From Cyanobacteria bacterium P01_D01_bin.156 (GTDB lineage Bacteria; Cyanobacteriota; Cyanobacteriia; Phormidesmidales; Phormidesmidaceae), in contig JBCCQQ010000004.1 in the NCBI GenBank assembly GCA_039024555.1, positions 64,001-128,000 on the forward strand: a DNA stretch of 64,000 bases, read 5' to 3'. A program made the translations under genes and the position numbers. This document shows positions 1 to 64,000 of the stretch, piece by piece (positions within the stretch are counted from its first letter, which is position 1; each line of letters starts with the position of its first letter). Under the pieces are notes generated by a model. The model searched no databases. It was not told where the DNA came from and saw nothing but the letters and a program-made list of their open reading frames with translations.

Positions 1-106
1 ACACAGACTTTGCACATTGTTCATTCACTATTCACACATGGTGAGTGCTTTTTTAAGGCTGGTCGAGTGGCCGCTTACTGCTAAGAGACTGCTTACCGCC
101 CCAATA

Positions 107-140
107 CAAAAACTTCTCGGCAGCCAACACCGCCGAGAAG
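107..140 (-). terminator. Rho-independent terminator after nirA
   Basis: CTTCTCGGC...GCCGAGAAG stem (113-140) followed on the minus strand by a T run, 30 nt past the nirA stop. Confidence 0.65.
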
Positions 141-169
141 AATATCTCGAAATCCTTATCAGTTAAGAA

Positions 170-2035
170 TTACAGATCAAGTACAACACGCCCTTGTGGA
201 TGGGCAATACAGGTTAAGACTGCCGTTTCACCGGCTTCTAAAGCAGATGGATCACCTTCATAACGCACCTTGCCTTCTAGTAAAGGCACCTTGCATGTTC
301 CACAAGAACCAGACTGACAGCTACTTTCAATATCAATACCTGCATCTTCTGCGATCGCAAGAATCGACTGACTATCATCACAGTTCACTTCCTTCCCAGA
401 CTTAGAAAAGACAGCCACAGATGGCGTCTTTACCTTTGGTGTTTTCGGAACATCTTCAGAAACAGATTCAGGCTCTTCAATCACTACACCAGGTTTAAGA
501 GTAGCCCCAAAGTTCTCAGTCAGTAAGGTACGAACCACCCCAGGCAAATCCTCACAAGGCACCTTTTGCATCACTCGCTCACCCAGGTGAGCATCTTTGC
601 CAACGGTGCCACCCATGTAAATATCCACAGCAGGAACCATTTTGCCGTTTTTACGAGCTTTTGTTCCCATCATGCCAATCTGGGCTACTTGGGGTTGCCC
701 ACAGGAATTAGGGCAACCGGTCCAATGCACACGCACTGGTTCCGGCACATCCAACTCAGCATCCAATCGGCGAGCCAGCGCCAGGGACTGCATCTTAGTT
801 TCCACGAGGGCAAAGTTGCAAAACTGTGCACCCGTACAAGACACCAAAGAACGCACCAGGGGAGATGGCTGAATGGGAAATGTCTGAACAATCGGTTCGG
901 ATAAGAAAACAGCTAAGCGATTATCTGGAACATTGATAACAATCACATTCTGTTCCACCGTCAGGCGCAGATCACCACTACCATAGACCTCAGCAACACG
1001 GGCCAAGTCCATCATCTGCTCCGCCTTCAGGCGACCAACGGGTACATGCAGGCCAATGTAGTTGAGACCTTCTTGTTTCTGTTGAAAAACTCCGACATGA
1101 TCCCTCTTATTAGAATCTAGAGCATCCTCAGCAGCAGCAGTCGCAAGAGTCTTACCAAAACTCTTTTCTACCTCGGCCCTAAATTCTTCCATGCCCCACT
1201 CGTCAATCAGCCACATCAGGCGAGTTTTTTGACGATTACCGCGAGAGCCATTGTCACGATAAACCGTTAAAATCGCTCGACACAGTTCAACAACCGCCTG
1301 CTTCTCAGCAGGGACCCAAGCATTGAGAGGAATTGCCGCTGCACAGCGAGTAGAAGAGAAAAAACCACCCACCAATACATTGAAACCTAAATTGCCATCC
1401 TTGTAGGCAGGAACAAAAGCAATGTCATTAATCTCTGCGTGAACTGAGTTGTCGGTACTACCTTCCAAGGCAATATTGAATTTGCGAGGCAAATTCGTAA
1501 AGTCATAATTACCTTCGCCTTTGTTGGTAATCATGTCCTGAACCGCCTGCACGAGTTCGCGGGTATCAATCAATTCATTCGCATCGATACCTGCCACAGG
1601 AGACCCCGTGATGTTGCGTACATTATCCATACCTGACTGCATCGATGTCAGGCTAACGGCATGCATTTTGGCAAAAATATCTGGAATATCTTCTAGATGT
1701 ACGCCACGAAGCTGTAGGTTCTGACGAGTGGTGATGTCAGCGCTCCCATCCTCTCCGTACCGCTGAACAATCTCAGCAAGCACTCGCGTCTGCTGGGACG
1801 AAATCACACCATGGGGCATGCGCAAGCGCAACATAAATTTTCCAGGGGTGACTGGCCGAAAAAAGATACCTAACCACTTAAGACGCTGAGTTAAATCAGT
1901 TTCATCAACGGCTTCCCAACCCATCTCGGCAAACTTCTGGAGCTCACCCTTGACAGCCAGGCCATCCTTCTCAGCCTTATATTTTTCAAATTTATTAAGT
2001 TTTACCTTCTTTTCAGTAGTGGATGCAGTCACCAC
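170..2035 (-). CDS. nirA: Ferredoxin-nitrite reductase with fused C-terminal 2Fe-2S ferredoxin domain
   Basis: LNKFEKYK N-terminus, TTRQNLQ, SGMDNVRN, NLPRKFN, siroheme/4Fe-4S ligands CTGAQFC and GCPNSC; C-terminal CQSGSCGTC...LTC. Start taken as GTG at 2035 (GGGAG upstream) rather than ORF-track 2188. Confidence 0.95.
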   Translation of the reverse strand: MVTASTTEKKVKLNKFEKYKAEKDGLAVKGELQKFAEMGWEAVDETDLTQRLKWLGIFFRPVTPGKFMLRLRMPHGVISSQQTRVLAEIVQRYGEDGSADITTRQNLQLRGVHLEDIPDIFAKMHAVSLTSMQSGMDNVRNITGSPVAGIDANELIDTRELVQAVQDMITNKGEGNYDFTNLPRKFNIALEGSTDNSVHAEINDIAFVPAYKDGNLGFNVLVGGFFSSTRCAAAIPLNAWVPAEKQAVVELCRAILTVYRDNGSRGNRQKTRLMWLIDEWGMEEFRAEVEKSFGKTLATAAAEDALDSNKRDHVGVFQQKQEGLNYIGLHVPVGRLKAEQMMDLARVAEVYGSGDLRLTVEQNVIVINVPDNRLAVFLSEPIVQTFPIQPSPLVRSLVSCTGAQFCNFALVETKMQSLALARRLDAELDVPEPVRVHWTGCPNSCGQPQVAQIGMMGTKARKNGKMVPAVDIYMGGTVGKDAHLGERVMQKVPCEDLPGVVRTLLTENFGATLKPGVVIEEPESVSEDVPKTPKVKTPSVAVFSKSGKEVNCDDSQSILAIAEDAGIDIESSCQSGSCGTCKVPLLEGKVRYEGDPSALEAGETAVLTCIAHPQGRVVLDL

Positions 2036-2243
2036 AGCAGCACTCCCAACCTGGTTAACATGGAACAGCTTTAGTATTTTACCAACGGCGCTACCCCGAG
2101 TAGTTCCCTTAGCGCGTTGAAGCAAAAAAAACGGGAGCAAAAAATCAAGATTCTGAAAGAACCTATGACTTTGCCCCGCTAGACACACTTATAAGGAACC
2201 GCTTCAGGAGTTCATTTAGCTCGCTTGCTATCGAGTTAATGCA

Positions 2244-2285
2244 AGAATATTGATATCTTCCAACCTTTTTTGTATAGGGAATTAC
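2244..2285 (-). promoter_or_regulatory. NtcA-activated promoter of nirA
   Basis: Minus strand GTAATTCCCTATAC (GTA-N8-TAC, 2285-2272), then 22 nt, then TATTCT (TAN3T -10 box): canonical class II NtcA spacing. Confidence 0.85.
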
Positions 2286-2301
2286 TGTTTTCAACCAATA
2301 T

Positions 2302-2314
2302 TGCAACTATCGCA
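2302..2314. promoter_or_regulatory. Putative NtcB (LysR) binding site upstream of the NtcA box
   Basis: TGCA-N5-CGCA, a T-N11-A motif just upstream of the nirA NtcA site, as expected for NtcB-enhanced nirA promoters. Confidence 0.6.
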
Positions 2315-2500
2315 TCAGGGCCATGCGAAAATTCTCCCTAATGTTTAGATAATTTGATGAATCATTTTGCATCAGGTGGTGCAAACTTCTCCTGATATCA
2401 GTAGTCATTTTTCGATCAAGTCCTTTCTCCTTAAGCATTAAGACACTCGTGTCAGACAATGGACACTCAGCTGATAAATCAGCTAGTTAACCCTAGCGGC

Positions 2501-2515
2501 ATGCGAAAAGCGCAT
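2501..2515. promoter_or_regulatory. Second putative NtcB/LysR site, in front of nirB
   Basis: Perfect inverted repeat ATGCG-N5-CGCAT (AT-N11-AT). Confidence 0.5.
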
Positions 2516-2599
2516 TCTAGAGGATAAATTTTGCATACTTAATTTTGGTGGTGACTTGATTTCACGAAATAATAGTAAGGATGTTGGTGGAGCAAGCAG

Positions 2600-3868
2600 A
2601 TGACGCCATCAAGGGGTCTTAGCGGCAGAAAGTCTTCAGAAGTCAAGAGCTCTACAGACTATTGGCAATTGTTTAGAGCAGGTGATTTTGGGGAGAAGTG
2701 GAATAGCTCCAAGCTCATTGTTAAGGAAGGCAAGCGTGCGATCGCGCCATTGCTTAAAATCCTTGAAGACCCTACCGCTGATGCAGAAACTCACTGGTTC
2801 ACAATTCGCACTCTGGGGAATTTTCCAGAACCTCAGGTAATTGCCGCTATTGCCGCTCAGATTGGTCCTAACCCTCAGTATTCGCAACGCACTGCGGAAC
2901 AAACCACTGAGTTAAGCAACTTTGCCATTGAGACCCTGGCCGCCATGGGACCCCCTGCAATTGAAGTACTCACCCAGCTCTTAAACGCCCCTCCACAGCG
3001 TTTGTTAGCCGCAAAAGCTCTTAACCAAATTCGTTCCACCGGCGTGATTCCAGCCATGATTGCTATCGCTGAAGACGAGGATGCAAAAGTGCGCTATTAC
3101 GCCATTGATGCCCTGGGAAGTTTTCACAATCCCCTGATCACCCCAGTTCTGATAAAAGCCATTAAGGATCCATCAGCCTCGGTGCGTAAAGCGACAGTCA
3201 TGGCTTTAGGTAGACGCCCCGATCTGCAGACAACCTTTGACCTAAGCCAAAAACTAGAGCCTCTGCTGTGGGACATTGATATCTCAGTCTGTTGTCAAAC
3301 TGCCCTTGCCTTAGGTCGTTTAGGAGCAGGTGACATGGTCAGTACGTTGCAGCAAGTACTCTTATCAGACAATACCCCCAAGGTATTATGCCTTGATATC
3401 ATTCGTGCCTTGGCTTGGTACTGCGAGATCCCTACATTATCCAATCCAACTTCTCAGCAAGCCTACAGCACCCTTTCTCAGGCTTTAAGGCACTTCTCAG
3501 CAATCGAAAACTCACTGATTACCCTTACAGAAGAAAGGCAGCAAATTTTAGTGGCTATTGTGCGTGTCTTCGGAGAGCTCAACCATAGCTCCATGGCCAA
3601 TGCAGCAATCCAATGTTTAATTGACTTTCTGCAAGTTCCACCGGACTCACTACCTGTCATTCAAGCCACCATCATGGCCCTGGCTGATTTAGCTCAACCC
3701 CAAGCATTTGAACCACTTTTACCCTTCCTGAACCACAGAGAAGAGGCTGTCCCCATGCATACTATCGCGGCCCTCAAACGTTTAGATCCTGACCACAGCT
3801 TTGAACGCGTCAAAAAATACCTTAATGGGTTTCCAGACCGTGAAACAGAAATACTTGATCTTTGGTAA
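2600..3868 (+). CDS. nirB: HEAT-repeat (PBS lyase-like) protein, NirB-like
   Basis: Repeated VR..A..ALG HEAT units; divergent from nirA and upstream of ntcB, the usual nirB position. Confidence 0.7.
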   Translation: MTPSRGLSGRKSSEVKSSTDYWQLFRAGDFGEKWNSSKLIVKEGKRAIAPLLKILEDPTADAETHWFTIRTLGNFPEPQVIAAIAAQIGPNPQYSQRTAEQTTELSNFAIETLAAMGPPAIEVLTQLLNAPPQRLLAAKALNQIRSTGVIPAMIAIAEDEDAKVRYYAIDALGSFHNPLITPVLIKAIKDPSASVRKATVMALGRRPDLQTTFDLSQKLEPLLWDIDISVCCQTALALGRLGAGDMVSTLQQVLLSDNTPKVLCLDIIRALAWYCEIPTLSNPTSQQAYSTLSQALRHFSAIENSLITLTEERQQILVAIVRVFGELNHSSMANAAIQCLIDFLQVPPDSLPVIQATIMALADLAQPQAFEPLLPFLNHREEAVPMHTIAALKRLDPDHSFERVKKYLNGFPDRETEILDLW

Positions 3869-4044
3869 GCCATTAACGCTAGCCATCCTCAGCCCTAACC
3901 TATAAAATCAAGAGAACATTAAATACGAGTCCAAATATTCTCTGAATCAAAGATTCAGAATTATCGTCTTTGCTTCTGGGTTAGCAATTATCAAATCATT
4001 TTCAAAAAAATTAGAGATAGTTTTATGAGTTTGGTCTACTGCCG

Positions 4045-4086
4045 GTAGCCAGACACACTAAATAGGATGGTCACAATACCTAAAGT
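4045..4086 (+). promoter_or_regulatory. Putative NtcA-dependent promoter of ntcB-cnaT
   Basis: GTA-N8-CAC (one mismatch), then 22 nt, then TAAAGT. Confidence 0.6.
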
Positions 4087-4144
4087 ATTAACCAACATTC
4101 TTCCTAAGTTTTTGGTGTCTGTTAGTCCTAATTTTTTCTAGCCT

Positions 4145-5092
4145 ATGCGCATAGAGCAGCTACAAGCATTCCTAGCGATCGCCGAAACCGGCAGCTTTCA
4201 ATCCGCTGCTCGTCGTTGTGGCATTACTCAATCCACAGTGAGTCGACAAATTCGCGGACTAGAAGATGACTTGGGCATGCCCCTTTTCCATCGCACATCC
4301 CAGGCTAAACTCACCATTGGAGGTGAACGGCTATTACCCAGAGCCCGGCGAATTTGTCAGGAATGGAAGCAAGCTACCAGTGAAATTGCCGATTTATTAG
4401 AAGGTCGACAGCCAGAGCTTTGTGTGGCTGGGATTCAATCCGTTTGTTCACACTTTTTACCCCCTATCATTACCCAATTCTGTCAGCGCTATCCTCAGGT
4501 ACAGCTACGAGTCACTGCACTTGGCAGTGATCGCTCTTTGAAAGTACTACGTGATGGCTTAGTAGACATTGCCATTGTGATGCATAACCCAATGCTCACC
4601 AGTTCCCAAGAGATGGCTGTCACTCCCCTTTATGAAGACCATGTGGAGGTGTTAATGGCTGCAGACCATCCCCTAGCCAACTACAGCCCTGCACCTTGGT
4701 CTGAAATTGCTCGTTATCCCCATGTTGTCTTTAAAGATGGTTATGGTATGCAGCGATTAGTACAATCACAGATACCAGAAACAGAACTAAAAATGGCATT
4801 GGAATTAAACACCCTAGATGCCTTTCGAGGAGTGGTCCGTCAAGGCAAAATGATCGCTCTTCTTCCCCAATCTGCTTTAGCTGAAAGTCGCCGCGATCCT
4901 GGCTTAGCTGTACGCAGCACAGCGGCCCCCGTCCTGACTCGCCAAGTTGTCATGGTAACAACCCAAGATCGACTAAGATTGCCCCCCGTTCGTCAGTTTT
5001 GCGATATGGTGAAGCGCTTGGCTGACGAGAGCTTTAGCCAGCTTAGTGATTTACCTCGCCTAATGGCCCTAAATGAACATGTCTTGTCATGA
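4145..5092 (+). CDS. ntcB: LysR-family nitrogen assimilation activator
   Basis: MRIEQLQAFLAIAETGSFQSAAR HTH, LGSDRSLKVLRDG, FKDGYGMQRLV; nir cluster context. Confidence 0.9.
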   Translation: MRIEQLQAFLAIAETGSFQSAARRCGITQSTVSRQIRGLEDDLGMPLFHRTSQAKLTIGGERLLPRARRICQEWKQATSEIADLLEGRQPELCVAGIQSVCSHFLPPIITQFCQRYPQVQLRVTALGSDRSLKVLRDGLVDIAIVMHNPMLTSSQEMAVTPLYEDHVEVLMAADHPLANYSPAPWSEIARYPHVVFKDGYGMQRLVQSQIPETELKMALELNTLDAFRGVVRQGKMIALLPQSALAESRRDPGLAVRSTAAPVLTRQVVMVTTQDRLRLPPVRQFCDMVKRLADESFSQLSDLPRLMALNEHVLS

Positions 5093-6177
5093 GCAGTATT
5101 TTTCGAGACCTTCTCAAGAAGGTTGGTAGCGGTACCCACACATCCCAGGATCTCAGTCGCGAGGAGTCAGCCCTGGCAACTCGTTTAATGTTGGAGCAAA
5201 GGGCAACCCCCGCTCAAATCGGAGCCTTTATGATTGCTCAACGGATTAAACGGCCCACCATTCCAGAACTGGCAGGCATGCTGGACTGCTATGACCAATT
5301 GGGGGGCCGCTTAAAGCTCTCTGGCACTACTCCCCACCCAGCTATCGTGTTGAGTACTCCCTACGATGGACGACTTCGTCATGCACCAGTAACCCCCATC
5401 ACAGCACTGGTTTTAGCAGCAGCAGATATCCCAGTGATACTCCATGGTGGCGATCGCATGCCCACAAAAATGGGGGTGCCGTTAGTAGATGTCTGGCAAG
5501 GGTTGGGAGTGTCATGGCAGACATTGTCCTTAGAACAAACGCAACAGGTCTTTGATTGCACCCAGGTAGGATTTATCTATTTGCCAAAACATTTTCCTGA
5601 AGCCCATCATCTCGTTCCCTATCGAGAACAGATTGGCAAACGACCTACCCTAGCGACTATTGAGCTTATGTGGGCTCCCTGTGATGGGCCCATGCATGTG
5701 GTGAGCAGTTTTGTTCATCCACCGACCGAAGATCGTACTCAGGAAACCTATCAACTACGCCATACCCATAACTACACAACAGTTAAAGGGCTAGAAGGCA
5801 GTTGCGATTTACCTCGAAGTCGCACAGTCATTATTGGGATGGGTAGTAAACCCAAGGACGGGCAACCAACGTTTGAGCGTCTGCTGCTACATCCCAGGGA
5901 CTATGGTTTTGATGGCCCTGACCCGTCGCTGGAGGAAGACTTTCTCAGTACTTTAGAGCCGCTTCTCCATGGAGAAGCCCATCAGTTAACTGATTCCGTT
6001 GTTTGGAACGGGGGCTTTTATCTATGGCGAATGGGTGCTGTACCTAATTTATTGGAAGGATTCGAACAGGCTCGAAACCTTTTGACATCCGGTAAAGTTG
6101 CAGCTAAACGAGAACAGCTACGGAATGTCACTGCCAACGTACACAAACATCAGCTATCTCCTGTTTCAAGTTGTTGA
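5089..6177 (+). CDS. cnaT: Anthranilate phosphoribosyltransferase-like protein CnaT
   Basis: TrpD-like motifs (PAQIGAFMIAQRIK, YDGR, REQIGKRP, FVHPPTE, VKGLEGS); ATGA overlap with ntcB. Confidence 0.8.
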   Translation: MSSIFRDLLKKVGSGTHTSQDLSREESALATRLMLEQRATPAQIGAFMIAQRIKRPTIPELAGMLDCYDQLGGRLKLSGTTPHPAIVLSTPYDGRLRHAPVTPITALVLAAADIPVILHGGDRMPTKMGVPLVDVWQGLGVSWQTLSLEQTQQVFDCTQVGFIYLPKHFPEAHHLVPYREQIGKRPTLATIELMWAPCDGPMHVVSSFVHPPTEDRTQETYQLRHTHNYTTVKGLEGSCDLPRSRTVIIGMGSKPKDGQPTFERLLLHPRDYGFDGPDPSLEEDFLSTLEPLLHGEAHQLTDSVVWNGGFYLWRMGAVPNLLEGFEQARNLLTSGKVAAKREQLRNVTANVHKHQLSPVSSC

Positions 6178-6203
6178 AAGCGCGCCGCTAAAACAGCAGC
6201 TAA

Positions 6204-6950
6204 TCAAAAGCTCTGGGCCAACTCCTCTTGCAGCATATCGTTGTAAATTCGAGGGAGATGATCAGACATACTGTTAGTTTCAATTCCGTAACCTAAACTA
6301 GTCCAAGTACCTGACAGAAGTTCCAACACCTGATGAACTTCCCCATTTTTTAGCTGCTGACCAATATCCATCCCCCAAGCATCTGAATCCGACAGCCAAC
6401 GATAAACAACGATGTCCTGCGATTCTGGTGAAAAATCGTATGCCTGCCAAAACTCAAACCAACTGGGAGGTATAGGATGATATTGCTGAGCCATCGAATA
6501 CCACGTAGTTGTTAAGAACTGATAACGTCCTGCTGCGGTTGTACAGCTACCCACGTTAGGTCCTGTTTCAATAGCGATACAGGTATCTGGATGATTGGCA
6601 AGATCGTTGATAATCTTACCTCCATAAAGAAGTCGATAGGGTCTATCCATATTAGACTCACTGGCTGAAATCGTCCGCATTAACGCACGGACATAGGGAT
6701 CTCCACCACTCATCGCCAATGGTAAAGGAGATTCAACCCAATTGGCTGAACCAAACCTCAATAACTGGGATGGTCGAAAATTGAATTGAGGGAGCTTGTA
6801 AGGCCAAAAAACCTTAGGCGCTTGCCAATAAAAGAGAACACCTATTACCCCCAAAAACATTAGGATCGTAATAATTAAAGGCCCATAGTCTGCTTTGGCA
6901 GTATGTTGTGACGCGTCCTTGACTGATTTACTAGATGAGGGATGAGACAA
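6204..6950 (-). CDS. Membrane-anchored lambda-lysozyme-like muramidase (GH104/GH24-like)
   Basis: N-terminal TM segment; RALMRTISASE, AAGRYQFLTTTW, FSPESQD, WTSL motifs. Confidence 0.8.
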   Translation of the reverse strand: MSHPSSSKSVKDASQHTAKADYGPLIITILMFLGVIGVLFYWQAPKVFWPYKLPQFNFRPSQLLRFGSANWVESPLPLAMSGGDPYVRALMRTISASESNMDRPYRLLYGGKIINDLANHPDTCIAIETGPNVGSCTTAAGRYQFLTTTWYSMAQQYHPIPPSWFEFWQAYDFSPESQDIVVYRWLSDSDAWGMDIGQQLKNGEVHQVLELLSGTWTSLGYGIETNSMSDHLPRIYNDMLQEELAQSF

Positions 6951-7118
6951 CTTTCAGAATCCAGAAGTAGCGACTGTCTTGAGAGAAAAGCCTGTTTGTA
7001 TGAAATACACCCTCAAACTATCAGGTTTCTTAATTGCTTTATGCGCATCCAGTATATCGAATTTTCCAGGAATTGATACTCACAATTGTGAACCTACAAT
7101 GTCACAATTCGTAGCTAC

Positions 7119-8843
7119 CTAAGCCCCGGCGGCAATCTGATTACGTCCCTTATTTTTAGCCTGATACAAGGCCTTATCAGCTTGTTCAACCAGAGACTTA
7201 GATGTCGCCTCCCGAAGACTTTTGGGGGCAATGACACCGAAGCTTAAAGTGACATAATCACTGACATCAGAAGCTACATGAGGAATTTTCAACTTAGCGA
7301 CCTGCCGCTGAATATTACCTAGCACCTCAAAAGCAACAGGAAGTTCTGTATTTGGCAAAACGATGACAAACTCTTCTCCACCGTAGCGAGCAACAAAATC
7401 ACTATGGCGTACACCCTGCTGAAGCGTTTTAGCCACGGAGATTAAACACCTATCGCCTTCCTGATGTCCGTAAGTATCGTTATAGCGTTTGAAATAATCT
7501 ACATCACACAAAACCAGAGCAAGACTCGTCTGTTGCTGAATACAGCGCTGAAGATAGGTATCAAAGGAACGGCGGTTAGCAATGCGGGTTAAGCCATCCA
7601 GAGATGCCAACCCCTGTAGTTGATGGTTTTGACGTAGCAGCAATACGGTCGATGCCAGGGAGATCGACAGTAGTGGGGCTGCAATGGGTAACCATAAGCC
7701 AGCCACAAAAAAAGCATAGACAATAGCTATTAGCCCAGACCCAACGCATGGGATCACTAATAGTAAGGAAAACAAATTTTTGTTCTTATAGACCCCATTG
7801 TGGTCCAGCACTTTATTCACTAACAACGCAGCTAAGCTAGTGGATAAAAGCAACCACCCTGTTTTTATCCAAGGTGAGGCACCATGCAATGGCTGACGTT
7901 CACCCAAGGCACCACCAATCAATTGACTGGCAATATGAGCGTGGATAAATACTCCCGGTAGTCGTTCATCCCAACTCATAGGAGTGTAGAGCAAGTCGTT
8001 AAGGCTAACGGCTGTAGCACCAACTAGAATGATGCGATCGTAAATTTTGTCATAAGATATCTCACCATTGAGTACATCAGAAAATGAAACAGATTCAAAA
8101 AATGTGCGCCCTGCTGGGTAATCAATTAAAATTTGAGTACTATGAGCATCAGCCTTTGCATAGCCACCATCACTAGGGAAAAATCGTCGAAATACGGTGG
8201 CGCCCAGTTGTAAATGAGCTTCATCCAATACTTTTGGAGTTATTTTCTCTTTTTCTAAATAACGTAAAGCTAGCTTAGTACCTAAGCCATATTTACGCTG
8301 CTGATGTTCCTCAGTCTCACATAGTTGTTGTTCTTGGTTACATTGAATAGCCAGTAAGCCTCGGCGAATACGGCCATCCTTATCTGCCACCAGATCGGCT
8401 ATGGCTACCTGGTCATCTCGATCAAGACCAGAGACTGGGGGAACAGCTTCCCCGATAACTTTTTCTACCCCAATCACATTGGAAAAAGTATTAAAAGCAA
8501 TTAGGAGATCATCACGTCCATCACCAACAGGTAAATCACGATAAATATCTATGCCGATTAGCCTAGGGCTGTGCCGCTGTAGCTGCTCTAACAAGCTGGC
8601 CATCTTACTATCAGAAATAGGCCACTCCCCTATTTGTCTGAGATCTTCTTCACCGAGAGTAACAATTAAAAATCGGGAGTCGATCTGATCGGTAGATTTC
8701 CACCGGAGAAAACGATCAAAGGCAAACCATTCTAGGGATTGTAAAATACCTAAGGCACTAATAGAGATTACCAGTGCGGAAATTCCCCATGAAACAGCTA
8801 AAATCCCTCCTAGTTGACGAATTCGCCATCTCAATTGCAACAT
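7119..8843 (-). CDS. CHASE2-sensor diguanylate cyclase
   Basis: TM, CHASE2 (WPISD, IGIDIYRD, DGRIRR, IILVG, PGVFIHA), three TM segments, then GGDEF domain (DGLT, DVDYFKRYND, RxxD I-site RHSD, GGEEF). Confidence 0.9.
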   Translation of the reverse strand: MLQLRWRIRQLGGILAVSWGISALVISISALGILQSLEWFAFDRFLRWKSTDQIDSRFLIVTLGEEDLRQIGEWPISDSKMASLLEQLQRHSPRLIGIDIYRDLPVGDGRDDLLIAFNTFSNVIGVEKVIGEAVPPVSGLDRDDQVAIADLVADKDGRIRRGLLAIQCNQEQQLCETEEHQQRKYGLGTKLALRYLEKEKITPKVLDEAHLQLGATVFRRFFPSDGGYAKADAHSTQILIDYPAGRTFFESVSFSDVLNGEISYDKIYDRIILVGATAVSLNDLLYTPMSWDERLPGVFIHAHIASQLIGGALGERQPLHGASPWIKTGWLLLSTSLAALLVNKVLDHNGVYKNKNLFSLLLVIPCVGSGLIAIVYAFFVAGLWLPIAAPLLSISLASTVLLLRQNHQLQGLASLDGLTRIANRRSFDTYLQRCIQQQTSLALVLCDVDYFKRYNDTYGHQEGDRCLISVAKTLQQGVRHSDFVARYGGEEFVIVLPNTELPVAFEVLGNIQRQVAKLKIPHVASDVSDYVTLSFGVIAPKSLREATSKSLVEQADKALYQAKNKGRNQIAAGA

Positions 8844-8905
8844 GCTTTGGTTCCGATGCCCGAGAGTCTCTCTTATGCTTCCCGTTTAGTTAATGAAGGT
8901 AATGC

Positions 8906-9631
8906 TTATTTGAGAATGGGATTATTAGCTACTTCAGTCAACTCAGTACCTTCTAAAACGTCTTGCCAGGCACTATTTACAGCCTGATCGGTAGGATTCT
9001 GAATGCGTAAATCTGCCAGTAGAGAAATCATGTCATACCAGAGATGGGCCTGACGATACTCCGTAGCTTGTTCGAGGCTGGATTGAGTATTATCAATGTT
9101 AGCTATTGACTGCATCTGAATCCAGCCCTGTAGTGATGGGCTATCGGGTCTCAGGCGTTCATTACACATGAGAATAAGCGACCACTGATAGAGTTCATTT
9201 TCAGCCAGTGCAGGTGCTTCCGCAGGAAGTTGAATACTTACGATCCCGGGAGTACGAGGAAGTTCAATGTAAGTTTCATAGTAGTAATCATTATCGGACT
9301 GAATACTAAACAAAGCTTGGCTAGGAATATCTACAGATGTAGCCACCAAAACCTCAGGATGAGATTTACTGGTCATCCCATACTGAGACGCAGGCATCAG
9401 AGCAGTTAGCTGATCAGCAGAACAACTCCCCCGAGAAGCCCCGCTAACAGTTCCTGCAGGGGCCTGATCATCATCATCAGGCCAAAATGACCAATCACTG
9501 CTGGGAAGAGCATTTACTGCTCCTGCATTTTTGATAACCTCTGCTGCTGCAGGCCCCTGTATGCATAGGCCGACTGCTGTTAATGCCAATACACAGAGGA
9601 TTTTGTAGCGTTGCACCATAAGTCCAGTCAT
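8906..9631 (-). CDS. DUF928 family secreted protein
   Basis: Signal peptide, GASRG-x-C motif, LTALMP, YQWSL, GWIQ, LWYD, W..L...L C-terminus; sits between CHAT and CHASE2 genes as is typical. Confidence 0.85.
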   Translation of the reverse strand: MTGLMVQRYKILCVLALTAVGLCIQGPAAAEVIKNAGAVNALPSSDWSFWPDDDDQAPAGTVSGASRGSCSADQLTALMPASQYGMTSKSHPEVLVATSVDIPSQALFSIQSDNDYYYETYIELPRTPGIVSIQLPAEAPALAENELYQWSLILMCNERLRPDSPSLQGWIQMQSIANIDNTQSSLEQATEYRQAHLWYDMISLLADLRIQNPTDQAVNSAWQDVLEGTELTEVANNPILK

Positions 9632-9806
9632 GTTTTCCTTTGAAGAACGTGAGTGTCGCTGAACAACACTCGTGTTGTAGTTGTTTATACCAAGCTAACA
9701 AACTCAATCCAATTTTCTTTAGGTGTTCTCTCGGAAAAGCATGTGAGGATTATGTGTTGCTCTACCTATCTTCATCTATTGAGTTGAGTATTTTTACGGG
9801 CACAGC

Positions 9807-12380
9807 TTAAGCTAACCAATTACCAATGAGAACAAATGATGCCCAATAAAACGGATGACTATATTTTTTGTTATCAATCAACGAGATTTGAGCCTGACGT
9901 AAAGCTTCTGCCTTTGTAGTTGATGGGCTGACTTCACCTAAAGCTTTGTAAAAGGCATTAATCAGTTCCACAGTCGATTCATCATTAACTGACCACAGCG
10001 TAGCTAGCGTACTACGTGCTCCTGATTTAATAGCCATCCCCGCTAGGCCTAAGGTGGCCCGATCATCTCCCTCAGCGGTTTGACAAGCACTTAAAACCAT
10101 GAGTTCAATCGGATTTTGGGTCTGAATACGCCGGTTTTTTAGTAGTCTATCGAAATCCGTTAGGGAGATGGTTTGGTCCCAAGCTAGCAGAAACGTGTTG
10201 GCCAAGTTAGAGCTAAATTGGCCATGGGTAGCCAGATGCAGAATTGGATAGGGACTGGCTTGGATCTGATCCTCAAAAGCTTTTTTAGTAAAGTCTCTAT
10301 CCAAATAGATTTGGGACTGATTTAGTTTGGATGAGATCTTACTGATTTCTTCCTTAACTCCTGGCAAAGGGGAAAAGCCTTGACGTGATTCACTCAGACC
10401 CAAAATAAGTGCTTCCAAAGGTTTTGGTTTATCAAAGTGGGGACCCATTAAATCTAGCCCCGGCGTTAAAGCGATGCCATAGGTTTCTATCAGATACTGT
10501 TCCCCATCATGTAGAGCCGCCATAGGTATATTGCGCAGCTTTCCATCGAGTACAAAGACTAGAGTCTTAATATCTTGCTGTGTTAACTGATCTGCCGCTG
10601 GTCGAATTAACCAATCATAAAGTTGTTTAGAAAATTGTAAGCGACGACGATCGGGCAGAGCCGGATTAAATGCAACAAAAAATTGGTCCAGAGTTTTATC
10701 GAGCTCAGCCTGGGACAATCGAGTCTGATAGTGGCTCAGAGGTTGACCAGGTAGAGCAAGGATAACTTCTAGACGATCCGGCAGAATGATTGGATAGATA
10801 ACGGCAGCCTGGGGGTCAAGCTGATCAATCTGTTTGGACTGGCTATCAATGCAGGCAGAGCGAAAATAGTTTTCGAGTTCAACAAGCTGCAAATCTTCGA
10901 TCAAATTACGAGCTTGTTTCAAGGCATTTTGATCACCATTGCCAGGTTTGAGTAACAGACTCACTAGCTCACGATAGAGGGGTTCAACTTCATCGCGAAC
11001 ACTGAATTGAAGCTCAGAGTTCGTGGCTAATAGATCAGCCCTCACAGAGGATAAGGTATCAATCGCTTCTGTATAGGTCGAGATTGCACGCTGTTCCTTA
11101 TTTTGCTGGTGATAAACTTTCCCAAGCTGCCACTGCCAGCGGTAGCCAATATCTTTGGCATGGCTGGTCTTAGCCAACCGCATGGCCTTTTGAGTCACCT
11201 GGCGGGCGTTTTCCCATTGCTGTGTAGTAATGTACAACTGCCCCAACTCTCCTAGCGCTAAGGATTCAGCCCGAGCATCATTGAGCTGTTGGGCTTGGTG
11301 GGCACCATCAGCCAGCAACTTTGCCAAATGATGCATGGGAACAGCAGGTATGTCGCTTGGTTTTACATTATTGAACTTACGGACACTCTCAACAAAGTTC
11401 ACTCGCTGATAGATACTAGACCGACTAGGCTGCAACTGAGGCAGTTGCTGACTCAACGCATCCATCAAAGATTGAGCTGCAGACCAATCATTGAGTTCTA
11501 CTAATAAGCTCAACAAATTCAGCTGAGCCGTCATGTGGTCGGCGGTGTTATCCGCCATAGGCATTAGCTGCTCATAAATATCGAGCGCTTCCCCCAACTG
11601 ATTTTGGGTTCTCAAGGTATTGGCAAGCGCCAGTAGCGTTTTAACGGTTTCCCCAGGCTGAGCTAACGTTTGAGTAATCGTTAGACTCTGTTCTAGGAGT
11701 TCCTGAGATTGCTCTAAACTGCCAGTTACCTGCAGTACACTGCCCAGACTACGTAAAGCAGTTGCTTTAAGGACAGAATCAGGCTGACTCTCAACAGAGA
11801 CCACTAGCTCATCTAAAAGGGTTTTAGCCCGACGATAGAACCCCAATGTTTGCATCGCTTGGGCTTGATTTAAGCGACTGCCCAGTTCACCTACAGGGTC
11901 ATCAATTTGCTCATAGACAGAAGTTGCTTCTTGCCAAGTGGCTAGGGCAGCTTCCGGTTGCCCTAGAGCTAGCTGAATACTCCCGTAGGTATTCAGTACC
12001 TGGGCCGTTACTTGGAGCGGCGTTTCAACATCTTGAATTAGCTGCAAACTCTGTTGAATGGTTTGTTCAGCCTTTTGCCATTGCCCTAGTTCCTGATAAG
12101 ACAGGGCTAAATAGCTTAAACTCAGAGCTGTTTCAGTAGATTTATGCTGTTGTCCATAGAGCTGCGTAGCCTGCTGCCAGCGGTGAGTCGCTCGCTGGGA
12201 ATGGCCCACTTCATAGGCTTGATAAGCTTCACCCCAGGATTTATCGGATGATTGCTGAATAGCAAAGCTGGGTCCAGTCGTAATCAACAAACAAATCATC
12301 AGGGAACATATACCCCATTTGAAATGCTGCCGTTTAGTGAGTTTATGTTGTACTTGCCGTAGCCACCGTCGCACCATCAT
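9807..12380 (-). CDS. TPR-repeat CHAT (caspase-like) protease, probably exported
   Basis: N-terminal signal-like segment, multiple TPRs, LHLATHG (His) and VLSACQTA (Cys) dyad, HPFYWASF C-terminus. Confidence 0.9.
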   Translation of the reverse strand: MMVRRWLRQVQHKLTKRQHFKWGICSLMICLLITTGPSFAIQQSSDKSWGEAYQAYEVGHSQRATHRWQQATQLYGQQHKSTETALSLSYLALSYQELGQWQKAEQTIQQSLQLIQDVETPLQVTAQVLNTYGSIQLALGQPEAALATWQEATSVYEQIDDPVGELGSRLNQAQAMQTLGFYRRAKTLLDELVVSVESQPDSVLKATALRSLGSVLQVTGSLEQSQELLEQSLTITQTLAQPGETVKTLLALANTLRTQNQLGEALDIYEQLMPMADNTADHMTAQLNLLSLLVELNDWSAAQSLMDALSQQLPQLQPSRSSIYQRVNFVESVRKFNNVKPSDIPAVPMHHLAKLLADGAHQAQQLNDARAESLALGELGQLYITTQQWENARQVTQKAMRLAKTSHAKDIGYRWQWQLGKVYHQQNKEQRAISTYTEAIDTLSSVRADLLATNSELQFSVRDEVEPLYRELVSLLLKPGNGDQNALKQARNLIEDLQLVELENYFRSACIDSQSKQIDQLDPQAAVIYPIILPDRLEVILALPGQPLSHYQTRLSQAELDKTLDQFFVAFNPALPDRRRLQFSKQLYDWLIRPAADQLTQQDIKTLVFVLDGKLRNIPMAALHDGEQYLIETYGIALTPGLDLMGPHFDKPKPLEALILGLSESRQGFSPLPGVKEEISKISSKLNQSQIYLDRDFTKKAFEDQIQASPYPILHLATHGQFSSNLANTFLLAWDQTISLTDFDRLLKNRRIQTQNPIELMVLSACQTAEGDDRATLGLAGMAIKSGARSTLATLWSVNDESTVELINAFYKALGEVSPSTTKAEALRQAQISLIDNKKYSHPFYWASFVLIGNWLA

Positions 12381-12562
12381 TACTAGATAAATCCACCAGG
12401 TTCAGTTAATAGAATGCCCATTCACTAGATGAGAGTCCCATAAACCTATTCCGTTGCTGATTTGGTGGATGACTCGATCGAGCAATGCTGCACAGCAGCT
12501 CCGGATAACTCCCATTCGACGAGCAACCACATCACATTTAGTAGGCCGTGGGATTAATAGAT

Positions 12563-12598
12563 AAAAAAGGGGGCTGCCCAGGAGGCAGTCCCTTTTTT
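12563..12598. terminator. Bidirectional terminator
   Basis: AAAAAAGGGGGCTGCC-CAGGA-GGCAGTCCCTTTTTT. Confidence 0.75.
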
Positions 12599-12662
12599 AT
12601 CTATTTGAAACCGTAAAATCCGACAACGCTGTAAATTAACTACGGCACGCATAGTAAGTCTA

Positions 12663-13190
12663 CTAGACTGCAGCTGGTACCAATGTACTCAGCTTCGCCT
12701 CAGATAGAGGTTTCTGCATAGCAGGCTGATATCTCTCATACCAGTCATCACTGCCTGGCCTTGGCAACAGCTGCAGCTGCGATAAGGCACAGTTAATTTG
12801 ATAGATATAGTATTGCTGCTGCTCCAGAACAACAGAATCGCTATCTGCGTCAGCTAGTGCATCCTTAGGTAAAGTCAATAACCAATTATGGATGCGACGT
12901 ATATTTGTTCTAGCGTCTCCTAAACTATGGATAAATGGTGTAAACGTAGGTGCACAATCAGCTTGGGCATCCGTCAACCATTCTGCCGTTTCAAGACTAG
13001 GAAGATTTAACAGCAACTGATGTAGCGCTCTCAGTTCCGATAAATAATTATTCCAGGAAGCCAGTTCGTGATTAGACCGACGCTGGTTGTATTCCAAGTC
13101 ATACAGATGAGATTTAACTGATGCAAGAGCATCACTAACGGCATAGCGAACAGCTCGGTCAAGTGGTAGTCGCGAAGGGGATGCTGCCAT
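12663..13190 (-). CDS. Hypothetical helical protein
   Basis: 175-aa ATG ORF followed by a terminator; no recognised motif. Confidence 0.7.
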   Translation of the reverse strand: MAASPSRLPLDRAVRYAVSDALASVKSHLYDLEYNQRRSNHELASWNNYLSELRALHQLLLNLPSLETAEWLTDAQADCAPTFTPFIHSLGDARTNIRRIHNWLLTLPKDALADADSDSVVLEQQQYYIYQINCALSQLQLLPRPGSDDWYERYQPAMQKPLSEAKLSTLVPAAV

Positions 13191-13653
13191 GGTTTAAGCC
13201 TCTATATAGCGTTGTTATTTTTTGCATTGCTGTACCACAAACTGACTCCTCTAACGGAGAAATAAGTTCGTACAAATAAAGTTTTTTTCAAACCTGAACG
13301 CGCCCGAAATCATTAGATAATGCTATTGATTAACGAGAACTAACTTGAAGCTGGCACTCAACTTAATGTTCAGAGTACCCAACCCAAGAAGGCTTTTTTC
13401 ACTGTAGAAATTACTATCGCTGATGGAAACAATGACGTTTTCTGAAAAACTGGCTAAGAGGCCAAATTCATAGAACACAACAGTGCTAGCAGCAGCAGCG
13501 CTTGAACACCTTAGTAAAATGCTTTAGCAAAAAACTACGTTGTTTTTATTTTAGCCACTATGTGATCGAGTTTGGTAGCTCAATTCTGAGAAAATGTTGA
13601 AAAAGTAACATTGTTATCCATTGTTCTTCCTCGAGGGTATGGATATGGTTTTT

Positions 13654-14625
13654 CTAAGCTAAATACCCCCGTGTAGCAAAGGGAATTTCAACGACTTGTG
13701 CATTAGTGTCTCCTGCTGTAAACAGCATGCCTGAACCACCAGCTTTAGTACGCAAATATCCTAATGCCCATACACCGCTATCATCGGTAATCACACTGGT
13801 GAGTTTGCCTACTTTTGCAGCATCTAACGTTAGGGCTGTATCGGGCGGGACAACGTCAGATAATTTAAAGCCCCAAAGTTGTTTTTTTACTCCCTGATAG
13901 GTGTTGAGTCGAGCAATGGTTTCCTGCCCTATATAGCAACCTTTCTCGAAGGAAACTGTATGCCAAAGCCCTGCTTCTAGGGGATTATCGTCTTGGGTAA
14001 GTTCCTTTCCAGGCATCGGACGCCCTTGACGAATACGGAAGACTTCCCACTGCTGAGCAGTCATAGGAGCTACTCCCTGCTCGCTCAGCAATTGATATAT
14101 AACAGAGCCTTGCTCTCGGGGACCGATCAGGGTGTAACCGGGGATAGCTAATCCTGTTCCCCGAGCAACTGTCAGTGGGGTATCTGCGGTCAGTCCTGCC
14201 CCCCCATAAATATGACTACCAGGAGCTGGATTAGGAATAGGCAAGCCCAACTGGGTTAACAGCGGGTCAGTAGTAGGTCCTAACAACGTGATAGCAAACG
14301 TAGTGGACGTCTCGTCACTGAGAGTTACCTGATCTGCAAAGAAAATGTAACGATCCATCCAAGCGATTAGCTCAGTGGCCATTTCGGGAGAGACCATGAG
14401 CAAAACGCTATCATCCTGGACGTAGGCACTGACTAAATCGAGAGTACGAGCAGTTGAGGTAACAAATACGGTGTCACAGCCCTGACCGGGAGAGAGCTGC
14501 TCAAAGGCGTTGGTAGTTTGGTTATGAAGAAAACGCAGACGGTCCGCGCCAGTGATGCGAATTCGCCCCCAGTGGGAGCGATCAATCATTGTGGTACTAG
14601 AAACCTCGACCATGGCAGCGAACAA
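13654..14625 (-). CDS. ygfZ: Folate-binding protein YgfZ (GcvT family)
   Basis: DRLRFLHNQTTN and the KGCYIGQE signature. Confidence 0.9.
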   Translation of the reverse strand: MFAAMVEVSSTTMIDRSHWGRIRITGADRLRFLHNQTTNAFEQLSPGQGCDTVFVTSTARTLDLVSAYVQDDSVLLMVSPEMATELIAWMDRYIFFADQVTLSDETSTTFAITLLGPTTDPLLTQLGLPIPNPAPGSHIYGGAGLTADTPLTVARGTGLAIPGYTLIGPREQGSVIYQLLSEQGVAPMTAQQWEVFRIRQGRPMPGKELTQDDNPLEAGLWHTVSFEKGCYIGQETIARLNTYQGVKKQLWGFKLSDVVPPDTALTLDAAKVGKLTSVITDDSGVWALGYLRTKAGGSGMLFTAGDTNAQVVEIPFATRGYLA

Positions 14626-14893
14626 ATATATGTGAATCTGGCATTGCTGATCTTTAGGATGATGTTATCTGTCAAGTCCAGGAAACTGGCAAGGGCTTGT
14701 TAAAAATTAGAACCATGGCCTTGTGCATTGAAATCATGGCTTAACAAGCTTTTCAGGCTTAAACCGTGAAGTCGTTTCTCAACAGATCCTAAGTTCTACA
14801 GATCGTTTCATCTCTTAAATCAGTAACGGTATGAGTCTTATACTTTAGAACTATTTGCCGTGAATTGGAGCGGCTGAACTAGGAATTTCGCAC

Positions 14894-15880
14894 CTACTTT
14901 TTTACAGCAGCAGCCCGTCGCTGATTGATTTGCTGAATAAAAAAGTCTTCAAGGGAGAGGCGGCTTAGGTCTAACTTAATCAGCCTGGCATCCATTAGGC
15001 GTATGCTGGCCATAAAGTCGTGAACATTGCCACTGAGATATCCTTGCCAATAGCCGCCTTCAAAGGTGAGATTTTGGAGCCATTTTTTGAGGACATCAAG
15101 GCTACCACCCTGCCCTTTAACGCTATAGGCGTTAGGTGATCCAAGTAGCTTAGTTAAGCTCCCCTGGCAAACTAAGTTGCCTTGGTCGAGGAGGGCAATG
15201 CGATCGCAAATCACCTCCACATCCGACAAAATATGACTATTGAAAAAGATCGTCTTACCTTGGTCTTTGAGAGACAAAATCACCTCTCTCACCTGATATC
15301 GCCCGGTTGGATCTAATCCCGACATCGGTTCATCCAAAAAGATGATGGCCGGATCGTTAATCAACGCTTGGGCCATACCAATACGCTGCAACATACCTTT
15401 AGAGTACTGTCGCAGTTGCTTTTTAATAGCCGCCTGCCGAGGCAGCCCAACCATATCCAACAACTCGGGAATTCGCTGCTTATATATAGAGGCAGGAATA
15501 TTAAAGAGCCCAGCGGAATAGGTGAGAAATTCCCACCCCGTTAGATAGTCATAGAAATAAGGATTTTCCGGCAAATAGCCTACCTGTTGCTTAATACCTT
15601 GGTCACCAGCGGGCTGATTGAGCAATTCAGCGGTGCCCGACGATGGACGAATAATACCTAATAAGATCTTAAGTAACGTAGTTTTGCCTGCACCATTAGG
15701 ACCCAGCAACCCAAAGGTTTCTCCCTGGTAAATCTCTAGGGAACAGTTTTGTAAAGACGCCACCTGTTGATTGAGCCAAAACCCAGTGCGGTACACCTTA
15801 GTCAAGTTGTCAGTTTTGACAATGACCGGACGATGAATAATGGCTGATGACTTAACATCCGTGGAAGCAGCAGTGTCCAT
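14894..15880 (-). CDS. ABC transporter ATP-binding protein
   Basis: GPNGAGKT, YSKGM signature, FLDEP, NSH. Confidence 0.9.
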   Translation of the reverse strand: MDTAASTDVKSSAIIHRPVIVKTDNLTKVYRTGFWLNQQVASLQNCSLEIYQGETFGLLGPNGAGKTTLLKILLGIIRPSSGTAELLNQPAGDQGIKQQVGYLPENPYFYDYLTGWEFLTYSAGLFNIPASIYKQRIPELLDMVGLPRQAAIKKQLRQYSKGMLQRIGMAQALINDPAIIFLDEPMSGLDPTGRYQVREVILSLKDQGKTIFFNSHILSDVEVICDRIALLDQGNLVCQGSLTKLLGSPNAYSVKGQGGSLDVLKKWLQNLTFEGGYWQGYLSGNVHDFMASIRLMDARLIKLDLSRLSLEDFFIQQINQRRAAAVKK

Positions 15881-16300
15881 AAACTCACAAAAGATAACGT
15901 TTGCCAGGTTGGCTAGGACAGTAGATAGTCTCTAAAGCGTTTACGTTGTACCCGTACCCCCTGACGTATGGCCAGTGAGCCGGACCGGTTCACCCTAGAG
16001 ATGCTCTAATCGGTATAGTTGAGAGAGGCAATTGCTTCTGAGTACCTTAGAGCCCATGGCAAACACCTCTAATTTAGAACTGTTTGCCCTCGGATTTTGG
16101 TTGGGTCTGGTTATTTAACCTACCCAGACCGTCAAATAGCGTATCAGAGCTTGTATGGCAATCTACTAAATGGATTCAGTAGATTGTATCGTCCTCAACA
16201 GTGGCCCCGTCTTTTTATGACAGTCCACTCATGGTGTGAACTATGGGCAATTGCCAAGGAGTCACCTGTTGCTCCAAAACGTTAGATTACCTCTTTAAAT

Positions 16301-16459
16301 ATGGATCGTTCAAAAATTGTTGCGATTATTACCGGTGCAATATCCTTGCTGCTCGCCGTAGCCTATTTATTGCTAGTTCAGCTGCTGGATTTTCGTGGGG
16401 AAATGGTCCCAGCTCCCCTTAGCAGTCTGACCTTTTTCAGCACGTTGGTTTTTAATTAG
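16301..16459 (+). CDS. Small conserved cyanobacterial membrane protein (52 aa, not in ORF track)
   Basis: Translates to MDRSKIVAIITGAISLLLAVAYLLLVQLLDFRGEMVPAP...; single TM segment; resembles a small cyanobacterial protein family I recognise from memory. Confidence 0.75.
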   Translation: MDRSKIVAIITGAISLLLAVAYLLLVQLLDFRGEMVPAPLSSLTFFSTLVFN

Positions 16460-17405
16460 CATCCTGCAACCAAGCAGAAAGGTCCCGCTGAAGTAAGTCT
16501 TGCAGCTGCAAAATATCATCTCGATAGTACTGACGTAGCAGAATCATGTCCTCATCGGTGAATCTGGCCTGACTTTTGTCCTGGGAGTTGAGATTAATGA
16601 GCTTGGCTCGCAGCTGATGTCTTAAATCAGTAGGGACAATTTGCATCATGCCAGTGGCTATGTTGCGAATAGGATTCTGAGTTTTTAGCAACCGATTTAA
16701 TCGTCGGCTTTTTGGAACCTGGGCCGTTTGAGCCTGCTTAGACGTATTGGCAACAAAATCTGCACTTACACCAATGGATTGGTAAAGGGTTCGCATAAAG
16801 CCCCGGGCATCTTGACGCAGATCGTCGTAGAGAAAAACATCGACTTGGCTACGCCCAAATACCTCTATAAAGTGCTTGATCGGTGCGTAATATTTACCCT
16901 TCAACAGCACATAGGATGAATCGCCTCGACTGCGCACTTGCTCTGCCAGGGGTGTTTGCTTCCCAATGGCATCGCGCAAATTCATTAAATAGTCGGAACA
17001 CGCTCGCTGCACTGGATCACGCAAAATCGCGATGAGCTTAGCCTGGGGTAGCCGACGCTGAATTTGTTCAGCCGACGACCGATAGTGAAACATATAGTTA
17101 GGGGAGGCTTCTCCAAGGGCAATGTGCTGCTCATTCGCTTGATCAAACAGCTTCTGGTATTGCTGCCACGTGATGATGCCATTTTTTTTAACCCGCTGCA
17201 CCTTTTCAGGGGCCACTTCCCAGTCTCGTTCAAAGAAACCAGTTTCCTTCACCGGGCTCATGTAAACCTGGGGATGCTGTTTGAGATAGTTATATATAGA
17301 CGTGGTGCCTGCTTTTTGGACACCGATCATTAAAAATGTGGGTTGGCGCTGGGTGGCCTTCGACTGAATAGGAACAGAAACGCCCTGGGCATTATTGGCA
17401 GTCAT
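16452..17405 (-). CDS. Sulfotransferase family protein
   Basis: PAPS-binding GVQKAGTTS, GEASPNY, LRDPVQRACS. Confidence 0.9.
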   Translation of the reverse strand: MTANNAQGVSVPIQSKATQRQPTFLMIGVQKAGTTSIYNYLKQHPQVYMSPVKETGFFERDWEVAPEKVQRVKKNGIITWQQYQKLFDQANEQHIALGEASPNYMFHYRSSAEQIQRRLPQAKLIAILRDPVQRACSDYLMNLRDAIGKQTPLAEQVRSRGDSSYVLLKGKYYAPIKHFIEVFGRSQVDVFLYDDLRQDARGFMRTLYQSIGVSADFVANTSKQAQTAQVPKSRRLNRLLKTQNPIRNIATGMMQIVPTDLRHQLRAKLINLNSQDKSQARFTDEDMILLRQYYRDDILQLQDLLQRDLSAWLQDAN

Positions 17406-17648
17406 TGGTGTTTGTAGGCGACCTTGGATTGTTGGACTAGCGACACGCAGCTGAATCTAAGCCCCATCTATTAGAGGCTTTAGTACATCATAATTTGATG
17501 GATCGGACATCAAAGGAACGAATCCACGGGTATGTTTACGGTAAGTTCATATAGCAAACTGCTAGGCATTGAGTAATTTACTGCCCTCATAGCCGTTGTC
17601 ACTGAGCTTTCAGCAAGCACAGATGTTGTGAACGATGGGAACCCAGCA

Positions 17649-19082
17649 TCAGCTACCAATGGACTTAACGGCCTGCTGAATAAACTGCTGTAGCATTTGG
17701 TCTCGGCGATTAAGCTGGTAATGTTTCTCCACAACGGCTTGCATACCGCCATCCCCCCAGCTCTGCTGATTCGCAAAATAATCTACAAAGCTTTTCCCCG
17801 CAATTCGAGTGAGGTAGGCGGCACTGGCCCCCTGCAAAAGTTTGCCTGCAACGGCGGTCGCTAAGTTTGCCTGCAGACCAACAGTTAAGAGTTTGAGGGC
17901 TCCTTTGACCAGACCTAAGCTTCCCATGGTTTTGGCAAGGGAAACAGCTAAGGTGCGAGCATCTTCGATGCTGACGGCAACACCATACACCTGCCCCAAC
18001 TCGACCACCATCTGAGTGTTAACAGCGGCAGTAGCCAGCATATCGACCACTGGCAGGGGCGTAGCAGCAAGCACCCCTGCACCAATCCACTGATAACGGT
18101 CGATAATGGTCTCGGCCTGCTGCTGTCGCTGTTGGCTAAGTACCTTTCGAGCTTCAAGACTCAGACGTTGGGACTGGAGCAATAGGTTGTTGGCAATCAG
18201 GTTACGGCCTTCGCTACGGAGAATGGTGATAATGCGATCGCTAAGCTCGCTAATATCTGGTGTAGGTTCATAGTTAGGATTAGCTGCGATCGCAACAATA
18301 TCTTGAGGCTGCATCCGCTGTTCCACCCGCTGCCGCAGACGGCCTAAAATCATCCCAATCTCATCATCAGCGTATAGATCCGCCTTGTTGAACACCAGCA
18401 AGGTGCGTTTACCCACCGACAGTAGCTGGAGCAAAATCTCATACTGAGCCCGGTGCAAATCGTTATCCACCACGTACAGCACCAGATCTGCCCGGGCAGC
18501 CAGCTCTCGACTAGGTTGGTCTATACTCCCCGCATCCAGCAATCCTGGGCTATCTGTCAAAATAATCTCTCCATCAATGGCTGGAATAGCCACCCGATAG
18601 TCACGGCGTTCGGTGGTGGTGCCCTTAGTCACCGCAGTATCCCCAACTATTTCCCCCATTAGCGCATTGGCGAGGGAAGTTTTACCCACCGACCCACTAC
18701 CCACAATCACAATATGGAGCTGTTGTTGCTCAAACGCTTGGGTCACTGTCTTGGCCCGCGCCACTAGAGCTTGTTTAGCCACTTCGTCTTCTATTTGGGT
18801 GAGCTGCTGGTCTAAGCTTTGCAGCTGAGCGACGGCGGCTTCATCGATGTTTTTTGGAACAGACGGCGGCTGGGTACGGGGTCGTAGAAACAACCAGCCA
18901 TAGTAGGCAATGGTGCCAACGGCCACCACCATGAGCAACACGATTACTGTCGTAATAGCCTGGGCTAACCAAGGATGAAGATTCGCTAGCCCAGCATACA
19001 GAGTCCCTAGGGTACTCACTAACCACAGCAGTATGCCTAGAAAGATTAGAACTGCGATCGCAACAAATAAAGGGCGCCTCAT
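17649..19082 (-). CDS. Membrane-anchored GTP-binding protein with DUF697/YcjF-like C-terminus
   Basis: Two TM segments; G1 GSGSVGKTS, G3 DSPG, G4 NKAD; ATPLPVVD. Confidence 0.85.
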   Translation of the reverse strand: MRRPLFVAIAVLIFLGILLWLVSTLGTLYAGLANLHPWLAQAITTVIVLLMVVAVGTIAYYGWLFLRPRTQPPSVPKNIDEAAVAQLQSLDQQLTQIEDEVAKQALVARAKTVTQAFEQQQLHIVIVGSGSVGKTSLANALMGEIVGDTAVTKGTTTERRDYRVAIPAIDGEIILTDSPGLLDAGSIDQPSRELAARADLVLYVVDNDLHRAQYEILLQLLSVGKRTLLVFNKADLYADDEIGMILGRLRQRVEQRMQPQDIVAIAANPNYEPTPDISELSDRIITILRSEGRNLIANNLLLQSQRLSLEARKVLSQQRQQQAETIIDRYQWIGAGVLAATPLPVVDMLATAAVNTQMVVELGQVYGVAVSIEDARTLAVSLAKTMGSLGLVKGALKLLTVGLQANLATAVAGKLLQGASAAYLTRIAGKSFVDYFANQQSWGDGGMQAVVEKHYQLNRRDQMLQQFIQQAVKSIGS

Positions 19083-19197
19083 CTGTAATGTGCTCGCCTA
19101 TCGCCGATATTCATAAAATCAAGCTGCCGATTTTATAGTTGCACTAGCTTAGCGTCTTACTATACATAGGGTACGAAAAAGGACACCTTAAATTTCC

Positions 19198-19710
19198 ATG
19201 GGTATATTTGATCAAGTCATGGGAGCCATCCAGGATCCCAATCGCGAAGCAAGCCTCGGTCAGCTGGGCCAAATTGTATCGATGGCGCAGCAGGTTTCCC
19301 AGGCTAGTAATGCCAACAGTTCAACAACTCAGCAAGCTGCCTCGATAGTCGGTGGCTTTGTCAAGTCAGCACTGCAGGAGAAACAACAGTCCCAGGGTCT
19401 AGATGCCGTTCTAGATCTAGTCCAGCAGGGTACAACGGATGGAGCTGGTGTACTACCTAAGCTATTCAGCCCTGCCCAGCAAAGCACTGTCGCTACTGCT
19501 GTGGCAGAGAAAACTGGCCTTGATGCGGCTCAAGTACAGTCAATGTTACCGATGGTAATTCCCATTGTGATGCAGTTTCTCAACCAGGGTGCTGCCAAAC
19601 CTGGCAGTCAAGCCCAAGGCAATCCATTGGTCAGCGCGTTTCTAGATGGTGACGGCGATGGTGATGTAGACATGGGCGACATACTCAAAATGGCCGGACG
19701 TTTTTTGTAG
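19198..19710 (+). CDS. DUF937-like protein
   Basis: MGIFDQV start, Q/A-rich helices, C-terminal LDGDGDGDVD motif. Confidence 0.7.
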   Translation: MGIFDQVMGAIQDPNREASLGQLGQIVSMAQQVSQASNANSSTTQQAASIVGGFVKSALQEKQQSQGLDAVLDLVQQGTTDGAGVLPKLFSPAQQSTVATAVAEKTGLDAAQVQSMLPMVIPIVMQFLNQGAAKPGSQAQGNPLVSAFLDGDGDGDVDMGDILKMAGRFL

Positions 19711-19768
19711 GCCGATTATTTAAGGAGCAAGGGGCATCAATTTAAGCCGGGAAATCTCGGCTAGGACT

Positions 19769-19838
19769 GAATTTAGAAGTCAGAGTTCGGAAGTCAGAAG
19801 GGGAGGGCATTCCAAACTCCGAATTCCGAATTCCGAAC
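19769..19838. repeat. Heptamer short tandem repeats (STRR-like), inward-facing
   Basis: GAAGTCA/GAGTTCG units, then AATTCCG units. Confidence 0.7.
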
Positions 19839-19974
19839 GCTAAGTTCTTGGGAAAATCGTCCTGCTTTAAGTTAGTACCCGGAGCAAGCATTATCAGCTT
19901 TTGCTTGCTCTGACCTTGCCCCCGGCCTAGCTGTATAGTGCTCTTAATAGAAAACATCGTTTAGAGCACGCATT

Positions 19975-20430
19975 ATGGTGGGTGGTAACAAAAATAGCAA
20001 TCGCTGGAACTGGCTAAGCGCTCAAAGCTTTTTACACGGCATCGATGGAGTTGAAACAATTGTTTCAAAACTGCTGAGTATTGCCATGTTAGTCGTGATT
20101 TTTGTGATCATGATTGACCTAGCCAAGTTTTTGGCTGTTGCACTACTCGAACCTAGCGCATCGGGTTTTTTCAAAAATACCCTGAGTGAGATTTTTGGCC
20201 TCTTCCTCAGTGTTTTAATTGCTCTAGAGATTTTAGAAAATATTACCGCCTACCTAAAAAAGCATGTGGTGCAGGTAGAACTGGTGATTGTTACTTCACT
20301 AACAGCAGTCGCTCGTAAGATCATCATTCTGGATCTAGAAAAGATTACTGGGGTTAGCCTAATCGGTCTAGCCATAGCGATCCTATCTCTTTCCATAAGT
20401 TATTGGATTGTGAGAAATATCCACAAATGA
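19975..20430 (+). CDS. Phosphate-starvation-inducible PsiE-like membrane protein
   Basis: LIALEILENITAYL, VQVELVIVTSLTAVARKIII; four TM segments. Confidence 0.85.
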   Translation: MVGGNKNSNRWNWLSAQSFLHGIDGVETIVSKLLSIAMLVVIFVIMIDLAKFLAVALLEPSASGFFKNTLSEIFGLFLSVLIALEILENITAYLKKHVVQVELVIVTSLTAVARKIIILDLEKITGVSLIGLAIAILSLSISYWIVRNIHK

Positions 20431-20447
20431 GATTGCTGTAGACAACA

Positions 20448-22943
20448 TTAACTCTCACGATATTGTTGTAATACCCAGCGACGAAATAGGGGAACAATAA
20501 TTCGCCAGTGAGATTTTTCTTCAGTTACCACATCGTGACGTGCTAGAGTTTGCAGCGCATTCAACACGTCTGGCTTCTTTAACTTTGTTTTACGGGCAAT
20601 AGCTTCGATAGGTAGCCCCGTAGGTTCATCGGCCAAGACCTTTAGGGCTGATTGCTGGTGTGGCGTATCCTGACCCGCCTGGTTCCAGACACCTGTGAAG
20701 TAGTAACGGCCTTTGCTATACAGGTCAGTGTTTTCGGTAACCTGCCACAGGTCGTCATGGGTAAATGTTGGCGGACGGTCGGTGTTTTGTTCGAAGCGTT
20801 GGTGGTTGTAGAGGCGCACGAGCTGGAAGCCCAGGAGCTGGGTGAGGTAAGGTTGGCCTGCGGTGAAGCTATAGATTTCGTCTAGGACGCCGGGGGCATA
20901 GTCGAGGGTGAAATCTGGGTTTGGGTTGGCGACGAGCTGGCGGGTGGCGGACTGGCTAAGGTAGTCAACGTGGATGGGGAGGACACTGGCGAAGAAGGGG
21001 TTGAAGTAGTCTTCGGTCATTTCTTCGAGGGTGTGGAGTCCGGCGAAGGCAAAGCCAATGTGAGGGCTGAGCTGAACCAGGCCGCGTAAGTACTTTATGA
21101 ACTCCGGGGTAAGGCTTTTATCTTTGATCAGTTCTTCAAGCTGTTCGAATTCATCTAGAGCAATGATTAAGCCTGTGCCGTTGAGGTGTTTAATGACATC
21201 TTGCAAGTACCGTTTGAAGGTGATTTCCGGTAAACGCAGTAGGTCATCATCTTTAGGAGCAGGCAGATCAACCACTTTAGCAATTGCGTCGCTGATGGTG
21301 ATCAGAACTTCGCCTGAGCCTTCGGTAACGTGACCAAGGGTGAGGAGATTCACATAAACAACTTTGGGATTGTTGCCGAGACATACTGAAAGATTTCGCA
21401 GGATAGAGGTTTTGCCCATGCGGCGATGGCCATAGAGCACCACGGACTGGAGCTGTTCACCCATGAGCCATAGTTCTTGAAGCTGTTTGAGGATGTCTTC
21501 ACGACCAACAAACAGATCGCCCTCTACGGGGTCGCCAGCAACGTAGGGGTTTGTAACTGGTTGACTGTAGTCCACTTCGCCTACATCCGCTGCTAATTCG
21601 AGAAAGTCATTCCGCCAACTTTTGGCAATGTCCAGAATGAGGTCTTTTTCAGCATTGGGTAAGTCATCGGGATGGTCCAGGATATTGACCAGGGCACCGA
21701 GGGCACGGTTTAGAGCTAGGGAACGGGTTGCACGAGAATAGCTTTGGAGCATGAGCTGGGCATTGTCTGCTGCATGACGGAGCTGGGCCATGGCTTGCCA
21801 AGTATCAGGCCGAAGAAGATGCTCCTTGGGAAGCTGGTGGTGGGCTAGGGCGGATTTTTGTTCGAGTGTTTTAGCATCCTGGGCTGTGGTCAGACAGCAG
21901 GCAAGCTGGTACATTTCTTCCCCATGGGGAATATGGCGAACCGTATCGAATGCTTCAGCTGCTCTAGATGGAGATTTATCATGGAGTAGCCAAAAACCAG
22001 CAGTCACAGACCGATAAGGTAAATCCAGTCGAAATGAGGAGTCAAATCGTTTTCTTAAGTTCCGTCTACCCGGCAATATGAATAAATTGTCAATAAACTC
22101 TTCTTTTAGCTTGTTGGTAAGGGAAGCTGATAAGTAACGTAGAACATTCCAGTCAAAAGGCTCTAAAGCTAAAATAGCCGTTCTCGAAAAGAGATTTTTA
22201 TCTGGCACTTTAGCTAAACTCTCTTCAAGGCTTTTCACAACAGGGATGAACTGTTGTGTATAGGCTAATAACTGATTTGTGTTGTAAATTCCTGTATCCC
22301 AATCATGGGATAACCAATGTTCTAGGCCTTTTTGAAGTCCTTTCCATGGAATGTAGGTAATGCGATCGCTAATTATCGGTCGATCATATTGGCCACCTAA
22401 CCCCAAGAAACTTACCATAGCCTCAGGACGAAGAACCGCAACGCCGAACGCAACGCCTAACGCAACGCCGAACGCAACGCCGAACGCAACGCCGAACGTA
22501 ACGCCGAACGCAACGCCTCCCGCAACGCCTCCCGCAACGCCGAACGCAACGCCTCCCGCAACGCCGAACGCAACGCCTCCCGCAACGCCGAACGCAACGC
22601 CTAACGCAACGCCGAACGCAACGCCTAACGCAACGTAAAACCAATTAATGGGAATCCCCAGTTCTGCCAACAAGATTGCTATTAAGGGCGGAGTAATAGT
22701 AGTCAATACCCCCCCCTGCAGCCAAAGATTTCGCTCATGTTTAGCTGTCTGAAACCATTGGAAGCGTTCTTGCCAAGTATCACAATCTCTCAATTGTTGC
22801 CCAATACCAAACTTGGTTTCGTACCAGCGCAGCGCCTGGGGGAAAAAGAACACCCAGTACAACAGCAATAAATAATCCAAAGGATTCCATAGGGAAAGAG
22901 GTTTTCGCCGTTTGGGAGCAAGATCTAATCTGGGTACTGCCAT
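20448..22943 (-). CDS. Membrane-associated STAND-like ATPase with GVA(F/L/G) repeat and probable C-terminal wHTH
   Basis: [14 protein letters not shown], Walker [10 protein letters not shown], Walker [17 protein letters not shown]. Confidence 0.85.
22437..22635. repeat. 12-nt tandem repeat (~16.5 units) within the ATPase gene
   Basis: CGCAACGCC(GAA/TAA/TCC) units encoding [12 protein letters not shown] on the minus strand. Confidence 0.95.
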
Positions 22944-22948
22944 CGCAC

Positions 22949-24460
22949 CTATTCCTCTTGATACCTTGCATACAGCTCAAATCCACCCCGCACAACATCA
23001 CGGGGATTACCTCGACTATTTTGGATTAGTTGTTGTAGTTCTATTTCTGAGAACCATACTCCGGTCCCCTCCAGTCGCGTTCGAATAAATGTTTGAATCT
23101 CCTCCTCTGACCAGGGGGGCATCATCACCGGCTGAAACACCCCACCAATAGGCGACGTCATCAGCCCATCATGACTATCTGGAAACAAAATATCCAACGG
23201 TTTAGAGGCTGCCATCACCAATTTTAGCGGGGCTCTACTTCCCTCTGCTAAACCTCGTAGCTGAGAGAGTATTTGTTTTGTGAAATTCTCCCACTGCATT
23301 TTCTCAACTACATCTAACAGAAGAAGCGCTGGTTCCCTAGTCTGTAATTTTCTTGTCAGCGCAAAGCTTTTACAGGTTTCGATTTTGAGAAAATGGCAAA
23401 GCGCTTCGTAAAAATCATCCTCACTGTCAATTCCCCAATTAAAGTCGATATATACAGGCTCACGCTGAACAGCTAATGTGCTTAACGCATTACGTTCTAT
23501 CGCCTTGAGTAATGATGATTTTCCAATTTTGCGTGGCCCTACCAGTTCCACATTGGAGCCACTGTTTAGAAGAGCAAATATCTCTCGAAGCAAAGCTTTT
23601 CGCTCAAAAAATAGTTCAGGCTCTTCAATCCGCCCTTCAGGATAGCTAAATGGATTTGGTTGAACACCTGAACTGTCAATGACTGACGTTGGAATAGTTA
23701 TAATATTTGCCGATTGACTTTTCAATATTGCCTTAACTTCCTGTACTTCCTGAAGCAGTTGTTCCGTATTTTGGTCTGTAGATTTTGCATAGGTCAAAAG
23801 CGCTTGATCATTTTGGGCCAGACCTTTCATCAGCGACATCTGCACAAAATTCAACAGCACCTCATGCTCGCTTACCTGTTGAGCAAAGCATGCGTATACC
23901 TGGGTCGCCAATCGCTCCCTTAGCACCTCCCCATAGCAACCAGGTGCCATATCAGGTGCAACTGCTAATTGATTAGTAGCCGCTACCAATGGTGATATAG
24001 CATTTGACTGGGCTATTGCGACTACATCATCTAAACCAGCCAGGTTCAGTGCTGGCAAAGATACCTTATTTTGTTTTATCTCTCCGATTTGCCGCTGTAA
24101 ACGCTCTATGTATGCGTTGTACCAACTAACATCCTCCGCTTTTTCCTTTGGAGGGACTACCTGCCCACGATAAATTTGAGGGTTTGGACCAAGCAGCTGA
24201 TTCCGACAATCCTGAGCAATGTCCAATAGCGCCTGTTGGTACGATAACCACAACGCCTGAGTAACCTGTTCCGTTAACGGCGAACGATCCTGCTTGAGCT
24301 GCTGTATCAGCGACCATGGAGCCATCGCTACCGCATCGGCTCGGTTGCCCACTACTGCATCCAGCAATTTGCCAAGTTCTGTTTCTTGCCCAGACGCTTG
24401 GGCAACCAGATTTTTCCCGATGATCCCCACGGCCAAGACTATTAGGCTGTCGAGTGCCAA
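22949..24460 (-). CDS. STAND-like ATPase-domain protein with N-terminal helical domain
   Basis: NPF..FFER, Walker A GPRKIGKSS, Walker B LLLLDVVE, SRGNPR; start taken as TTG at 24460 (GGAG upstream), ORF track gives 24571. Confidence 0.8.
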   Translation of the reverse strand: MALDSLIVLAVGIIGKNLVAQASGQETELGKLLDAVVGNRADAVAMAPWSLIQQLKQDRSPLTEQVTQALWLSYQQALLDIAQDCRNQLLGPNPQIYRGQVVPPKEKAEDVSWYNAYIERLQRQIGEIKQNKVSLPALNLAGLDDVVAIAQSNAISPLVAATNQLAVAPDMAPGCYGEVLRERLATQVYACFAQQVSEHEVLLNFVQMSLMKGLAQNDQALLTYAKSTDQNTEQLLQEVQEVKAILKSQSANIITIPTSVIDSSGVQPNPFSYPEGRIEEPELFFERKALLREIFALLNSGSNVELVGPRKIGKSSLLKAIERNALSTLAVQREPVYIDFNWGIDSEDDFYEALCHFLKIETCKSFALTRKLQTREPALLLLDVVEKMQWENFTKQILSQLRGLAEGSRAPLKLVMAASKPLDILFPDSHDGLMTSPIGGVFQPVMMPPWSEEEIQTFIRTRLEGTGVWFSEIELQQLIQNSRGNPRDVVRGGFELYARYQEE

Positions 24461-24672
24461 ACCACAACTCCATACATCACCGCCTATTAAGGTAACCCCA
24501 AAAAAGCAAGAATGCCGTCGATATGTACAGCTTGTAGTAGATGAAGTAACCTCATGCAACAAAAGTTGCAAAAACTTACTGAATCTAACACCAGACCCTA
24601 AAACTTTATGACAGTCGCGGTTTTAGTGAGCCCCCAACGATAGGATCTCAGCACAATCCTCATCCGCTAGTC

Positions 24673-25020
24673 ATGACCGAACAACTCACCCTCAATCTAG
24701 TTCAAGGTTCAGTGCAGTTTAGTTTTTCCGTAGCTGCAGCCCAAGAACTTAAAAGTACCCTGACCACACTAACCCAAACTCTAAAAGCTTCAGCAGCAGC
24801 TACCGTCGGCGCAGGCCGACCCAAGCCAGTCAAGCCCACCGAATACCGTCATACCGGGGACGTATTTTTAGAAATTTTCTGTAATCCAAACATCTGGCCT
24901 AGCCCCTTTGCTGCCAAGTTATTGGTAACTGTCCGAGACGACAAAATTCGCTTAACTACAGAGGCAGAACTCACCCGCATTATTGAAGATGTGAATCTGT
25001 ATCTGGAACAACACGGATAA
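24673..25020 (+). CDS. Conserved cyanobacterial hypothetical protein
   Basis: EYRHTGDVFLEIFCNPNIWPSPFAAK; clean ATG ORF. Confidence 0.8.
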   Translation: MTEQLTLNLVQGSVQFSFSVAAAQELKSTLTTLTQTLKASAAATVGAGRPKPVKPTEYRHTGDVFLEIFCNPNIWPSPFAAKLLVTVRDDKIRLTTEAELTRIIEDVNLYLEQHG

Positions 25021-25034
25021 AAATCAGCAAAAAA

Positions 25035-25134
25035 GTAGGGGTACGGCCTTGTGCCTACCCCTTTAGATATTGAATGCATTAAACAAAGATCTCAAAAATC
25101 TTAGAAGGGGGCATCCACAAGGGAGTGCCCCTAC
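25035..25134. repeat. Two GTAG-type REP-like hairpins between convergent genes
   Basis: GTAGGGGTAC...CTACCCC and AGGGGGCA...TGCCCCTAC. Confidence 0.55.
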
Positions 25135-25143
25135 AAGGATTTT

Positions 25144-27954
25144 CTAGACAACTTCTACATCGATGGGACCATCAGCAGGTTCAGGTTGCTTAGGCTGCTG
25201 GGGCTGGAACTGAAACATGGTGTAAACCACATTACGCCGAATACCCGTCATCATATCCAAAAAGACCTCGTAACCTTCGCTCTTATATTCAATTAGTGGA
25301 TCCTTTTGACCATAGCCTCGTAGACCAACTGTCTCCCGTAGCGCATCCATCTGCTGCAAATGCTCACGCCATAGGGTATCCACCTGCTGCAGAATAAAGA
25401 AACGCTCTGCTTCACGCATCAGACCGGGCTTCATCTTATCCACCTGGCCTTCCTTAATATCGTAGGCAATATGAACCTGCTCCCTTAGGAAGGTTTTAAT
25501 CTCTCCCATGGAAAGGTTCTCAAGCTGGTCGGCAGTCAGGTCTTCTAACAAGTAAATAAACTCTTTCACCTTGCCAACAATATTCTCTAGATCCCATTCT
25601 TCGGGAGGTAGCTCAGGATTGATGTAGGCGTCAACAATGTCATCCATGGTTTGTTCACCATAGCCGATGACCAGTTCCTTCAGCTTGTCCCCCTCTAGCA
25701 CCCGCCGTCGCTCAGCATAAATGGCTCGACGCTGGTTATTCATCACCTCGTCGTATTCAAATACCTGTTTACGAATGTCGTAGTAATAGGTTTCTACTTT
25801 CTTTTGTGCCCCTTCCAAGGAACGCGTCAGCATTCCTGACTCGATGGGCATGTCTTCTTCCACACGGAAGGCATTCATTAGCCCCGCCACACGATCACCA
25901 CCAAAGATACGCAGCAGATTATCTTCCAAGCTGAGGAAGAATTTCGTAGAGCCTGGGTCCCCTTGACGACCGGCTCGGCCTCTTAACTGGTTATCTACCC
26001 GTCGAGATTCATGACGTTCGGTACCAATTACATGGAGACCACCCAGCTCGATGACCTTATCGTGCTCGGCATCGGTAAACGATTCGTACTCAGCCAAAAT
26101 TTGCTTGTACACATCCCGCAATTTTTGAATAGCCGGATCTTCGGTAGGGGCTTTTTCCGCAGCGGTGGCGATTTTGTCTTCGGCTTCTAGCTCTGACAGG
26201 CTCTGGGGACCGTAGGTTTTGACCGCAAAAGCAACGGCATCTTTAAGAGCTTTCTCAGTTTCGTTAGATAGCTCAGTGGGGAAAATTTCAGGAGACGCTT
26301 TCCACGTCTTCTTCTTTTTGCCGTTACTCTGGAAGCCCTTAGCAGAGGTACGTCCACCCGCTGCTGCTGCAACTCGGGCTACACCAAAGCCCTGCTCATC
26401 ATCAGGGCGCACAACTTTGGGCATCAAATATTCCCGCATTTTTAGGCGGGCCATATAGTCGGCATTACCACCAAGAATAATGTCCGTGCCGCGACCAGCC
26501 ATGTTTGTGGCAATGGTGACGGCCCCGCTACGTCCTGCCTGGGCAACAATTTCAGATTCTCGCTCAACATTTTCTGGTTTTGCATTCAGCAGGTTGTGGG
26601 GAACGCTTAGCTGCTGCAACAGCCCAGACAACAATTCGGACTTTTCAACGCTGGTGGTGCCCACCAGGACCGGTCGTCCGGTTTCGTGCATATCAGCACA
26701 TTCCTGGGCTAGAGCCTTCCACTTGGCTGGCTCTGTTTTATAGACCACGTCCGATACGTCCTGACGGGCAATGGGACGGTTGGTCGGAATAATAGTGACT
26801 TCGATATCGTAAATCTTTTCGAATTCCGCTTCTTCAGTCTTGGCTGTACCGGTCATCCCCGACAGTTTGTCGTACAGCAGGAAGAAATTCTGATAGGTAA
26901 TCGATGCCAGAGTCTGGGTCTCGGGCTGGATATCAACGTGCTCTTTGGCTTCAATGGCCTGGTGTAAACCATCGCTCCAGCGCCGACCGGGCATCACACG
27001 ACCGGTAAATTCGTCAACGATAACAATTTCGCTATTACGGACAATGTAGTTGACGTCTTTAACGAACAGCTCTTTGGCTTTCACAGCGTTAAACACAAAG
27101 TGAGCCCAGGGATCTTTAGGATCGAAGAGGTCATTAACGCCCAGAAGATTTTCTGCTTGTTCAAAGCCTTCGTCCGTTAGCAGAACGTTACGGGCTTTTT
27201 CGTCTACTTCATAGTGAGTTTCAGCATCCAGCTGACGAGCTATTTCAGCAGCCCGCTCGTATTTTTCCTGGGGCCGGTCTACCTGACCAGAAATGATCAA
27301 AGGCGTACGGGCTTCATCCACCAAAATGGAGTCCACTTCGTCAATGATGCAGTAGTTAAAGGGGCGCTGGACCACTTCCTCAATGGAGGAGGCCATGTTA
27401 TCCCGCAGGTAGTCAAAACCAAACTCGCTGTTAGTACCGTAGGTAATGTCGCAGTTGTAGTTTTTGCGACGTTCGCTAGGGCTCATACCCTGCTGAATCA
27501 GTCCCACCGACAGTCCGAGAAAACGGTGCACCTGTCCCATCCACTCAGCGTCACGACGGGCTAGGTAGTCGTTAACCGTGACCACGTGTACCCCTTTCCC
27601 CGACAACGCGTTTAGGTAGGCGGGCAGCGTGGCTACCAGGGTTTTACCCTCACCGGTTTTCATCTCGGCGATCTGGCCATCGTGGAGCACCATACCGCCA
27701 ATCAGCTGCACATCGTAGTGCCGCATGCCCAGGACTCGCATGCCTGCTTCTCGCACCACGGCAAATGCCTCGGTGAGCAGGTCATCAAGGTCTTCGCCCT
27801 GCTCAAGGCGCTGTTTAAATTCAGCAGTCTTACCACGCAGTTCGTCATCGGAGAGGGCCTTGATATCCTCTTCGAGGAGGGCAATTTCCTTAACGTCAGG
27901 TTGGTAGCGCTTGAGCTTGCGGGCGTTTGGATCGCCTAAAAGTCGTTTCAGCAT
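25144..27954 (-). CDS. secA: Preprotein translocase ATPase SecA
   Basis: [55 protein letters not shown]. Confidence 0.99.
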
Positions 27955-28172
27955 GTCTGGGCAATAAACGGCGAGTGTGGGTACTATACCCCGGTTCCTA
28001 TCTTATCTAGATATCCTAAGTCGATAAACCCCCTTCTGTACTCCCTGATTAGGGACGGTTTCCCTCACTCGCGATCGCATTAATTGCAATTGATTAAGTG
28101 CTATCACCATTCGGTTAATCCCGCCATCAGTTGTGGAAACATAAGGCCAATAGGTCCTAGGAGCTTCCAAGC

Positions 28173-31100
28173 ATGCATTGTGGATTCAGCCATGTTCAGA
28201 CTAGGCCATTACGTTCTAACCAACAAAGGCTCCACACACTGAGCTTTGGAATCAGTTTTATAGTTCTTGGCTGGTGGACACCTGCTTTAGGGCAGTCCAT
28301 CGTGCCCACCGATAGCACTGAGGTCAATCAGCAATCTACGGATTATCAGATTACCGGTGGCCAGCGTTCAGCAGATGGCACGAATCTGTTTCATGGATTT
28401 GAAAAATTTGGGTTGGATGCTGGGGAACAGGCGAACTTTCTGGTGCCAGCAGGTGTAGCCAATGTATTAGGACGCATTAACGGCGGGGATGCCTCTGTGA
28501 TCAACGGTCAGCTACGGCTACTAGGTAGCGATGCGGATCTATTTTTACTGAATCCCGCAGGCATGATCTTTGGTGAATCAGCCACCTTGGCCTTACCCGG
28601 TGATTTTTTAGCAACCACAGCCCAGGAGATTGAATTTACTGGCGGAACATTTCCCTCCCTTGGCACAGTGGACTACGCCAATTTACTAGGAGCCCCCGTT
28701 GGTCTGGGATTTGCCACTAATGGAGAAGCCGTACTAATCAACAGTGGCTCCTTAGCAGTGAATGATGATGCAGGATTGTCGTTAATAGGCAGCCAGGTCA
28801 TCAATACCGGCAGCCTCTCTGGAGGAACAGTCACGCTGGCAGCGACACGAGAAGAGGGAAACACCTATGTGCGAATCGGCTCTGCAGGGTCCGTTCTAGC
28901 CTATGAAGTACTGCCACAGCAGATAGGCGAAGGAATAACTCCCCTAGGGTTGTCCAGCTTACTGACTCAGCCCTCTATAACCTCGGCAACGGGGCTGACG
29001 GTCAACAGCGACGGTAGCCTACAGCTGGCTGGAGCGAGTTTGGAGATTACCCCCGGCACGATGGTATCCACAGGAGATGTTACGGGTAGCACAATACAGC
29101 TTTTAGGAGATCGCATTGGCATATTGGCAGGCACCATCACAGCGCCAAATGGAGGGGACATTTGGCTGGGGGGAAATCAAACAGGCATAGGGCCTTTACC
29201 CAATGCCAATACAATTTATGTAGCACCCACAGTGACGATAACGGCAGATGGACCAGGGGCCGGAGGTAATATTATTGTCTGGTCCAAAGAGAGTAGTCGT
29301 ATCCATGGGCGTATATCCGCTAGGGGTGAGGGTGGTGACGGGGGCTTTGTGGAAACCAGCAGCCGTGGGTTCTTAGAAGTCACCCAGGCACCGGATGTGT
29401 CATCTGCCCAGGGTAATCCTGGACTGTGGCTAATAGACCCCTATGACATTGAGATTCGAGAAAACGGTGTTAGCAATGAGAATTTCACACCCAGTAATCC
29501 ATTTACTGCCACAGGCTCTCCAGCAGTTTTAGATGTAAGCATTTTGAGAGAGGCCCTGGGATTTGGCAGTGTGGTGGTTTCCACAGGGGACAGCGGCGGC
29601 GAAAACGGCGACATTAGTCTCCTAGATCCGCTCACATATACAACAGCTCCTGGAACCACCTTAGAACTCTCTGCCGCTGGTGATATTGCCATTAATGCCT
29701 CCATTACCCCTGCCACTGGAGCGACCAGTCCTCTTAATATTGAATTACAGGCCGACAGAAGCGGTCAGGGTACTGGGACAGTCACCGTTGCCGAAAACGT
29801 TTTGATCCAGACGTCCGGTGGCAGTTTGTTGGTACGGGGCAATGGCGAACAAGCTCCTAATGGAGCGGGAGTATCGTTGTTTTCAGGCACCACGGTGGAA
29901 ACAGACGGAGGCACCATTGACATTTTTGGCCGTGATGGCAACGGTCCTGGTGTGTCGATTGAGGCAAATACTCGATTGGACACCAATGGTACCGGAGATA
30001 TTTTAATTAGGGGAACCAGCGATACGGGTATTGGCATTGATATCGCCAATAACGTTACTACCAATAGCAGTTTGTTAAGTCTCGATGGCCAGGTTGGTGA
30101 TAGCACTCAACTGGCGATCCAATCCACGTCACCTTTGGTCGACACGGAGGTGATTATTAATTCTGTTGGGGACGTAGAAATAGGCTATGTGGATGTGTCA
30201 GGCAGTATCGACATCACCACAAACAATTTTTTACGGGTTACGGGCACCAATGGACAAGGACAGAGTCTATTTGCCCCCGACAGTATCCGCATAAATCATG
30301 GGGGTAATGGCTTCACACCGTTTACGGTAGGGGATGCGGGTCAAAATGGAACAGCGGGTGCGATCGCAACTAGCTCCACCAATGTCATCAATCCAGAGCG
30401 CTCCTTCTTTGACAGCTTTTTCCAAGGTTCAATTGAGATTTCCACTGCGGATGCTGACCCCAATGAATGCATTGAGGGCTGTAATGACTTTGGCGAGGAT
30501 GAGTTCGAAGATGACTTTGGAGAAGACGACTTTGGAGAGGACGACATCCTAGAAGAGGACGACATCCTAGGAGAGGACGACTTCGAGTTTGAAGATGAAG
30601 AAGAGGACTTTGAAGAGGATGACGACTTCGAAGATGAGTTTGAAGATGAAGATTTTGAAGACGATAGTGAGTTTGAAGATGTCGATGGGGGGTCCTTCGA
30701 TATTCTTGAGGATACTGAAATCACTGCCGAAGATTTAGCCATTCGGGAAAAGTTTATATCCCAGGAATATTCTCAATATCTGGGTAATATTCGCGATCGC
30801 AATTTGCCCTTGCCAGAGGTCCAACAACAACTCAATCAGATCACAGCTCAAACTGGGCACACACCAGGAATTGTCTATGTCAATTTTGTTCCTAACACTG
30901 AGAAAACCTCAAAACAAATCCTTGAGCTAAATCAAGACAATCATCTTCTGGAACTAGTACTTATCATCGGCCAAGCGCCTGCCCAAAGCCTTCTTATCGA
31001 TACGACTAAAGCCGATATCAAAAGAGTTGTACGGCGGCTACAGCGAGGAGTTACCACCCCTTCCCTAGGCGATCGTTACCTGCGTCCGGCACAACAACTC

Positions 31101-31967
31101 CACAACTGGCTAATCTCTCCCCTTGAAAAAACTCTCAGCAATAACAACATTACCCATTTAGCCTTTGTATTACCCTCTGGATTACGTTCCCTGCCCTTAG
31201 CTGCACTCCACAATGGCAACAGTTTTCTAGTAGAGCGCTACAGTCTCGGCATTATGCCTAGCGTGGGGTTAACCAATATCAACTACAGTGATGTGAGATC
31301 TGGTGAGGTTTTAGCGGCAGGTGCGTCTAAATTTCCAGACCAACCAGATTTACCCGCCGTACCGTTAGAACTGAGAACCATTGCAGATACTCTCTGGCCA
31401 GGTCAATTCTTTCTCAACGAATCCTTTACCCCTGAGCAACTCCTCGCCAACCGACAGCGGGGCCGCTACAACATCCTACACTTAGCCACCCATGGAGAAT
31501 TTCGTGCTGGCAACCCCAGTAACTCCTACATCCAGTTTTGGGACCAGCGAATCACCCTTAACCAACTGCCTACCCTCAGTCTCAACGATCCTCCCATCGA
31601 TTTACTCGTGCTCAGTGCTTGTCGCACAGCCCTGGGGAGTCGAGAAGCTGAGCTAGGATTTGCCGGTCTAGCAGTCCAAGCTGGCGTCAAAACCGCCCTA
31701 GCCAGCCTTTGGCGAGTGGATGATGTTGGTACAGCAGGATTAATGACTGAGTTTTATAGCAACTTGCGTTACAGCACTATGCGGGCTGAAGCCTTACGCC
31801 AAGCTCAACTAGCCATGCTTCAGGGAAATGTTGTCATAGACGCCGGTCAGCTAAGCTGGACAGACGGCACGCTGACCATGCCCCCTGTACTAGTAGAAGA
31901 AACCCGAACCGCTTTAAAGCATCCTTTTTACTGGGCTGCGTTCACCCTTATTGGCAGTCCTTGGTAA
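28173..31967 (+). CDS. Filamentous haemagglutinin N-terminal (TPS) domain protein with acidic linker and C-terminal CHAT protease
   Basis: Signal peptide, NLFHGF, NPAG TPS motif, GGFVETS, WLIDP; D/E/F tract; LHLATHG, VLSACRTA, HPFYWAAF. Confidence 0.9.
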   Translation: MHCGFSHVQTRPLRSNQQRLHTLSFGISFIVLGWWTPALGQSIVPTDSTEVNQQSTDYQITGGQRSADGTNLFHGFEKFGLDAGEQANFLVPAGVANVLGRINGGDASVINGQLRLLGSDADLFLLNPAGMIFGESATLALPGDFLATTAQEIEFTGGTFPSLGTVDYANLLGAPVGLGFATNGEAVLINSGSLAVNDDAGLSLIGSQVINTGSLSGGTVTLAATREEGNTYVRIGSAGSVLAYEVLPQQIGEGITPLGLSSLLTQPSITSATGLTVNSDGSLQLAGASLEITPGTMVSTGDVTGSTIQLLGDRIGILAGTITAPNGGDIWLGGNQTGIGPLPNANTIYVAPTVTITADGPGAGGNIIVWSKESSRIHGRISARGEGGDGGFVETSSRGFLEVTQAPDVSSAQGNPGLWLIDPYDIEIRENGVSNENFTPSNPFTATGSPAVLDVSILREALGFGSVVVSTGDSGGENGDISLLDPLTYTTAPGTTLELSAAGDIAINASITPATGATSPLNIELQADRSGQGTGTVTVAENVLIQTSGGSLLVRGNGEQAPNGAGVSLFSGTTVETDGGTIDIFGRDGNGPGVSIEANTRLDTNGTGDILIRGTSDTGIGIDIANNVTTNSSLLSLDGQVGDSTQLAIQSTSPLVDTEVIINSVGDVEIGYVDVSGSIDITTNNFLRVTGTNGQGQSLFAPDSIRINHGGNGFTPFTVGDAGQNGTAGAIATSSTNVINPERSFFDSFFQGSIEISTADADPNECIEGCNDFGEDEFEDDFGEDDFGEDDILEEDDILGEDDFEFEDEEEDFEEDDDFEDEFEDEDFEDDSEFEDVDGGSFDILEDTEITAEDLAIREKFISQEYSQYLGNIRDRNLPLPEVQQQLNQITAQTGHTPGIVYVNFVPNTEKTSKQILELNQDNHLLELVLIIGQAPAQSLLIDTTKADIKRVVRRLQRGVTTPSLGDRYLRPAQQLHNWLISPLEKTLSNNNITHLAFVLPSGLRSLPLAALHNGNSFLVERYSLGIMPSVGLTNINYSDVRSGEVLAAGASKFPDQPDLPAVPLELRTIADTLWPGQFFLNESFTPEQLLANRQRGRYNILHLATHGEFRAGNPSNSYIQFWDQRITLNQLPTLSLNDPPIDLLVLSACRTALGSREAELGFAGLAVQAGVKTALASLWRVDDVGTAGLMTEFYSNLRYSTMRAEALRQAQLAMLQGNVVIDAGQLSWTDGTLTMPPVLVEETRTALKHPFYWAAFTLIGSPW
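30494..30683 (+). repeat. Acidic low-complexity coding repeat (EDDFG/EDDIL/EDEF)
   Basis: Repeated GAGGACGACATCCTA and GAAGATGA units. Confidence 0.8.
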
Positions 31968-32044
31968 ATCTACAATTGGCGCTACCGCTTAAAGTAACCC
32001 CTGCCACACCACTGGAACACGAATCATTTTGGTATCATTCAATA

Positions 32045-32077
32045 CAAATTCATTGATAGTTAGTATCAATGAATTTG
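32045..32077. other. AT-rich 14-bp inverted repeat downstream of FHA-CHAT and upstream of the GNAT gene
   Basis: CAAATTCATTGATA-GTTAG-TATCAATGAATTTG. Confidence 0.5.
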
Positions 32078-32173
32078 ATGGTTGTCCCTGGTTCATCTGT
32101 GTATCGTGAGAGCAACCTGGGACCTCAGTAGGTATTGGCCCGGTGGCGCCATGTTCTCACATAGCTTTTTCCT

Positions 32174-32641
32174 ATGGATTTTCGAACAGTTCAATTTCGC
32201 TACATAGAAGCACTATCTACAAAAGATTTGATACAGCTTCGAAATCTATTTAACAATTCAGCTTTTTGGGCAACCGAACGCAGCCTTGAAGATTTAGCAA
32301 AAGCCATTAGCCATAGCTGCCCTGTGGTTACTGCCTGGCAAGGAGATACCCTCATTGGGTTTGCACGGGCCACCTCTGACGGAGTTTATCGTGCCACCAT
32401 TTGGGATGTCGTCATTCACGACAACTATCAGGGTGCAGGGCTAGGTCGCAAGTTAGTTGAAACAGTGCTTGGCCATCCCCACATGAGCAATGTTGAACGT
32501 ACCTACCTGATGACAACAAATCAAAAGAGATTTTACGAGCGGGTTGGCTTTTCAGAAAATGAAACAACAACAATGGTGCTCATAAATCAACCTCTGGATG
32601 AACTGCTACTGCATCAACCAGAAAGTGCCGTTCGACACTAG
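32174..32641 (+). CDS. GNAT N-acetyltransferase
   Basis: LIGFARATSDG, IWDVVI, YQGAGLGRKL, FYERVGF. Confidence 0.9.
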   Translation: MDFRTVQFRYIEALSTKDLIQLRNLFNNSAFWATERSLEDLAKAISHSCPVVTAWQGDTLIGFARATSDGVYRATIWDVVIHDNYQGAGLGRKLVETVLGHPHMSNVERTYLMTTNQKRFYERVGFSENETTTMVLINQPLDELLLHQPESAVRH

Positions 32642-32758
32642 GGCTATGGGAATATATCAAAGAATAGTTCCAGAGCTAGCGCTGCGGCTCATCGGAATGA
32701 TCTAGATGCCAAATCCATAACCTTGGCCAGTTTCATAGAGCATTTCATTCTCAAAATT

Positions 32759-32850
32759 GGCGTTGCTGATCCCCGGGATGATTTTATCGGTCAAATGCCA
32801 GACGACCTGTAAGCTCTACGGAGCGCTTCATCCTCTAAATCAGCAACAGC
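32759..32850. mobile_element. ~92-bp MITE-like element
   Basis: Ends GGCGTTGCTGAT-N5-GGATGA and TCATCC-N5-ATCAGCAACAGC; a second copy in reverse orientation at 52062-52152. Confidence 0.65.
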
Positions 32851-32912
32851 TCCAAATCAGCCATGCCATGGCCAAGCGCTAAAGACCCTGGGATTGCAAG
32901 GGCTTTAATGCT

Positions 32913-33170
32913 CTATTCAGCGTCGTTTTCCTCAGCTTCTACTTGCTCGCGGCTATCGCCCCAATAGGCACTGTAGGTCCACTCTTCTCTCATGCCTTTT
33001 TCAACCATCTTCCAACGATAGATAGCTTTTTCGGGGTTAACACCCACCTCAATTAATTTAGCCCCCATGTAATATTCTGTCTGCTTTTTGGTACGGGCTT
33101 TTAGAAACTCTGACTGACTTTTAGAGATCAGCTTGGTAATGTGTGCCTGAGTGGGTCTTTTTCTAGCCAT
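32913..33170 (-). CDS. Small hypothetical protein
   Basis: 85-aa ATG ORF with protein-like composition (YYMGAKLIEVGVNP, WTYSAYWG). Confidence 0.7.
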   Translation of the reverse strand: MARKRPTQAHITKLISKSQSEFLKARTKKQTEYYMGAKLIEVGVNPEKAIYRWKMVEKGMREEWTYSAYWGDSREQVEAEENDAE

Positions 33171-33238
33171 CGGATAAAAATACAGTTTGAAGTCTTTTGG
33201 AAACGCTCAGTAACTAAGCTATCGGATCATCACCTTAA

Positions 33239-34114
33239 TCAGTAGTTAACTGGAGGCTGAGGTGGGGGGGCATCTGGGTAAGAATCGGAGTCAGAACTAG
33301 GCGGCGGCGTAGGTCGAAAATCAGTATAGCTGCCCTCGTTAGGCCCTTCTGGTCGAGGCTTCACATTTAAAGGGGGACGTTGCTCGCTGCGAGGCGCTGA
33401 CTGCTGAGGGGCTCCTCCCACCGAATTATTGGCAACCATGCTGCCGCCGCTGGGAACAGGTGGGAAATCAGATGGGCGTTGAGGCGGTTGTTGCGGACGG
33501 CTGTTGCGGGCAGCACCACCATCATAACGACGTTGAGGCTCACCCCCTGAATAACTGCCGGGTCCAGCGGGACCACTGTAACTACCGCCACCGCCGCCAT
33601 CACGGCGGCCAGGAGGTTGCTGCCCTGGTTGCAGGCGAGCTGGTGGACGGCGATCTTCGTAGGGAGGACGCTGAGGCTCTAGTGGCCGAGCCTGGTACTG
33701 ATCGCCATAGCCATCCCGATAGCGATCGCTGGGGATGCGAGGTTGTCTTGGACCAGGAGAGTCCCAGTCATCCAATTCAGCACGATAAACCCGGCGGGGC
33801 GGCCTGTCGTCGTAGCGTCTTGGTGGTGCAACATCCCGCTCAGCCGGTCGAGCCCGACTAGAGTCTCGCTTGCTGATATCGTTAATGATGAGTGTGGTCA
33901 ACATACCCACTAACATCACCTGCTGAAAAGAAGCCAACAATTCCATATTCAGGTGAGCCAGCAAGAATATGCCCGACAGCAAAAGCAAAATGGAGTACAC
34001 CTTATCAGAGCTGCGTTCATAGCCCGGTTTGAGCTTATCTAAAAAGAACAGCCCAACTGCACCAAGAATTAGTATCAATCCAACCAGCAGAGGGACAGGG
34101 GTACCAAAATTCAC
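33239..34114 (-). CDS. ycf66: Ycf66 family protein
   Basis: N-terminal three-TM domain plus long R/P/G-rich tail; downstream of psbX; GTG start at 34114 with GAGG upstream. Confidence 0.75.
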   Translation of the reverse strand: MNFGTPVPLLVGLILILGAVGLFFLDKLKPGYERSSDKVYSILLLLSGIFLLAHLNMELLASFQQVMLVGMLTTLIINDISKRDSSRARPAERDVAPPRRYDDRPPRRVYRAELDDWDSPGPRQPRIPSDRYRDGYGDQYQARPLEPQRPPYEDRRPPARLQPGQQPPGRRDGGGGGSYSGPAGPGSYSGGEPQRRYDGGAARNSRPQQPPQRPSDFPPVPSGGSMVANNSVGGAPQQSAPRSEQRPPLNVKPRPEGPNEGSYTDFRPTPPPSSDSDSYPDAPPPQPPVNY

Positions 34115-34256
34115 AATTGCTTCCTCGTACGATAGGGGCTCTTTAGGTAGGCAATTTGCCCACAATAGCTACCCATAGCCACCAATTCTATCCTAGCGGG
34201 CAGCTTTGGATTTGTCCTATTTCAGGATTGACCATTTCAGATAGAACTTAACCAGT

Positions 34257-34287
34257 AAAAAGGAGTACGGCTGTGCAGCCGTACTCC
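34257..34287 (-). terminator. Terminator after psbX
   Basis: GGAGTACGGCTG-TG-CAGCCGTACTCC with a T run on the minus strand. Confidence 0.75.
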
Positions 34288-34400
34288 CAAATAATTCCTA
34301 TATGTACATAGAACTCTCACCAAAAATTGATCAAGGCTGCATCCAGCTGGAAACCATTAGAGGTCATGACAATTCAAATGAAAGCATTCAGCAATAGAGG

Positions 34401-34517
34401 CTAGCGACGAATCTTGTCTCGCTGACTAATAAAAACCAGAGCAACAGTGACAGGGACCACCACAATGACGGCACCTGCTACAAGGCTTAAAAGAAAATTA
34501 GTTAATGATGGTGTCAT
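34401..34517 (-). CDS. psbX: Photosystem II protein X (not in ORF track)
   Basis: [38 protein letters not shown]. Confidence 0.95.
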
Positions 34518-34748
34518 GGCCTCTACTCTTCAAATCAGAAAACTTTTGTAATGCCTGATTAATATAGTATCGAGCAACGTTAACCTTGAGAAGCCTTTTA
34601 CCCTAAGCAAGTTATGAATTAAGAGCTTTGGGAACCGTGAAAAGGCTATTGATACGAAGAGTTTCTAAGATTTTAGAAAAGGTATCGTCACAGTCATCGC
34701 CCTAGGATTTACAATCCTTAATATGGATTAGTTATCTAGTGAGGTGAC

Positions 34749-35036
34749 ATGGCTATATCAGGGATCACAATTGGCAATTGGGTTGTGGGGCCACTGCTAG
34801 CGGTTATGACTCTGCTATTCATATTTCGCATCGTATTGACTTGGTATCCCGAAGCAGAATCCGCAAAGTTTCCGTTCAATCTGATTTATTGGCCGACAGA
34901 ACCCTTTTTAATTCCTGTACGAAAAGTGATTCCCCCCTTTGGTGGTGTAGATATTTCCCCGATTATTTGGGTCGCTTTTATTAGCCTGTTACGGGAAATC
35001 TTAGTGGGGCAGCAAGGATTACTAAAGATGTTCTAG
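34749..35036 (+). CDS. YggT/Ycf19 family protein
   Basis: RIVLTWYP, TEPFL, PPFGGVDISPI. Confidence 0.9.
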   Translation: MAISGITIGNWVVGPLLAVMTLLFIFRIVLTWYPEAESAKFPFNLIYWPTEPFLIPVRKVIPPFGGVDISPIIWVAFISLLREILVGQQGLLKMF

Positions 35037-35058
35037 TGGCACCAACTAGGACAAATGT

Positions 35059-37005
35059 ATGCAAAATAGAGAAGCATCATTAGAGGACTTGGAGAACTCG
35101 TTCGTGCCTTCTGCTGCTGCTGCAACTACGCTGCTTAAAGATCCTGAACGTTTAGAAACCCGGCTTAAAGAAATTCCCCAGGAACCTGGTGTTTACTTTA
35201 TGCGGGATGGGGATGAACAGATCCTATATATAGGAAAATCCAAAAGCCTGCGCAATCGGATACGTTCCTACTTTCGGGATAAATACCACCATACGCCTCG
35301 AATTTCGGTAATGGTCACCCAGGTGGTAGACATCGAGTTTATCGTTACCGATACCGAGGCAGAGGCTCTGGCCCTAGAGGCAAATCTCATCAAGCAGCAC
35401 CAGCCTTACTTTAATGTGCTGCTCAAGGACGATAAGAAGTATCCATATCTTTGCATTACTTGGTCAGAGGATTACCCACGGATCTTTATCACCCGTAAAC
35501 GACGCAAGAGCACAAAAAAGGATCGTTACTATGGCCCTTATGTAGATACGGGTCTTTTAAGACGCACTTTGCATATTTCAAAAAAAATCTTCCCCCTGCG
35601 CCAGCGAAGACAACCCCTATTTAAAGACCGCCCCTGTCTTAATTACGATATTGGTCAATGTCCTGGGGTATGTCAGCAGCTAATCACCCCCGAGGACTAT
35701 CACAAAATAGTGCAAAAAGTGGCCATGGTATTCCAGGGTAGGGTGCAAGAATTGGAATCAATTTTGGCAGTCCAAATGGAGAAGGCGGCTGAAAAACTCA
35801 ACTTTGAACATGCCGCTAGGCTACGGGATCAAATTCGCGGATTACAGACCCTGAGTGCTCATCAAAAGGTAGCCCTGCCCGACGATACGATTTCACGAGA
35901 TGCGATCGCCCTATCGGGAGACGATCAACATACTTGTATCCAACTGTTTCAAATTCGAGCAGGGCGTTTGGTAGGGCGTTTGGGCTTTGTGGCAGAAACC
36001 GAATCTGGAACACCGGGGCAAATTTTACAACGGGTGCTAGAGGAACACTATCCGACAGTAGATGCGGTAGAGATTCCTAGCGAGATTATGGTGCAGCATC
36101 CGCTCCCCGACGCGGATATCCTGGCAGAGTTTTTGTCCCAGCAAAAGGGTCGCAAGGTAACCATTGAGGTCCCCCAACGGCAAACCAAGGCAGAGCTGGT
36201 GGACATGGTAGAACGCAATGCTCAATATGAGCTAGCTCGCACCCAGCGATTTGCCGATCGCAATAACCAGGCAATGCAGGATCTAGCAGAAATTGTTGAC
36301 CTACCTGGTTTACCCAAACGTATCGAAGGGTATGACATTTCCCATATTCAGGGTTCTGACGCAGTGGCCTCGCAGGTCGTGTTTGTGGATGGTTTACCTG
36401 CAAAACAACACTACCGCCATTACAAAATTAAAAATCCCAAGATAACCAGCGGCCACTCCGATGACTTTGCCAGCATGGCAGAGGTAATTCGTAGACGTTT
36501 CCGTAAGTATGCAGAAGATCCGTCTAAAGAACGTATTGGTAGTTCAGACTGGCCCGACTTAGTCATGATCGATGGTGGTAAGGGCCAGCTATCTGCGGTT
36601 GTCGAAGTGCTTAAGGAGCTCAATTTACTCAGCGAACTCAATGTGGTGAGTTTAGCCAAAAAGAGAGAAGAGATCTTTTTGCCGGGAGAATCCACGCCAT
36701 TGCCGACAGAAGCGGAACAGCCCGGAGTGCAACTGTTGAGGCGGTTACGCGATGAAGCCCACCGATTTGCAGTTAGTTTTCATCGCAAGAAGCGTACGGC
36801 TCGTATGCGGAGATCGCGACTTAGCGAAATTCCTGGTCTAGGCCACCATCGCCAAAAGGTTCTTTTAGCTGAGTTTCGTTCCATTGACTATATCCGTGAG
36901 GCTAGCGTTGAGCGCCTCACAGCCGTCTCGGGGGTGGGGCCTAAGCTAGCCCAGCAGATCTATGACTACTTTCATCCAGAATTGTCGGGAGAATCTAGCC
37001 ATTAA
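35059..37005 (+). CDS. uvrC: Excinuclease ABC subunit C
   Basis: GIY-YIG (PGVY...YIGKSK), [24 protein letters not shown], HhH motifs. Confidence 0.98.
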
Positions 37006-37178
37006 GCAAGGAACCTAATCAGAATAGTGGCGGAAAATTGGCTATTTGATCAGGCACACAATGTTGCTGCCATTACACTTTGACAAGTGTTGGAAGAAAA
37101 TCAACCGATTTTGAGGGGGATGCACTACTCACGTGCCGACTATTGGGCGTTTACCTGCAGCACAATTGACGGCTTTTC

Positions 37179-37598
37179 TTAGTCTGTATATTTGACTCGT
37201 CCTCGCAGAGCTTTTTGCTGACTGCGCTTAGACTTCTTATCTAGTCTTTTCTGAGTAGATGCCTTGCTGGGCTTAGTGGGTTTGCGCTTTTTCTTTACCA
37301 CCACGGCAGCACGAATCAGCTGCTGTAGCCGTTCGAGGGCATCCGTTTTATTGCGTAACTGAGTGCGATAGCTCTGGGACTTGAGGTTAACTACCCCGTC
37401 CTTAGAAATACGACTATCGTTTAGGGCAAGCAGTCGAGTTTTGTAATGCTCTGGTAAAGACGATGCGGGGATATCAAAGCGGAGATGAATCGCGGTGGCG
37501 ACCTTGTTCACATTTTGACCGCCTGCACCTTGCGATCGCACCGCTTGTAATTCAATCTCACTATCTGGAATCGACACCTGGTTAGAAATTCTAAGCAT
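37179..37598 (-). CDS. arfB: Alternative ribosome-rescue peptidyl-tRNA hydrolase
   Basis: GAGGQNVNKV and basic C-terminal tail; start at MLRISNQ. Confidence 0.93.
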   Translation of the reverse strand: MLRISNQVSIPDSEIELQAVRSQGAGGQNVNKVATAIHLRFDIPASSLPEHYKTRLLALNDSRISKDGVVNLKSQSYRTQLRNKTDALERLQQLIRAAVVVKKKRKPTKPSKASTQKRLDKKSKRSQQKALRGRVKYTD

Positions 37599-37669
37599 CC
37601 CCTGTTCCCCATTCACCTTACCGTCAGCATAACCAACTACACTAAGCCTGTGCCTGCTGTAATTCCCCC

Positions 37670-38470
37670 ATGTCCCTATTCGGTTACCTTCAGCGTCCCC
37701 TACGCATACTCCAGACGCTACTATCGGTTTACTATGCCTACATGCTGGAATATCGTGCCGAGCTCATGTTTTGGGTATTGTCAGGTTCGTTTCCATTAAT
37801 CCTCATGGGTCTGTGGCAAGAAGCCGCCAGCAGTGGCCAATTTGACCTCAATCCTGATACGGTGGTGCGCTACTTTCTAGCTGTTTTTGTAGTTCGTCAG
37901 CTGACCGTAGTGTGGGTTATTTGGGACTTTGAACGAGAAGTCCTGGAGGGTAAGCTATCTCCCCTCCTATTGCAGCCTTTGGATCCAGGTTGGCGGCATT
38001 TTTCATCGCATTTAGCAGAACGTCTGGCTAGGTTGCCCTTTATCGCAGCATTAGTCGGTTTATTTCTGTGGCTGTATCCTGTAGCTCGTCAACAACCAGA
38101 GCATCTTTTTTGGGGTCTGCTGGCCACTAGCTTAGCCTTTTGTCTGCGCTTTTTGATGCAGTATACCTATGCCATGGTGGCCTTTTGGGTAGAACGAGCA
38201 ACAGCCATCGAGCAATTCTCATTTTTGCTCTACACCTTTTTCTCAGGCATGGTAGCTCCATTAACCCTATTTCCAGAGGCTATCCACACAGCGGTTCTGT
38301 GGACGCCATTTCCCTATCTAATTTATGTGCCAGCAGGCCTACTGGTTGGCTTACCTGTAAATATTTCAAAAAGTATTGTTATTACCCTGGCATGGTGTTT
38401 GCTGTTTTGGCTGCTAAACCGTTTGCTCTGGTGGCTTGGGCTCAAACGTTATAGCGGCATGGGGGCATAG
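37670..38470 (+). CDS. ABC-2 type permease (DUF990-like)
   Basis: EYRAE, GKLSPLLLQP, FSGMVAPL, PFPY; six TM segments. Confidence 0.85.
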   Translation: MSLFGYLQRPLRILQTLLSVYYAYMLEYRAELMFWVLSGSFPLILMGLWQEAASSGQFDLNPDTVVRYFLAVFVVRQLTVVWVIWDFEREVLEGKLSPLLLQPLDPGWRHFSSHLAERLARLPFIAALVGLFLWLYPVARQQPEHLFWGLLATSLAFCLRFLMQYTYAMVAFWVERATAIEQFSFLLYTFFSGMVAPLTLFPEAIHTAVLWTPFPYLIYVPAGLLVGLPVNISKSIVITLAWCLLFWLLNRLLWWLGLKRYSGMGA

Positions 38471-38922
38471 AGCTACAGTTTCTATGCATATTGGACGGTT
38501 AAGTATATGTAGGAAATATAAACTCCAGAGATATTTTCACGAAGAGACTATGTTGTTTGTTTGTAGTCATTTTAAATCTCAGGAAATTCTCTTCATGATC
38601 CCTCTATTTTCTCGATTGAGTTGATTTTTTTCGCGAAACAAACGTGGTTTTCACCTATCTCTTAACTAACACTTTACGGACTACTCTTTAGGTACAGACT
38701 AAAGTGGTATTGAACGATTTTTCCTGGGAAAAGTTGCTCGGTTAGATGGCTGATGTTTAAAGGAAGTAGCTTTTACAAGCTGGTAAACAAGCTTAGTGAA
38801 TCTCACCAAAGTGTTTGTTTTGCTAGGTTTCAAATCGCTTTTATTCTCTCTAACTAAACTTAGGTATATACCTAATCAATTCAGCCCTCAGTATTAAACA
38901 AGTTTCCTGAATTGTTTTTATT

Positions 38923-39642
38923 ATGACTACTATCCAACTTGACGCGCCCTCCTTATCCACTGGAGTTCTTGATTCTGTCACTACACTTTCTGGGCTTTCA
39001 GCTGTTCCAAATCACCATGAGAAACTCGATGCTGAACAGCTTAATCAGTTGGACTTAGCAGACTTAATAAGTGTATGTCAACAACATCGTTATCCTGAAC
39101 AAGCTCCTTTTGCTGAGCTGATGCGCCGCTATCGCTCCCATGTGGATCGTCAGCTCTATCATCTGGCACCCGATTGGTCCGATCGAGCCGACTTAGCTCA
39201 AGAGGTTTGGATTCGCGTTTATCGCAACCTAAACCGATTACAGTCCCCTGTAAAATTTAAGGGCTGGATGAGTCGTATTACCACTAACTTGTTCTACGAT
39301 GAGCTACGCAAGCGTAAGCGTCATGCAGGCACGCTGTCCTTAGATGCTCCTCGTCATTTAGATGATGGCCAGGTTGATTGGGAAATCGCCTCAGAAGATC
39401 CTAGCCCTGTAGATACCATGATGACCCACGAGTTTTACGAGCGGTTGCAAGCGGCTATTGCAGAACTGCCCGAAGTCTTTCGGACTACGATCGTGCTAAG
39501 AGAGATTCAAGGTCTTCCCTACGAAGAGATTGCTGAGATTACTGGGGTTTCCCTAGGTACAGTCAAGTCTCGCATTGCTAGAGCTCGCTACCGTCTTCAG
39601 GGCGAACTTAAGCGTTACATTGATGGTCAAAAGTCTGCTTAA
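38923..39642 (+). CDS. ECF sigma-70 factor (SigG/RpoE-like)
   Basis: DLAQEVWIRVY region 2; YEEIAEITGVSLGTVKSRIARAR region 4. Confidence 0.92.
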   Translation: MTTIQLDAPSLSTGVLDSVTTLSGLSAVPNHHEKLDAEQLNQLDLADLISVCQQHRYPEQAPFAELMRRYRSHVDRQLYHLAPDWSDRADLAQEVWIRVYRNLNRLQSPVKFKGWMSRITTNLFYDELRKRKRHAGTLSLDAPRHLDDGQVDWEIASEDPSPVDTMMTHEFYERLQAAIAELPEVFRTTIVLREIQGLPYEEIAEITGVSLGTVKSRIARARYRLQGELKRYIDGQKSA

Positions 39643-39741
39643 TTATTTGAATTTTAGCCATTGTTGAATTTGAGGAAACTTGGATCTTACAAGGGCTTTA
39701 TATATTTGATTAGTTCACCATAAATCGTGATTTTCATCACT

Positions 39742-39775
39742 GCCTCCAGAGCTGTTAGAGCCTTTGGAGGCTTTT
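39742..39775 (+). terminator. Probable terminator after the sigma gene
   Basis: GCCTCCAGAG...CTTTGGAGGC followed by TTTT. Confidence 0.55.
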
Positions 39776-39913
39776 CATGTGGGGTTCCGTAATCTGCCAA
39801 TTTGTACAAGCCGAACTAGCTGAAGTTTTTCAAACCAGTATCATCTTGAGAGAAATTCAAGACCTCTCTTAGTCATCTTGCTATGATGAGCCTAAGCATA
39901 AGGGAGCAGTGGG

Positions 39914-40699
39914 TTGTTGCAACGATATTTCAAAGTACTGAAACTATTCTGGGAAGTTGCGATCGCAGCCGAGCTAGAATACCGTCTAAATTTTGTTATT
40001 GCTGCCCTGAGCAGTCTAACGGCTTTGGGTGGCAATTTGTTTGGACTATTTTTGTTTTATCGCACAGGCTATGAGTTTCAAGGGTGGCAATGGCAAGAAG
40101 CTCTAGTAGTCTTAGGAGTCTTTACCTTACTACAAGGGTTCGCTGCCACCTTTCTAAGCCCAAATCTCAATCGCATTGTCAAACATGTTCAAGAAGGCAC
40201 CTTGGATTTTGTTTTACTAAAACCCATTAGTTCTCAGTTTTGGCTATCCACACGAACAATTTCTCCCTGGGGATTTCCAGATCTAGTCCTAGGTATGGCC
40301 ATGATCATCTATGCTGGCGCGCAACTGGGATTGGGATTAAGCAATTATGTAGCAGCTGTAGTCCCCTTAAGTTTAGGTTTTATGAGCTTATATAGCCTAT
40401 GGTTTATGCTGGGTGCTACCAGTATCTGGTTTGTCAAAATTTATAATGTAACTGAGGTGTTGCGCAATTTTTTAGAAGCCGGACGCTTTCCCATCGTGGC
40501 CTATCCAGCCGCCTTTCGCATCTTTTTCACCTTTGTTATTCCAGTAGCATTTTTGACCACCGTACCGGCCCAGGTATTTCTCAATCGAATTGAAGTTACC
40601 TGGCTGGCTGGATCGGCATTGCTAGCAGCTGGTTTATTCTGGTTTTCTCAGTTATTTTGGCGATTTGCTCTACGGTTTTACACCAGTGCATCGAGTTAG
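39914..40699 (+). CDS. ABC-2 type permease (DUF990-like)
   Basis: EYRLNF, GTLDFVLLKP, GRFP, LRFYTSASS. Confidence 0.88.
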   Translation: MLQRYFKVLKLFWEVAIAAELEYRLNFVIAALSSLTALGGNLFGLFLFYRTGYEFQGWQWQEALVVLGVFTLLQGFAATFLSPNLNRIVKHVQEGTLDFVLLKPISSQFWLSTRTISPWGFPDLVLGMAMIIYAGAQLGLGLSNYVAAVVPLSLGFMSLYSLWFMLGATSIWFVKIYNVTEVLRNFLEAGRFPIVAYPAAFRIFFTFVIPVAFLTTVPAQVFLNRIEVTWLAGSALLAAGLFWFSQLFWRFALRFYTSASS

Positions 40700-40746
40700 C
40701 CACCACGGGGTATGCTGAGAGAATTCACACCAGCCCCACATTTTCC

Positions 40747-42003
40747 ATGAACCTCTCTCGCTGCTTAAGTGTATTGATTGCGCTGTTGTTAACCTCTTGT
40801 AATACAGATTCTAGTAGCGATCAAAAAGAAAAGAGACTTGTCATCTTAGGGTCATTAACAGGTGTGGGACAAGAGATTGTAGAGGAAGCGTTTGCCCCCT
40901 TTACCGCTGAAACAGGCATTGAAGTTGTTTACGAAGGTACTGATGCCTTTACCACGGTGTTGCCTATCCGCGTAGAGGGGGGTAATGTGCCGGATTTAGC
41001 CATTTTTCCACAGCCGGGGCTGATGAGAGATCTGGCGAGAGAAGGGGCTCTCACTCCTTTAAATAATGTGGTGGATACAGCCGCCTTAAACAACGCTTTT
41101 AGTCCTGACTGGGTAGACTTGGGTTCAGTGAATGGTCAGATCTATGGCATCTGGATGCGGTCCGACCCCAAAAGTTTAGTCTGGTATAACCCAGAAGCAT
41201 TTGCAGCGGCAGGGTATAACATTCCTGCAAGCTGGGCTGAACTAATGGCCCTAACTGAAACAATTGCCGCGACAGGAACTCCCCCTTGGTGCTTGGGCAT
41301 GGAAAGTGGGGAAGCCACCGGCTGGGTAGGAACAGATTGGGTGGAAGATATTTTGTTGCGTACCGCTGGACCTGAGGTTTACGACCAGTGGGTGGCCCAC
41401 GAAATCCCCTTTAATTCTGCACCCGTTAAAGAAGCCGTAACAACATTTGGCCAAATTGTTCGTAATGAGCGCTATGTGCTAGGGGGCACCATCGGAGCCA
41501 TCAGCACCCCCTTTGGAGATGCACCTGCTCCTTTATTTGATCAGCCGCCAGGATGTTACCTACACCGACAAGCTAGCTTCATCACAGATTTTTTACCAGA
41601 AGAGGTCCAACCGGGTGTGGATACACAAGTGTTTCTACTACCGGGAGACAACGCCTCAGCGCCTCTACTCACCGGAGGATTAGTGATAGCCATGACCAGC
41701 AACACTTCTGCAGCCCAGGCTGCCATGAACTATCTAACCACCGTTACGCCCCATGAAAGCTGGGCCGCTCGCGGCTACATTAGCCCACACACTCAAGTCG
41801 ACCTGGCCATTTACCCCAACGATGGAATCAGGCAAATGGCAGAGGTATTAGCTCAAGCAGACACGATTCGGTTTGATGGCTCTGACTTGATGCCAGCAGC
41901 CGTCGGCACTGGCACATTTTGGACTGAGATGGTGAACTACGTCAGTGGCACGGACATCGAAACAGTTTTATCAGCCATTGATGATAGTTGGCCTGAAGAG
42001 TAA
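40747..42003 (+). CDS. Sugar ABC transporter substrate-binding lipoprotein (AglE-like)
   Basis: Lipobox LLTSC, PDLAIFPQPG, KSLVWYN, ATGWVGTDWVED, RFDGSDLMP; start MNLSR at 40747. Confidence 0.88.
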   Translation: MNLSRCLSVLIALLLTSCNTDSSSDQKEKRLVILGSLTGVGQEIVEEAFAPFTAETGIEVVYEGTDAFTTVLPIRVEGGNVPDLAIFPQPGLMRDLAREGALTPLNNVVDTAALNNAFSPDWVDLGSVNGQIYGIWMRSDPKSLVWYNPEAFAAAGYNIPASWAELMALTETIAATGTPPWCLGMESGEATGWVGTDWVEDILLRTAGPEVYDQWVAHEIPFNSAPVKEAVTTFGQIVRNERYVLGGTIGAISTPFGDAPAPLFDQPPGCYLHRQASFITDFLPEEVQPGVDTQVFLLPGDNASAPLLTGGLVIAMTSNTSAAQAAMNYLTTVTPHESWAARGYISPHTQVDLAIYPNDGIRQMAEVLAQADTIRFDGSDLMPAAVGTGTFWTEMVNYVSGTDIETVLSAIDDSWPEE

Positions 42004-42521
42004 CTATGGGCAGCTAAACCATAAAGTTCAAGGGTCTGGGCATAGTAATCATCAGTAAAGCCCAGAGACTGCAGGTTTAAACGGGCCATGACTCGTTGAG
42101 AGCGAATGTTATCCGCCATGGTGACCGCGTAAATGGTCTCTAATCCCACTGCTGTAAATCCGTAGTGCAGGATGGTTCGGGCTGCTTCGGCAGCATAGCC
42201 ATACCCCCAGCTGGCGGGACGAAAATGCCAGCCAATTTGAATGTTTTCGCTGTAGGTTTTGTCTCGTTTAGGCAACGGTACCAGCAATATATTCCCAATT
42301 ACCCGATCAATGGCTTTGTCTACAAAGGCCCAAACACCTAAGCCATCTTGAGTGCGATCGCAATAACGCATCAGCCGCTCTTGGGTCATTTGAATAGATC
42401 GGTCTGTATCCTCTGACAACCAGCGTGTAACCCGTGGATCGCTGTATATGTCAAATGCCTGTTGAGCATCGTAAATCGGTTGCCAATTACGGATAATTAA
42501 GCGATCAGTTGTCAGTCGCAT
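41937..42521 (-). CDS. RimJ/RimL-type GNAT acetyltransferase
   Basis: LTTDRLIIR, IGW, WGYGYAAEAA, NIRSQRV; start at 42521. Confidence 0.88.
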   Translation of the reverse strand: MRLTTDRLIIRNWQPIYDAQQAFDIYSDPRVTRWLSEDTDRSIQMTQERLMRYCDRTQDGLGVWAFVDKAIDRVIGNILLVPLPKRDKTYSENIQIGWHFRPASWGYGYAAEAARTILHYGFTAVGLETIYAVTMADNIRSQRVMARLNLQSLGFTDDYYAQTLELYGLAAHSYSSGQLSSMADKTVSMSVPLT

Positions 42522-42829
42522 AGAAGCACAAAATGATAACGATAGCTGTTTGTCGAGCAGTAATGGACCACATTTTAGCGACACAAGATTAAGACGAACT
42601 GCCGAATTTAGTAATTGTTGAAGATTTAAAGCATTCTCAAACAGTTTGACGATTCACAGCTCACCGTTTCAACCCAACCCTTTAAAGTTGACGGTCCAGT
42701 GGTCTGTTAGGATTCAATTTTCAGGTTTAAGAGACGATTGACAGTATGGCTGTCACAGTTGAAACGCTACTCACTACTCATGATTCACTGCTTACCCTCC
42801 CAACCCGAATATTTAAAGTTGACAGTCTA

Positions 42830-43240
42830 CTAGGAGCGGTTAACTAAGGGCCAGAGGGGATGGGACTCTCCCTGACGACGAATTTTAGCAAGCTGAGCTT
42901 CTAAACGTCTGCGTTCAAAGGGAGAAAGCCCTAGGGTAAGATGACGCAGCTCTCGAACAACAAGCATGCTGGCCAAACCAATGCAGAAGAAAAAGCCCAC
43001 TGCCCCGAGAAAGTTATACTTCAAACCATAGTAAACAGCCGTCCAAGTGAAATAGTCCACCAACAAACTGATTTCACGTCGCAACTGCCATAGGGTCAGG
43101 GGACCTACCGTTAACCATACGGCAACCGTAAGCCGCCACCAAAGGGTGAGCGTATGCTGCCGCAGTGCCTCAATAGCGCGCTCCGTCGCAATGTTTGAAT
43201 ATTGACTATCAATATGGCGAGAACTCTTAGAAGACGTCAC
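42830..43240 (-). CDS. Hypothetical membrane protein
   Basis: Two TM segments; FTWTA, IRRQGESHPLW. Confidence 0.75.
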   Translation of the reverse strand: MTSSKSSRHIDSQYSNIATERAIEALRQHTLTLWWRLTVAVWLTVGPLTLWQLRREISLLVDYFTWTAVYYGLKYNFLGAVGFFFCIGLASMLVVRELRHLTLGLSPFERRRLEAQLAKIRRQGESHPLWPLVNRS

Positions 43241-43378
43241 GGCTTATCTCATGTCCGTTTTTTCTAGCTTAGCGCTGAGATGAAATTACTGCCGATGCTC
43301 GGGATGACTTTAGTCTTCAAATTCTTCACCTTGCAAGGGTTGACAGCTCGTTTCATCATCTAAATCAGAACCGAAAAA

Positions 43379-44332
43379 CTACTCGGCTGCCGGTTCCGGT
43401 GTCTCAGTCATAGGATTAGACCGATCCCGCCACCAGGCCAAAAGCGTACTCGCAATAAAAATACTGGAATAGGCTCCTGCTACAAATCCAACGATCAGAG
43501 CCAGCGCAAAGAACTTAAGCGTATCGCCCCCAAAAATAACAATGGCTACTAGCGGAAGCACCGTCGTCATTGTGGTGTTAATGGAGCGCCCCAGGGTCTG
43601 ATTGACCGCATCATTAACGACTTCGGTTACCCCCTGTTCCGGCATCAACTTAAAGTTCTCTCGAATCCGGTCATAAATAACCACAGTATCGTTCACAGAG
43701 AAACCCACAATGGTGAGTAAAGCCACAATAAACAAACTATCGGCCTCATACCCTAAAGCCAGACCCAAAATAGAAAAGATACCTAACGTGATGAGAACAT
43801 CATGAATCAGCGCCAGTAGCGCCAGCACCGCATAGTCAAACTTAAACCGCAGACTTAAATAAACGGTAATGCCTGCAAAAGCAACTAGAAGAGAAAGCAA
43901 CCCAGCCACAAGCAACTGTTTACCAATGGTAGGGCCGACCACATCAATCTTTGAGGCTGTGGGATCCACCGCCCCCAAGTTCTCCTCTAGGGCAGCTCGC
44001 AGGGTACTCTGCTCATCCACACTTAAATCGCGAGTACGAATGGCCAGAGCCTGCCCTGAATCGCCCACCAGCTGAACACTGCTGCCCTCCAGACCTTGCC
44101 CATCTAGAATGGTGCGAATATCGATAATATCAATAGGATTTTCACAGGCGGCGGCATCGGCACAGCTACGTTCTATCTGCAGTCGGGTACCACCCACAAA
44201 ATCTAACCCTGGTTTAACGGGGCCCTTAAACTGGGTCCATGAGAATGCCATGGCAGCAATGCTGACAACAATCAGAAGACTAGAAACCAGCCACCAAGTG
44301 CCCCGTTGTTTAACAATGTTTAGTTTCATCAT
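43379..44332 (-). CDS. secF: Protein translocase subunit SecF
   Basis: [32 protein letters not shown]. Confidence 0.97.
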
Positions 44333-44334
44333 AG

Positions 44335-45759
44335 TTATCCGTTAGAGGGCAGCTCGGTATTAAGGCTAGGTGAAAAGTATCCCACCTTCCGAAATTGAGG
44401 AAAGCTAATCACAAAGAACAAGAGATTACGCGTGCAGGTAAATGCAGTAAACAAACTAACGGCCACACCAACAGCAAGCGTCAGGGCAAATCCCTTAACG
44501 AGACCGGCACCAAACCAGAACAAGGCAGCACAGGCAATAATCGTGGTTACATTACTGTCGAGAATACTGGAAAATGCCCGATAAAAGCCTGATTCGACAG
44601 AACGATAGAGGGTTTTTCCGGCCCGCAGTTCCTCGCGGGTACGTTCAAAGATAAGCACATTGGCATCAACCGCCATACCAATGCTCAGAATAAACCCAGC
44701 AATACCCGGCAGAGTCATCGTGACACCCAAAATGTTATAGGCGGCCCAGGTGAGTAGGGCGTAAACCACGAGAGCGATATCGGCAAGAATCCCAGGTAGC
44801 CGATAGTACACAGCCATAAAAACAAGTACTAGAACAAGACCGACAATGCCAGCATAGAGACTGCGCTGGATGCTATCGCGGCCCAAAGTTGCGCCCACGG
44901 TACGATTTTCAACAACTTCTACAGGAACCGGTAATGCCCCACCTCGCAGTTGAATTTCTAAATCCCTAGCGGCTTCGGCATTGAAGCTACCGGAGATCGT
45001 TGCACTATTGCCAGGTATGCCGGTAGCCGCGTACTGCACATCAACTGTTGGGGCACTAATTAGGCGATTGTCAAGAAAAATACCCAAGACTCGACCTGTA
45101 CCGGCAATATTGCGAGTCATTTCAGTAAAGAGATTGCCACCTTCGTTATTGAAATAGATAGAAACCTGCCATGACTGACTTGTACCAATAGGACTTGCTA
45201 AAGCATCGGTCAGCTTGTCGCCCTTAAGGTCGGTGTCGTCAAACAGCTCAAGCAGGGTTTCTCGACTAGATCGAAGATTGGATGTGATTTGTTCTAGCTC
45301 AGCTAATTGATCATCGGTAATGTTTTCACTACCGACAGCAAGAATTGTTGCCTGTTGAACTTCTTGTTGATTGATAATGTCCGAAATGGCTCTTAGCTCA
45401 CCTTCGGTGTCCGGTTTTTGGGATCGAAACTCCAGCTGAGCAGTACCGCCCAAAACCCGCTGGGCCTGGCCAGGGTCGCTGACGCCAGGTAACTGAATCA
45501 ATAATTGATCTTGACCAGAGGTTTGTACAATCGCTTCGGAAACCCCTAGGCCATTGACTCGGTTTTCAATCACCCGTTGAACGGCTTCGAGTTCGCGTTC
45601 AGAGATGCGGGGAATCTCCTCGTTGGTTAGGACCTGGAGAGTCAACTGCGACCCCCCGCGCAGATCGAGGCCTAACTGGGTAGGTAGTTGGATAATGGTA
45701 AATATGGCTGCGATCGCAAGCGCCACAATCACCACCAACATCGAGCGCTGTTTACCCAT
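44335..45759 (-). CDS. secD: Protein translocase subunit SecD
   Basis: [30 protein letters not shown]. Confidence 0.97.
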
Positions 45760-45859
45760 GGCCGTTCTCCATTCTATCCATACACCAGTTTATGTAAGCG
45801 TTCCAACAGGACATCCTAGTATAGGATGCCACTGATACCCCAGAATTCTCGACAAAAGT

Positions 45860-45896
45860 AAAAAAAGCGCGGAAGCCCCTTAGCCTCCGACGCTTC
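45860..45896 (-). terminator. Probable terminator after pdhB
   Basis: Imperfect GC stem with a T run on the minus strand. Confidence 0.5.
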
Positions 45897-45915
45897 GTTG
45901 ATATGTTCTGAGCAG

Positions 45916-46899
45916 CTACACCCGAGCAGTCATCATCTTTTCAACCGCTTCAACAATTTGTTTAGGTTGCACAATCGTCAAACTTTCCAATCGGCCATTG
46001 TAGGGCGTAGGAATGTCCTGAGACGACAGACGCATAACTGGCGCATCAAGCTCATCAAAGAACCGATCGTTAATAGAAGCGATAATTTCTGCCGCAATCC
46101 CCCCGGTCCGCATACACTCTTCCACAATAATGACTCGGTGGGTCTTACGAAGAGACTGACCAATAGTGTCGTAATCGATGGGCTTAAGAGAGATTAAATC
46201 AATGACTTCAGGATCAAATCCTTGCGCTTCAATCGCTTTAACCGCCTGCAGTACATGATGGCGCATCCGAGAATAGGTCAAAATTGTGACATCCTTACCA
46301 GGACGCACCACATCAGCCTTGTCTAACGGCACCAAATATTCATCATCAGGCAAATCCTCTTTCAAGTTGTAGAGCAGCACATGCTCAAAAAAGAGGACAG
46401 GATTTTTATCTCGAATTGCGGACTTAAGCAATCCCTTAGCATTGTGAGGTGTTGAGCAGGCCACAATTTTCAACCCAGGCACCGCCTGAAAATAAGCCTC
46501 CAAGCGCTGGGAGTGCTCTGCCCCTAGCTGCCGACCCACACCACCAGGGCCGCGAATCACCATCGGAATATGATAGTTGCCACCGGAAGTATAGGGCAAC
46601 ATGCCGGCATTGTTGGCAATCTGGTTAAAGGCCAACAGCAAAAAGCCCATATTCATGCCTTCAACAATGGGTCTTAGTCCGGTCATGGCTGCCCCCACTG
46701 CCATTCCCGTAAAGCTATTTTCAGCAATGGGAGTATCAAGTACCCTCAGAGGTCCATATTTCTCATACAGTCCCTTAGTAACTTTATAGGAACCACCATA
46801 GTGACCCACGTCTTCACCCAAAACAAAGACGGTTTCGTCCCGGGCCATTTCTTCATCCACTGCTTCTCGCAGGGCATTAAATAAAACTGTTTCTGCCAT
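45916..46899 (-). CDS. pdhB: Pyruvate dehydrogenase E1 beta subunit
   Basis: [27 protein letters not shown]. Confidence 0.97.
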
Positions 46900-46945
46900 C
46901 AGATACCTATGAATAATGTGCTAACTGCGATCGGTTAAATATTGA

Positions 46946-47974
46946 CTACTCTTCAGCAAAGATGTAGCGGTATAGCTCATCGGGAGAAGGTTCAGGACTG
47001 GCCTCAGCAAATTTCACAGCCTCTTCCACATGGGCCTCAATGCGCTTTTTAATCGCCTTAAGCTCAGCATCATTGGCTAAATTTTGCTCGATTAAATAGG
47101 CTTCCATACGCGTGAGCGGATCGCGCGCTTGCCATTCATCCTTCTCAGATTTGGAACGCAGTTCATCAGGATCTGCCAAGGAGTGGCCCCGGAATCGATA
47201 GGTGAGACATTCAATCAGTGTCGGTCCTTCTCCAGCACGGGCTCGAGCAACCGCCTGCTGAGCTACATCCCGAACAGCCAGCACATCCATACCGTCTACT
47301 TCATACCCCGGTATGCCAAACACGCTAGCCTTGCGGTAGATTTCCGTCTGCGAAGAAGCTCGTTCGTGGGCCATACCAATCGCCCACTTATTATTTTCCA
47401 CAACAAATAGAATAGGCAGCTTCCACAACGCTGCCATATTCAAACACTCAAAGAACTGACCATTATTGGTGGTGCCATCCCCAAAGAATGCAGCCGTCAC
47501 CTGGTCAGCAGAGGCATCCCCCAAAGCATCGCGGCGGTAACGAGACTGAAATGCCGCTCCTAGGGCGACGGGTATCCCTTCTCCAATAAAGGCAAAACCA
47601 CCCAGCAAATTGTGCTCTTTGGAGAACATGTGCATGGAGCCGCCCCGGCCCTTACTGCAGCCGGTTTCTTTACCAAAAAGTTCTGCCATTACGGCATTGG
47701 CTGGGACACCAGCACTTAGGGCATGAACATGGTCACGATAGGTACTGCAGACAAAATCATCGGGGCGCATAGATTTAATAACCCCGGTAGATACGGCCTC
47801 TTGGCCGTTGTAAAGATGCACAAAGCCAAACATCTTGCCTCGGTAGTACATTTCGGCACATTTGTCCTCAAAGTACCGGCCCAGAACCATATCTTCGTAT
47901 AGCCTCAGGCCCTCTTGCTTATCAATCTTTGCTGAAGTCGCTTGAAATGTTGGTAATGTCCTTTCCTGAACCAT
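46946..47974 (-). CDS. pdhA: Pyruvate dehydrogenase E1 alpha subunit
   Basis: [28 protein letters not shown]; start MVQERT. Confidence 0.97.
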
Positions 47975-48504
47975 TGGCTCGTCAATCGCCTCGCCGCAAC
48001 ACAAACTATGATTATTCCAAAAAAATGATCACTTCATGATCATCTTTGGAGGTACGCACACGCTCATTGGTCTACTTATGTAGACTCGACCGACCATAAT
48101 TTTAGACGACAACACACCATTCCAAGCGCGTTATGTCCATATAGGGTCTGCAAATGTTCAATGAATATTCAATTAGATTAAGTTGATGATAAAGATACAT
48201 GGGTAGGCTCTATCATGGCTGGCCAAGTGCCAATCTCGTCAAATGTTGCTGATAAGTGTGTCATCGAGCAAATGTAATCAGAAATTGACTCATTCCATCC
48301 CTAATCGAGCGCCTGAAAACCTTGATTTCTTGCTTTAGGCTTTCAAATATCAGCATTTCATAGCTATTATGTATGCGGTTTTTAGTAGGCCATCATTTTT
48401 TCAAAACGGATTCGGTACTATCTGGCCATTACTGGTGTTTATGTATCGAGCTCTAAGTCAGCCAAGACTCAATTTAAGTCAACTTAAGCGCTAAGGAAGG
48501 CACT

Positions 48505-50574
48505 GTGCAAATTCCGCTAGATTATTACCGAATCCTGGGGCTACCCATACAAGCGACAGCGGAACAACTGGAGCAAGCTCACCGTGACCGCATTCTACAG
48601 CTTCCCCGACGGGAATATTCAGACCTTGCTATTCAGTCACGGAAGCAGCTGATAGATATTGCCTACAGTGCGTTAGAAAATTCTAGTCAGCGCCGCGACT
48701 ACGATACTCAACTCATCGCAGCAAGTGGACCAACGGGCTCTGCTCCAGTCACCATCGATATCTATGATGGGCAAGTCATTGGTGCCTTGTTGATTTTGTT
48801 AGAGCTAGGAGAATACGAGCTCGTTATTCGCCATGGGCGGCCTTACTTGAGCAGTGGCTCTGACCAGCTCCAAGGAGCCGGTGAAGCGTTGGCTGATGTC
48901 GTGTTAACCATTGGCTTGGCCTGTTTGGAGCTAGGACGTGAGCAATGGCAGCAGCATCAATATGAAAATGCTGCCGAGTCCTTGGAAACTGGCCATGAAC
49001 TGATGGTTAAGGAAAACCTATTTCCAGCGGTTCAGGCTGAAATTCAAGCTGACTTGGACAAACTCAAGCCCTACCGAATCCTTGAGCTTGTGGCGCGTCC
49101 TTTAAACGATAAGGCGGCACGTAGACAAGGCATAGAGTTACTCAAGGCCATGCTGGCCCAGCGCGGGGGAATTGATGGGGCTTATGACGATGCTTCGGGT
49201 CTCAATGTTGAAGATTTTTTGCGCTTTGTACAGCAGTTGCGCAGCTATCTAACTTCGGCAGAACAGCAGGAAATTTTTGAAGTAGAAGCCCAGCGCCCTT
49301 CATCTGTCGGGGTTTATTTATCGGTGTATGCCCTATTGGCGCGAGGGTTTGCTAAGCATCAACCCAGCCTAGTACACCAAGCTAAACAACGGTTATCATC
49401 CTTGACAGAGCGTCAGGATGTTTATCTTGAGCAAGCTGTATGTGCCGTCCTTCTGGGGCAAACCGAAGAGGCCACCTATGCCCTAGAGCGAAGCCATGAG
49501 CGGGACCCGATCTCTTTTATTAGGGAAAATTCTGCTGGAGCACCGGACTTATTACCGGGTTTGTGCCTTTACACTGAGCGTTGGCTACAGCAAGACGTTT
49601 TTCCATTTTTTAGGGACCTAGATCAAAGTCACGTCACCCTTAAACATTACTTTGCCAATGAACAGGTGCAAGCCTACCTAGAGGCCATGCCTTCTGAAAA
49701 TTCTGTAACCCCAGGTACCCAGTGGGGGGGTACAGATTATGGCAGTAGCACGCCAAGTAGTTACAAACGTCCATCTATAGGGGCCGCAGGTGCAGCTTTT
49801 GGTGCCGCCGGGACAGCTGTGGCAGCGGGTGCGGCAACGGGTCTAGGAGCAGCAACGGCCCCCCCACCACGCCCTAGATATACTGCTGAGCAGGTGTCGG
49901 ACCTCTCACCCGAGGGCTCTCTCGGCGAAGCCAGTATTAGCTCGACTGTAGCCTTTGAGGATGACACCAACACCAGCCCATCACGGAGACGTTCCTCTGC
50001 GCCCAAGTGGGGACGGCTGGCATTGGTGTTCTTACTGGGCCTTCTAGGTCTGGGAATACTAGGATTTATCGTGGCTCAGCTATTAGGCTGGCTGGGAGGC
50101 CTGTTCAGTGGGCCACAGCTCCAGGGTGATCCGCTGGATGTAGATGTATCTCGGCCTGCTATTGAGCTACCGGAAGAAAGTACTCAGCCTTTGCCTACCG
50201 GCATTCAGGAAATTGCCGAAACCACAATTCAGTCCTGGTATCAGGCAAAATCTGAGGCCATGGGACCTCAGTGGAATGCAGATGCGCTTTCAGAGATTTT
50301 GCTGGAACCGGCTTTAGCAGAGTGGATTGGCCGAGTTGAAAAGAATCAGGCAGACGGTGTACACGTTGAATATCAGCAAACTATTCAAAATCTAACCGCT
50401 GAAGAAATTACTGAAGACCAAATCAAGGTTACAGCTGATGTGGATGAAACAGCTGAGGCTTATCAGTTTGGACTGTTAAGTGATGAAGCCTCCTATGAAG
50501 AACAATTAACGGTGGAATATACCCTCCAAAAGCAGGATGATAAGTGGATGATCGAATCCTTTGTTGTTCAGTAG
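48505..50574 (+). CDS. ftn2: Cell division protein Ftn2/ZipN (ARC6 family)
   Basis: IPLDYYRILG J-like domain, DLLPGLCLYTERWL, FFRDL, TM segment, C-terminal IMS-like domain. Confidence 0.9.
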   Translation: MQIPLDYYRILGLPIQATAEQLEQAHRDRILQLPRREYSDLAIQSRKQLIDIAYSALENSSQRRDYDTQLIAASGPTGSAPVTIDIYDGQVIGALLILLELGEYELVIRHGRPYLSSGSDQLQGAGEALADVVLTIGLACLELGREQWQQHQYENAAESLETGHELMVKENLFPAVQAEIQADLDKLKPYRILELVARPLNDKAARRQGIELLKAMLAQRGGIDGAYDDASGLNVEDFLRFVQQLRSYLTSAEQQEIFEVEAQRPSSVGVYLSVYALLARGFAKHQPSLVHQAKQRLSSLTERQDVYLEQAVCAVLLGQTEEATYALERSHERDPISFIRENSAGAPDLLPGLCLYTERWLQQDVFPFFRDLDQSHVTLKHYFANEQVQAYLEAMPSENSVTPGTQWGGTDYGSSTPSSYKRPSIGAAGAAFGAAGTAVAAGAATGLGAATAPPPRPRYTAEQVSDLSPEGSLGEASISSTVAFEDDTNTSPSRRRSSAPKWGRLALVFLLGLLGLGILGFIVAQLLGWLGGLFSGPQLQGDPLDVDVSRPAIELPEESTQPLPTGIQEIAETTIQSWYQAKSEAMGPQWNADALSEILLEPALAEWIGRVEKNQADGVHVEYQQTIQNLTAEEITEDQIKVTADVDETAEAYQFGLLSDEASYEEQLTVEYTLQKQDDKWMIESFVVQ

Positions 50575-50667
50575 ATTTATTAATGTCGCAAGACCTTGTA
50601 GGTTATATCCGCAAGATACTGAACCCAGCGAGTTGTAAAATCACTTTGCATTCCAAATCAGCGACAG

Positions 50668-51333
50668 TTGCTACCCCATTACAAAGCTAAACAGGTATCC
50701 GTTAATCGTCGTCGCCATTACGAGGTTGAGGGACAACGTTTTCCAGGAGTAACCACGATTTTGTCTGCCACAAAACCACGAGAAGCTAAAGAGCGACTGT
50801 GGCGCTGGCGAGAGCGCATCGGTTCTGAAGAAGCTAACCGCATCACGGCTAAAGCTTCCCGATCCGGTACCCGTATTCACAAAGTGATCAAGGCCTATTT
50901 GCGTCAGGAAGATTGGGCACTGCCAGAAGGAACAGAAGGATTTTGGACATCCATTGAACCAGTACTTAAGGAGATAAACCAGGTTTTATTGGTCGAAGGG
51001 GCCGTGTGGCACCCGCTAAAATTTGCCGGCTATCCCGATGCCCTAATGGTGTATGACGGGCAACTGCTGATATGTGACTGGAAAACAGCTCGACGGCCTA
51101 AGCAAGCGGAGTGGATTGAGGATTATTTTTTACAGGTAGCGGCCTACTGCTGGGCCGTGAACTGGGTATACCGTGACCACGATATTACGGTAGAACGAGC
51201 TATGGTTGCGATCGCGCTAGAAGACCACCCAGCTCAGCTTTTTAAGCTAGAGCCCGATCAACTGAATCAGCACTGGAGACAATTTCAGCAAAGGCTGCAT
51301 CAGTATTATCGTTTTCACGCTCCAGCCACCTAA
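50668..51333 (+). CDS. PD-(D/E)XK nuclease superfamily protein
   Basis: PGVTTIL, GTRIH, E..V, AGYPD, DWKT, YFLQVAAY. Confidence 0.85.
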   Translation: MLPHYKAKQVSVNRRRHYEVEGQRFPGVTTILSATKPREAKERLWRWRERIGSEEANRITAKASRSGTRIHKVIKAYLRQEDWALPEGTEGFWTSIEPVLKEINQVLLVEGAVWHPLKFAGYPDALMVYDGQLLICDWKTARRPKQAEWIEDYFLQVAAYCWAVNWVYRDHDITVERAMVAIALEDHPAQLFKLEPDQLNQHWRQFQQRLHQYYRFHAPAT

Positions 51334-51563
51334 AATCAGGGCTTTCTCTATTGCCCAAAGCAAATTAACGACTTTGCCACATTCTGACTTCTACGCGTAT
51401 TTGCTGAGATATACTGCCAAATTGACCGTAGTTAAGGCCATCAGAGCCGCGGCACTTAACACTCCTTTAATTACGACTAGAGAGAATTTGCTATACTTCG
51501 TTCGGTCAAATTTGATACGAGCACACGTTTTTCCTGTAGTTATCGCTTTTAAGGAGCTTTATT

Positions 51564-51911
51564 ATGGCCTATCTAATTCCGTTTATCGTTACCTGGTTGA
51601 TTACAACTATTGCCCTTGTAATCATCACCTTTCTACCCACTGGGGTCGAATCCGATAGCTTTGGCAAGACTGCTATTACAGCCTTAGTATTTGGTGTGCT
51701 AAACGGTATTGTTGGCATCATAGCCGGTCTACCAATCCTAGGGGGGTTGGTTTGGCTAGTCACCCTAGGAGGACTGCTACTTAACCTGGTTTTGTTTGGT
51801 CTGTCTGCCAAGCTAGTAGAGGGCTTCCGACTACGCTGGGGTGTCTGGAGTGCCATTATTGGTTCTTTTTTGCTCTCCGTCATCACATCTGTCCTGAGCG
51901 CCATCATCTAA
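51564..51911 (+). CDS. YvlD/'phage holin' family membrane protein
   Basis: Four TM segments; GV..DSF..A, ALVFGVLN, VEGF; AAGGAG RBS. Confidence 0.8.
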   Translation: MAYLIPFIVTWLITTIALVIITFLPTGVESDSFGKTAITALVFGVLNGIVGIIAGLPILGGLVWLVTLGGLLLNLVLFGLSAKLVEGFRLRWGVWSAIIGSFLLSVITSVLSAII

Positions 51912-52061
51912 CTAATAGCGCTTTGAATCATCCTTATTCCTAGGATCGGCAGTTTAATGATGTACCGATTTATCCCCTCTGGGGAGGGGACAGAATAGCT
52001 CACTTTGCTTCAAGCAAAATTATGGACGTTATTAAATCCTGATTCCTTAGGAACCGATTCA

Positions 52062-52152
52062 GCTGTTGCTGATTTTTTGGATGACCGAGCAGATGAACCA
52101 GCCTTATCACCCCCTTTTCTAGGCAAATTCATACCGATAAATCAGCAACGCC
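52062..52152. mobile_element. ~91-bp MITE-like element (reverse orientation relative to the 32759 copy)
   Basis: GCTGTTGCTGAT-N5-GGATGA ... TCATACC-N5-ATCAGCAACGCC. Confidence 0.65.
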
Positions 52153-52169
52153 CCATATCAATACATTTT

Positions 52170-52200
52170 TAAAAAAGGAGCGATCTACGCTCCTTTTTTA
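52170..52200. terminator. Bidirectional terminator
   Basis: TAAAAAAGGAGCG-ATCTA-CGCTCCTTTTTTA. Confidence 0.7.
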
Positions 52201-52533
52201 ATGGGTCTGTTTCTATCCCGTCAAAATACAGGTACTTGCTAAAGCTTGACAACACAACAGCCGTATTTATTACAGACTGCTGCGGACTTTGACATGTAGC
52301 TTAGAAACGGTCAGATACCAACAGGGATAAATAAGTTCAACTTAACTAACGTGAAATTCAAATTTTTTTGTATTTTTCCATACTATGATGAAGATATTTA
52401 GCGTGGAGCGTCAGCTGTTAAAGGTACTGAGTGCTATTCACGTTGCTTAGGGCGAAGGCTGATGATGATACTCGTCCAACCCAGGTGTCACTGTGCCTTC
52501 TTGACTGAGCGTTTGCTTAGGAGATGAAGATGT

Positions 52534-54240
52534 ATGGCTGAGCTTGAAAAGATGCGGCGGTATGATGCGGTCGCGATCGCAGACTACTACCGTTTTCGTC
52601 TGATAACCGTATTTTGGCGTGCCCTCTCCGTAGCGCTGATGCTAGGCAGCTTTGTTCTAGGGTTAGTGTTTGACCGAGTTTTAGGACAACAGCAGGCCAA
52701 TGAACCCAAACGGGCCGCTCAGTTACGCAAGATACTGACGGACCTTGGTCCCACATTTATTAAGGTAGGTCAGGCTCTCTCCACCCGTCCTGACTTGGTG
52801 AATCCTAAATTTCTAGACGAGCTCATTAAGTTACAGGATCAGCTGCCGCCTTTCGATACTTACATCGCCAATCGAATTATTGAAAAAGAATTAGGCCGTA
52901 CTGCTGACGAAGTTTATAGTTATATTTCTACTGAACCGGTTGCTGCAGCTAGCTTAGGCCAAGTGTACAAGGCCCGATTATACACAGGGGAACAGGTCGC
53001 CGTTAAGGTACAGCGACCAGGTCTAGTACCCATCATTTGCCGAGACTTGTACCTGATGCGCTGGGCCGCAGGATGGATTGCTCCCTGGCTCCCCTTAAAT
53101 TTGGGCCATGATCTAACCTTGATCGTCGATGAATTTGGCTCCAAGCTATTTGAGGAAATTGATTACCTAAACGAAGGTCGCAATGCTGAAGCCTTTGCGG
53201 CAAATTTTGCCGATGAATCTAAAGTAAAAGTCCCAGCCATTTACTGGCGCTACACCAGTACTCGGGTCCTTACTCTAGAGTGGATTGACGGCATTAAGCT
53301 CACCGATATTGAAAAGGTCAAAGCCGCTGGTCTAGATTCCGATACCCTGGTTACCATCGGCGTCTCTTCAGGACTACGGCAGCTGCTGGAGTTTGGATTC
53401 TTTCATGCCGATCCCCATCCTGGCAACCTATTCGCCCTTGCGGATGGCTCCATGGCCTACATTGATTTTGGCATGATGGACCAGCTCAGTCAGGGAATGA
53501 AAGAAACCCTGGTAGATTCAGTAGTCCATCTAATTAACCAGGAATATGACAAACTGGCTGATGACTTTGTCAAACTGGGTTTTTTAACACCGGACGTGGA
53601 TGTTAGACCCATTGTGCCAGCCTTGGAAGCTGTATTTGATGGGGCCATTGGTGAAAGCGTTGGCAACTTTAACTTTAAGAGTATTACCGATGAGTTCTCT
53701 AAGGTAATGTACGAATACCCATTTCGGGTACCGGCCAAATTTGCGCTTATTATTCGCTCTCTAGTTACCCAGGAAGGGTTAGCGCTGACCTTAAACCCTG
53801 AGTTCAAGATTGTGGAAATTGCCTATCCTTACGTAGCCCGCCGCTTACTGATGGGCGAAACCGAATCGCTACGACAACGCCTCATCGAAGTCCTGTTTAA
53901 GAATGGTCGTTTCCAGTGGCAGCGTTTAGAAAATATGATTCGCATTGCCCAGAGCGATCAGGGCTTTAACCTGATTCCAACAGCCGGTTTGGGAATGCAG
54001 TTTTTAATATCTGACGAAGGCCGTTATTTACGGCAGCAAATTTTATCTGCCTTAACGGAAGACAATCGTCTTCATACCGAAGAAGTGGCAAGACTATGGG
54101 ATTTGGTGAAAGAGGATTTACAACCTAATCAGATATTCGAAGCTGCTTGGGATGTGTTTACAGACTTTTCCAGAAATCAGGCTGCAGCTCTAGTACCAGA
54201 TCAGCTAACATCGGTTTTTTCAAATACGGCCAGCAGTTAG
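52534..54240 (+). CDS. AarF/ABC1/UbiB atypical kinase
   Basis: LGPTFIKVGQ, AAASLGQV, VAVKVQRP, HADPHPGN, DFG. Confidence 0.95.
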   Translation: MAELEKMRRYDAVAIADYYRFRLITVFWRALSVALMLGSFVLGLVFDRVLGQQQANEPKRAAQLRKILTDLGPTFIKVGQALSTRPDLVNPKFLDELIKLQDQLPPFDTYIANRIIEKELGRTADEVYSYISTEPVAAASLGQVYKARLYTGEQVAVKVQRPGLVPIICRDLYLMRWAAGWIAPWLPLNLGHDLTLIVDEFGSKLFEEIDYLNEGRNAEAFAANFADESKVKVPAIYWRYTSTRVLTLEWIDGIKLTDIEKVKAAGLDSDTLVTIGVSSGLRQLLEFGFFHADPHPGNLFALADGSMAYIDFGMMDQLSQGMKETLVDSVVHLINQEYDKLADDFVKLGFLTPDVDVRPIVPALEAVFDGAIGESVGNFNFKSITDEFSKVMYEYPFRVPAKFALIIRSLVTQEGLALTLNPEFKIVEIAYPYVARRLLMGETESLRQRLIEVLFKNGRFQWQRLENMIRIAQSDQGFNLIPTAGLGMQFLISDEGRYLRQQILSALTEDNRLHTEEVARLWDLVKEDLQPNQIFEAAWDVFTDFSRNQAAALVPDQLTSVFSNTASS

Positions 54241-54894
54241 GTGGATGCTCAGTTTCGTCTAGAGCGTTGGGAAAACCTATGCCGCAGCTTGGGAATTATT
54301 TCTGCTGCAGCCATCGAAAAAGAGTTTGAACGATTGACGATGGCCTATGGTGAACCTCACCGGGCTTACCACACGTCCCAACATATCCATGAATGCTTGA
54401 CCTTGTTGGACGAACTATTGGAGAAGTGCAAACCTCCAGATCTTCTATCGCTGGAAATGGCGCTGTGGTATCACGACCTAGTGCATCTTCCGCAGTCCTC
54501 AAAGAATGAATCAGAGAGTATGGCTCAAGCGGCTATTTTTCTGAGAGACAACGATGTTTCAACGCCCTCGATTAAAACTATCACTCGTTTGATTATGGCA
54601 ACGCGCCATTTTTCTGACTTTGGTGCCACCACAGGGCTAGAAAAGTGGATGGTAGATATCGATTTAGGTATTCTGGGAGCCCCAACTAAACGTTTTTTGC
54701 AGTACGAGCAACAAATTCGTGAAGAATATTCTTGGTTATCGCCAGATGTATACAACTCTGAAAGACGACGTGTGCTGATTACTTTTTTGGAGCGTCCCAG
54801 GTTATATCACTCCACTTTGTTTTTTGAACGTTTTGAAAAACAAGCTCAAAAAAATCTGTTGTGCTTACTGTCACAGCCAAACTTATTACCTTGA
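54241..54894 (+). CDS. HD-superfamily phosphohydrolase
   Basis: RAYHT..H, WYHD, NESES, DIDL, IREEY. Confidence 0.85.
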   Translation: MDAQFRLERWENLCRSLGIISAAAIEKEFERLTMAYGEPHRAYHTSQHIHECLTLLDELLEKCKPPDLLSLEMALWYHDLVHLPQSSKNESESMAQAAIFLRDNDVSTPSIKTITRLIMATRHFSDFGATTGLEKWMVDIDLGILGAPTKRFLQYEQQIREEYSWLSPDVYNSERRRVLITFLERPRLYHSTLFFERFEKQAQKNLLCLLSQPNLLP

Positions 54895-54998
54895 ATACCT
54901 GAGATTCACGGATGTTCCTCCTGAAAAGCCTAAATATTCGCTAAGCTAAGAACCTGTGCTCATAGGGGTAGCGGCATGATAACAGGGAGCATGAGTGA

Positions 54999-56327
54999 GT
55001 GAAAGGTTGGTTAAAGAGACGATCTTTAGTTGGGATTGTTGGTGCAACTGCGATCGCAATTCTAGGGATTGGTGCAGTTAGCCTACGGCGTGACAACCAA
55101 TACGACGTAGACGTACTGACGGTGCCTGTAGAGACCACTGAGGTCACTGTACGTATCAACGCTAGCGGTGAAGTAGAAGCCTTTCGTACCGTCAATTTGA
55201 GTCCTAAAAATGCCGGCATCTTAGATAAGTTACTAGTAGAACAGGGAGATTCCGTAGTCCAGGAGCAAATCATCGCTCGTATGGACATCGACGACTTAAA
55301 TGCTCAGCTACGCCAAAATCAAGCCAGCCTTGCTGAAGCCGAAGCCCAACTAAAGGATCTGTTGCAGGGTACCGATCGACCACAATTAGCCCAAGCAGAG
55401 GCCAATGTGGCTGCGGTACAGGCGCAGCAAGTGGAAGCTGAGTCCAGGTTACGACTGGCAGAAGGAGATTTGGCTCGAGATCGCGATCTCTACAGTCAGG
55501 GGGCCATTTCCGAACGAGAGTTAGACAATAGCCAAAATGCATTGGACAGTGCCCTAGCCAATGTTCGTCAGCTTGAGTCACGGGTAAATGAGGCTCAAGA
55601 GCGTCTGCAGGACCTAGCAGATGACCCGGACCCTGAAGATGTGGCCCAGTCCCGTGCCCGTGTGGAACGGTCACGAGGTCAGGTTGAAGCCGTCCAAACC
55701 CGTATTGAAAACACCATCATTCGTGCCCCTTTTAGCGGAGTCGTCACTCAGAAATTTGCCACCGAAGGGGCATTTGTTACCCCCACCACATCGGCCTCTG
55801 AAGCGGCATCAGCCACATCTAGCGCTATTGTTGCGATCGCTAATGGCTTAGAAATTGTTGCCGAAGTTCCCGAAGCCGATCTAGGCCAGATTCAAGTGGG
55901 ACAAAGTGTTGAAATTACCTCCACCGCTTTCCCTAACCAAGTCTTTGACGGTACAGTTCGTTTGATTGCCCCAGAAGCCATCGAACGTCAGAACGTTACA
56001 ATCTTCCAGGTGAGAATACAACTACAAACCGGATTAGAACAACTGCGCTCTAACATGAACGTGGATGTCGCTTTTTTGGGCAATCGTCTCAGTGATGCGC
56101 TAGTAATTCCTGCTGTTGCAGTCGTCACCCAGGGAGGAGAAACCGGAGTGCTCGTTCCCGATGAGAATAATCGAAATATTCGATTCCGGCCTGTTACCTT
56201 AGGCCCTCAGGTCGGGAATCAAATTCAGATTCTGGATGGAGTAACTCAAGGAGATCGCGTGTTTGTAGATTTGCCACCAGGCCAGACCCTAGATAATCTA
56301 CGATTCAACCGAGATGAGCAAAGCTAG
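54999..56327 (+). CDS. Efflux periplasmic adaptor (HlyD/MacA-like)
   Basis: N-terminal TM, lipoyl halves, long coiled coil, IRAPFSG, VPEAD. Confidence 0.92.
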   Translation: MKGWLKRRSLVGIVGATAIAILGIGAVSLRRDNQYDVDVLTVPVETTEVTVRINASGEVEAFRTVNLSPKNAGILDKLLVEQGDSVVQEQIIARMDIDDLNAQLRQNQASLAEAEAQLKDLLQGTDRPQLAQAEANVAAVQAQQVEAESRLRLAEGDLARDRDLYSQGAISERELDNSQNALDSALANVRQLESRVNEAQERLQDLADDPDPEDVAQSRARVERSRGQVEAVQTRIENTIIRAPFSGVVTQKFATEGAFVTPTTSASEAASATSSAIVAIANGLEIVAEVPEADLGQIQVGQSVEITSTAFPNQVFDGTVRLIAPEAIERQNVTIFQVRIQLQTGLEQLRSNMNVDVAFLGNRLSDALVIPAVAVVTQGGETGVLVPDENNRNIRFRPVTLGPQVGNQIQILDGVTQGDRVFVDLPPGQTLDNLRFNRDEQS

Positions 56328-56592
56328 ATATAGCTTGCGCCATTTACGTCAGGGTAGCAGTACAATTACCCTGCCTAGCAATAATCGAAATGGCGTCGCA
56401 GCCTTATCCTACCGTCGCTGGAAACTGCCATGACATCTGGCAGTCATCTTTCAACCATAAGAAAAAGGAGCAAAGACACCTGTTAAGCGTACTTTACTCC
56501 TCACTGTCACAGCAAAACTAAAAACTTGATGGGGAAATTATTCTCAATGCATTAAACCTGTATCCCCTGAGAGCTATTGCCCTTCTTGAAAA

Positions 56593-56715
56593 TTAGCAGT
56601 AGTCCGCACTGCAGCTCTGAGTCTGTCTGAGCTTATTCCACACGGACAACACCAGGCCCAGAAAAAGTGCTGTGCGCTGTGTTCTCATTGCTTTAATAGA
56701 AGATAGAACAATCAT
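56593..56715 (-). CDS. Putative 40-aa small protein
   Basis: AGGAGG 8 nt before ATG; MIVLSSIKAMRTQRTALFLGLVLSVWNKLRQTQSCSADYC. Confidence 0.45.
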   Translation of the reverse strand: MIVLSSIKAMRTQRTALFLGLVLSVWNKLRQTQSCSADYC

Positions 56716-56762
56716 GGTGAAATCCTCCTAATTCGAGTGGTAGTACTTAACTCAGATGACCG

Positions 56763-56906
56763 TTACTTTTTGCTATCGCTAGCACTTTTAAGCTCAATCA
56801 CCAGTTTGGGACTATTATCTTTCTTCTCTTTTTTCTTGGGTTTCGAAGATGTCTCAGAGACTAAGAAGAAGATAAAACAAACTACAAAGAAAGGGAAGAA
56901 GGGCAT
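56763..56906 (-). CDS. Putative 47-aa small membrane protein
   Basis: MPFFPFFVVCFIFFLVSETSSKPKKKEKKDNSPKLVIELKSASDSKK: hydrophobic anchor followed by a basic tail. Confidence 0.45.
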   Translation of the reverse strand: MPFFPFFVVCFIFFLVSETSSKPKKKEKKDNSPKLVIELKSASDSKK

Positions 56907-57284
56907 AGCACAGATCCTGAAAGGTGAGAGATTGTTAGAAAAAACATAGCCCTTGACTGAAGGAATCTATCAACTGGCGCTCTGAACAAATCAGCTAGCC
57001 GCGTAATAAAGTCAGCCAAATAACTGATGTTTTATCCAACAATCACAGAATATCGAAGCTGCCCTATCAATACAATTTGCTTTTTTACAGACCTCTGTTA
57101 GCTTTTCTGTAGCATCCTTATAACTTCTCGCTAAATACCCTTTGTAGTTTTGTTTAATACTGCAAGTACTTTAATGACAAAATGCCCTGATCCTTTCAAA
57201 ATCACAATGTCCGTGTGATCTAAATCATTTTGCAATAGCCCCAAATTACGAATCGAGGACTCCAAATGATGGGACCATACTACG

Positions 57285-57332
57285 AAGCCACGAGCGCAGT
57301 AAGTTCATATGAACTTACTGCGCTCGTGGCTT
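57285..57332. terminator. Perfect 48-bp palindrome just downstream of the small peptide gene
   Basis: AAGCCACGAGCGCAGTAAGTTCAT|ATGAACTTACTGCGCTCGTGGCTT. Confidence 0.55.
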
Positions 57333-57355
57333 TTAAACTTTCCATGTAGAAAGTT

Positions 57356-57547
57356 TTAACGACTAGAACTACCCGTTCTACCAGTTGTCCGATTTGGATC
57401 CGGTGGTGGGGGTTCAAAGCCAGCAACAGCAGAGCTACCCATCACAGAAATAATCGGCATCGAAATTAAAACAGCTATGACTAAACGGAGCCATAGTTGC
57501 CTTGTCACTTTTAATGTAGACGTTTTAATCACCTCCTTTATTAACAT
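57356..57547 (-). CDS. Small secreted peptide precursor (signal peptide plus ~21-aa mature peptide)
   Basis: Basic n-region, hydrophobic h-region, AVA cleavage motif, then GFEPPPPDPNRTTGRTGSSSR-stop; start uncertain (57556, 57547 or later). Confidence 0.7.
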   Translation of the reverse strand: MLIKEVIKTSTLKVTRQLWLRLVIAVLISMPIISVMGSSAVAGFEPPPPDPNRTTGRTGSSSR

Positions 57548-57677
57548 AAGTGACACCTGTAAGTCCCCATATAATGTCGTAGAGTCAAGGGGTAAAGTTT
57601 AGAAACCATAGCTCGTTTACCTTAATCTTTATATGCCCAGTACAGCTGCAAAATAGAAGCTTAAAAGCAGCTTTTTA

Positions 57678-59639
57678 TTACGTCGATAAGGGAAACGTCA
57701 ACTGACAGAAAAATCCTTTTGGCTTGTTTGGTCGCCGTACAAACGTCCCCTTCGTTAGCTTTTCAATTTCTTGACCAATGCGTGTACCTTCACCGCTGCC
57801 AGCTTCATGCATATCCACTCCAGGGCCATTGTCAGCCACCGTTATCTCATAGTGTTCATCTTTGTGTTTTCCAGTCACCACTAGCTGTGTAGCTCCAACG
57901 GCGTGTTTGCCAACGTTCCCTAGGGCTTCCTCCACAAATCGACATAGCTTACGCTTAACTTCAACGTTTAAGATGTCTGATTCGAGCGGATCAAAAGAAA
58001 TAATTGTGAATTTAAGGCTTGAAAAGCCCAACAAGGGCCTTGATAGCATGGCATCGTACACCTCCTGAAAAAGTTCGTGTAGAGGAATATCTAAGTCAAA
58101 CTTGGTGCCCGCATAGCTAACATCTAGGCTATTTTTTCGAGCCACTACATCCTCCTTGATCGAATCCCCAATGTATCGAATCTCTCGATTGAGATCTTCT
58201 AGCCCTAGGCAGATATCCGGTATATTAATCGTTTCGTCACGGGTGCGTCTAAGCAAGTTGGCCAGAGTTTGAAGCGGCCCATTGTGAATGGAGTCAAATA
58301 CGTTTTCAATCGTTTTTTGCCGTGCAAAGGCTAACTTTTCAGAAACGTGGCGTTCCTTTTCTAGAGCCAGATTACGCTGTTCAATTAGCTTGGCCCAGCG
58401 GCGTTCGTTTTGAGCATAGTTGATATAGATCAAACCATTGGCCGTTATAGAGACCAATGTTACGGCCAGCGGTAACCATAGGCCAACTTGCAACAGTAAA
58501 ATATAGCTAACAACAATGCTTGAACCAGCAATTAGTGATAATCGGACAAAACCGCTAATCACCCCCTGAGAAAAGCGACTGGCGATAATACTGAGAATTG
58601 AAAAAGAGATTAAGAATATTAGTTGAGCAATTCCACTAGTCCAAAGTAACGGTTGTTGCTTTTCGACTGCCTTAATAATTTGACTGATCGTGTAGGCTTG
58701 AATTTCTGCGCCACTGGCCAGCTGCTTATTATTTACAACACGATTAAAAACGGTTAGCGGTATTTGGTTTCCTTGAAGCGGATCTACCAAACTAACAATG
58801 ACAATTTTATCTTTAATTCGCTCGTCTTCTTGTCTTTGGGACGTTAGTAAATCTGTTCTACCGATTAGGTTAAAAGGTTTAACTTGCCCCCGATAGTTAA
58901 TCAAAGCCTGAATATCGGATTCATCATTGTTGACATATCCGTAGGCAGATTTAATCCTAGGAATCTCAACCGGTCCGAATCGCATTGCGAGCTCATCCTG
59001 AATACCATTCTCTAGCTCAAGATCTTGATTGCTGAAGCGCTCACTTTTGAAATAGCTTTGAATAATTTGGATAGCAAAAGACGTCTCAAATTCATCATCA
59101 GTGTTATAAGAACCTAACAAAGCTCGACGAACTGTACCATCACGATCAAGCGACAGGTCGTTAAACCCAACTTGTTGATTGAGTTGAGTTTGAGAGAGTT
59201 TTGGCAACGGTTCTACGGGATTAGAAAGAATCCGCTCTACCAAAATTAAATTAGAATTCCTTCTAATAAGCGGCAACAGAGTTTTATCTAGGTCCCCTGT
59301 AATTCGATGAGATAAAATATCGATACCGACAACAGCCGGCTCGTTTTCGAAGATATTCTCTAGAATCTCAGTCAACTCCGCTGCATCAATGGTATCGATG
59401 GTCTCATCTGTATCGTTAGTCTCCTCAGTAGATAGAGAATCAATTCCAACAATTGTGATCGGCTTATCACCAGTTTGAAACGATAGCTGAGTCGCCAGCA
59501 ACCGGTCCAAGGCCATGAGTTCAACAACCTGGAATGCCCCGAGAGAACGTGCACCTATCACAGAAGCCACGATACCCAGACCCCAAAGACCAGTTTTGAG
59601 TCGCTCTAAAGACTTCTCCCAACGGCTTTGGTCTTCCAT
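57678..59639 (-). CDS. CHASE2-sensor histidine kinase (HisKA_3-like)
   Basis: TM, CHASE2 (VVGIDI, VGFNDL..D.DG.VRR, LINYRG, SGAEIQA), three TM segments; H-box DSIHNGPLQ, N-box EEALGNVGKHA, DNGPG, GEGT. Confidence 0.9.
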   Translation of the reverse strand: MEDQSRWEKSLERLKTGLWGLGIVASVIGARSLGAFQVVELMALDRLLATQLSFQTGDKPITIVGIDSLSTEETNDTDETIDTIDAAELTEILENIFENEPAVVGIDILSHRITGDLDKTLLPLIRRNSNLILVERILSNPVEPLPKLSQTQLNQQVGFNDLSLDRDGTVRRALLGSYNTDDEFETSFAIQIIQSYFKSERFSNQDLELENGIQDELAMRFGPVEIPRIKSAYGYVNNDESDIQALINYRGQVKPFNLIGRTDLLTSQRQEDERIKDKIVIVSLVDPLQGNQIPLTVFNRVVNNKQLASGAEIQAYTISQIIKAVEKQQPLLWTSGIAQLIFLISFSILSIIASRFSQGVISGFVRLSLIAGSSIVVSYILLLQVGLWLPLAVTLVSITANGLIYINYAQNERRWAKLIEQRNLALEKERHVSEKLAFARQKTIENVFDSIHNGPLQTLANLLRRTRDETINIPDICLGLEDLNREIRYIGDSIKEDVVARKNSLDVSYAGTKFDLDIPLHELFQEVYDAMLSRPLLGFSSLKFTIISFDPLESDILNVEVKRKLCRFVEEALGNVGKHAVGATQLVVTGKHKDEHYEITVADNGPGVDMHEAGSGEGTRIGQEIEKLTKGTFVRRPNKPKGFFCQLTFPLST

Positions 59640-60328
59640 TAGTCCAATAGACCCCGCTCGCGGGCACGGATTTCAGTCAGACTGCGTAGATTTTTGCCTT
59701 CCTTTTTGTCTAGTTCAGGATCTATTTCTAGAACATCGTAGAGTTTGTTCCAGTAGTGGCGAATAGTACTAGGCTGCACATTCAATTCTTGAGCAATAGC
59801 CTTGTCCTGCAATCCTTCGTAAAATGCCAGGGTCAGGACTTGAAGCCATTCAGGTTTGAGTTCAATTCCTGCCTGAAGAGCTTTAATACCTCGGGTATGG
59901 CTAAAGCCTTTGAGGGCACCATCGATACGCTGAAAAATATCCTGGCTCGACATGCTCTTGTCAACAATCGTAAATCCGCCCTGGTGGCTATCAATTTCTG
60001 AACGCACGCGCACCAGTGCCTTAATGTAGGTGCTTTGAATGGCAATATTTTGCTCAGGGTAATTTTTCATTACCTGTCTGAGCAACTCAATGCCTGTTTC
60101 CACTTTGGCATCTTCTTGATATGCCTCAGGTATGGACAGGTCTAAGATTGCTAAATCAAGGTTGTAAGTTGCTAAATGTTCTAACGCTTCCTGAGCAGTC
60201 TTTGCAGTTACAAGATCGTAGGTGGGATAATGCTGTCGCAGGATGTCGATGGTACCGCTCAGTACAACTTGATGATCATCGACAATTAGAATTTTGCCGG
60301 TAGGTGCTTCACTAGATGAGGGGCCCAT
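59639..60328 (-). CDS. NarL/LuxR-type response regulator
   Basis: ILIVDDH, LDLSIP (phospho-Asp), C-terminal HTH GLQDKAIAQELNV..STIRHY; TAATG overlap with the kinase. Confidence 0.92.
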   Translation of the reverse strand: MGPSSSEAPTGKILIVDDHQVVLSGTIDILRQHYPTYDLVTAKTAQEALEHLATYNLDLAILDLSIPEAYQEDAKVETGIELLRQVMKNYPEQNIAIQSTYIKALVRVRSEIDSHQGGFTIVDKSMSSQDIFQRIDGALKGFSHTRGIKALQAGIELKPEWLQVLTLAFYEGLQDKAIAQELNVQPSTIRHYWNKLYDVLEIDPELDKKEGKNLRSLTEIRARERGLLD

Positions 60329-60554
60329 AGGTTCATGTTCACTATCATTCGCTGGTGTAGATGCTAAAGCATAATGGTCAGTTGCCCCAGATGTTTAAAA
60401 CTCGCCTTTAACGAGTTAGATGCACAAAGCGTTAAAGCATTTCGTTGATCCCGCAAAAAATGTTCTAGTAAGAGTAGAGAACCTTTCAGAGGATATACCT
60501 ACACTAAAGTCGAATCTTAGTTCTCGACAATAAGCAAAGCCAGAAACCTAGTGC

Positions 60555-60605
60555 AAAAAAATTGCCAGGCCACTTTGTAGTTTTCTACAAAGTGGCCTGG
60601 CAATT
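60555..60605 (-). terminator. Strong terminator
   Basis: 21-bp perfect stem AATTGCCAGGCCACTTTGTAG, 4-nt loop, T7 run on the minus strand. Confidence 0.8.
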
Positions 60606-60641
60606 CAGCAAATCAAGCCTCAGTTGAGCAGAATGCTTAGT

Positions 60642-61634
60642 CTAACTGTCCACCTCCCCTTCGAAAAGAGTATCTAGAGGCATTGCAGTGATATTCAAAT
60701 GTTCTGTCAAATACCGCGACAGTACATCATTCTGCCCATGGGTCACATAGACTGTCTGTGCTTTAGTCTCTTGCACAGTTTTGATTAAACTGGGCCAGTC
60801 TGCATGATCCGACAACACAAAGCCTCGCTCATAGCCTCGTCGCCGCCGTGCGCCCCGTACGGCCATCCAACCTGACGCAAAGGCTGTCTGCGGTCGCTTA
60901 AATCGTTTCATCCAAGAAGAACGATGCCCCGATGGAGGCGCAATGACTAAATCTCCTTGAAATTTGTAAGATTTTTCTGTTTGGCTAGTGGGTATCGTTG
61001 GTAGCATATTCACCCCCACCTGACGATAAATCTCTGTCAGGGCCTGCACTGCACCATGGACATAGACTGTTTTATCTGTGAACTGGGTGAGTTCTGCCAA
61101 CACTCGCTGGGCCTTACCAAAGGAATAACAAAATAAGAGTGAAGGTCGTTCTAAATCACTTTGCCACCAGTGATAGATTTGTTCAGCTGTTTTTGCCCCT
61201 GACTGCCAACGATAGATGGGTAACCCAAAGGTGGCTTCGGTAATATAGGTGCCACACTCCACGACTTCAAAGGGTTCACAGGTTGGATCGTTACAGCGTT
61301 TATAGTCCCCTGAGACACACCACACGTCATCCTTGTATTCCACACGGATCTGGGCAGATCCTAGAACATGTCCTGCTGAGTGAAAAGATACCCAGGTGTT
61401 GCCTAGCTTAATTTTGTTGCCATACTGTATCAAGTTTAGGTCAATATCTTTGCCCAGTCGTTTGCGCAGAATACCTTCTGAGATGTCGATGGCGTAGTAA
61501 TGCTCAGAGCCAGAGCGGGCATGGTCCGAGTGAGCATGAGTAATGAGTGCGGTCTCTACTTTACGCCACGGGTCAATGTAAAAACCACCTTGCTCACAGT
61601 ACAACCCTTCAGGCCGGACGCTAATTAGAGACAT
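60642..61634 (-). CDS. Ligase-associated DNA damage response exonuclease (MBL/beta-CASP fold)
   Basis: THAHSDH, AGHVLGS, SGDYK, TEATFGLP, ASGWM, LSDHADW, VTHG. Confidence 0.9.
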   Translation of the reverse strand: MSLISVRPEGLYCEQGGFYIDPWRKVETALITHAHSDHARSGSEHYYAIDISEGILRKRLGKDIDLNLIQYGNKIKLGNTWVSFHSAGHVLGSAQIRVEYKDDVWCVSGDYKRCNDPTCEPFEVVECGTYITEATFGLPIYRWQSGAKTAEQIYHWWQSDLERPSLLFCYSFGKAQRVLAELTQFTDKTVYVHGAVQALTEIYRQVGVNMLPTIPTSQTEKSYKFQGDLVIAPPSGHRSSWMKRFKRPQTAFASGWMAVRGARRRRGYERGFVLSDHADWPSLIKTVQETKAQTVYVTHGQNDVLSRYLTEHLNITAMPLDTLFEGEVDS

Positions 61635-62082
61635 ACTGATTTAGTAAGTGGGCATTTTCATCAATTCTATTTAGGGAAAGTCGGTCTAAAGAGAGTTTAC
61701 GCAGGTTGTTTCTAACTGTGAGAAGATTTCGCCCAGATACATAATTTAGAGGCATTGCCAACTAAGGGCAATAAAGAACGGTTTTATTGGGAAAATTTAA
61801 CCCACTAGCCCAATTCCTCAGTCTATTGCCCCTCACTTAGCAAATCAAGTTGTCTGCTGTCCCATTTCCATGAAAGCTATAGATGGATTTAATCGATTTT
61901 ATTTAGCAATCTAGGTCAATATCAAGAGATGTACCCTCTGTTTTACGGGCATGGGGTCCTATCTACAGTGATTCGCTAAAGTTATTTGGTGAGTTGCGCT
62001 GCACATAGCTTTGTAATTCGAGGGTTCTAGCAATCAAATTGCCATAAGCTGTGAGCACCAAGTTATACATTCCAGGGGCTCT

Positions 62083-63006
62083 ATGGCTGAGAGCAATCCC
62101 AATCGATTAAAACTTTCCCAACTGCGGGCGCTGGTGGCGATCGCAAAAACGGGGACCTTTAGTGACGCGGCGTTGCAGCTAGATTTGTCCCAGTCTGCCG
62201 TGAGCCATGCGATCGCAACCCTAGAAGCAGAATTAGGAGTGGTTCTCCTAAATCGAGGCCGCCAGGGAGCTGTGCTCACGCCAGTAGGTGAGGCCATTAC
62301 TGCTGAAGCTCAACAGGTACTCGATCGATTGGATAACATTTGCCAACAGGCACAGCTGGCCAAGGGATTACAGTCGGGACATGTGCGGGTTGGTGGCTTT
62401 CGCAGTGTTGCCACCCACATTTTGCCAGCAGTGATTGAGCGCTTCCGTCAACAGTATCCTGGCATCAGTGTCACCATTGACGAATTTAGTCACTATCATC
62501 GTGTCGAAGAGTTGCTACGCCAAGGACGCCTCGATATTGGCTTTAGCTATTTGCCGACTAGTAAAGACTTTGACGCCTGGGAGCTTTTGCGGGATGAATA
62601 TGTAGTGTTGTTACCCCCATCTTCTAAGCCGATGGATGTCCAGCTCACCTGGGAACACCTCTTGAACTATCCTCTAATTCAAACACCGCCTGGGGATGGC
62701 TGCCGTTACAACATCGAACAATATCTCACTCGTCATAACCAACCACTAAGATTTGCTTACGACGTAAGGGAAGATTCAACCATCGTTAGCATGGTGAGAC
62801 GGGGGCTAGGTGCCTCAATTATGGCAAAGTTAGCCGCTGAACCGATTCCCGAAGACATTATTGTGGCCCAGTTGCCTGAACCATTTGAACGAGTGATTGG
62901 CATAGTTACCCTAGCCGAGGCCCTACAACCACCATCAGTTTTTGCCTTCCTAGACACCATCAAAGCAGTGTGGGGTGGTAAGCCTGGAGGTTCCCAAGCC
63001 GCTTAG
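62083..63006 (+). CDS. LysR-family transcriptional regulator
   Basis: QLRALVAIA..GTFS.AA.L..SQSAVSHAIATLE HTH plus substrate-binding domain. Confidence 0.95.
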   Translation: MAESNPNRLKLSQLRALVAIAKTGTFSDAALQLDLSQSAVSHAIATLEAELGVVLLNRGRQGAVLTPVGEAITAEAQQVLDRLDNICQQAQLAKGLQSGHVRVGGFRSVATHILPAVIERFRQQYPGISVTIDEFSHYHRVEELLRQGRLDIGFSYLPTSKDFDAWELLRDEYVVLLPPSSKPMDVQLTWEHLLNYPLIQTPPGDGCRYNIEQYLTRHNQPLRFAYDVREDSTIVSMVRRGLGASIMAKLAAEPIPEDIIVAQLPEPFERVIGIVTLAEALQPPSVFAFLDTIKAVWGGKPGGSQAA

Positions 63007-63019
63007 GGAGGGGAGGGAA

Positions 63020-63150
63020 GAGTTCGGAATTTAGAAGTCGGAATTTAGCAAGGGAAGGCATTCCACGGAGCTGTGCTTCGCCTATCGAACACTTCGACTT
63101 TCGCCCCTAGCCCTTTTCCTAATTCCGAACTCCTAATTCCTAATTCCGAC
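63020..63150. repeat. Heptamer STRR-like inward-facing arrays
   Basis: GAGTTCG/GAATTTA units on the left, AATTCC(G/T) units on the right; shares GAATTTAGAAGTC and GGCATTCCA with the 19769 element. Confidence 0.7.
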
Positions 63151-63209
63151 CTCATTTTCGCCAAAGATGCCACACAATAGGAGGCGTCGGCCTATACCAA
63201 TGCTCTGTT

Positions 63210-63926
63210 GTGGTTCCTTTAAGTGACAATAATCCCACCCGCACAACACCCTATGTTGTCTTTGGGCTGATTGCTCTAAACGTGGTGCTGTTTTTCTATG
63301 AGCTCTCCTTACAGGGATCTGGTGAGCAAGCTCTGGATCGTTTTTTTCGGGTGTGGGCCATTGTTCCAGCAGAGCTGACCGACAGTTTTGTAGGACGTTC
63401 CATTAACCCGATTGGCGAGTGGTTTACGCTCATTAGCTCTCAGTTTCTACACGGGGGGTGGGCTCACCTAGGGGGCAACATGCTCTACCTGTGGATCTTT
63501 GGTAATAACATCGAAGACCAGCTAGGCCATGCCAAATTTATCGTGTTTTATTTGGCCTGTGGAGCTTTAGCAGGTCTGGCTCAGTGGTTCTTTTCACCCG
63601 GATCTATGGTGCCAACGCTGGGGGCAAGTGGTGCGATCGCAGGGGTGATGGGAGCCTATATTATTCGTTTTCCCAAGGCTCAGATTCTTACCTTGCTCCC
63701 CTTATTTATCCTGATTACCACGGTGCGTATTCCCGCCATTTTCTTTTTAGGCTGGTGGTTTGTCCAACAGGCATTTTACGGAGTAGCTAGCCTCGGGGCA
63801 AATGCTGACATGGGAGCAGGAGGGGTTGCCTACTGGGCTCACGCTGGAGGGTTTGTATTCGGAGTTATCTTAGGACCCTTATTGGGCCTGTTTCCCAAAG
63901 GACAAGGACCTTTTAACCGAAGATAA
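63210..63926 (+). CDS. Rhomboid intramembrane serine protease
   Basis: HLGGNM, GASG (Ser), AHAGG (His). Confidence 0.93.
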   Translation: MVPLSDNNPTRTTPYVVFGLIALNVVLFFYELSLQGSGEQALDRFFRVWAIVPAELTDSFVGRSINPIGEWFTLISSQFLHGGWAHLGGNMLYLWIFGNNIEDQLGHAKFIVFYLACGALAGLAQWFFSPGSMVPTLGASGAIAGVMGAYIIRFPKAQILTLLPLFILITTVRIPAIFFLGWWFVQQAFYGVASLGANADMGAGGVAYWAHAGGFVFGVILGPLLGLFPKGQGPFNRR

Positions 63927-64000
63927 TATGTTTAGAGCTCAGGTAAGCCAAAACTAGGCAGTTCAAATACATCTTCTTCTTTTTGTTCAGGATTAACCGG

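Follow-up and report, generated by a model that had tools for sequence, protein, structure and literature searches.

The closest described relatives of the small gene analysed here are the DUF928 proteins (PF06051), which likewise carry a signal peptide followed by the pattern [FY]-x-P-P...[ST]-R, occupy the slot directly downstream of a CHASE2 kinase gene, and align with it at the level of profiles. The mini-gene differs from them in that the whole domain (a beta-sandwich with helices) is absent, there is no match in Pfam (E <= 0.01) or NCBIfam, and its loci are without a CHAT gene. By the Pfam model with its 26-bit cut-off it is not a member of PF06051. The Foldseek match that covers most of the DUF928 model (173 columns) is the C-terminal domain of MtxA from magnetotactic bacteria (PDB 4Z29; 4z29_B), with a TM-score of 0.42 by query length and 0.55 by target length, 10% identity and an E value of 3e-3; this match concerns the domain that the mini-gene lacks. 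A carbohydrate-binding-module-like sandwich (8wae, E 1.7e-4) was also matched by the model. There is almost no literature on DUF928.

In the Gram-positive peptide-pheromone two-component systems (AgrD/AgrC, ComC/ComD), a small precursor gene shares an operon with the kinase and the response regulator. The operon described here has the same composition, a precursor-peptide gene together with a sensing kinase and a regulator, but it encodes an ordinary Sec-type signal peptide (A-x-A) and a CHASE2 receptor in a two-membrane cell. The ORF lists of the examined loci, in which some of the neighbouring ORFs were scanned with Pfam, show no AgrB- or ComAB-like processing or export gene.

A 2023 report gives the ligands of CHASE2 as unknown (PMC10581220). 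The one CHASE2 input that has been studied is a protein in nature, according to an account of Sinorhizobium meliloti, whose system comprises the CHASE2 cyclases CyaD1, CyaD2 and CyaK, the outer-membrane protein NsrA and the plant protein uL2 (PMC13001267). As proposed for the mini-gene system, the receptor there takes a protein or peptide, not a small molecule, as its input. However, in S. meliloti a host protein is sensed via an outer-membrane barrel with cAMP as output, and no DUF928-like motif is known to take part, whereas the candidate ligand considered here is encoded in the receptor's own operon. In a search of literature outside subscription journals, nothing was found in print on such a peptide, on CHASE2 with a CHAT domain, or on CHASE2 with a secreted peptide.

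A conserved small gene in a CHASE2 kinase operon

The window, which is the whole 64,000-nucleotide stretch of DNA analysed, contains the DUF928 and mini-gene loci listed in Table 1. An earlier note had picked out a segment of the DUF928 protein and a free peptide encoded elsewhere in the window, and had placed each beside a different CHASE2 gene. Both sequences are present as described, and Pfam confirms a CHASE2-GGDEF gene next to the DUF928 gene and a CHASE2 kinase gene next to the mini-ORF. Both neighbours are CHASE2 receptors (PF05226), each with a periplasmic CHASE2 domain joined to an output domain and with transmembrane segments read from the sequence.

Table 1. Features of the DUF928 and mini-gene loci, in window positions
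Feature	Position	Strand	Details
CHASE2-GGDEF diguanylate cyclase, DUF928 partner	7119..8843	-	Pfam CHASE2 E 4.1e-55, GGDEF E 4.5e-51; NCBIfam GGDEF
DUF928 protein, 241 aa	8906..9631	-	Pfam PF06051 E 8.8e-44, 149.9 bits, residues 63-239
DUF928 N-terminal motif	9431..9487	-	F49-R67 = FWPDDDDQAPAGTVSGASR, then GSC
TPR-CHAT (caspase-like) protease candidate	9807..12380	-	Upstream of DUF928; Pfam CHAT E 8.3e-67 and TPR repeats
Perfect palindrome, 48 nt	57285..57332		24 nt beyond the mini-gene stop codon; no T-run
Mini-gene	57356..57556	-	66 aa precursor; 63 aa if ATG at 57547 is the start
Predicted mature peptide, 21 residues	57359..57421	-	G46-R66 = GFEPPPPDPNRTTGRTGSSSR, then stop
Putative signal peptide of the mini-precursor	57422..57556	-	Cleavage site inferred from sequence
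CHASE2 histidine kinase, 653 aa, proposed peptide receptor	57678..59639	-	Pfam CHASE2 E 1e-34 (residues 24-350) and HATPase_c
Response regulator	59639..60328	-	Pfam Response_reg E 2.2e-11; receiver and LuxR/GerE-like helix-turn-helix

The mini-ORF is a real, conserved gene. It is the last of an operon whose genes follow one another on one strand in the order regulator, kinase, peptide. The two intergenic gaps measure 0 and 121 nt, the peptide gene is followed by a hairpin, and the response-regulator reading frame overlaps the start of the kinase. The GerE and Sigma70_r4_2 matches of the regulator in Pfam are weak. The palindrome beyond the mini-gene is probably the hairpin that ends the operon, and a scan for consensus terminators did not call it. 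Hairpins of differing sequence follow the stop codon in four of the six genus orthologues checked (L015, L017, L019 and L022). Among three loci from other genera, L049 and L053 have no hairpin and L045 has only a weak, overlapping palindrome.

Three parts can be recognised in the putative signal peptide: a long n-region that is conserved (KEVIKT..L.VT..LWL), the hydrophobic core and, at A43 and A45, an A-x-A site where the precursor would be cleaved. Across 25 mini-precursors A45 never varies and conservation of A43 is 90% or higher, and in 31 of 32 mini-ORFs the A-x-A is followed by one residue and then [FY]-x-P. The four database relatives of the mini-ORF are 77–85% identical to it and all end in R-stop. 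The earlier observation that the peptide stops exactly at the Arg applies to 20 of the 32 mini-ORFs; in one subclade the Arg is absent or is followed by one or two residues. Comparison of four orthologues gives 5–10 synonymous versus 3–6 non-synonymous codon differences in the mature part, which is better conserved across the relatives than the signal peptide. The position of the stop is constant although the stop codon itself varies (TAA, TGA, TAG). Weak matches to the peptide beyond the genus (E 0.001–0.05) were noise on inspection. Two other identities were dropped: a lipoprotein, because the precursor has no Cys, and a PatS/HetN-type peptide, because neither the mini-ORF nor the DUF928 sequence holds RGSGR.

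The DUF928 protein is organised as a signal peptide, a flexible N-terminal tail bearing the motif, and a domain of a beta-sandwich with three helices. The motif lies downstream of the signal peptide, as had been stated, but begins approximately 18 residues past its likely end (PAAA30) rather than directly after it. Conservation in 105 DUF928 proteins is at least 90% at each of F49, P51, P58, R67 and C70; the PF06051 model begins at residue 63 and therefore takes in no more of the motif than its final five residues. We infer that the TPR-CHAT protein encoded upstream is exported; it has an N-terminal hydrophobic segment, as read from its sequence. In the source genome 10 of the 12 DUF928 genes adjoin a CHASE2 gene, and CHAT is adjacent or fused at seven DUF928 loci.

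Distribution of the mini-gene and its relationship to the DUF928 motif

The mini-gene is located 66–163 nt downstream of the orthologous response-regulator/CHASE2-kinase pair in all 17 genus loci, and it was found in at least six genera of the family. We examined 60 kinase loci, sampled by similarity of the kinase and not of the peptide: a mini or mini-like ORF is present in 20, DUF928 in 30 (28 downstream, 2 upstream; confirmed by Pfam in five of five tested), neither in 10 and both in none. The mini-gene takes the slot of DUF928, and the two are mutually exclusive among these sampled loci. The 20 mini-linked kinases, including that of the window, form one clade (SH-aLRT 97) and the 30 DUF928-linked kinases fall on the opposite side of the tree; the closest DUF928-linked kinases of other families group with the mini-linked ones. 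Within its kinase clade (clade A), which spans several genera, the mini-gene is retained in 20 of 22 loci. The earlier note had expected motif-only ORFs to be linked to CHASE2 genes. This linkage is found for the mini-gene at every genus locus. Three of the four motif-only ORFs in family f7 lack a CHASE2 gene in the surrounding 5 kb or so, and no motif-only ORF lies within 5 kb of the genome's other eight CHASE2 genes that lack DUF928.

Taken alone, the peptide and the DUF928 segment are only weakly alike, but profiles of the two families reveal a clear likeness. An HMM built from 155 DUF928 motifs, which come from 123 of 150 representatives, scored the peptide at 12.3 bits compared with 4.5 +/- 2.5 for its 500 shuffles (p 0.012), and an HMM of kinase-linked DUF928 motifs scored it at 16.3 bits compared with 7.6 +/- 2.4 (p 0.004); the free peptide thus exceeds shuffled background, as the earlier note required of a genuine likeness. 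In a profile search of the genome's ORFs, the DUF928-motif HMM gave five DUF928 paralogues and a motif-only ORF, C50, as its top matches and scored the window DUF928 motif at 17.8 bits (E 0.035), and the kinase-linked HMM found only a paralogue with five motif copies, C8; however, neither found the mini-ORF at E <= 100 among 197,449 six-frame ORFs. A reverse HMM made from mini-peptides returned only the mini-ORF itself, with no DUF928 in the top 30. These HMMs span just 18–21 positions and are too weak for genome-wide work of this kind; their power is low because they miss most true DUF928 paralogues. A loose regular expression (signal peptide, [FY]-x-P and a short tail) matched 71 of 192,361 small ORFs, of which only the mini-ORF was credible by eye.

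Alignment by hhalign of 25 mini-precursors with 105 DUF928 proteins gave a probability of 92.6, a P value of 4.5e-7 and a score of 42.8, compared with 14.3 for the reversed query and 19.4 for the best of 200 column shuffles. The mature part alone scored 24.7, versus 16.7 for the best shuffle. The paired columns include F47–F49, P49–P51 and R66–R67, so that in the profile alignment the mini-gene carries the N-terminal motif of DUF928, with the Cys and everything beyond it absent. A profile of the peptide precursor, searched against six frames of 401 genomes of the phylum, retrieved 17 matches besides G000 and G006. Eleven are the N-termini of DUF928 ORFs beside kinase-like genes in other families (E 7.5e-8 to 3.7e-4), and four are further motif-only ORFs. 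A tblastn comparison of 150 DUF928 representatives with the DNA around the mini-ORF yielded only weak N-terminal alignments (best E 0.005, 1.9-kb target) and no remnant of the DUF928 domain downstream. The proposal that one element occurs both as the free peptide and within DUF928 is borne out by the profile–profile alignment, the profile retrieval, the mutual exclusion in one slot and the matching kinase clades, and the likeness reflects common descent.

The pattern [FY]-x-P-P, small residues, [ST]-R shows the behaviour of a separable unit. Tandem copies occur, five of them in C8, and repeats are present in many DUF928 representatives, the repeated unit being ...GGASR-x(2-4)-F-x-PP. The pattern has also been kept alone after independent truncations of DUF928, in locus L084, in family f7 and in C50. 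The L084 truncation ends right at the Arg and appears to be decaying, as a remnant of the DUF928 domain lies just downstream. The f7 ORFs have odd, remnant-like tails past the Arg, and C50 carries a tail of 14 residues.

Modelled CHASE2 binding and alternative explanations

Co-folding of CHASE2 residues 30–345 with peptide residues 37–66 gave a median ipSAE of 0.65, compared with 0.01 for the best of three controls; the three runs share at least 86% of their contacts and the partner pLDDT is at least 61. This score is the model's own confidence and not a measurement. The mark is reached by 116 of 157 solved complexes and by 2 of 215 mismatched pairs, counts that hold only roughly here as our own alignments were used. 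The modelled interface involves peptide residues 45–53, 55–56 and 58–64 and kinase residues 109, 136, 138–139, 142, 160–165, 174, 176, 178, 182, 184, 208–211, 217, 219 and 238–243. In the model F47 contacts residues 209–211, and P49 and P50 contact G176 and F184. Conservation of L209, E210, N211, G176, F/Y184, D161 and D165 extends across mini-linked and DUF928-linked kinases alike. In the genome's other CHASE2 proteins the modelled interface is less conserved than the remainder of the periplasmic part (0.35 vs 0.41). The earlier suggestion that the motif is a CHASE2-binding element is supported by modelling only, with F-x-P-P placed on conserved residues; the co-fold speaks for, but does not demonstrate, an interaction between peptide and CHASE2 domain.

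The best explanation, which we hold with moderate confidence, is that the motif is an independent functional unit and that the mini-peptide is a ligand or obligate co-factor of the CHASE2 kinase. The motif resides on the flexible N-terminal tail of DUF928, the usual neighbour of CHASE2 receptors, sometimes in tandem. In one clade of response-regulator/CHASE2-kinase operons the DUF928 gene would have been reduced to a signal peptide and the motif. The Sec pathway would export a peptide of approximately 21 residues into the periplasm, where its F-x-P-P start may dock in a conserved pocket of the CHASE2 domain, and the docked peptide may act on the kinase as ligand or obligate co-factor. That the gene is conserved, homologous to the DUF928 motif and located in the DUF928 slot is established computationally; the further steps of the proposed mechanism, namely signal-peptide cleavage, CHASE2 binding and a possible influence on the activity of the kinase, are predicted.

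It is unlikely, in our estimate, that DUF928 instead holds the motif in an inactive form until the exported TPR-CHAT protein cuts after the Arg, releasing CHASE2-activating peptides of approximately 20 residues, several from each tandem array, with the mini-gene encoding a pre-cut, protease-independent version. Several clan-CD proteases cleave after Arg, and the conserved R67 sits where the flexible tail meets the folded domain, three positions ahead of C70. The GGASR-containing repeats, the stops right at the Arg in mini-ORFs and in L084, and the CHAT genes at seven DUF928 loci of the source genome also suit such processing. A weak point in the same direction is that 7 of 30 DUF928-type kinase loci, and none of 20 mini-type loci, have a CHAT gene at a distance of up to about 2.5 kb; the loci in this comparison are not mutually independent. 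However, 23 of the 30 have no CHAT gene within that distance, and multivalent binding could equally explain the tandem copies. The masking within DUF928 that the earlier note assumed is not supported by the AlphaFold2 model (mean pLDDT 82.8), in which residues 71–241 score 88–98 but residues 1–70 score 43–63, have no secondary structure and are exposed rather than packed on the domain. A free C-terminal Arg is also not required, because one subclade of mini-peptides extends past it or loses it.

A different partner, such as the TPR-CHAT protein, a modifying enzyme or an outer-membrane component, may recognise the motif, with the mini-peptide as decoy or competitor. TPR domains bind peptides, and the motif, rich in Pro, Ser, Thr and Gly, resembles many docking or modification sites. 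Consistent with this, conservation of the modelled interface in DUF928-linked kinases does not exceed that of the remaining periplasmic part (0.61 vs 0.62), and there are the f7 orphans with no CHASE2 gene nearby. We nevertheless regard this as quite improbable: CHASE2 is the invariant genomic partner of both the mini-gene and DUF928 at the sampled loci and the partner of most DUF928 genes in the genome, its co-fold passed the controls, and no CHAT gene occurs within about 2.5 kb at the 20 mini-type loci. It is very unlikely that the mini-ORF has no function and is merely what is left of a truncated DUF928 gene, its likeness to the motif being simply inherited. The decay-like truncation in L084, the unrelated tails and lost kinase of the f7 ORFs and the tail of C50 are what such a leftover would resemble, but they contrast with retention of the mini-gene throughout most of clade A, its fixed stop position, synonymous differences that equal or outnumber non-synonymous ones in the mature part, and the better conservation of that part than of the signal peptide.

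The reading of the motif as a CHASE2 ligand would mean that CHASE2, a widespread bacterial sensor domain, has a testable candidate for its long-sought binding partner. A genetically encoded partner of 21 residues is directly testable because the peptide can be synthesised and mutated, and the modelling provides a predicted docking pocket for it, while three subclades supply natural variants. A further possibility, which we consider improbable, is that DUF928 proteins, above all the ones carrying tandem motifs, serve as polyprotein precursors cut at each Arg by exported TPR-CHAT into diffusible peptides of approximately 20 residues that CHASE2 receptors read. This would amount to a cyanobacterial peptide-hormone system gated by proteases, of which the mini-gene would be the form that needs no protease. 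The readers would then be CHASE2 kinases and c-di-GMP and cNMP cyclases, possibly acting from cell to cell through a periplasm that may be shared along filaments. For the DUF928 family itself, the finding suggests what these proteins add to CHASE2 signalling.

Two CHASE2 loci and a small, putatively exported peptide

The earlier note had set a segment of the DUF928 protein (PF06051) at locus A beside a free peptide at locus B, and coordinates and translations of both loci bear out its sequences, spacing and CHASE2 neighbours. The DUF928 motif does lie downstream of the signal peptide, but not directly after it, as it starts approximately 18 residues past the likely signal peptide end. At locus B, a stop codon directly follows R66 of an ORF (the mini-ORF) encoding a signal peptide and a predicted 21-residue mature peptide.

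Positions of the genes, motifs and ORFs discussed (C, contigs of the source genome G000; L, fetched loci)
Location	Feature	Positions	Strand
Locus A	TPR-CHAT	9807-12380	-
Locus A	DUF928	8906-9631	-
Locus A	DUF928 motif, F49-R67	9431-9487	
Locus A	CHASE2-GGDEF	7119-8843	-
Locus B	Response regulator	59639-60328	-
Locus B	CHASE2 histidine kinase	57678-59639	-
Locus B	66-codon ORF (mini-ORF)	57356-57556	-
Locus B	Mini-peptide, G46-R66	57359-57421	
Window	Precursor n-region stretch	57487-57540	-
Window	40-codon ORF	56593-56715	-
L045	Second exported protein	1715-2083	-
L047	Second exported protein	4815-5411	+
L048	Second exported protein	1608-2138	-
L049	Second exported protein	4848-5378	+
L050	Second exported protein	4765-5190	+
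L053	~110-residue protein	1619-1951	-
L123	Motif-only ORF	5160-5369	-
L124	Motif-only ORF	5205-5435	-
L125	Motif-only ORF	5040-5240	+
C50	Motif ORF with tail	16904-17212	-
C8	Five-copy DUF928 paralogue (L001)	125908-126930	+
C14	39-codon ORF	75024-75143	+
C52	CHASE2 and partial CHAT, one frame (774 aa)	32910-34697	
C10	CHASE2 and partial CHAT, one frame (824 aa)	47057-48673	
C1	CHASE2 and partial CHAT, one frame (820 aa)	325592-327163	

The mini-ORF is a gene. It has no match in either Pfam or NCBIfam, and its four relatives in the protein collection (77-85% identity) all have the same terminal arginine, with a near-invariant mature part and a variable signal part. In a six-frame search of 173 genomes of the order, strong matches (E <= 4.7e-15) occur in 17 genomes, all of the window's genus, and in each of them the mini-ORF follows the orthologous kinase at a distance of 66-163 nt. 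Comparison of four close orthologues gives 5-10 synonymous versus 3-6 non-synonymous differences over the 21 mature codons, and the stop codon varies (TAA, TGA, TAG) while its position is constant. A 48-nt perfect palindrome lies downstream of the stop, and hairpins of different sequence follow it in four of six genus orthologues checked.

Type 1 mini-peptides, F-E-PPPPDPNRTTGRTGSSSR and variants, belong to the window's genus; types 2 and 3 read G-Y-N-PPYDQGYPPSRDRTDSSSR and D-Y-V-PPGGEPPTGRTSTSGMRL. The order A-x-A, one residue, [FY]-x-P is found in 31 of 32 mini-ORFs. That the free peptide stops exactly at the arginine holds for 20 of the 32; in the other 12 the arginine precedes the end by one or two residues (three) or is absent there (nine).

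The precursor stretch before the hydrophobic core (KEVIKTTTLRVTK.LWL), also present in L015-L030, is unusually long and conserved for an n-region and may do more than export signalling. Approximately 640 nt downstream of the mini-gene is a 40-codon ORF (MIVLSSIKAMRTQRTALFLGLVLSVWNK...) with AGGAGG seven bases 5' of its ATG; the hydrophobic product could be a small membrane protein.

Likeness of the mini-peptide to the DUF928 motif

At least one motif is identified by pattern in 123 of 150 DUF928 representatives (consensus FTPPDDGAPRRTAGGASR), and many carry tandem arrays. When 105 DUF928 proteins are aligned, few columns are conserved at 90% or more, and F49, P51, P58, R67 and C70 belong to them. 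An 18-position HMM, made along the lines of the profile of DUF928 N-terminal segments that the earlier note had proposed, misses the mini-ORF at E <= 100 among 197,449 six-frame ORFs of the genome. A 20-position HMM of kinase-linked DUF928 motifs likewise does not find it, and no DUF928 is among the top 30 matches of a mini-peptide HMM. Against shuffled background, the window's peptide does score above its own 500 shuffles with the motif HMM (p 0.012). With that HMM all 29 distinct mini-peptides exceed their own shuffle mean (500 shuffles each), 24 of them at p <= 0.05 and 15 at p <= 0.01. With the kinase-linked HMM 21 of the 29 reach p <= 0.05 (window's peptide p 0.004). The peptides are related and the values not independent.

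Profile-profile comparison is decisive for this likeness. Aligning 25 precursors with 105 DUF928 proteins (hhalign) gave a probability of 92.6, P 4.5e-7 and a score of 42.8, pairing F47 with F49 and R66 with R67, versus 14.3 for the reversed query and at most 19.4 for 200 column shuffles. The mature part alone scored 24.7, versus at most 16.7 for shuffles. A six-frame search of 401 phylum genomes with the precursor profile returned 17 matches besides G000 and G006, consisting of 11 N-termini of ORFs confirmed by the DUF928 HMM (E 7.5e-8 to 3.7e-4), four motif-only ORFs, and two that are weak and unclear. A kinase-like gene is present in the ~3 kb fetched at ten of the 11 DUF928 matches (all except L118), and a CHAT gene at seven. 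Their motifs (e.g. GYKPPKDQKPPSGYSDSSGVRG) are very similar to mini-peptides of the GYNPPYDQGYPPSRDRTDSSSR type. The controlled alignment and the retrieval of DUF928 N-termini thus lend good support to an element shared by the free peptide and DUF928.

In the C8 paralogue, five tandem motif copies (F-x-PP-x-D-x-x-x-P...GGASR) precede the DUF928 domain, and the gene is flanked by CHAT on one side and CHASE2 on the other. The C14 ORF ends ...GKPRRTRSGGSR-stop, and the DUF928-motif HMM gives it 14 bits; as there is no CHASE2 match on that contig, the likeness is probably chance.

The gene slot beside the kinase

With the kinase rather than the peptide as query, 79 of 173 genomes match at E <= 1e-60. 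We fetched 60 kinase loci, all outside the peptide-defined set, and classed them by what sits directly downstream on the same strand. A mini or mini-like ORF occurs in 20 (18 by pattern, L066 and L084 by eye), a full DUF928 gene in 30 (28 downstream, two upstream), neither in ten (two with under 650 nt of downstream sequence), and both in none. Pfam confirmed DUF928 in all five downstream genes tested. In an unrooted maximum likelihood tree of 61 kinases, 20 mini-linked kinases group in a single clade (SH-aLRT 97), with two 'neither' loci as sister; on the opposite side are the 30 DUF928-linked kinases, eight 'neither' loci and L084. Within its own clade the mini-gene always adjoins a CHASE2 kinase. 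G000 has 43 CHAT and 18 CHASE2 matches, and ten of its 12 DUF928 genes have one of the latter as a direct neighbour.

Loci of one genus group encode a second exported protein after the mini-gene, in which a comparable [DE]-[FY]-x-P...PP...T-[ST]-SG stretch leads into a long tail that is acidic and rich in Ser/Thr; Pfam has no match to the proteins of L047 and L045, the two that were tested. The ~110-residue protein that follows the mini-gene in another subclade (L053, with similar ORFs in L051, L052, L058 and L066) ends in an NfeD-like domain (PF01957, E 8.7e-10).

Motif-only ORFs arose more than once. The L084 ORF, which terminates immediately behind GGVR, aligns to DUF928 N-termini of sister loci (E 7e-8); a DUF928-domain remnant lies ~80 nt downstream, and this copy is therefore decaying. 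Four ORFs of family f7 still encode a signal peptide plus the motif and then continue into unrelated tails, 5-12 residues long. The regulator-kinase pair still precedes just one of them, and the kinase there has a DUF928-linked sister in the tree (SH-aLRT 95). The C50 ORF, consisting of a signal peptide, FEPPGDSYPDRTSGLGSR and a 14-residue tail, matches DUF928 N-termini only (tblastn E 1.6e-8) and has a DUF928 gene on one side and a convergent CHASE2 gene on the other; it may represent a duplicate that was truncated, or else another motif-only gene. These cases show a route by which the mini-gene can arise, and also that motif-only ORFs need not all be functional.

The motif-only ORFs of L123-L125, in another family, adjoin a gene resembling (by eye) metallo-beta-lactamase-fold proteins or RNase Z, with no CHASE2 kinase within ~5 kb. 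The end of the motif is lost in L125.

Proposed masking and CHASE2 binding

The earlier note took the motif to be a CHASE2-binding element that is masked in DUF928 until cleavage after the arginine. In an AlphaFold2 model of the window's DUF928 (mean pLDDT 82.8), a beta-sandwich with three helices is modelled confidently for residues 71-241. Residues 1-70, motif included, have block pLDDT of 43-63, show almost no secondary structure and are unpacked against the domain, which argues for an exposed tail and against masking. Foldseek with this model identified carbohydrate-binding-module-like sandwiches (8wae, E 1.7e-4), the widest coverage being that of MtxA (4z29_B). A CHAT gene is within ~2.5 kb of seven of 30 DUF928-type, none of 20 mini-type and none of ten other kinase loci, a distribution that runs weakly in the direction predicted by cleavage and is confounded by descent. 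Taken together, these analyses do not support the masking-and-cleavage part of the earlier note's proposal. The C52, C10 and C1 frames are protease-receptor fusions adjoining DUF928 genes.

Kinase residues 30-345 (alignment of 20) co-folded with precursor residues 37-66 (alignment of 25) scored 0.65, 0.66 and 0.63 in three runs, which share at least 86% of contacts with partner pLDDT of at least 61; the best of three controls scored 0.01. Of 157 solved complexes 116 attain the mark applied, as do two of 215 mismatched pairs; these counts are only rough here because custom alignments were used. In the model F47 contacts residues 209-211 and 219, while P49 and P50 contact G176, F184, 217 and 241-243. 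Conservation in mini-linked and DUF928-linked kinases, respectively, is 0.71 and 0.87 at L209, 0.86 and 0.70 at E210, 0.95 and 0.93 at N211, 1.00 and 0.90 at G176, 0.95 and 0.60 at F184 (Y in the DUF928-linked), and 1.00 in both at D165. Only in mini-linked kinases does conservation of the whole interface exceed that of the remaining periplasmic part (0.66 vs 0.53); it is not higher in DUF928-linked kinases (0.61 vs 0.62) and is lower in the genome's other CHASE2 proteins (0.35 vs 0.41). Gene context and one controlled model offer support rather than proof for the predicted binding of the peptide to the CHASE2 domain.

Work published in 2023 on a CHASE2-GGDEF protein from a cyanobacterium calls CHASE2 ligands unknown (PMC10581220), and another paper describes S. 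meliloti CHASE2 cyclases that respond to the plant protein uL2 via NsrA (PMC13001267). A third names DUF928 only in the role of neighbour of a CHASE2 gene (PMC5587647). Although locus B differs from peptide-sensing two-component systems in its predicted Sec-exported peptide, its lack of a dedicated processing gene and its CHASE2 receptor, the arrangement may work in a similar way.

Follow-up and report, generated by a model that had tools for sequence, protein, structure and literature searches.

A small gene inherited with a CHASE2 histidine kinase of marine filamentous cyanobacteria may encode an exported peptide signal

The locus described here raises the question of which signal reaches the CHASE2 sensor domain of its histidine kinase, and whether this signal is encoded by the small ORF that follows the kinase gene. 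The CHASE2 domain was first defined in 2003. Its ligands are called unknown in a passage of a 2023 paper (PMC10581220). From an analysis of the window (the whole 64,000-nucleotide stretch of DNA) and of orthologous loci, we propose that the small-ORF product is exported by the Sec pathway, cleaved after an A-x-A motif and freed as a ~21-residue peptide, that this peptide binds the CHASE2 domain of the adjoining kinase as its cognate signal, and that the kinase would then phosphorylate the NarL-like response regulator. Judged from sequence, we give the export, cleavage and sensor binding of this peptide an even chance of being correct.

The cassette consists of three co-oriented genes, all on the minus strand, as the preliminary description had stated: a response regulator (59639-60328; Pfam Response_reg and a weak NarL/LuxR-like HTH), a CHASE2 sensor histidine kinase (57678-59639; Pfam CHASE2 and HATPase_c) and the small ORF (57356-57556). 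Translational coupling of regulator and kinase by TAATG was likewise read from the sequence, with the regulator stop (59641-59639) and the kinase ATG (59639-59637) overlapping by 1 nt. For the proposed pairing of a HisKA_3-like kinase with a NarL-type regulator, CHASE2, HATPase_c and Response_reg were recovered above the cut-off and HisKA_3 and GerE were not. In the kinase, the CHASE2 domain (PF05226, residues 24-350) matched with an E value of 1e-34 and 120.7 bits against a cut-off of 26.3, and HATPase_c with 2.4e-6 and 28.4 bits against 26.4, while HisKA_3 gave no Pfam match even at E<=10. The architecture comprises a sensor at about residues 36-335, three more membrane helices, a block around His452 (F-D-S-I-H-N-G-P-L-Q-T-L-A) that is invariant in 18/18 kinases, and HATPase_c. 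NCBIfam matches of the kinase to UhpB, NarX and NarQ were weak and far below cut-off, and its profile had 0 matches among PDB sequences. In the regulator, Response_reg scored above the Pfam cut-off (44.3 bits), the LuxR/GerE-type HTH below it (16.3 vs 23.5 bits) and Sigma70_r4 likewise below; full-length NCBIfam matches of NarL/FixJ class were weak and all far below cut-off. A protein atlas search gave a best score of 0.82 and no lead.

The neighbours of the cassette encode an MBL-fold protein, LysR, a rhomboid protein, HlyD and an ABC1 kinase, and no further gene was found within the cassette among the ORFs of the locus. Two genomes (G016 and G012) lacked a kinase match. The contigs of both break beside HlyD, and G016 still carries a 20-bp palindrome (see below) and the regulator start at its contig end, so that absence of the cassette cannot be concluded for either genome because the contigs end at the locus.

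The small ORF had been described as encoding ~63 aa, and an ORF of 66 aa from GTG or 63 aa from ATG is indeed present; its start, however, was moved by comparison of 18 loci to the codon at 57521-57523, giving a conserved core that encodes a 55-residue precursor plus stop (57356-57523, minus strand). This codon lies 8 nt past a Shine-Dalgarno sequence, AGGAGGTGA (57529-57537, minus strand), which is identical in 18/18 loci. It is ACG in 14 of the 18 loci, ATG in two and ATA in one, with TTG one codon later in one locus. An in-frame stop lies just 5' of this position in 4/18 loci, and a database protein of 55 aa has M at it. We infer that translation of the small ORF starts at the unusual codon ACG. 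RNAalifold returned no consensus RNA structure around the Shine-Dalgarno sequence.

The first 34 residues (57422-57523, minus strand) form a predicted Sec signal peptide, which was called by inspection of an alignment of 21 peptides and has the apparent features of a signal peptidase I substrate, i.e., a basic n-region, a hydrophobic core and small residues at positions -3 and -1. The latter, A32 and A34, are invariant in 18/18 loci and 21/21 peptides, and the predicted AVA|G cleavage site and the 21-residue tail are as given in the preliminary description. The putative mature peptide (57359-57421, minus strand) is rich in Pro, Gly, Ser and Thr. Its [FY]-x-P motif and an Asp are conserved in the 18 loci, it ends in Arg in the window and in 14 of 18 loci overall (this residue is missing in 4), and none of the 18 mature peptides contains Cys.

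Absence of a comparable ORF beside orthologous kinases, which had been considered as grounds against a peptide gene, was not observed: the small ORF, which follows the kinase at ~140 nt, is present at all 18 of 18 orthologous loci compared within the genus (marine Leptolyngbya/Leptothoe/Adonisia). All indels in its alignment are multiples of three, and the loci share the stop column. Its dN/dS had a median of 0.31 over the 147 usable of 153 pairs. Furthermore, two other genera (L036, L060) have peptide ORFs directly 3' of kinases homologous to this one, so that a peptide ORF accompanies the kinase in 20/20 kinases of one clade. In the kinase tree, these 20 lie on one side of a branch with support 100/99, and six kinases followed by a full-length DUF928 gene lie on the opposite side. 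A search of 1.84 billion proteins with the peptide profile gave 12 matches, none of them a long form or a DUF928 protein; 11 were 47-122 aa long, with the match reaching the C-terminus, and 9 of these 11 end in Arg. In its own genome the small ORF has no paralogues besides itself, and no Pfam family was found in it. A loose pattern (hydrophobic stretch, [FYW]xP and a G/S/T-rich end with R/K) was present in 3/80,397 small ORFs of this genome, and the small ORF was the only one of the three near a CHASE2 gene. Comparison of these sequences indicates that the small ORF is a real, conserved gene under purifying selection that is inherited with the CHASE2 kinase.

These results also bear on the reading that the small ORF is a decaying DUF928 remnant or a non-coding leader with no function of its own. 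It sits where sister cassettes carry full-length DUF928, and in 15/18 loci the conserved site of initiation has no canonical start codon, as such a remnant might; against this, the frame is intact in 18/18 loci and dN/dS is 0.04-0.13 in the three closest pairs. The proposal that the rest of a truncated DUF928 gene might be detectable downstream was not supported, as no remainder was found in 16/16 spacers after the small ORF (best E 1.4) and a six-frame search of the region at E<=10 gave no DUF928 match. We consider a functionless remnant highly improbable.

A relationship with DUF928 is nevertheless suggested by the position of the small ORF, which holds the place of DUF928 beside the sister kinases, and by a likeness seen by eye to the DUF928 N-terminus, where a motif of aromatic-x-Pro-Pro ... 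Gly-x-Ser/Thr-Arg follows the signal peptide. Moreover, the peptide and one DUF928 protein of the same genus have a six-residue run in common. Alignment of the peptide with the DUF928 motif by hhalign found the right place but was weak (probability 27.6%, E 6.5e-4, 11 columns), and an HMM of the motif from DUF928 proteins of the same genome did not list the small ORF even at E<=1000. In a structure model of DUF928, the motif region is predicted as coil (pLDDT 44-65) and the folded domain begins at residue 89. The best structural match to this model was the C-terminal domain of MtxA (PDB 4Z29; Z 8.7, rmsd 3.9, 142 aligned), the only chain with Z>=8 among 48,161, and the DUF928 profile had 0 matches among PDB sequences. 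For magnetotactic bacteria, PMC4439547 describes the gene after mtxA as one for a CHASE2-domain cyclase; in the literature searched, DUF928 received passing mention in a single paper (PMC5587647). The peptide gene resembles DUF928 (PF06051) and MtxA in adjoining a CHASE2 sensor and, by eye, DUF928 in the aromatic-x-Pro ... Gly/Ser/Thr-Arg motif that comes after its signal peptide, albeit with weak statistics; unlike DUF928, it lacks the entire folded domain and ends at or near the Arg of the motif. The peptide has the appearance of a DUF928 N-terminus that was retained from long ago. Its source may be the disordered motif near the N-terminus of DUF928 proteins, which usually neighbour CHASE2 sensors; the globular domain would have been lost before the genera of the family diverged.

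Alternatively, the peptide might act on other partners. As a DUF928 tip in free form, it could compete at the 17 further CHASE2 sensors of the genome or serve as their decoy, or it could be a substrate or inhibitor of CHAT proteases. The genome offers many potential partners, with 18 CHASE2 matches, 12 DUF928 genes (DUF928 lies within 6 kb of 9/18 CHASE2 matches) and 43 CHAT matches, often as trios, and it encodes a second free-standing family of tip-like peptides that adjoins no CHASE2 gene. The strict adjacency of the small ORF to one kinase clade and its co-variation with the sensor domain of that kinase (see below) argue against action elsewhere, as does the conserved neighbourhood of the cassette, in which no CHAT gene was found. 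We regard this alternative as quite improbable.

If the peptide is instead the cognate signal of the adjoining kinase, as we prefer, the two would be expected to vary together. Mean pairwise identity was 0.92 for the regulator (17 orthologues), 0.82-0.90 for the flanks, 0.79 for the cytoplasmic part of the kinase, 0.63 for its membrane part, 0.56 for CHASE2 and 0.46 for the mature peptide, i.e., the sensor domain and the peptide are the fastest-evolving parts within a conserved neighbourhood. The by-domain dN/dS of CHASE2 was 0.13, with no sign of positive selection, a value that is uninformative on this point because dS was saturated (>2). A partial Mantel test of peptide against CHASE2 given the flanks yielded r 0.69, with 0/2000 permutations as high. 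The flank tree and a SecA+UvrC tree both place the window next to G013/L082, although no other loci differ more from it in peptide and CHASE2, and the CHASE2 tree places the window among loci of the same peptide type. SecA+UvrC reject the group of same peptide type as a clade (p-AU 2e-4), one set of the groups in the AU tests having been defined after the trees were inspected. Co-variation of peptide and sensor together with discordance from the flanks is as might be expected of a ligand-receptor pair, as in pherotype loci; it does not prove contact, because sensor domains often outpace catalytic domains in evolution and genes that are linked have a common genealogy.

The conservation, selection, strict linkage and co-variation would fit anything that partners the sensor directly. 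One such partner is a small kinase modulator, periplasmic or tethered to the membrane, that does not diffuse but remains with the cell that makes it and tunes or inhibits the sensor there. MgrB acts on PhoQ as a small modulator of a kinase. A start as weak as ACG, preceded by a perfect Shine-Dalgarno sequence, would suit a regulator made at low levels. However, allele discordance with the flanks is what recognition systems typically show, and there is no obvious reason for it in a purely internal modulator, and the invariant A-x-A argues for cleavage and, therefore, against a membrane anchor. We find a modulator of this kind unlikely, and return to the diffusible peptide.

We compared the cassette with ComQXPA quorum sensing of Bacillus (excerpt of the review PMC6334282), since a ComX-ComP-ComA layout had been noted in the preliminary description. 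In both, the gene for a peptide precursor adjoins those for a membrane kinase and a NarL-class regulator, the peptide and the sensor part of the kinase are poorly conserved and the regulator is conserved (0.46 and 0.56 vs 0.92 here), and allele groups do not follow the flanks. Thus, the likeness stood for a polymorphic peptide and sensor with a conserved regulator but not for membership of the ComX type, as the cassette has no ComQ-like prenyl transferase or other modifying enzyme and its kinase senses by a periplasmic CHASE2 domain rather than the multi-helix sensor of ComP. The two also differ in that the cassette peptide has a Sec signal peptide whereas ComX processing is ComQ-dependent, in gene order (regulator-kinase-peptide) and in the host, which is a Gram-negative cyanobacterium. 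Agr-type signalling uses a Cys-containing AgrD-like precursor and an AgrB-like processing protein. A cyclic peptide of this type was considered and rejected, given the lack of Cys in the mature peptides and of an extra gene in the cassette.

The peptide might also be an exported HetR inhibitor of the PatX type, as its signal peptide, Pro-rich stretch and Arg-ending tail had suggested. The genome contains hetR, and PatX is exported and processed according to a passage of PMC12756182; like PatX, PatS and HetN, as described in excerpts of PMC7761841 and PMC12756182, the small ORF would encode a small exported precursor with a short active C-terminal part in a filamentous cyanobacterium. The likeness to PatX did not survive comparison, as RG[ST]GR occurs in 0/21 peptides and a separate patX-like ORF, with a signal peptide and four RGSGR repeats, is found on contig C88 immediately upstream of hetR. 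In addition, the receptor of PatX is the cytoplasmic HetR, in contrast to the periplasmic CHASE2 domain proposed here, and a PatX-type role is barely credible. A precedent for a proteinaceous signal at CHASE2 comes from Sinorhizobium meliloti, where, according to part of PMC13001267, the CHASE2 cyclases CyaD1, CyaD2 and CyaK together with NsrA respond to one. In that paper the signal is a plant ribosomal protein acting via an outer-membrane protein and the output is cAMP, whereas the cassette would use a self-encoded peptide and two-component output.

As these cyanobacteria grow as filaments, a peptide in the periplasm could act along a filament or between filaments, and allele-specific pairs of peptide and sensor would then serve as recognition groups. 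In its broadest form, the proposal is that of a peptide dialect system of marine filamentous cyanobacteria. An unmodified 21-mer, made on ribosomes and exported by Sec, would be the ligand that the CHASE2 kinase specifically recognises, matched alleles of peptide and receptor would be swapped between species or preserved in them, and the N-terminal tip of DUF928 proteins would be the long-sought class of ligands for CHASE2 sensors in general; we advance this as a doubtful extension. The cassette would represent a usual CHASE2 neighbour naturally reduced to ~21 residues and retained for the lifetime of a cyanobacterial family, and it makes a vague gene association testable with no more than a synthetic peptide, the sensor domain in purified form and a strain that can be cultured. 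If the pairing is real, it would provide a ligand for a CHASE2 sensor, two-component signalling by a linear peptide in a phototrophic Gram-negative bacterium, and naturally occurring specificity variants for mapping the binding site.

Finally, we examined the palindromes of the locus. A perfect 48-bp palindrome (57285-57332; 24+24 nt, 100% complementary) closes the small ORF past its stop codon, as had been described, and folds with -48.4 kcal/mol (z -11). It has no U-run on the coding strand and is not kept in relatives, which have a shorter hairpin with a U-run in the equivalent place. Rfam gave only sub-threshold, microRNA-like matches to it (best 29.5 bits vs 59), and a repeat element was rejected since it occurs as a single copy in the 6.6-Mb genome. 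A 20-bp palindrome, CTTTGTAG-N4-CTACAAAG (60573-60592), lies ~245 nt upstream of the regulator start codon and is a candidate operator. In the window it has 0 mismatches, is the sole exact copy in the genome and forms the core of a longer terminator-like hairpin. It is recognisable in 17/17 aligned upstream regions and exact in 10 of them, with AAAA or TTTT at its centre; across the genus there are 22 exact sites, of which 16 are at the cassette, and a reversed control gave 0. We infer that the regulator binds this palindrome, which would create positive feedback on its own operon. In relatives, a second copy, which is degenerate in the window, follows the peptide gene and precedes a second small ORF, where the regulator may bind as well. 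This second ORF (56593-56715, minus strand; 40 aa), taken from the ORF list and an alignment of 16 spacers, ends in C-x-A-D-[CY]-C. Its ATG and GGAG are aligned in 16/16 spacers and a pattern search recovered its translation from 12/16, and it is possibly an output gene of the cassette.

The preliminary description of three co-oriented genes, with a small ORF, TAATG coupling and a palindrome, was confirmed, with all three genes lying on the minus strand. The response regulator (59639-60328, -) has a receiver domain above the Pfam cut-off and full-length, weak NCBIfam matches to NarL/FixJ-class regulators, but its LuxR/GerE-type helix-turn-helix gave only a sub-cut-off Pfam match. Direct reading of the sequence showed that the ATG of the CHASE2 histidine kinase (57678-59639, -) shares one base with the regulator stop codon (TAATG). 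This kinase, earlier termed CHASE2/HisKA_3-like, contains CHASE2 (E 1e-34) and HATPase_c and weakly matches UhpB, NarX and NarQ in NCBIfam, but no HisKA_3 was detected in it when the threshold was relaxed to E<=10. Its His-containing block is invariant in 18/18 orthologues. The earlier description likewise fits the small ORF (57356-57556, -) and the 48-bp palindrome (57285-57332), which is perfect.

Another 17 genomes of the genus have an orthologue of the kinase (53-71% identity); at E<=1e-40, some kinase match came from 19 of the 21 genomes, and in two of these 19 it was to paralogues only. The genus comprises Leptolyngbya sp. strains PCC 7375 and Heron Island J, Adonisia turfae and Leptothoe kymatousa as well as marine MAGs; its members are filamentous and are not known to form heterocysts. 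The search for a comparable ORF beside orthologous kinases, proposed earlier as a check, found it at all 18 orthologous loci. In the alignment of these loci, the Shine-Dalgarno sequence AGGAGGTGA and the Ala residues at -3 and -1 of the predicted cleavage site are invariant, the mature part opens with aromatic-x-Pro, indels are multiples of three, and the stop column is common to the loci. The C-terminal residue is Arg in 14/18 peptides (Ser, His, Tyr and Tyr in the others). Median dN/dS was 0.31 (147 usable of 153 pairs), with values of 0.04, 0.10 and 0.13 in the three closest pairs. This comparative evidence shows the small ORF to be a genuine gene.

The GTG and ATG available upstream in the window are not the conserved start, because 4/18 loci have an in-frame stop immediately 5' of the Shine-Dalgarno sequence, which is a perfect nine-base match. 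Shine-Dalgarno sequence and start region together span window 57521-57537 (-), and the codon 8 nt past GGAGG is ACG in 14 of the 18 loci, ATG in two and ATA in one; the remaining locus has TTG one codon later, and its shifted frame puts the GTG within the Shine-Dalgarno sequence out of frame. One database protein, found on 13 contigs, starts with M exactly at this position. ACG is thus likely to be a conserved near-cognate start codon, and from the codon comparison and the database protein we read a precursor of 55 residues whose start would usually be near-cognate. Downstream, the sequence that forms a terminator hairpin directly after the stop in relatives is displaced by ~110 nt in the window (57140-57332), with neither stem nor U-run left; the 48-bp palindrome plus its flanks looks like an insertion.

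The neighbourhood is syntenic across 17 named loci, and its genes differ in conservation. Mean pairwise identity was 0.92 for the regulator and 0.90, 0.88, 0.88, 0.87 and 0.82 for the flanking ABC1 kinase, MBL-fold protein, LysR, rhomboid and HlyD genes. For the kinase it was 0.79 in the cytoplasmic part, 0.63 in the membrane part and 0.56 in the CHASE2 domain, a low value to be read with the frequent fast evolution of sensor domains in mind; one hypothetical neighbour is likewise low (0.56), and the mature peptide reached 0.46 (15 loci). Peptide and CHASE2 distances correlated at r 0.69 with flank distance removed and at r 0.51 with the cytoplasmic distance of the kinase removed (0/2000 permutations each), a co-variation to be weighed with caution, as linked genes have a common genealogy. 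There was no sign of positive selection, and dS was saturated. The concatenated flank tree paired the window with L082, the locus of genome G013 (support 100), and the CHASE2 tree grouped it with L069, L070 and L084 (99), all of the window's peptide type. AU tests rejected alternative groupings (p 9e-5, 0.001 and 2e-72), the groups having been named after the trees were seen. A later SecA+UvrC DNA tree, which is not a genome-wide species tree because both markers lie in the same window, again paired the window's genome with G013 and rejected a clade made up of the group with the window's peptide type (log-likelihood difference 392, p-AU 2e-4). The comparative evidence strengthens the proposal that the neighbouring CHASE2 kinase has this peptide as its cognate ligand, a plausible but unproven interpretation to which we would give even chances.

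The origin of the peptide may be sought in DUF928 proteins. The window's genome has 12 DUF928 genes above cut-off and 18 CHASE2 hits. Nine of the latter lie no more than 6 kb from a DUF928 gene, and a CHAT protease gene (43 hits in the genome) is often alongside; neither DUF928 nor CHAT is present at the cassette locus. After their signal peptide, these DUF928 proteins carry a motif, aromatic-x-Pro-Pro ... Gly-Gly-x-Ser/Thr-Arg, here called the tip. Among sister kinases (33-38% identity), a full-length DUF928 gene comes next in 6/11 loci, and none was seen in the other five, three of which have short flanks. The 20 peptide-followed kinases (the 18 orthologues, together with L036 and L060, which belong to two further genera of the family) form one side of a branch with support 100/99 in a kinase tree that is midpoint-rooted only and in which L036 sits on a long branch. 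It had been considered that the ORF might be a truncated DUF928 gene with its remainder downstream; no such remnant was found 3' of the ORF in the window or in 16 spacers (best E 1.4). A profile built from 21 peptides and searched against 1.84 billion proteins gave 12 matches, none of them a long form: 11 were proteins of 47-122 aa in which the match reached the C-terminus, nine of these ending in Arg, and one was repeat junk. In an AlphaFold model of the DUF928 protein of a sister cassette (mean pLDDT 77.8), residues 1 to ~85, including the motif, are low-confidence coil, and residues 89-270 fold as a beta-sandwich plus helices; the top structural match, and the only chain among 48,161 with Z>=8, was the MtxA C-terminal domain (Z 8.7, rmsd 3.9, 142 aligned). 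With DUF928 at sister loci, no remnant or long form, and a coil tip in the model, the peptide looks like a detachable DUF928 tip retained after the body was lost, although the likeness is statistically weak: hhalign aligned the right place at a probability of only 27.6%, and an HMM of the motif from the genome's DUF928 proteins did not list the small ORF at all.

Several related arrangements were observed elsewhere in the genome. A CHAT, DUF928 and CHASE2 trio of the usual kind also lies in the window (7119-12380, -; genome C4:71827-74634). On contig C8, a DUF928 gene between a CHAT and a CHASE2 gene (125908-126930, +; L001:1081-2094) encodes five tandem tip motifs, each ending G-G-A-S-R, and looks like a multi-copy precursor. 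A 102-codon open frame directly after a CHAT-DUF928 pair (C50:16907-17212, -) is hydrophobic at its N-terminus and contains a tip motif plus another 14 residues. A second family of free-standing peptides (C69:17286-17462, +; L130:487-663; relatives L133-L144), present in 13/22 genus genomes, has a signal peptide, a variable spacer and a nearly invariant C-terminal ...P-Q-R-R-L-S-G-G-T-R, with the stop right behind Arg in 11/13. In sequence this block corresponds to one form of the DUF928 N-terminal motif, P-G-R-R-L-G-G-G-T-R; no CHASE2 gene lies beside the family in the window's genome. The suggested likeness of the cassette peptide to PatX was not supported, and the peptide is not PatX: RG[ST]GR occurs in 0/21 peptides, and a separate PatX-like ORF (C88 ~5450-5695, +), which encodes a signal peptide and four RGSGR motifs in tandem, lies directly upstream of hetR (C88, 6267-6713).

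Finally, a 20-bp palindrome, CTTTGTAG-N4-CTACAAAG, lies ~245 nt upstream of the regulator ATG (60573-60592), with no other exact copy in the window's genome. It is recognisable in 17/17 aligned upstream regions, even where the upstream gene differs, with AAAA or TTTT at its centre, and is a candidate operator to which we infer that the regulator binds. A second copy, degenerate in the window, occurs 3' of the peptide gene's terminator in 15/16 relatives, upstream of a second conserved, unannotated small ORF (56593-56715, -) of 40 residues ending C-x-A-D-[CY]-C. The GGAG and ATG of this ORF are conserved in 16/16 spacers, a 5.8-billion-protein collection holds only two clusters of it, and it may be the output gene of the cassette. 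Across the genus, 22 exact palindrome sites occur in 15/22 genomes (0 for the reversed control), 16 at the cassette and six elsewhere. The latter (G003:C145, G015:C6, G020:C2:26052, G021:C32:2712767, G016:C9 and G001:C617), possibly further targets, include two pairs whose loci are homologous and which closely precede secreted-protein genes.
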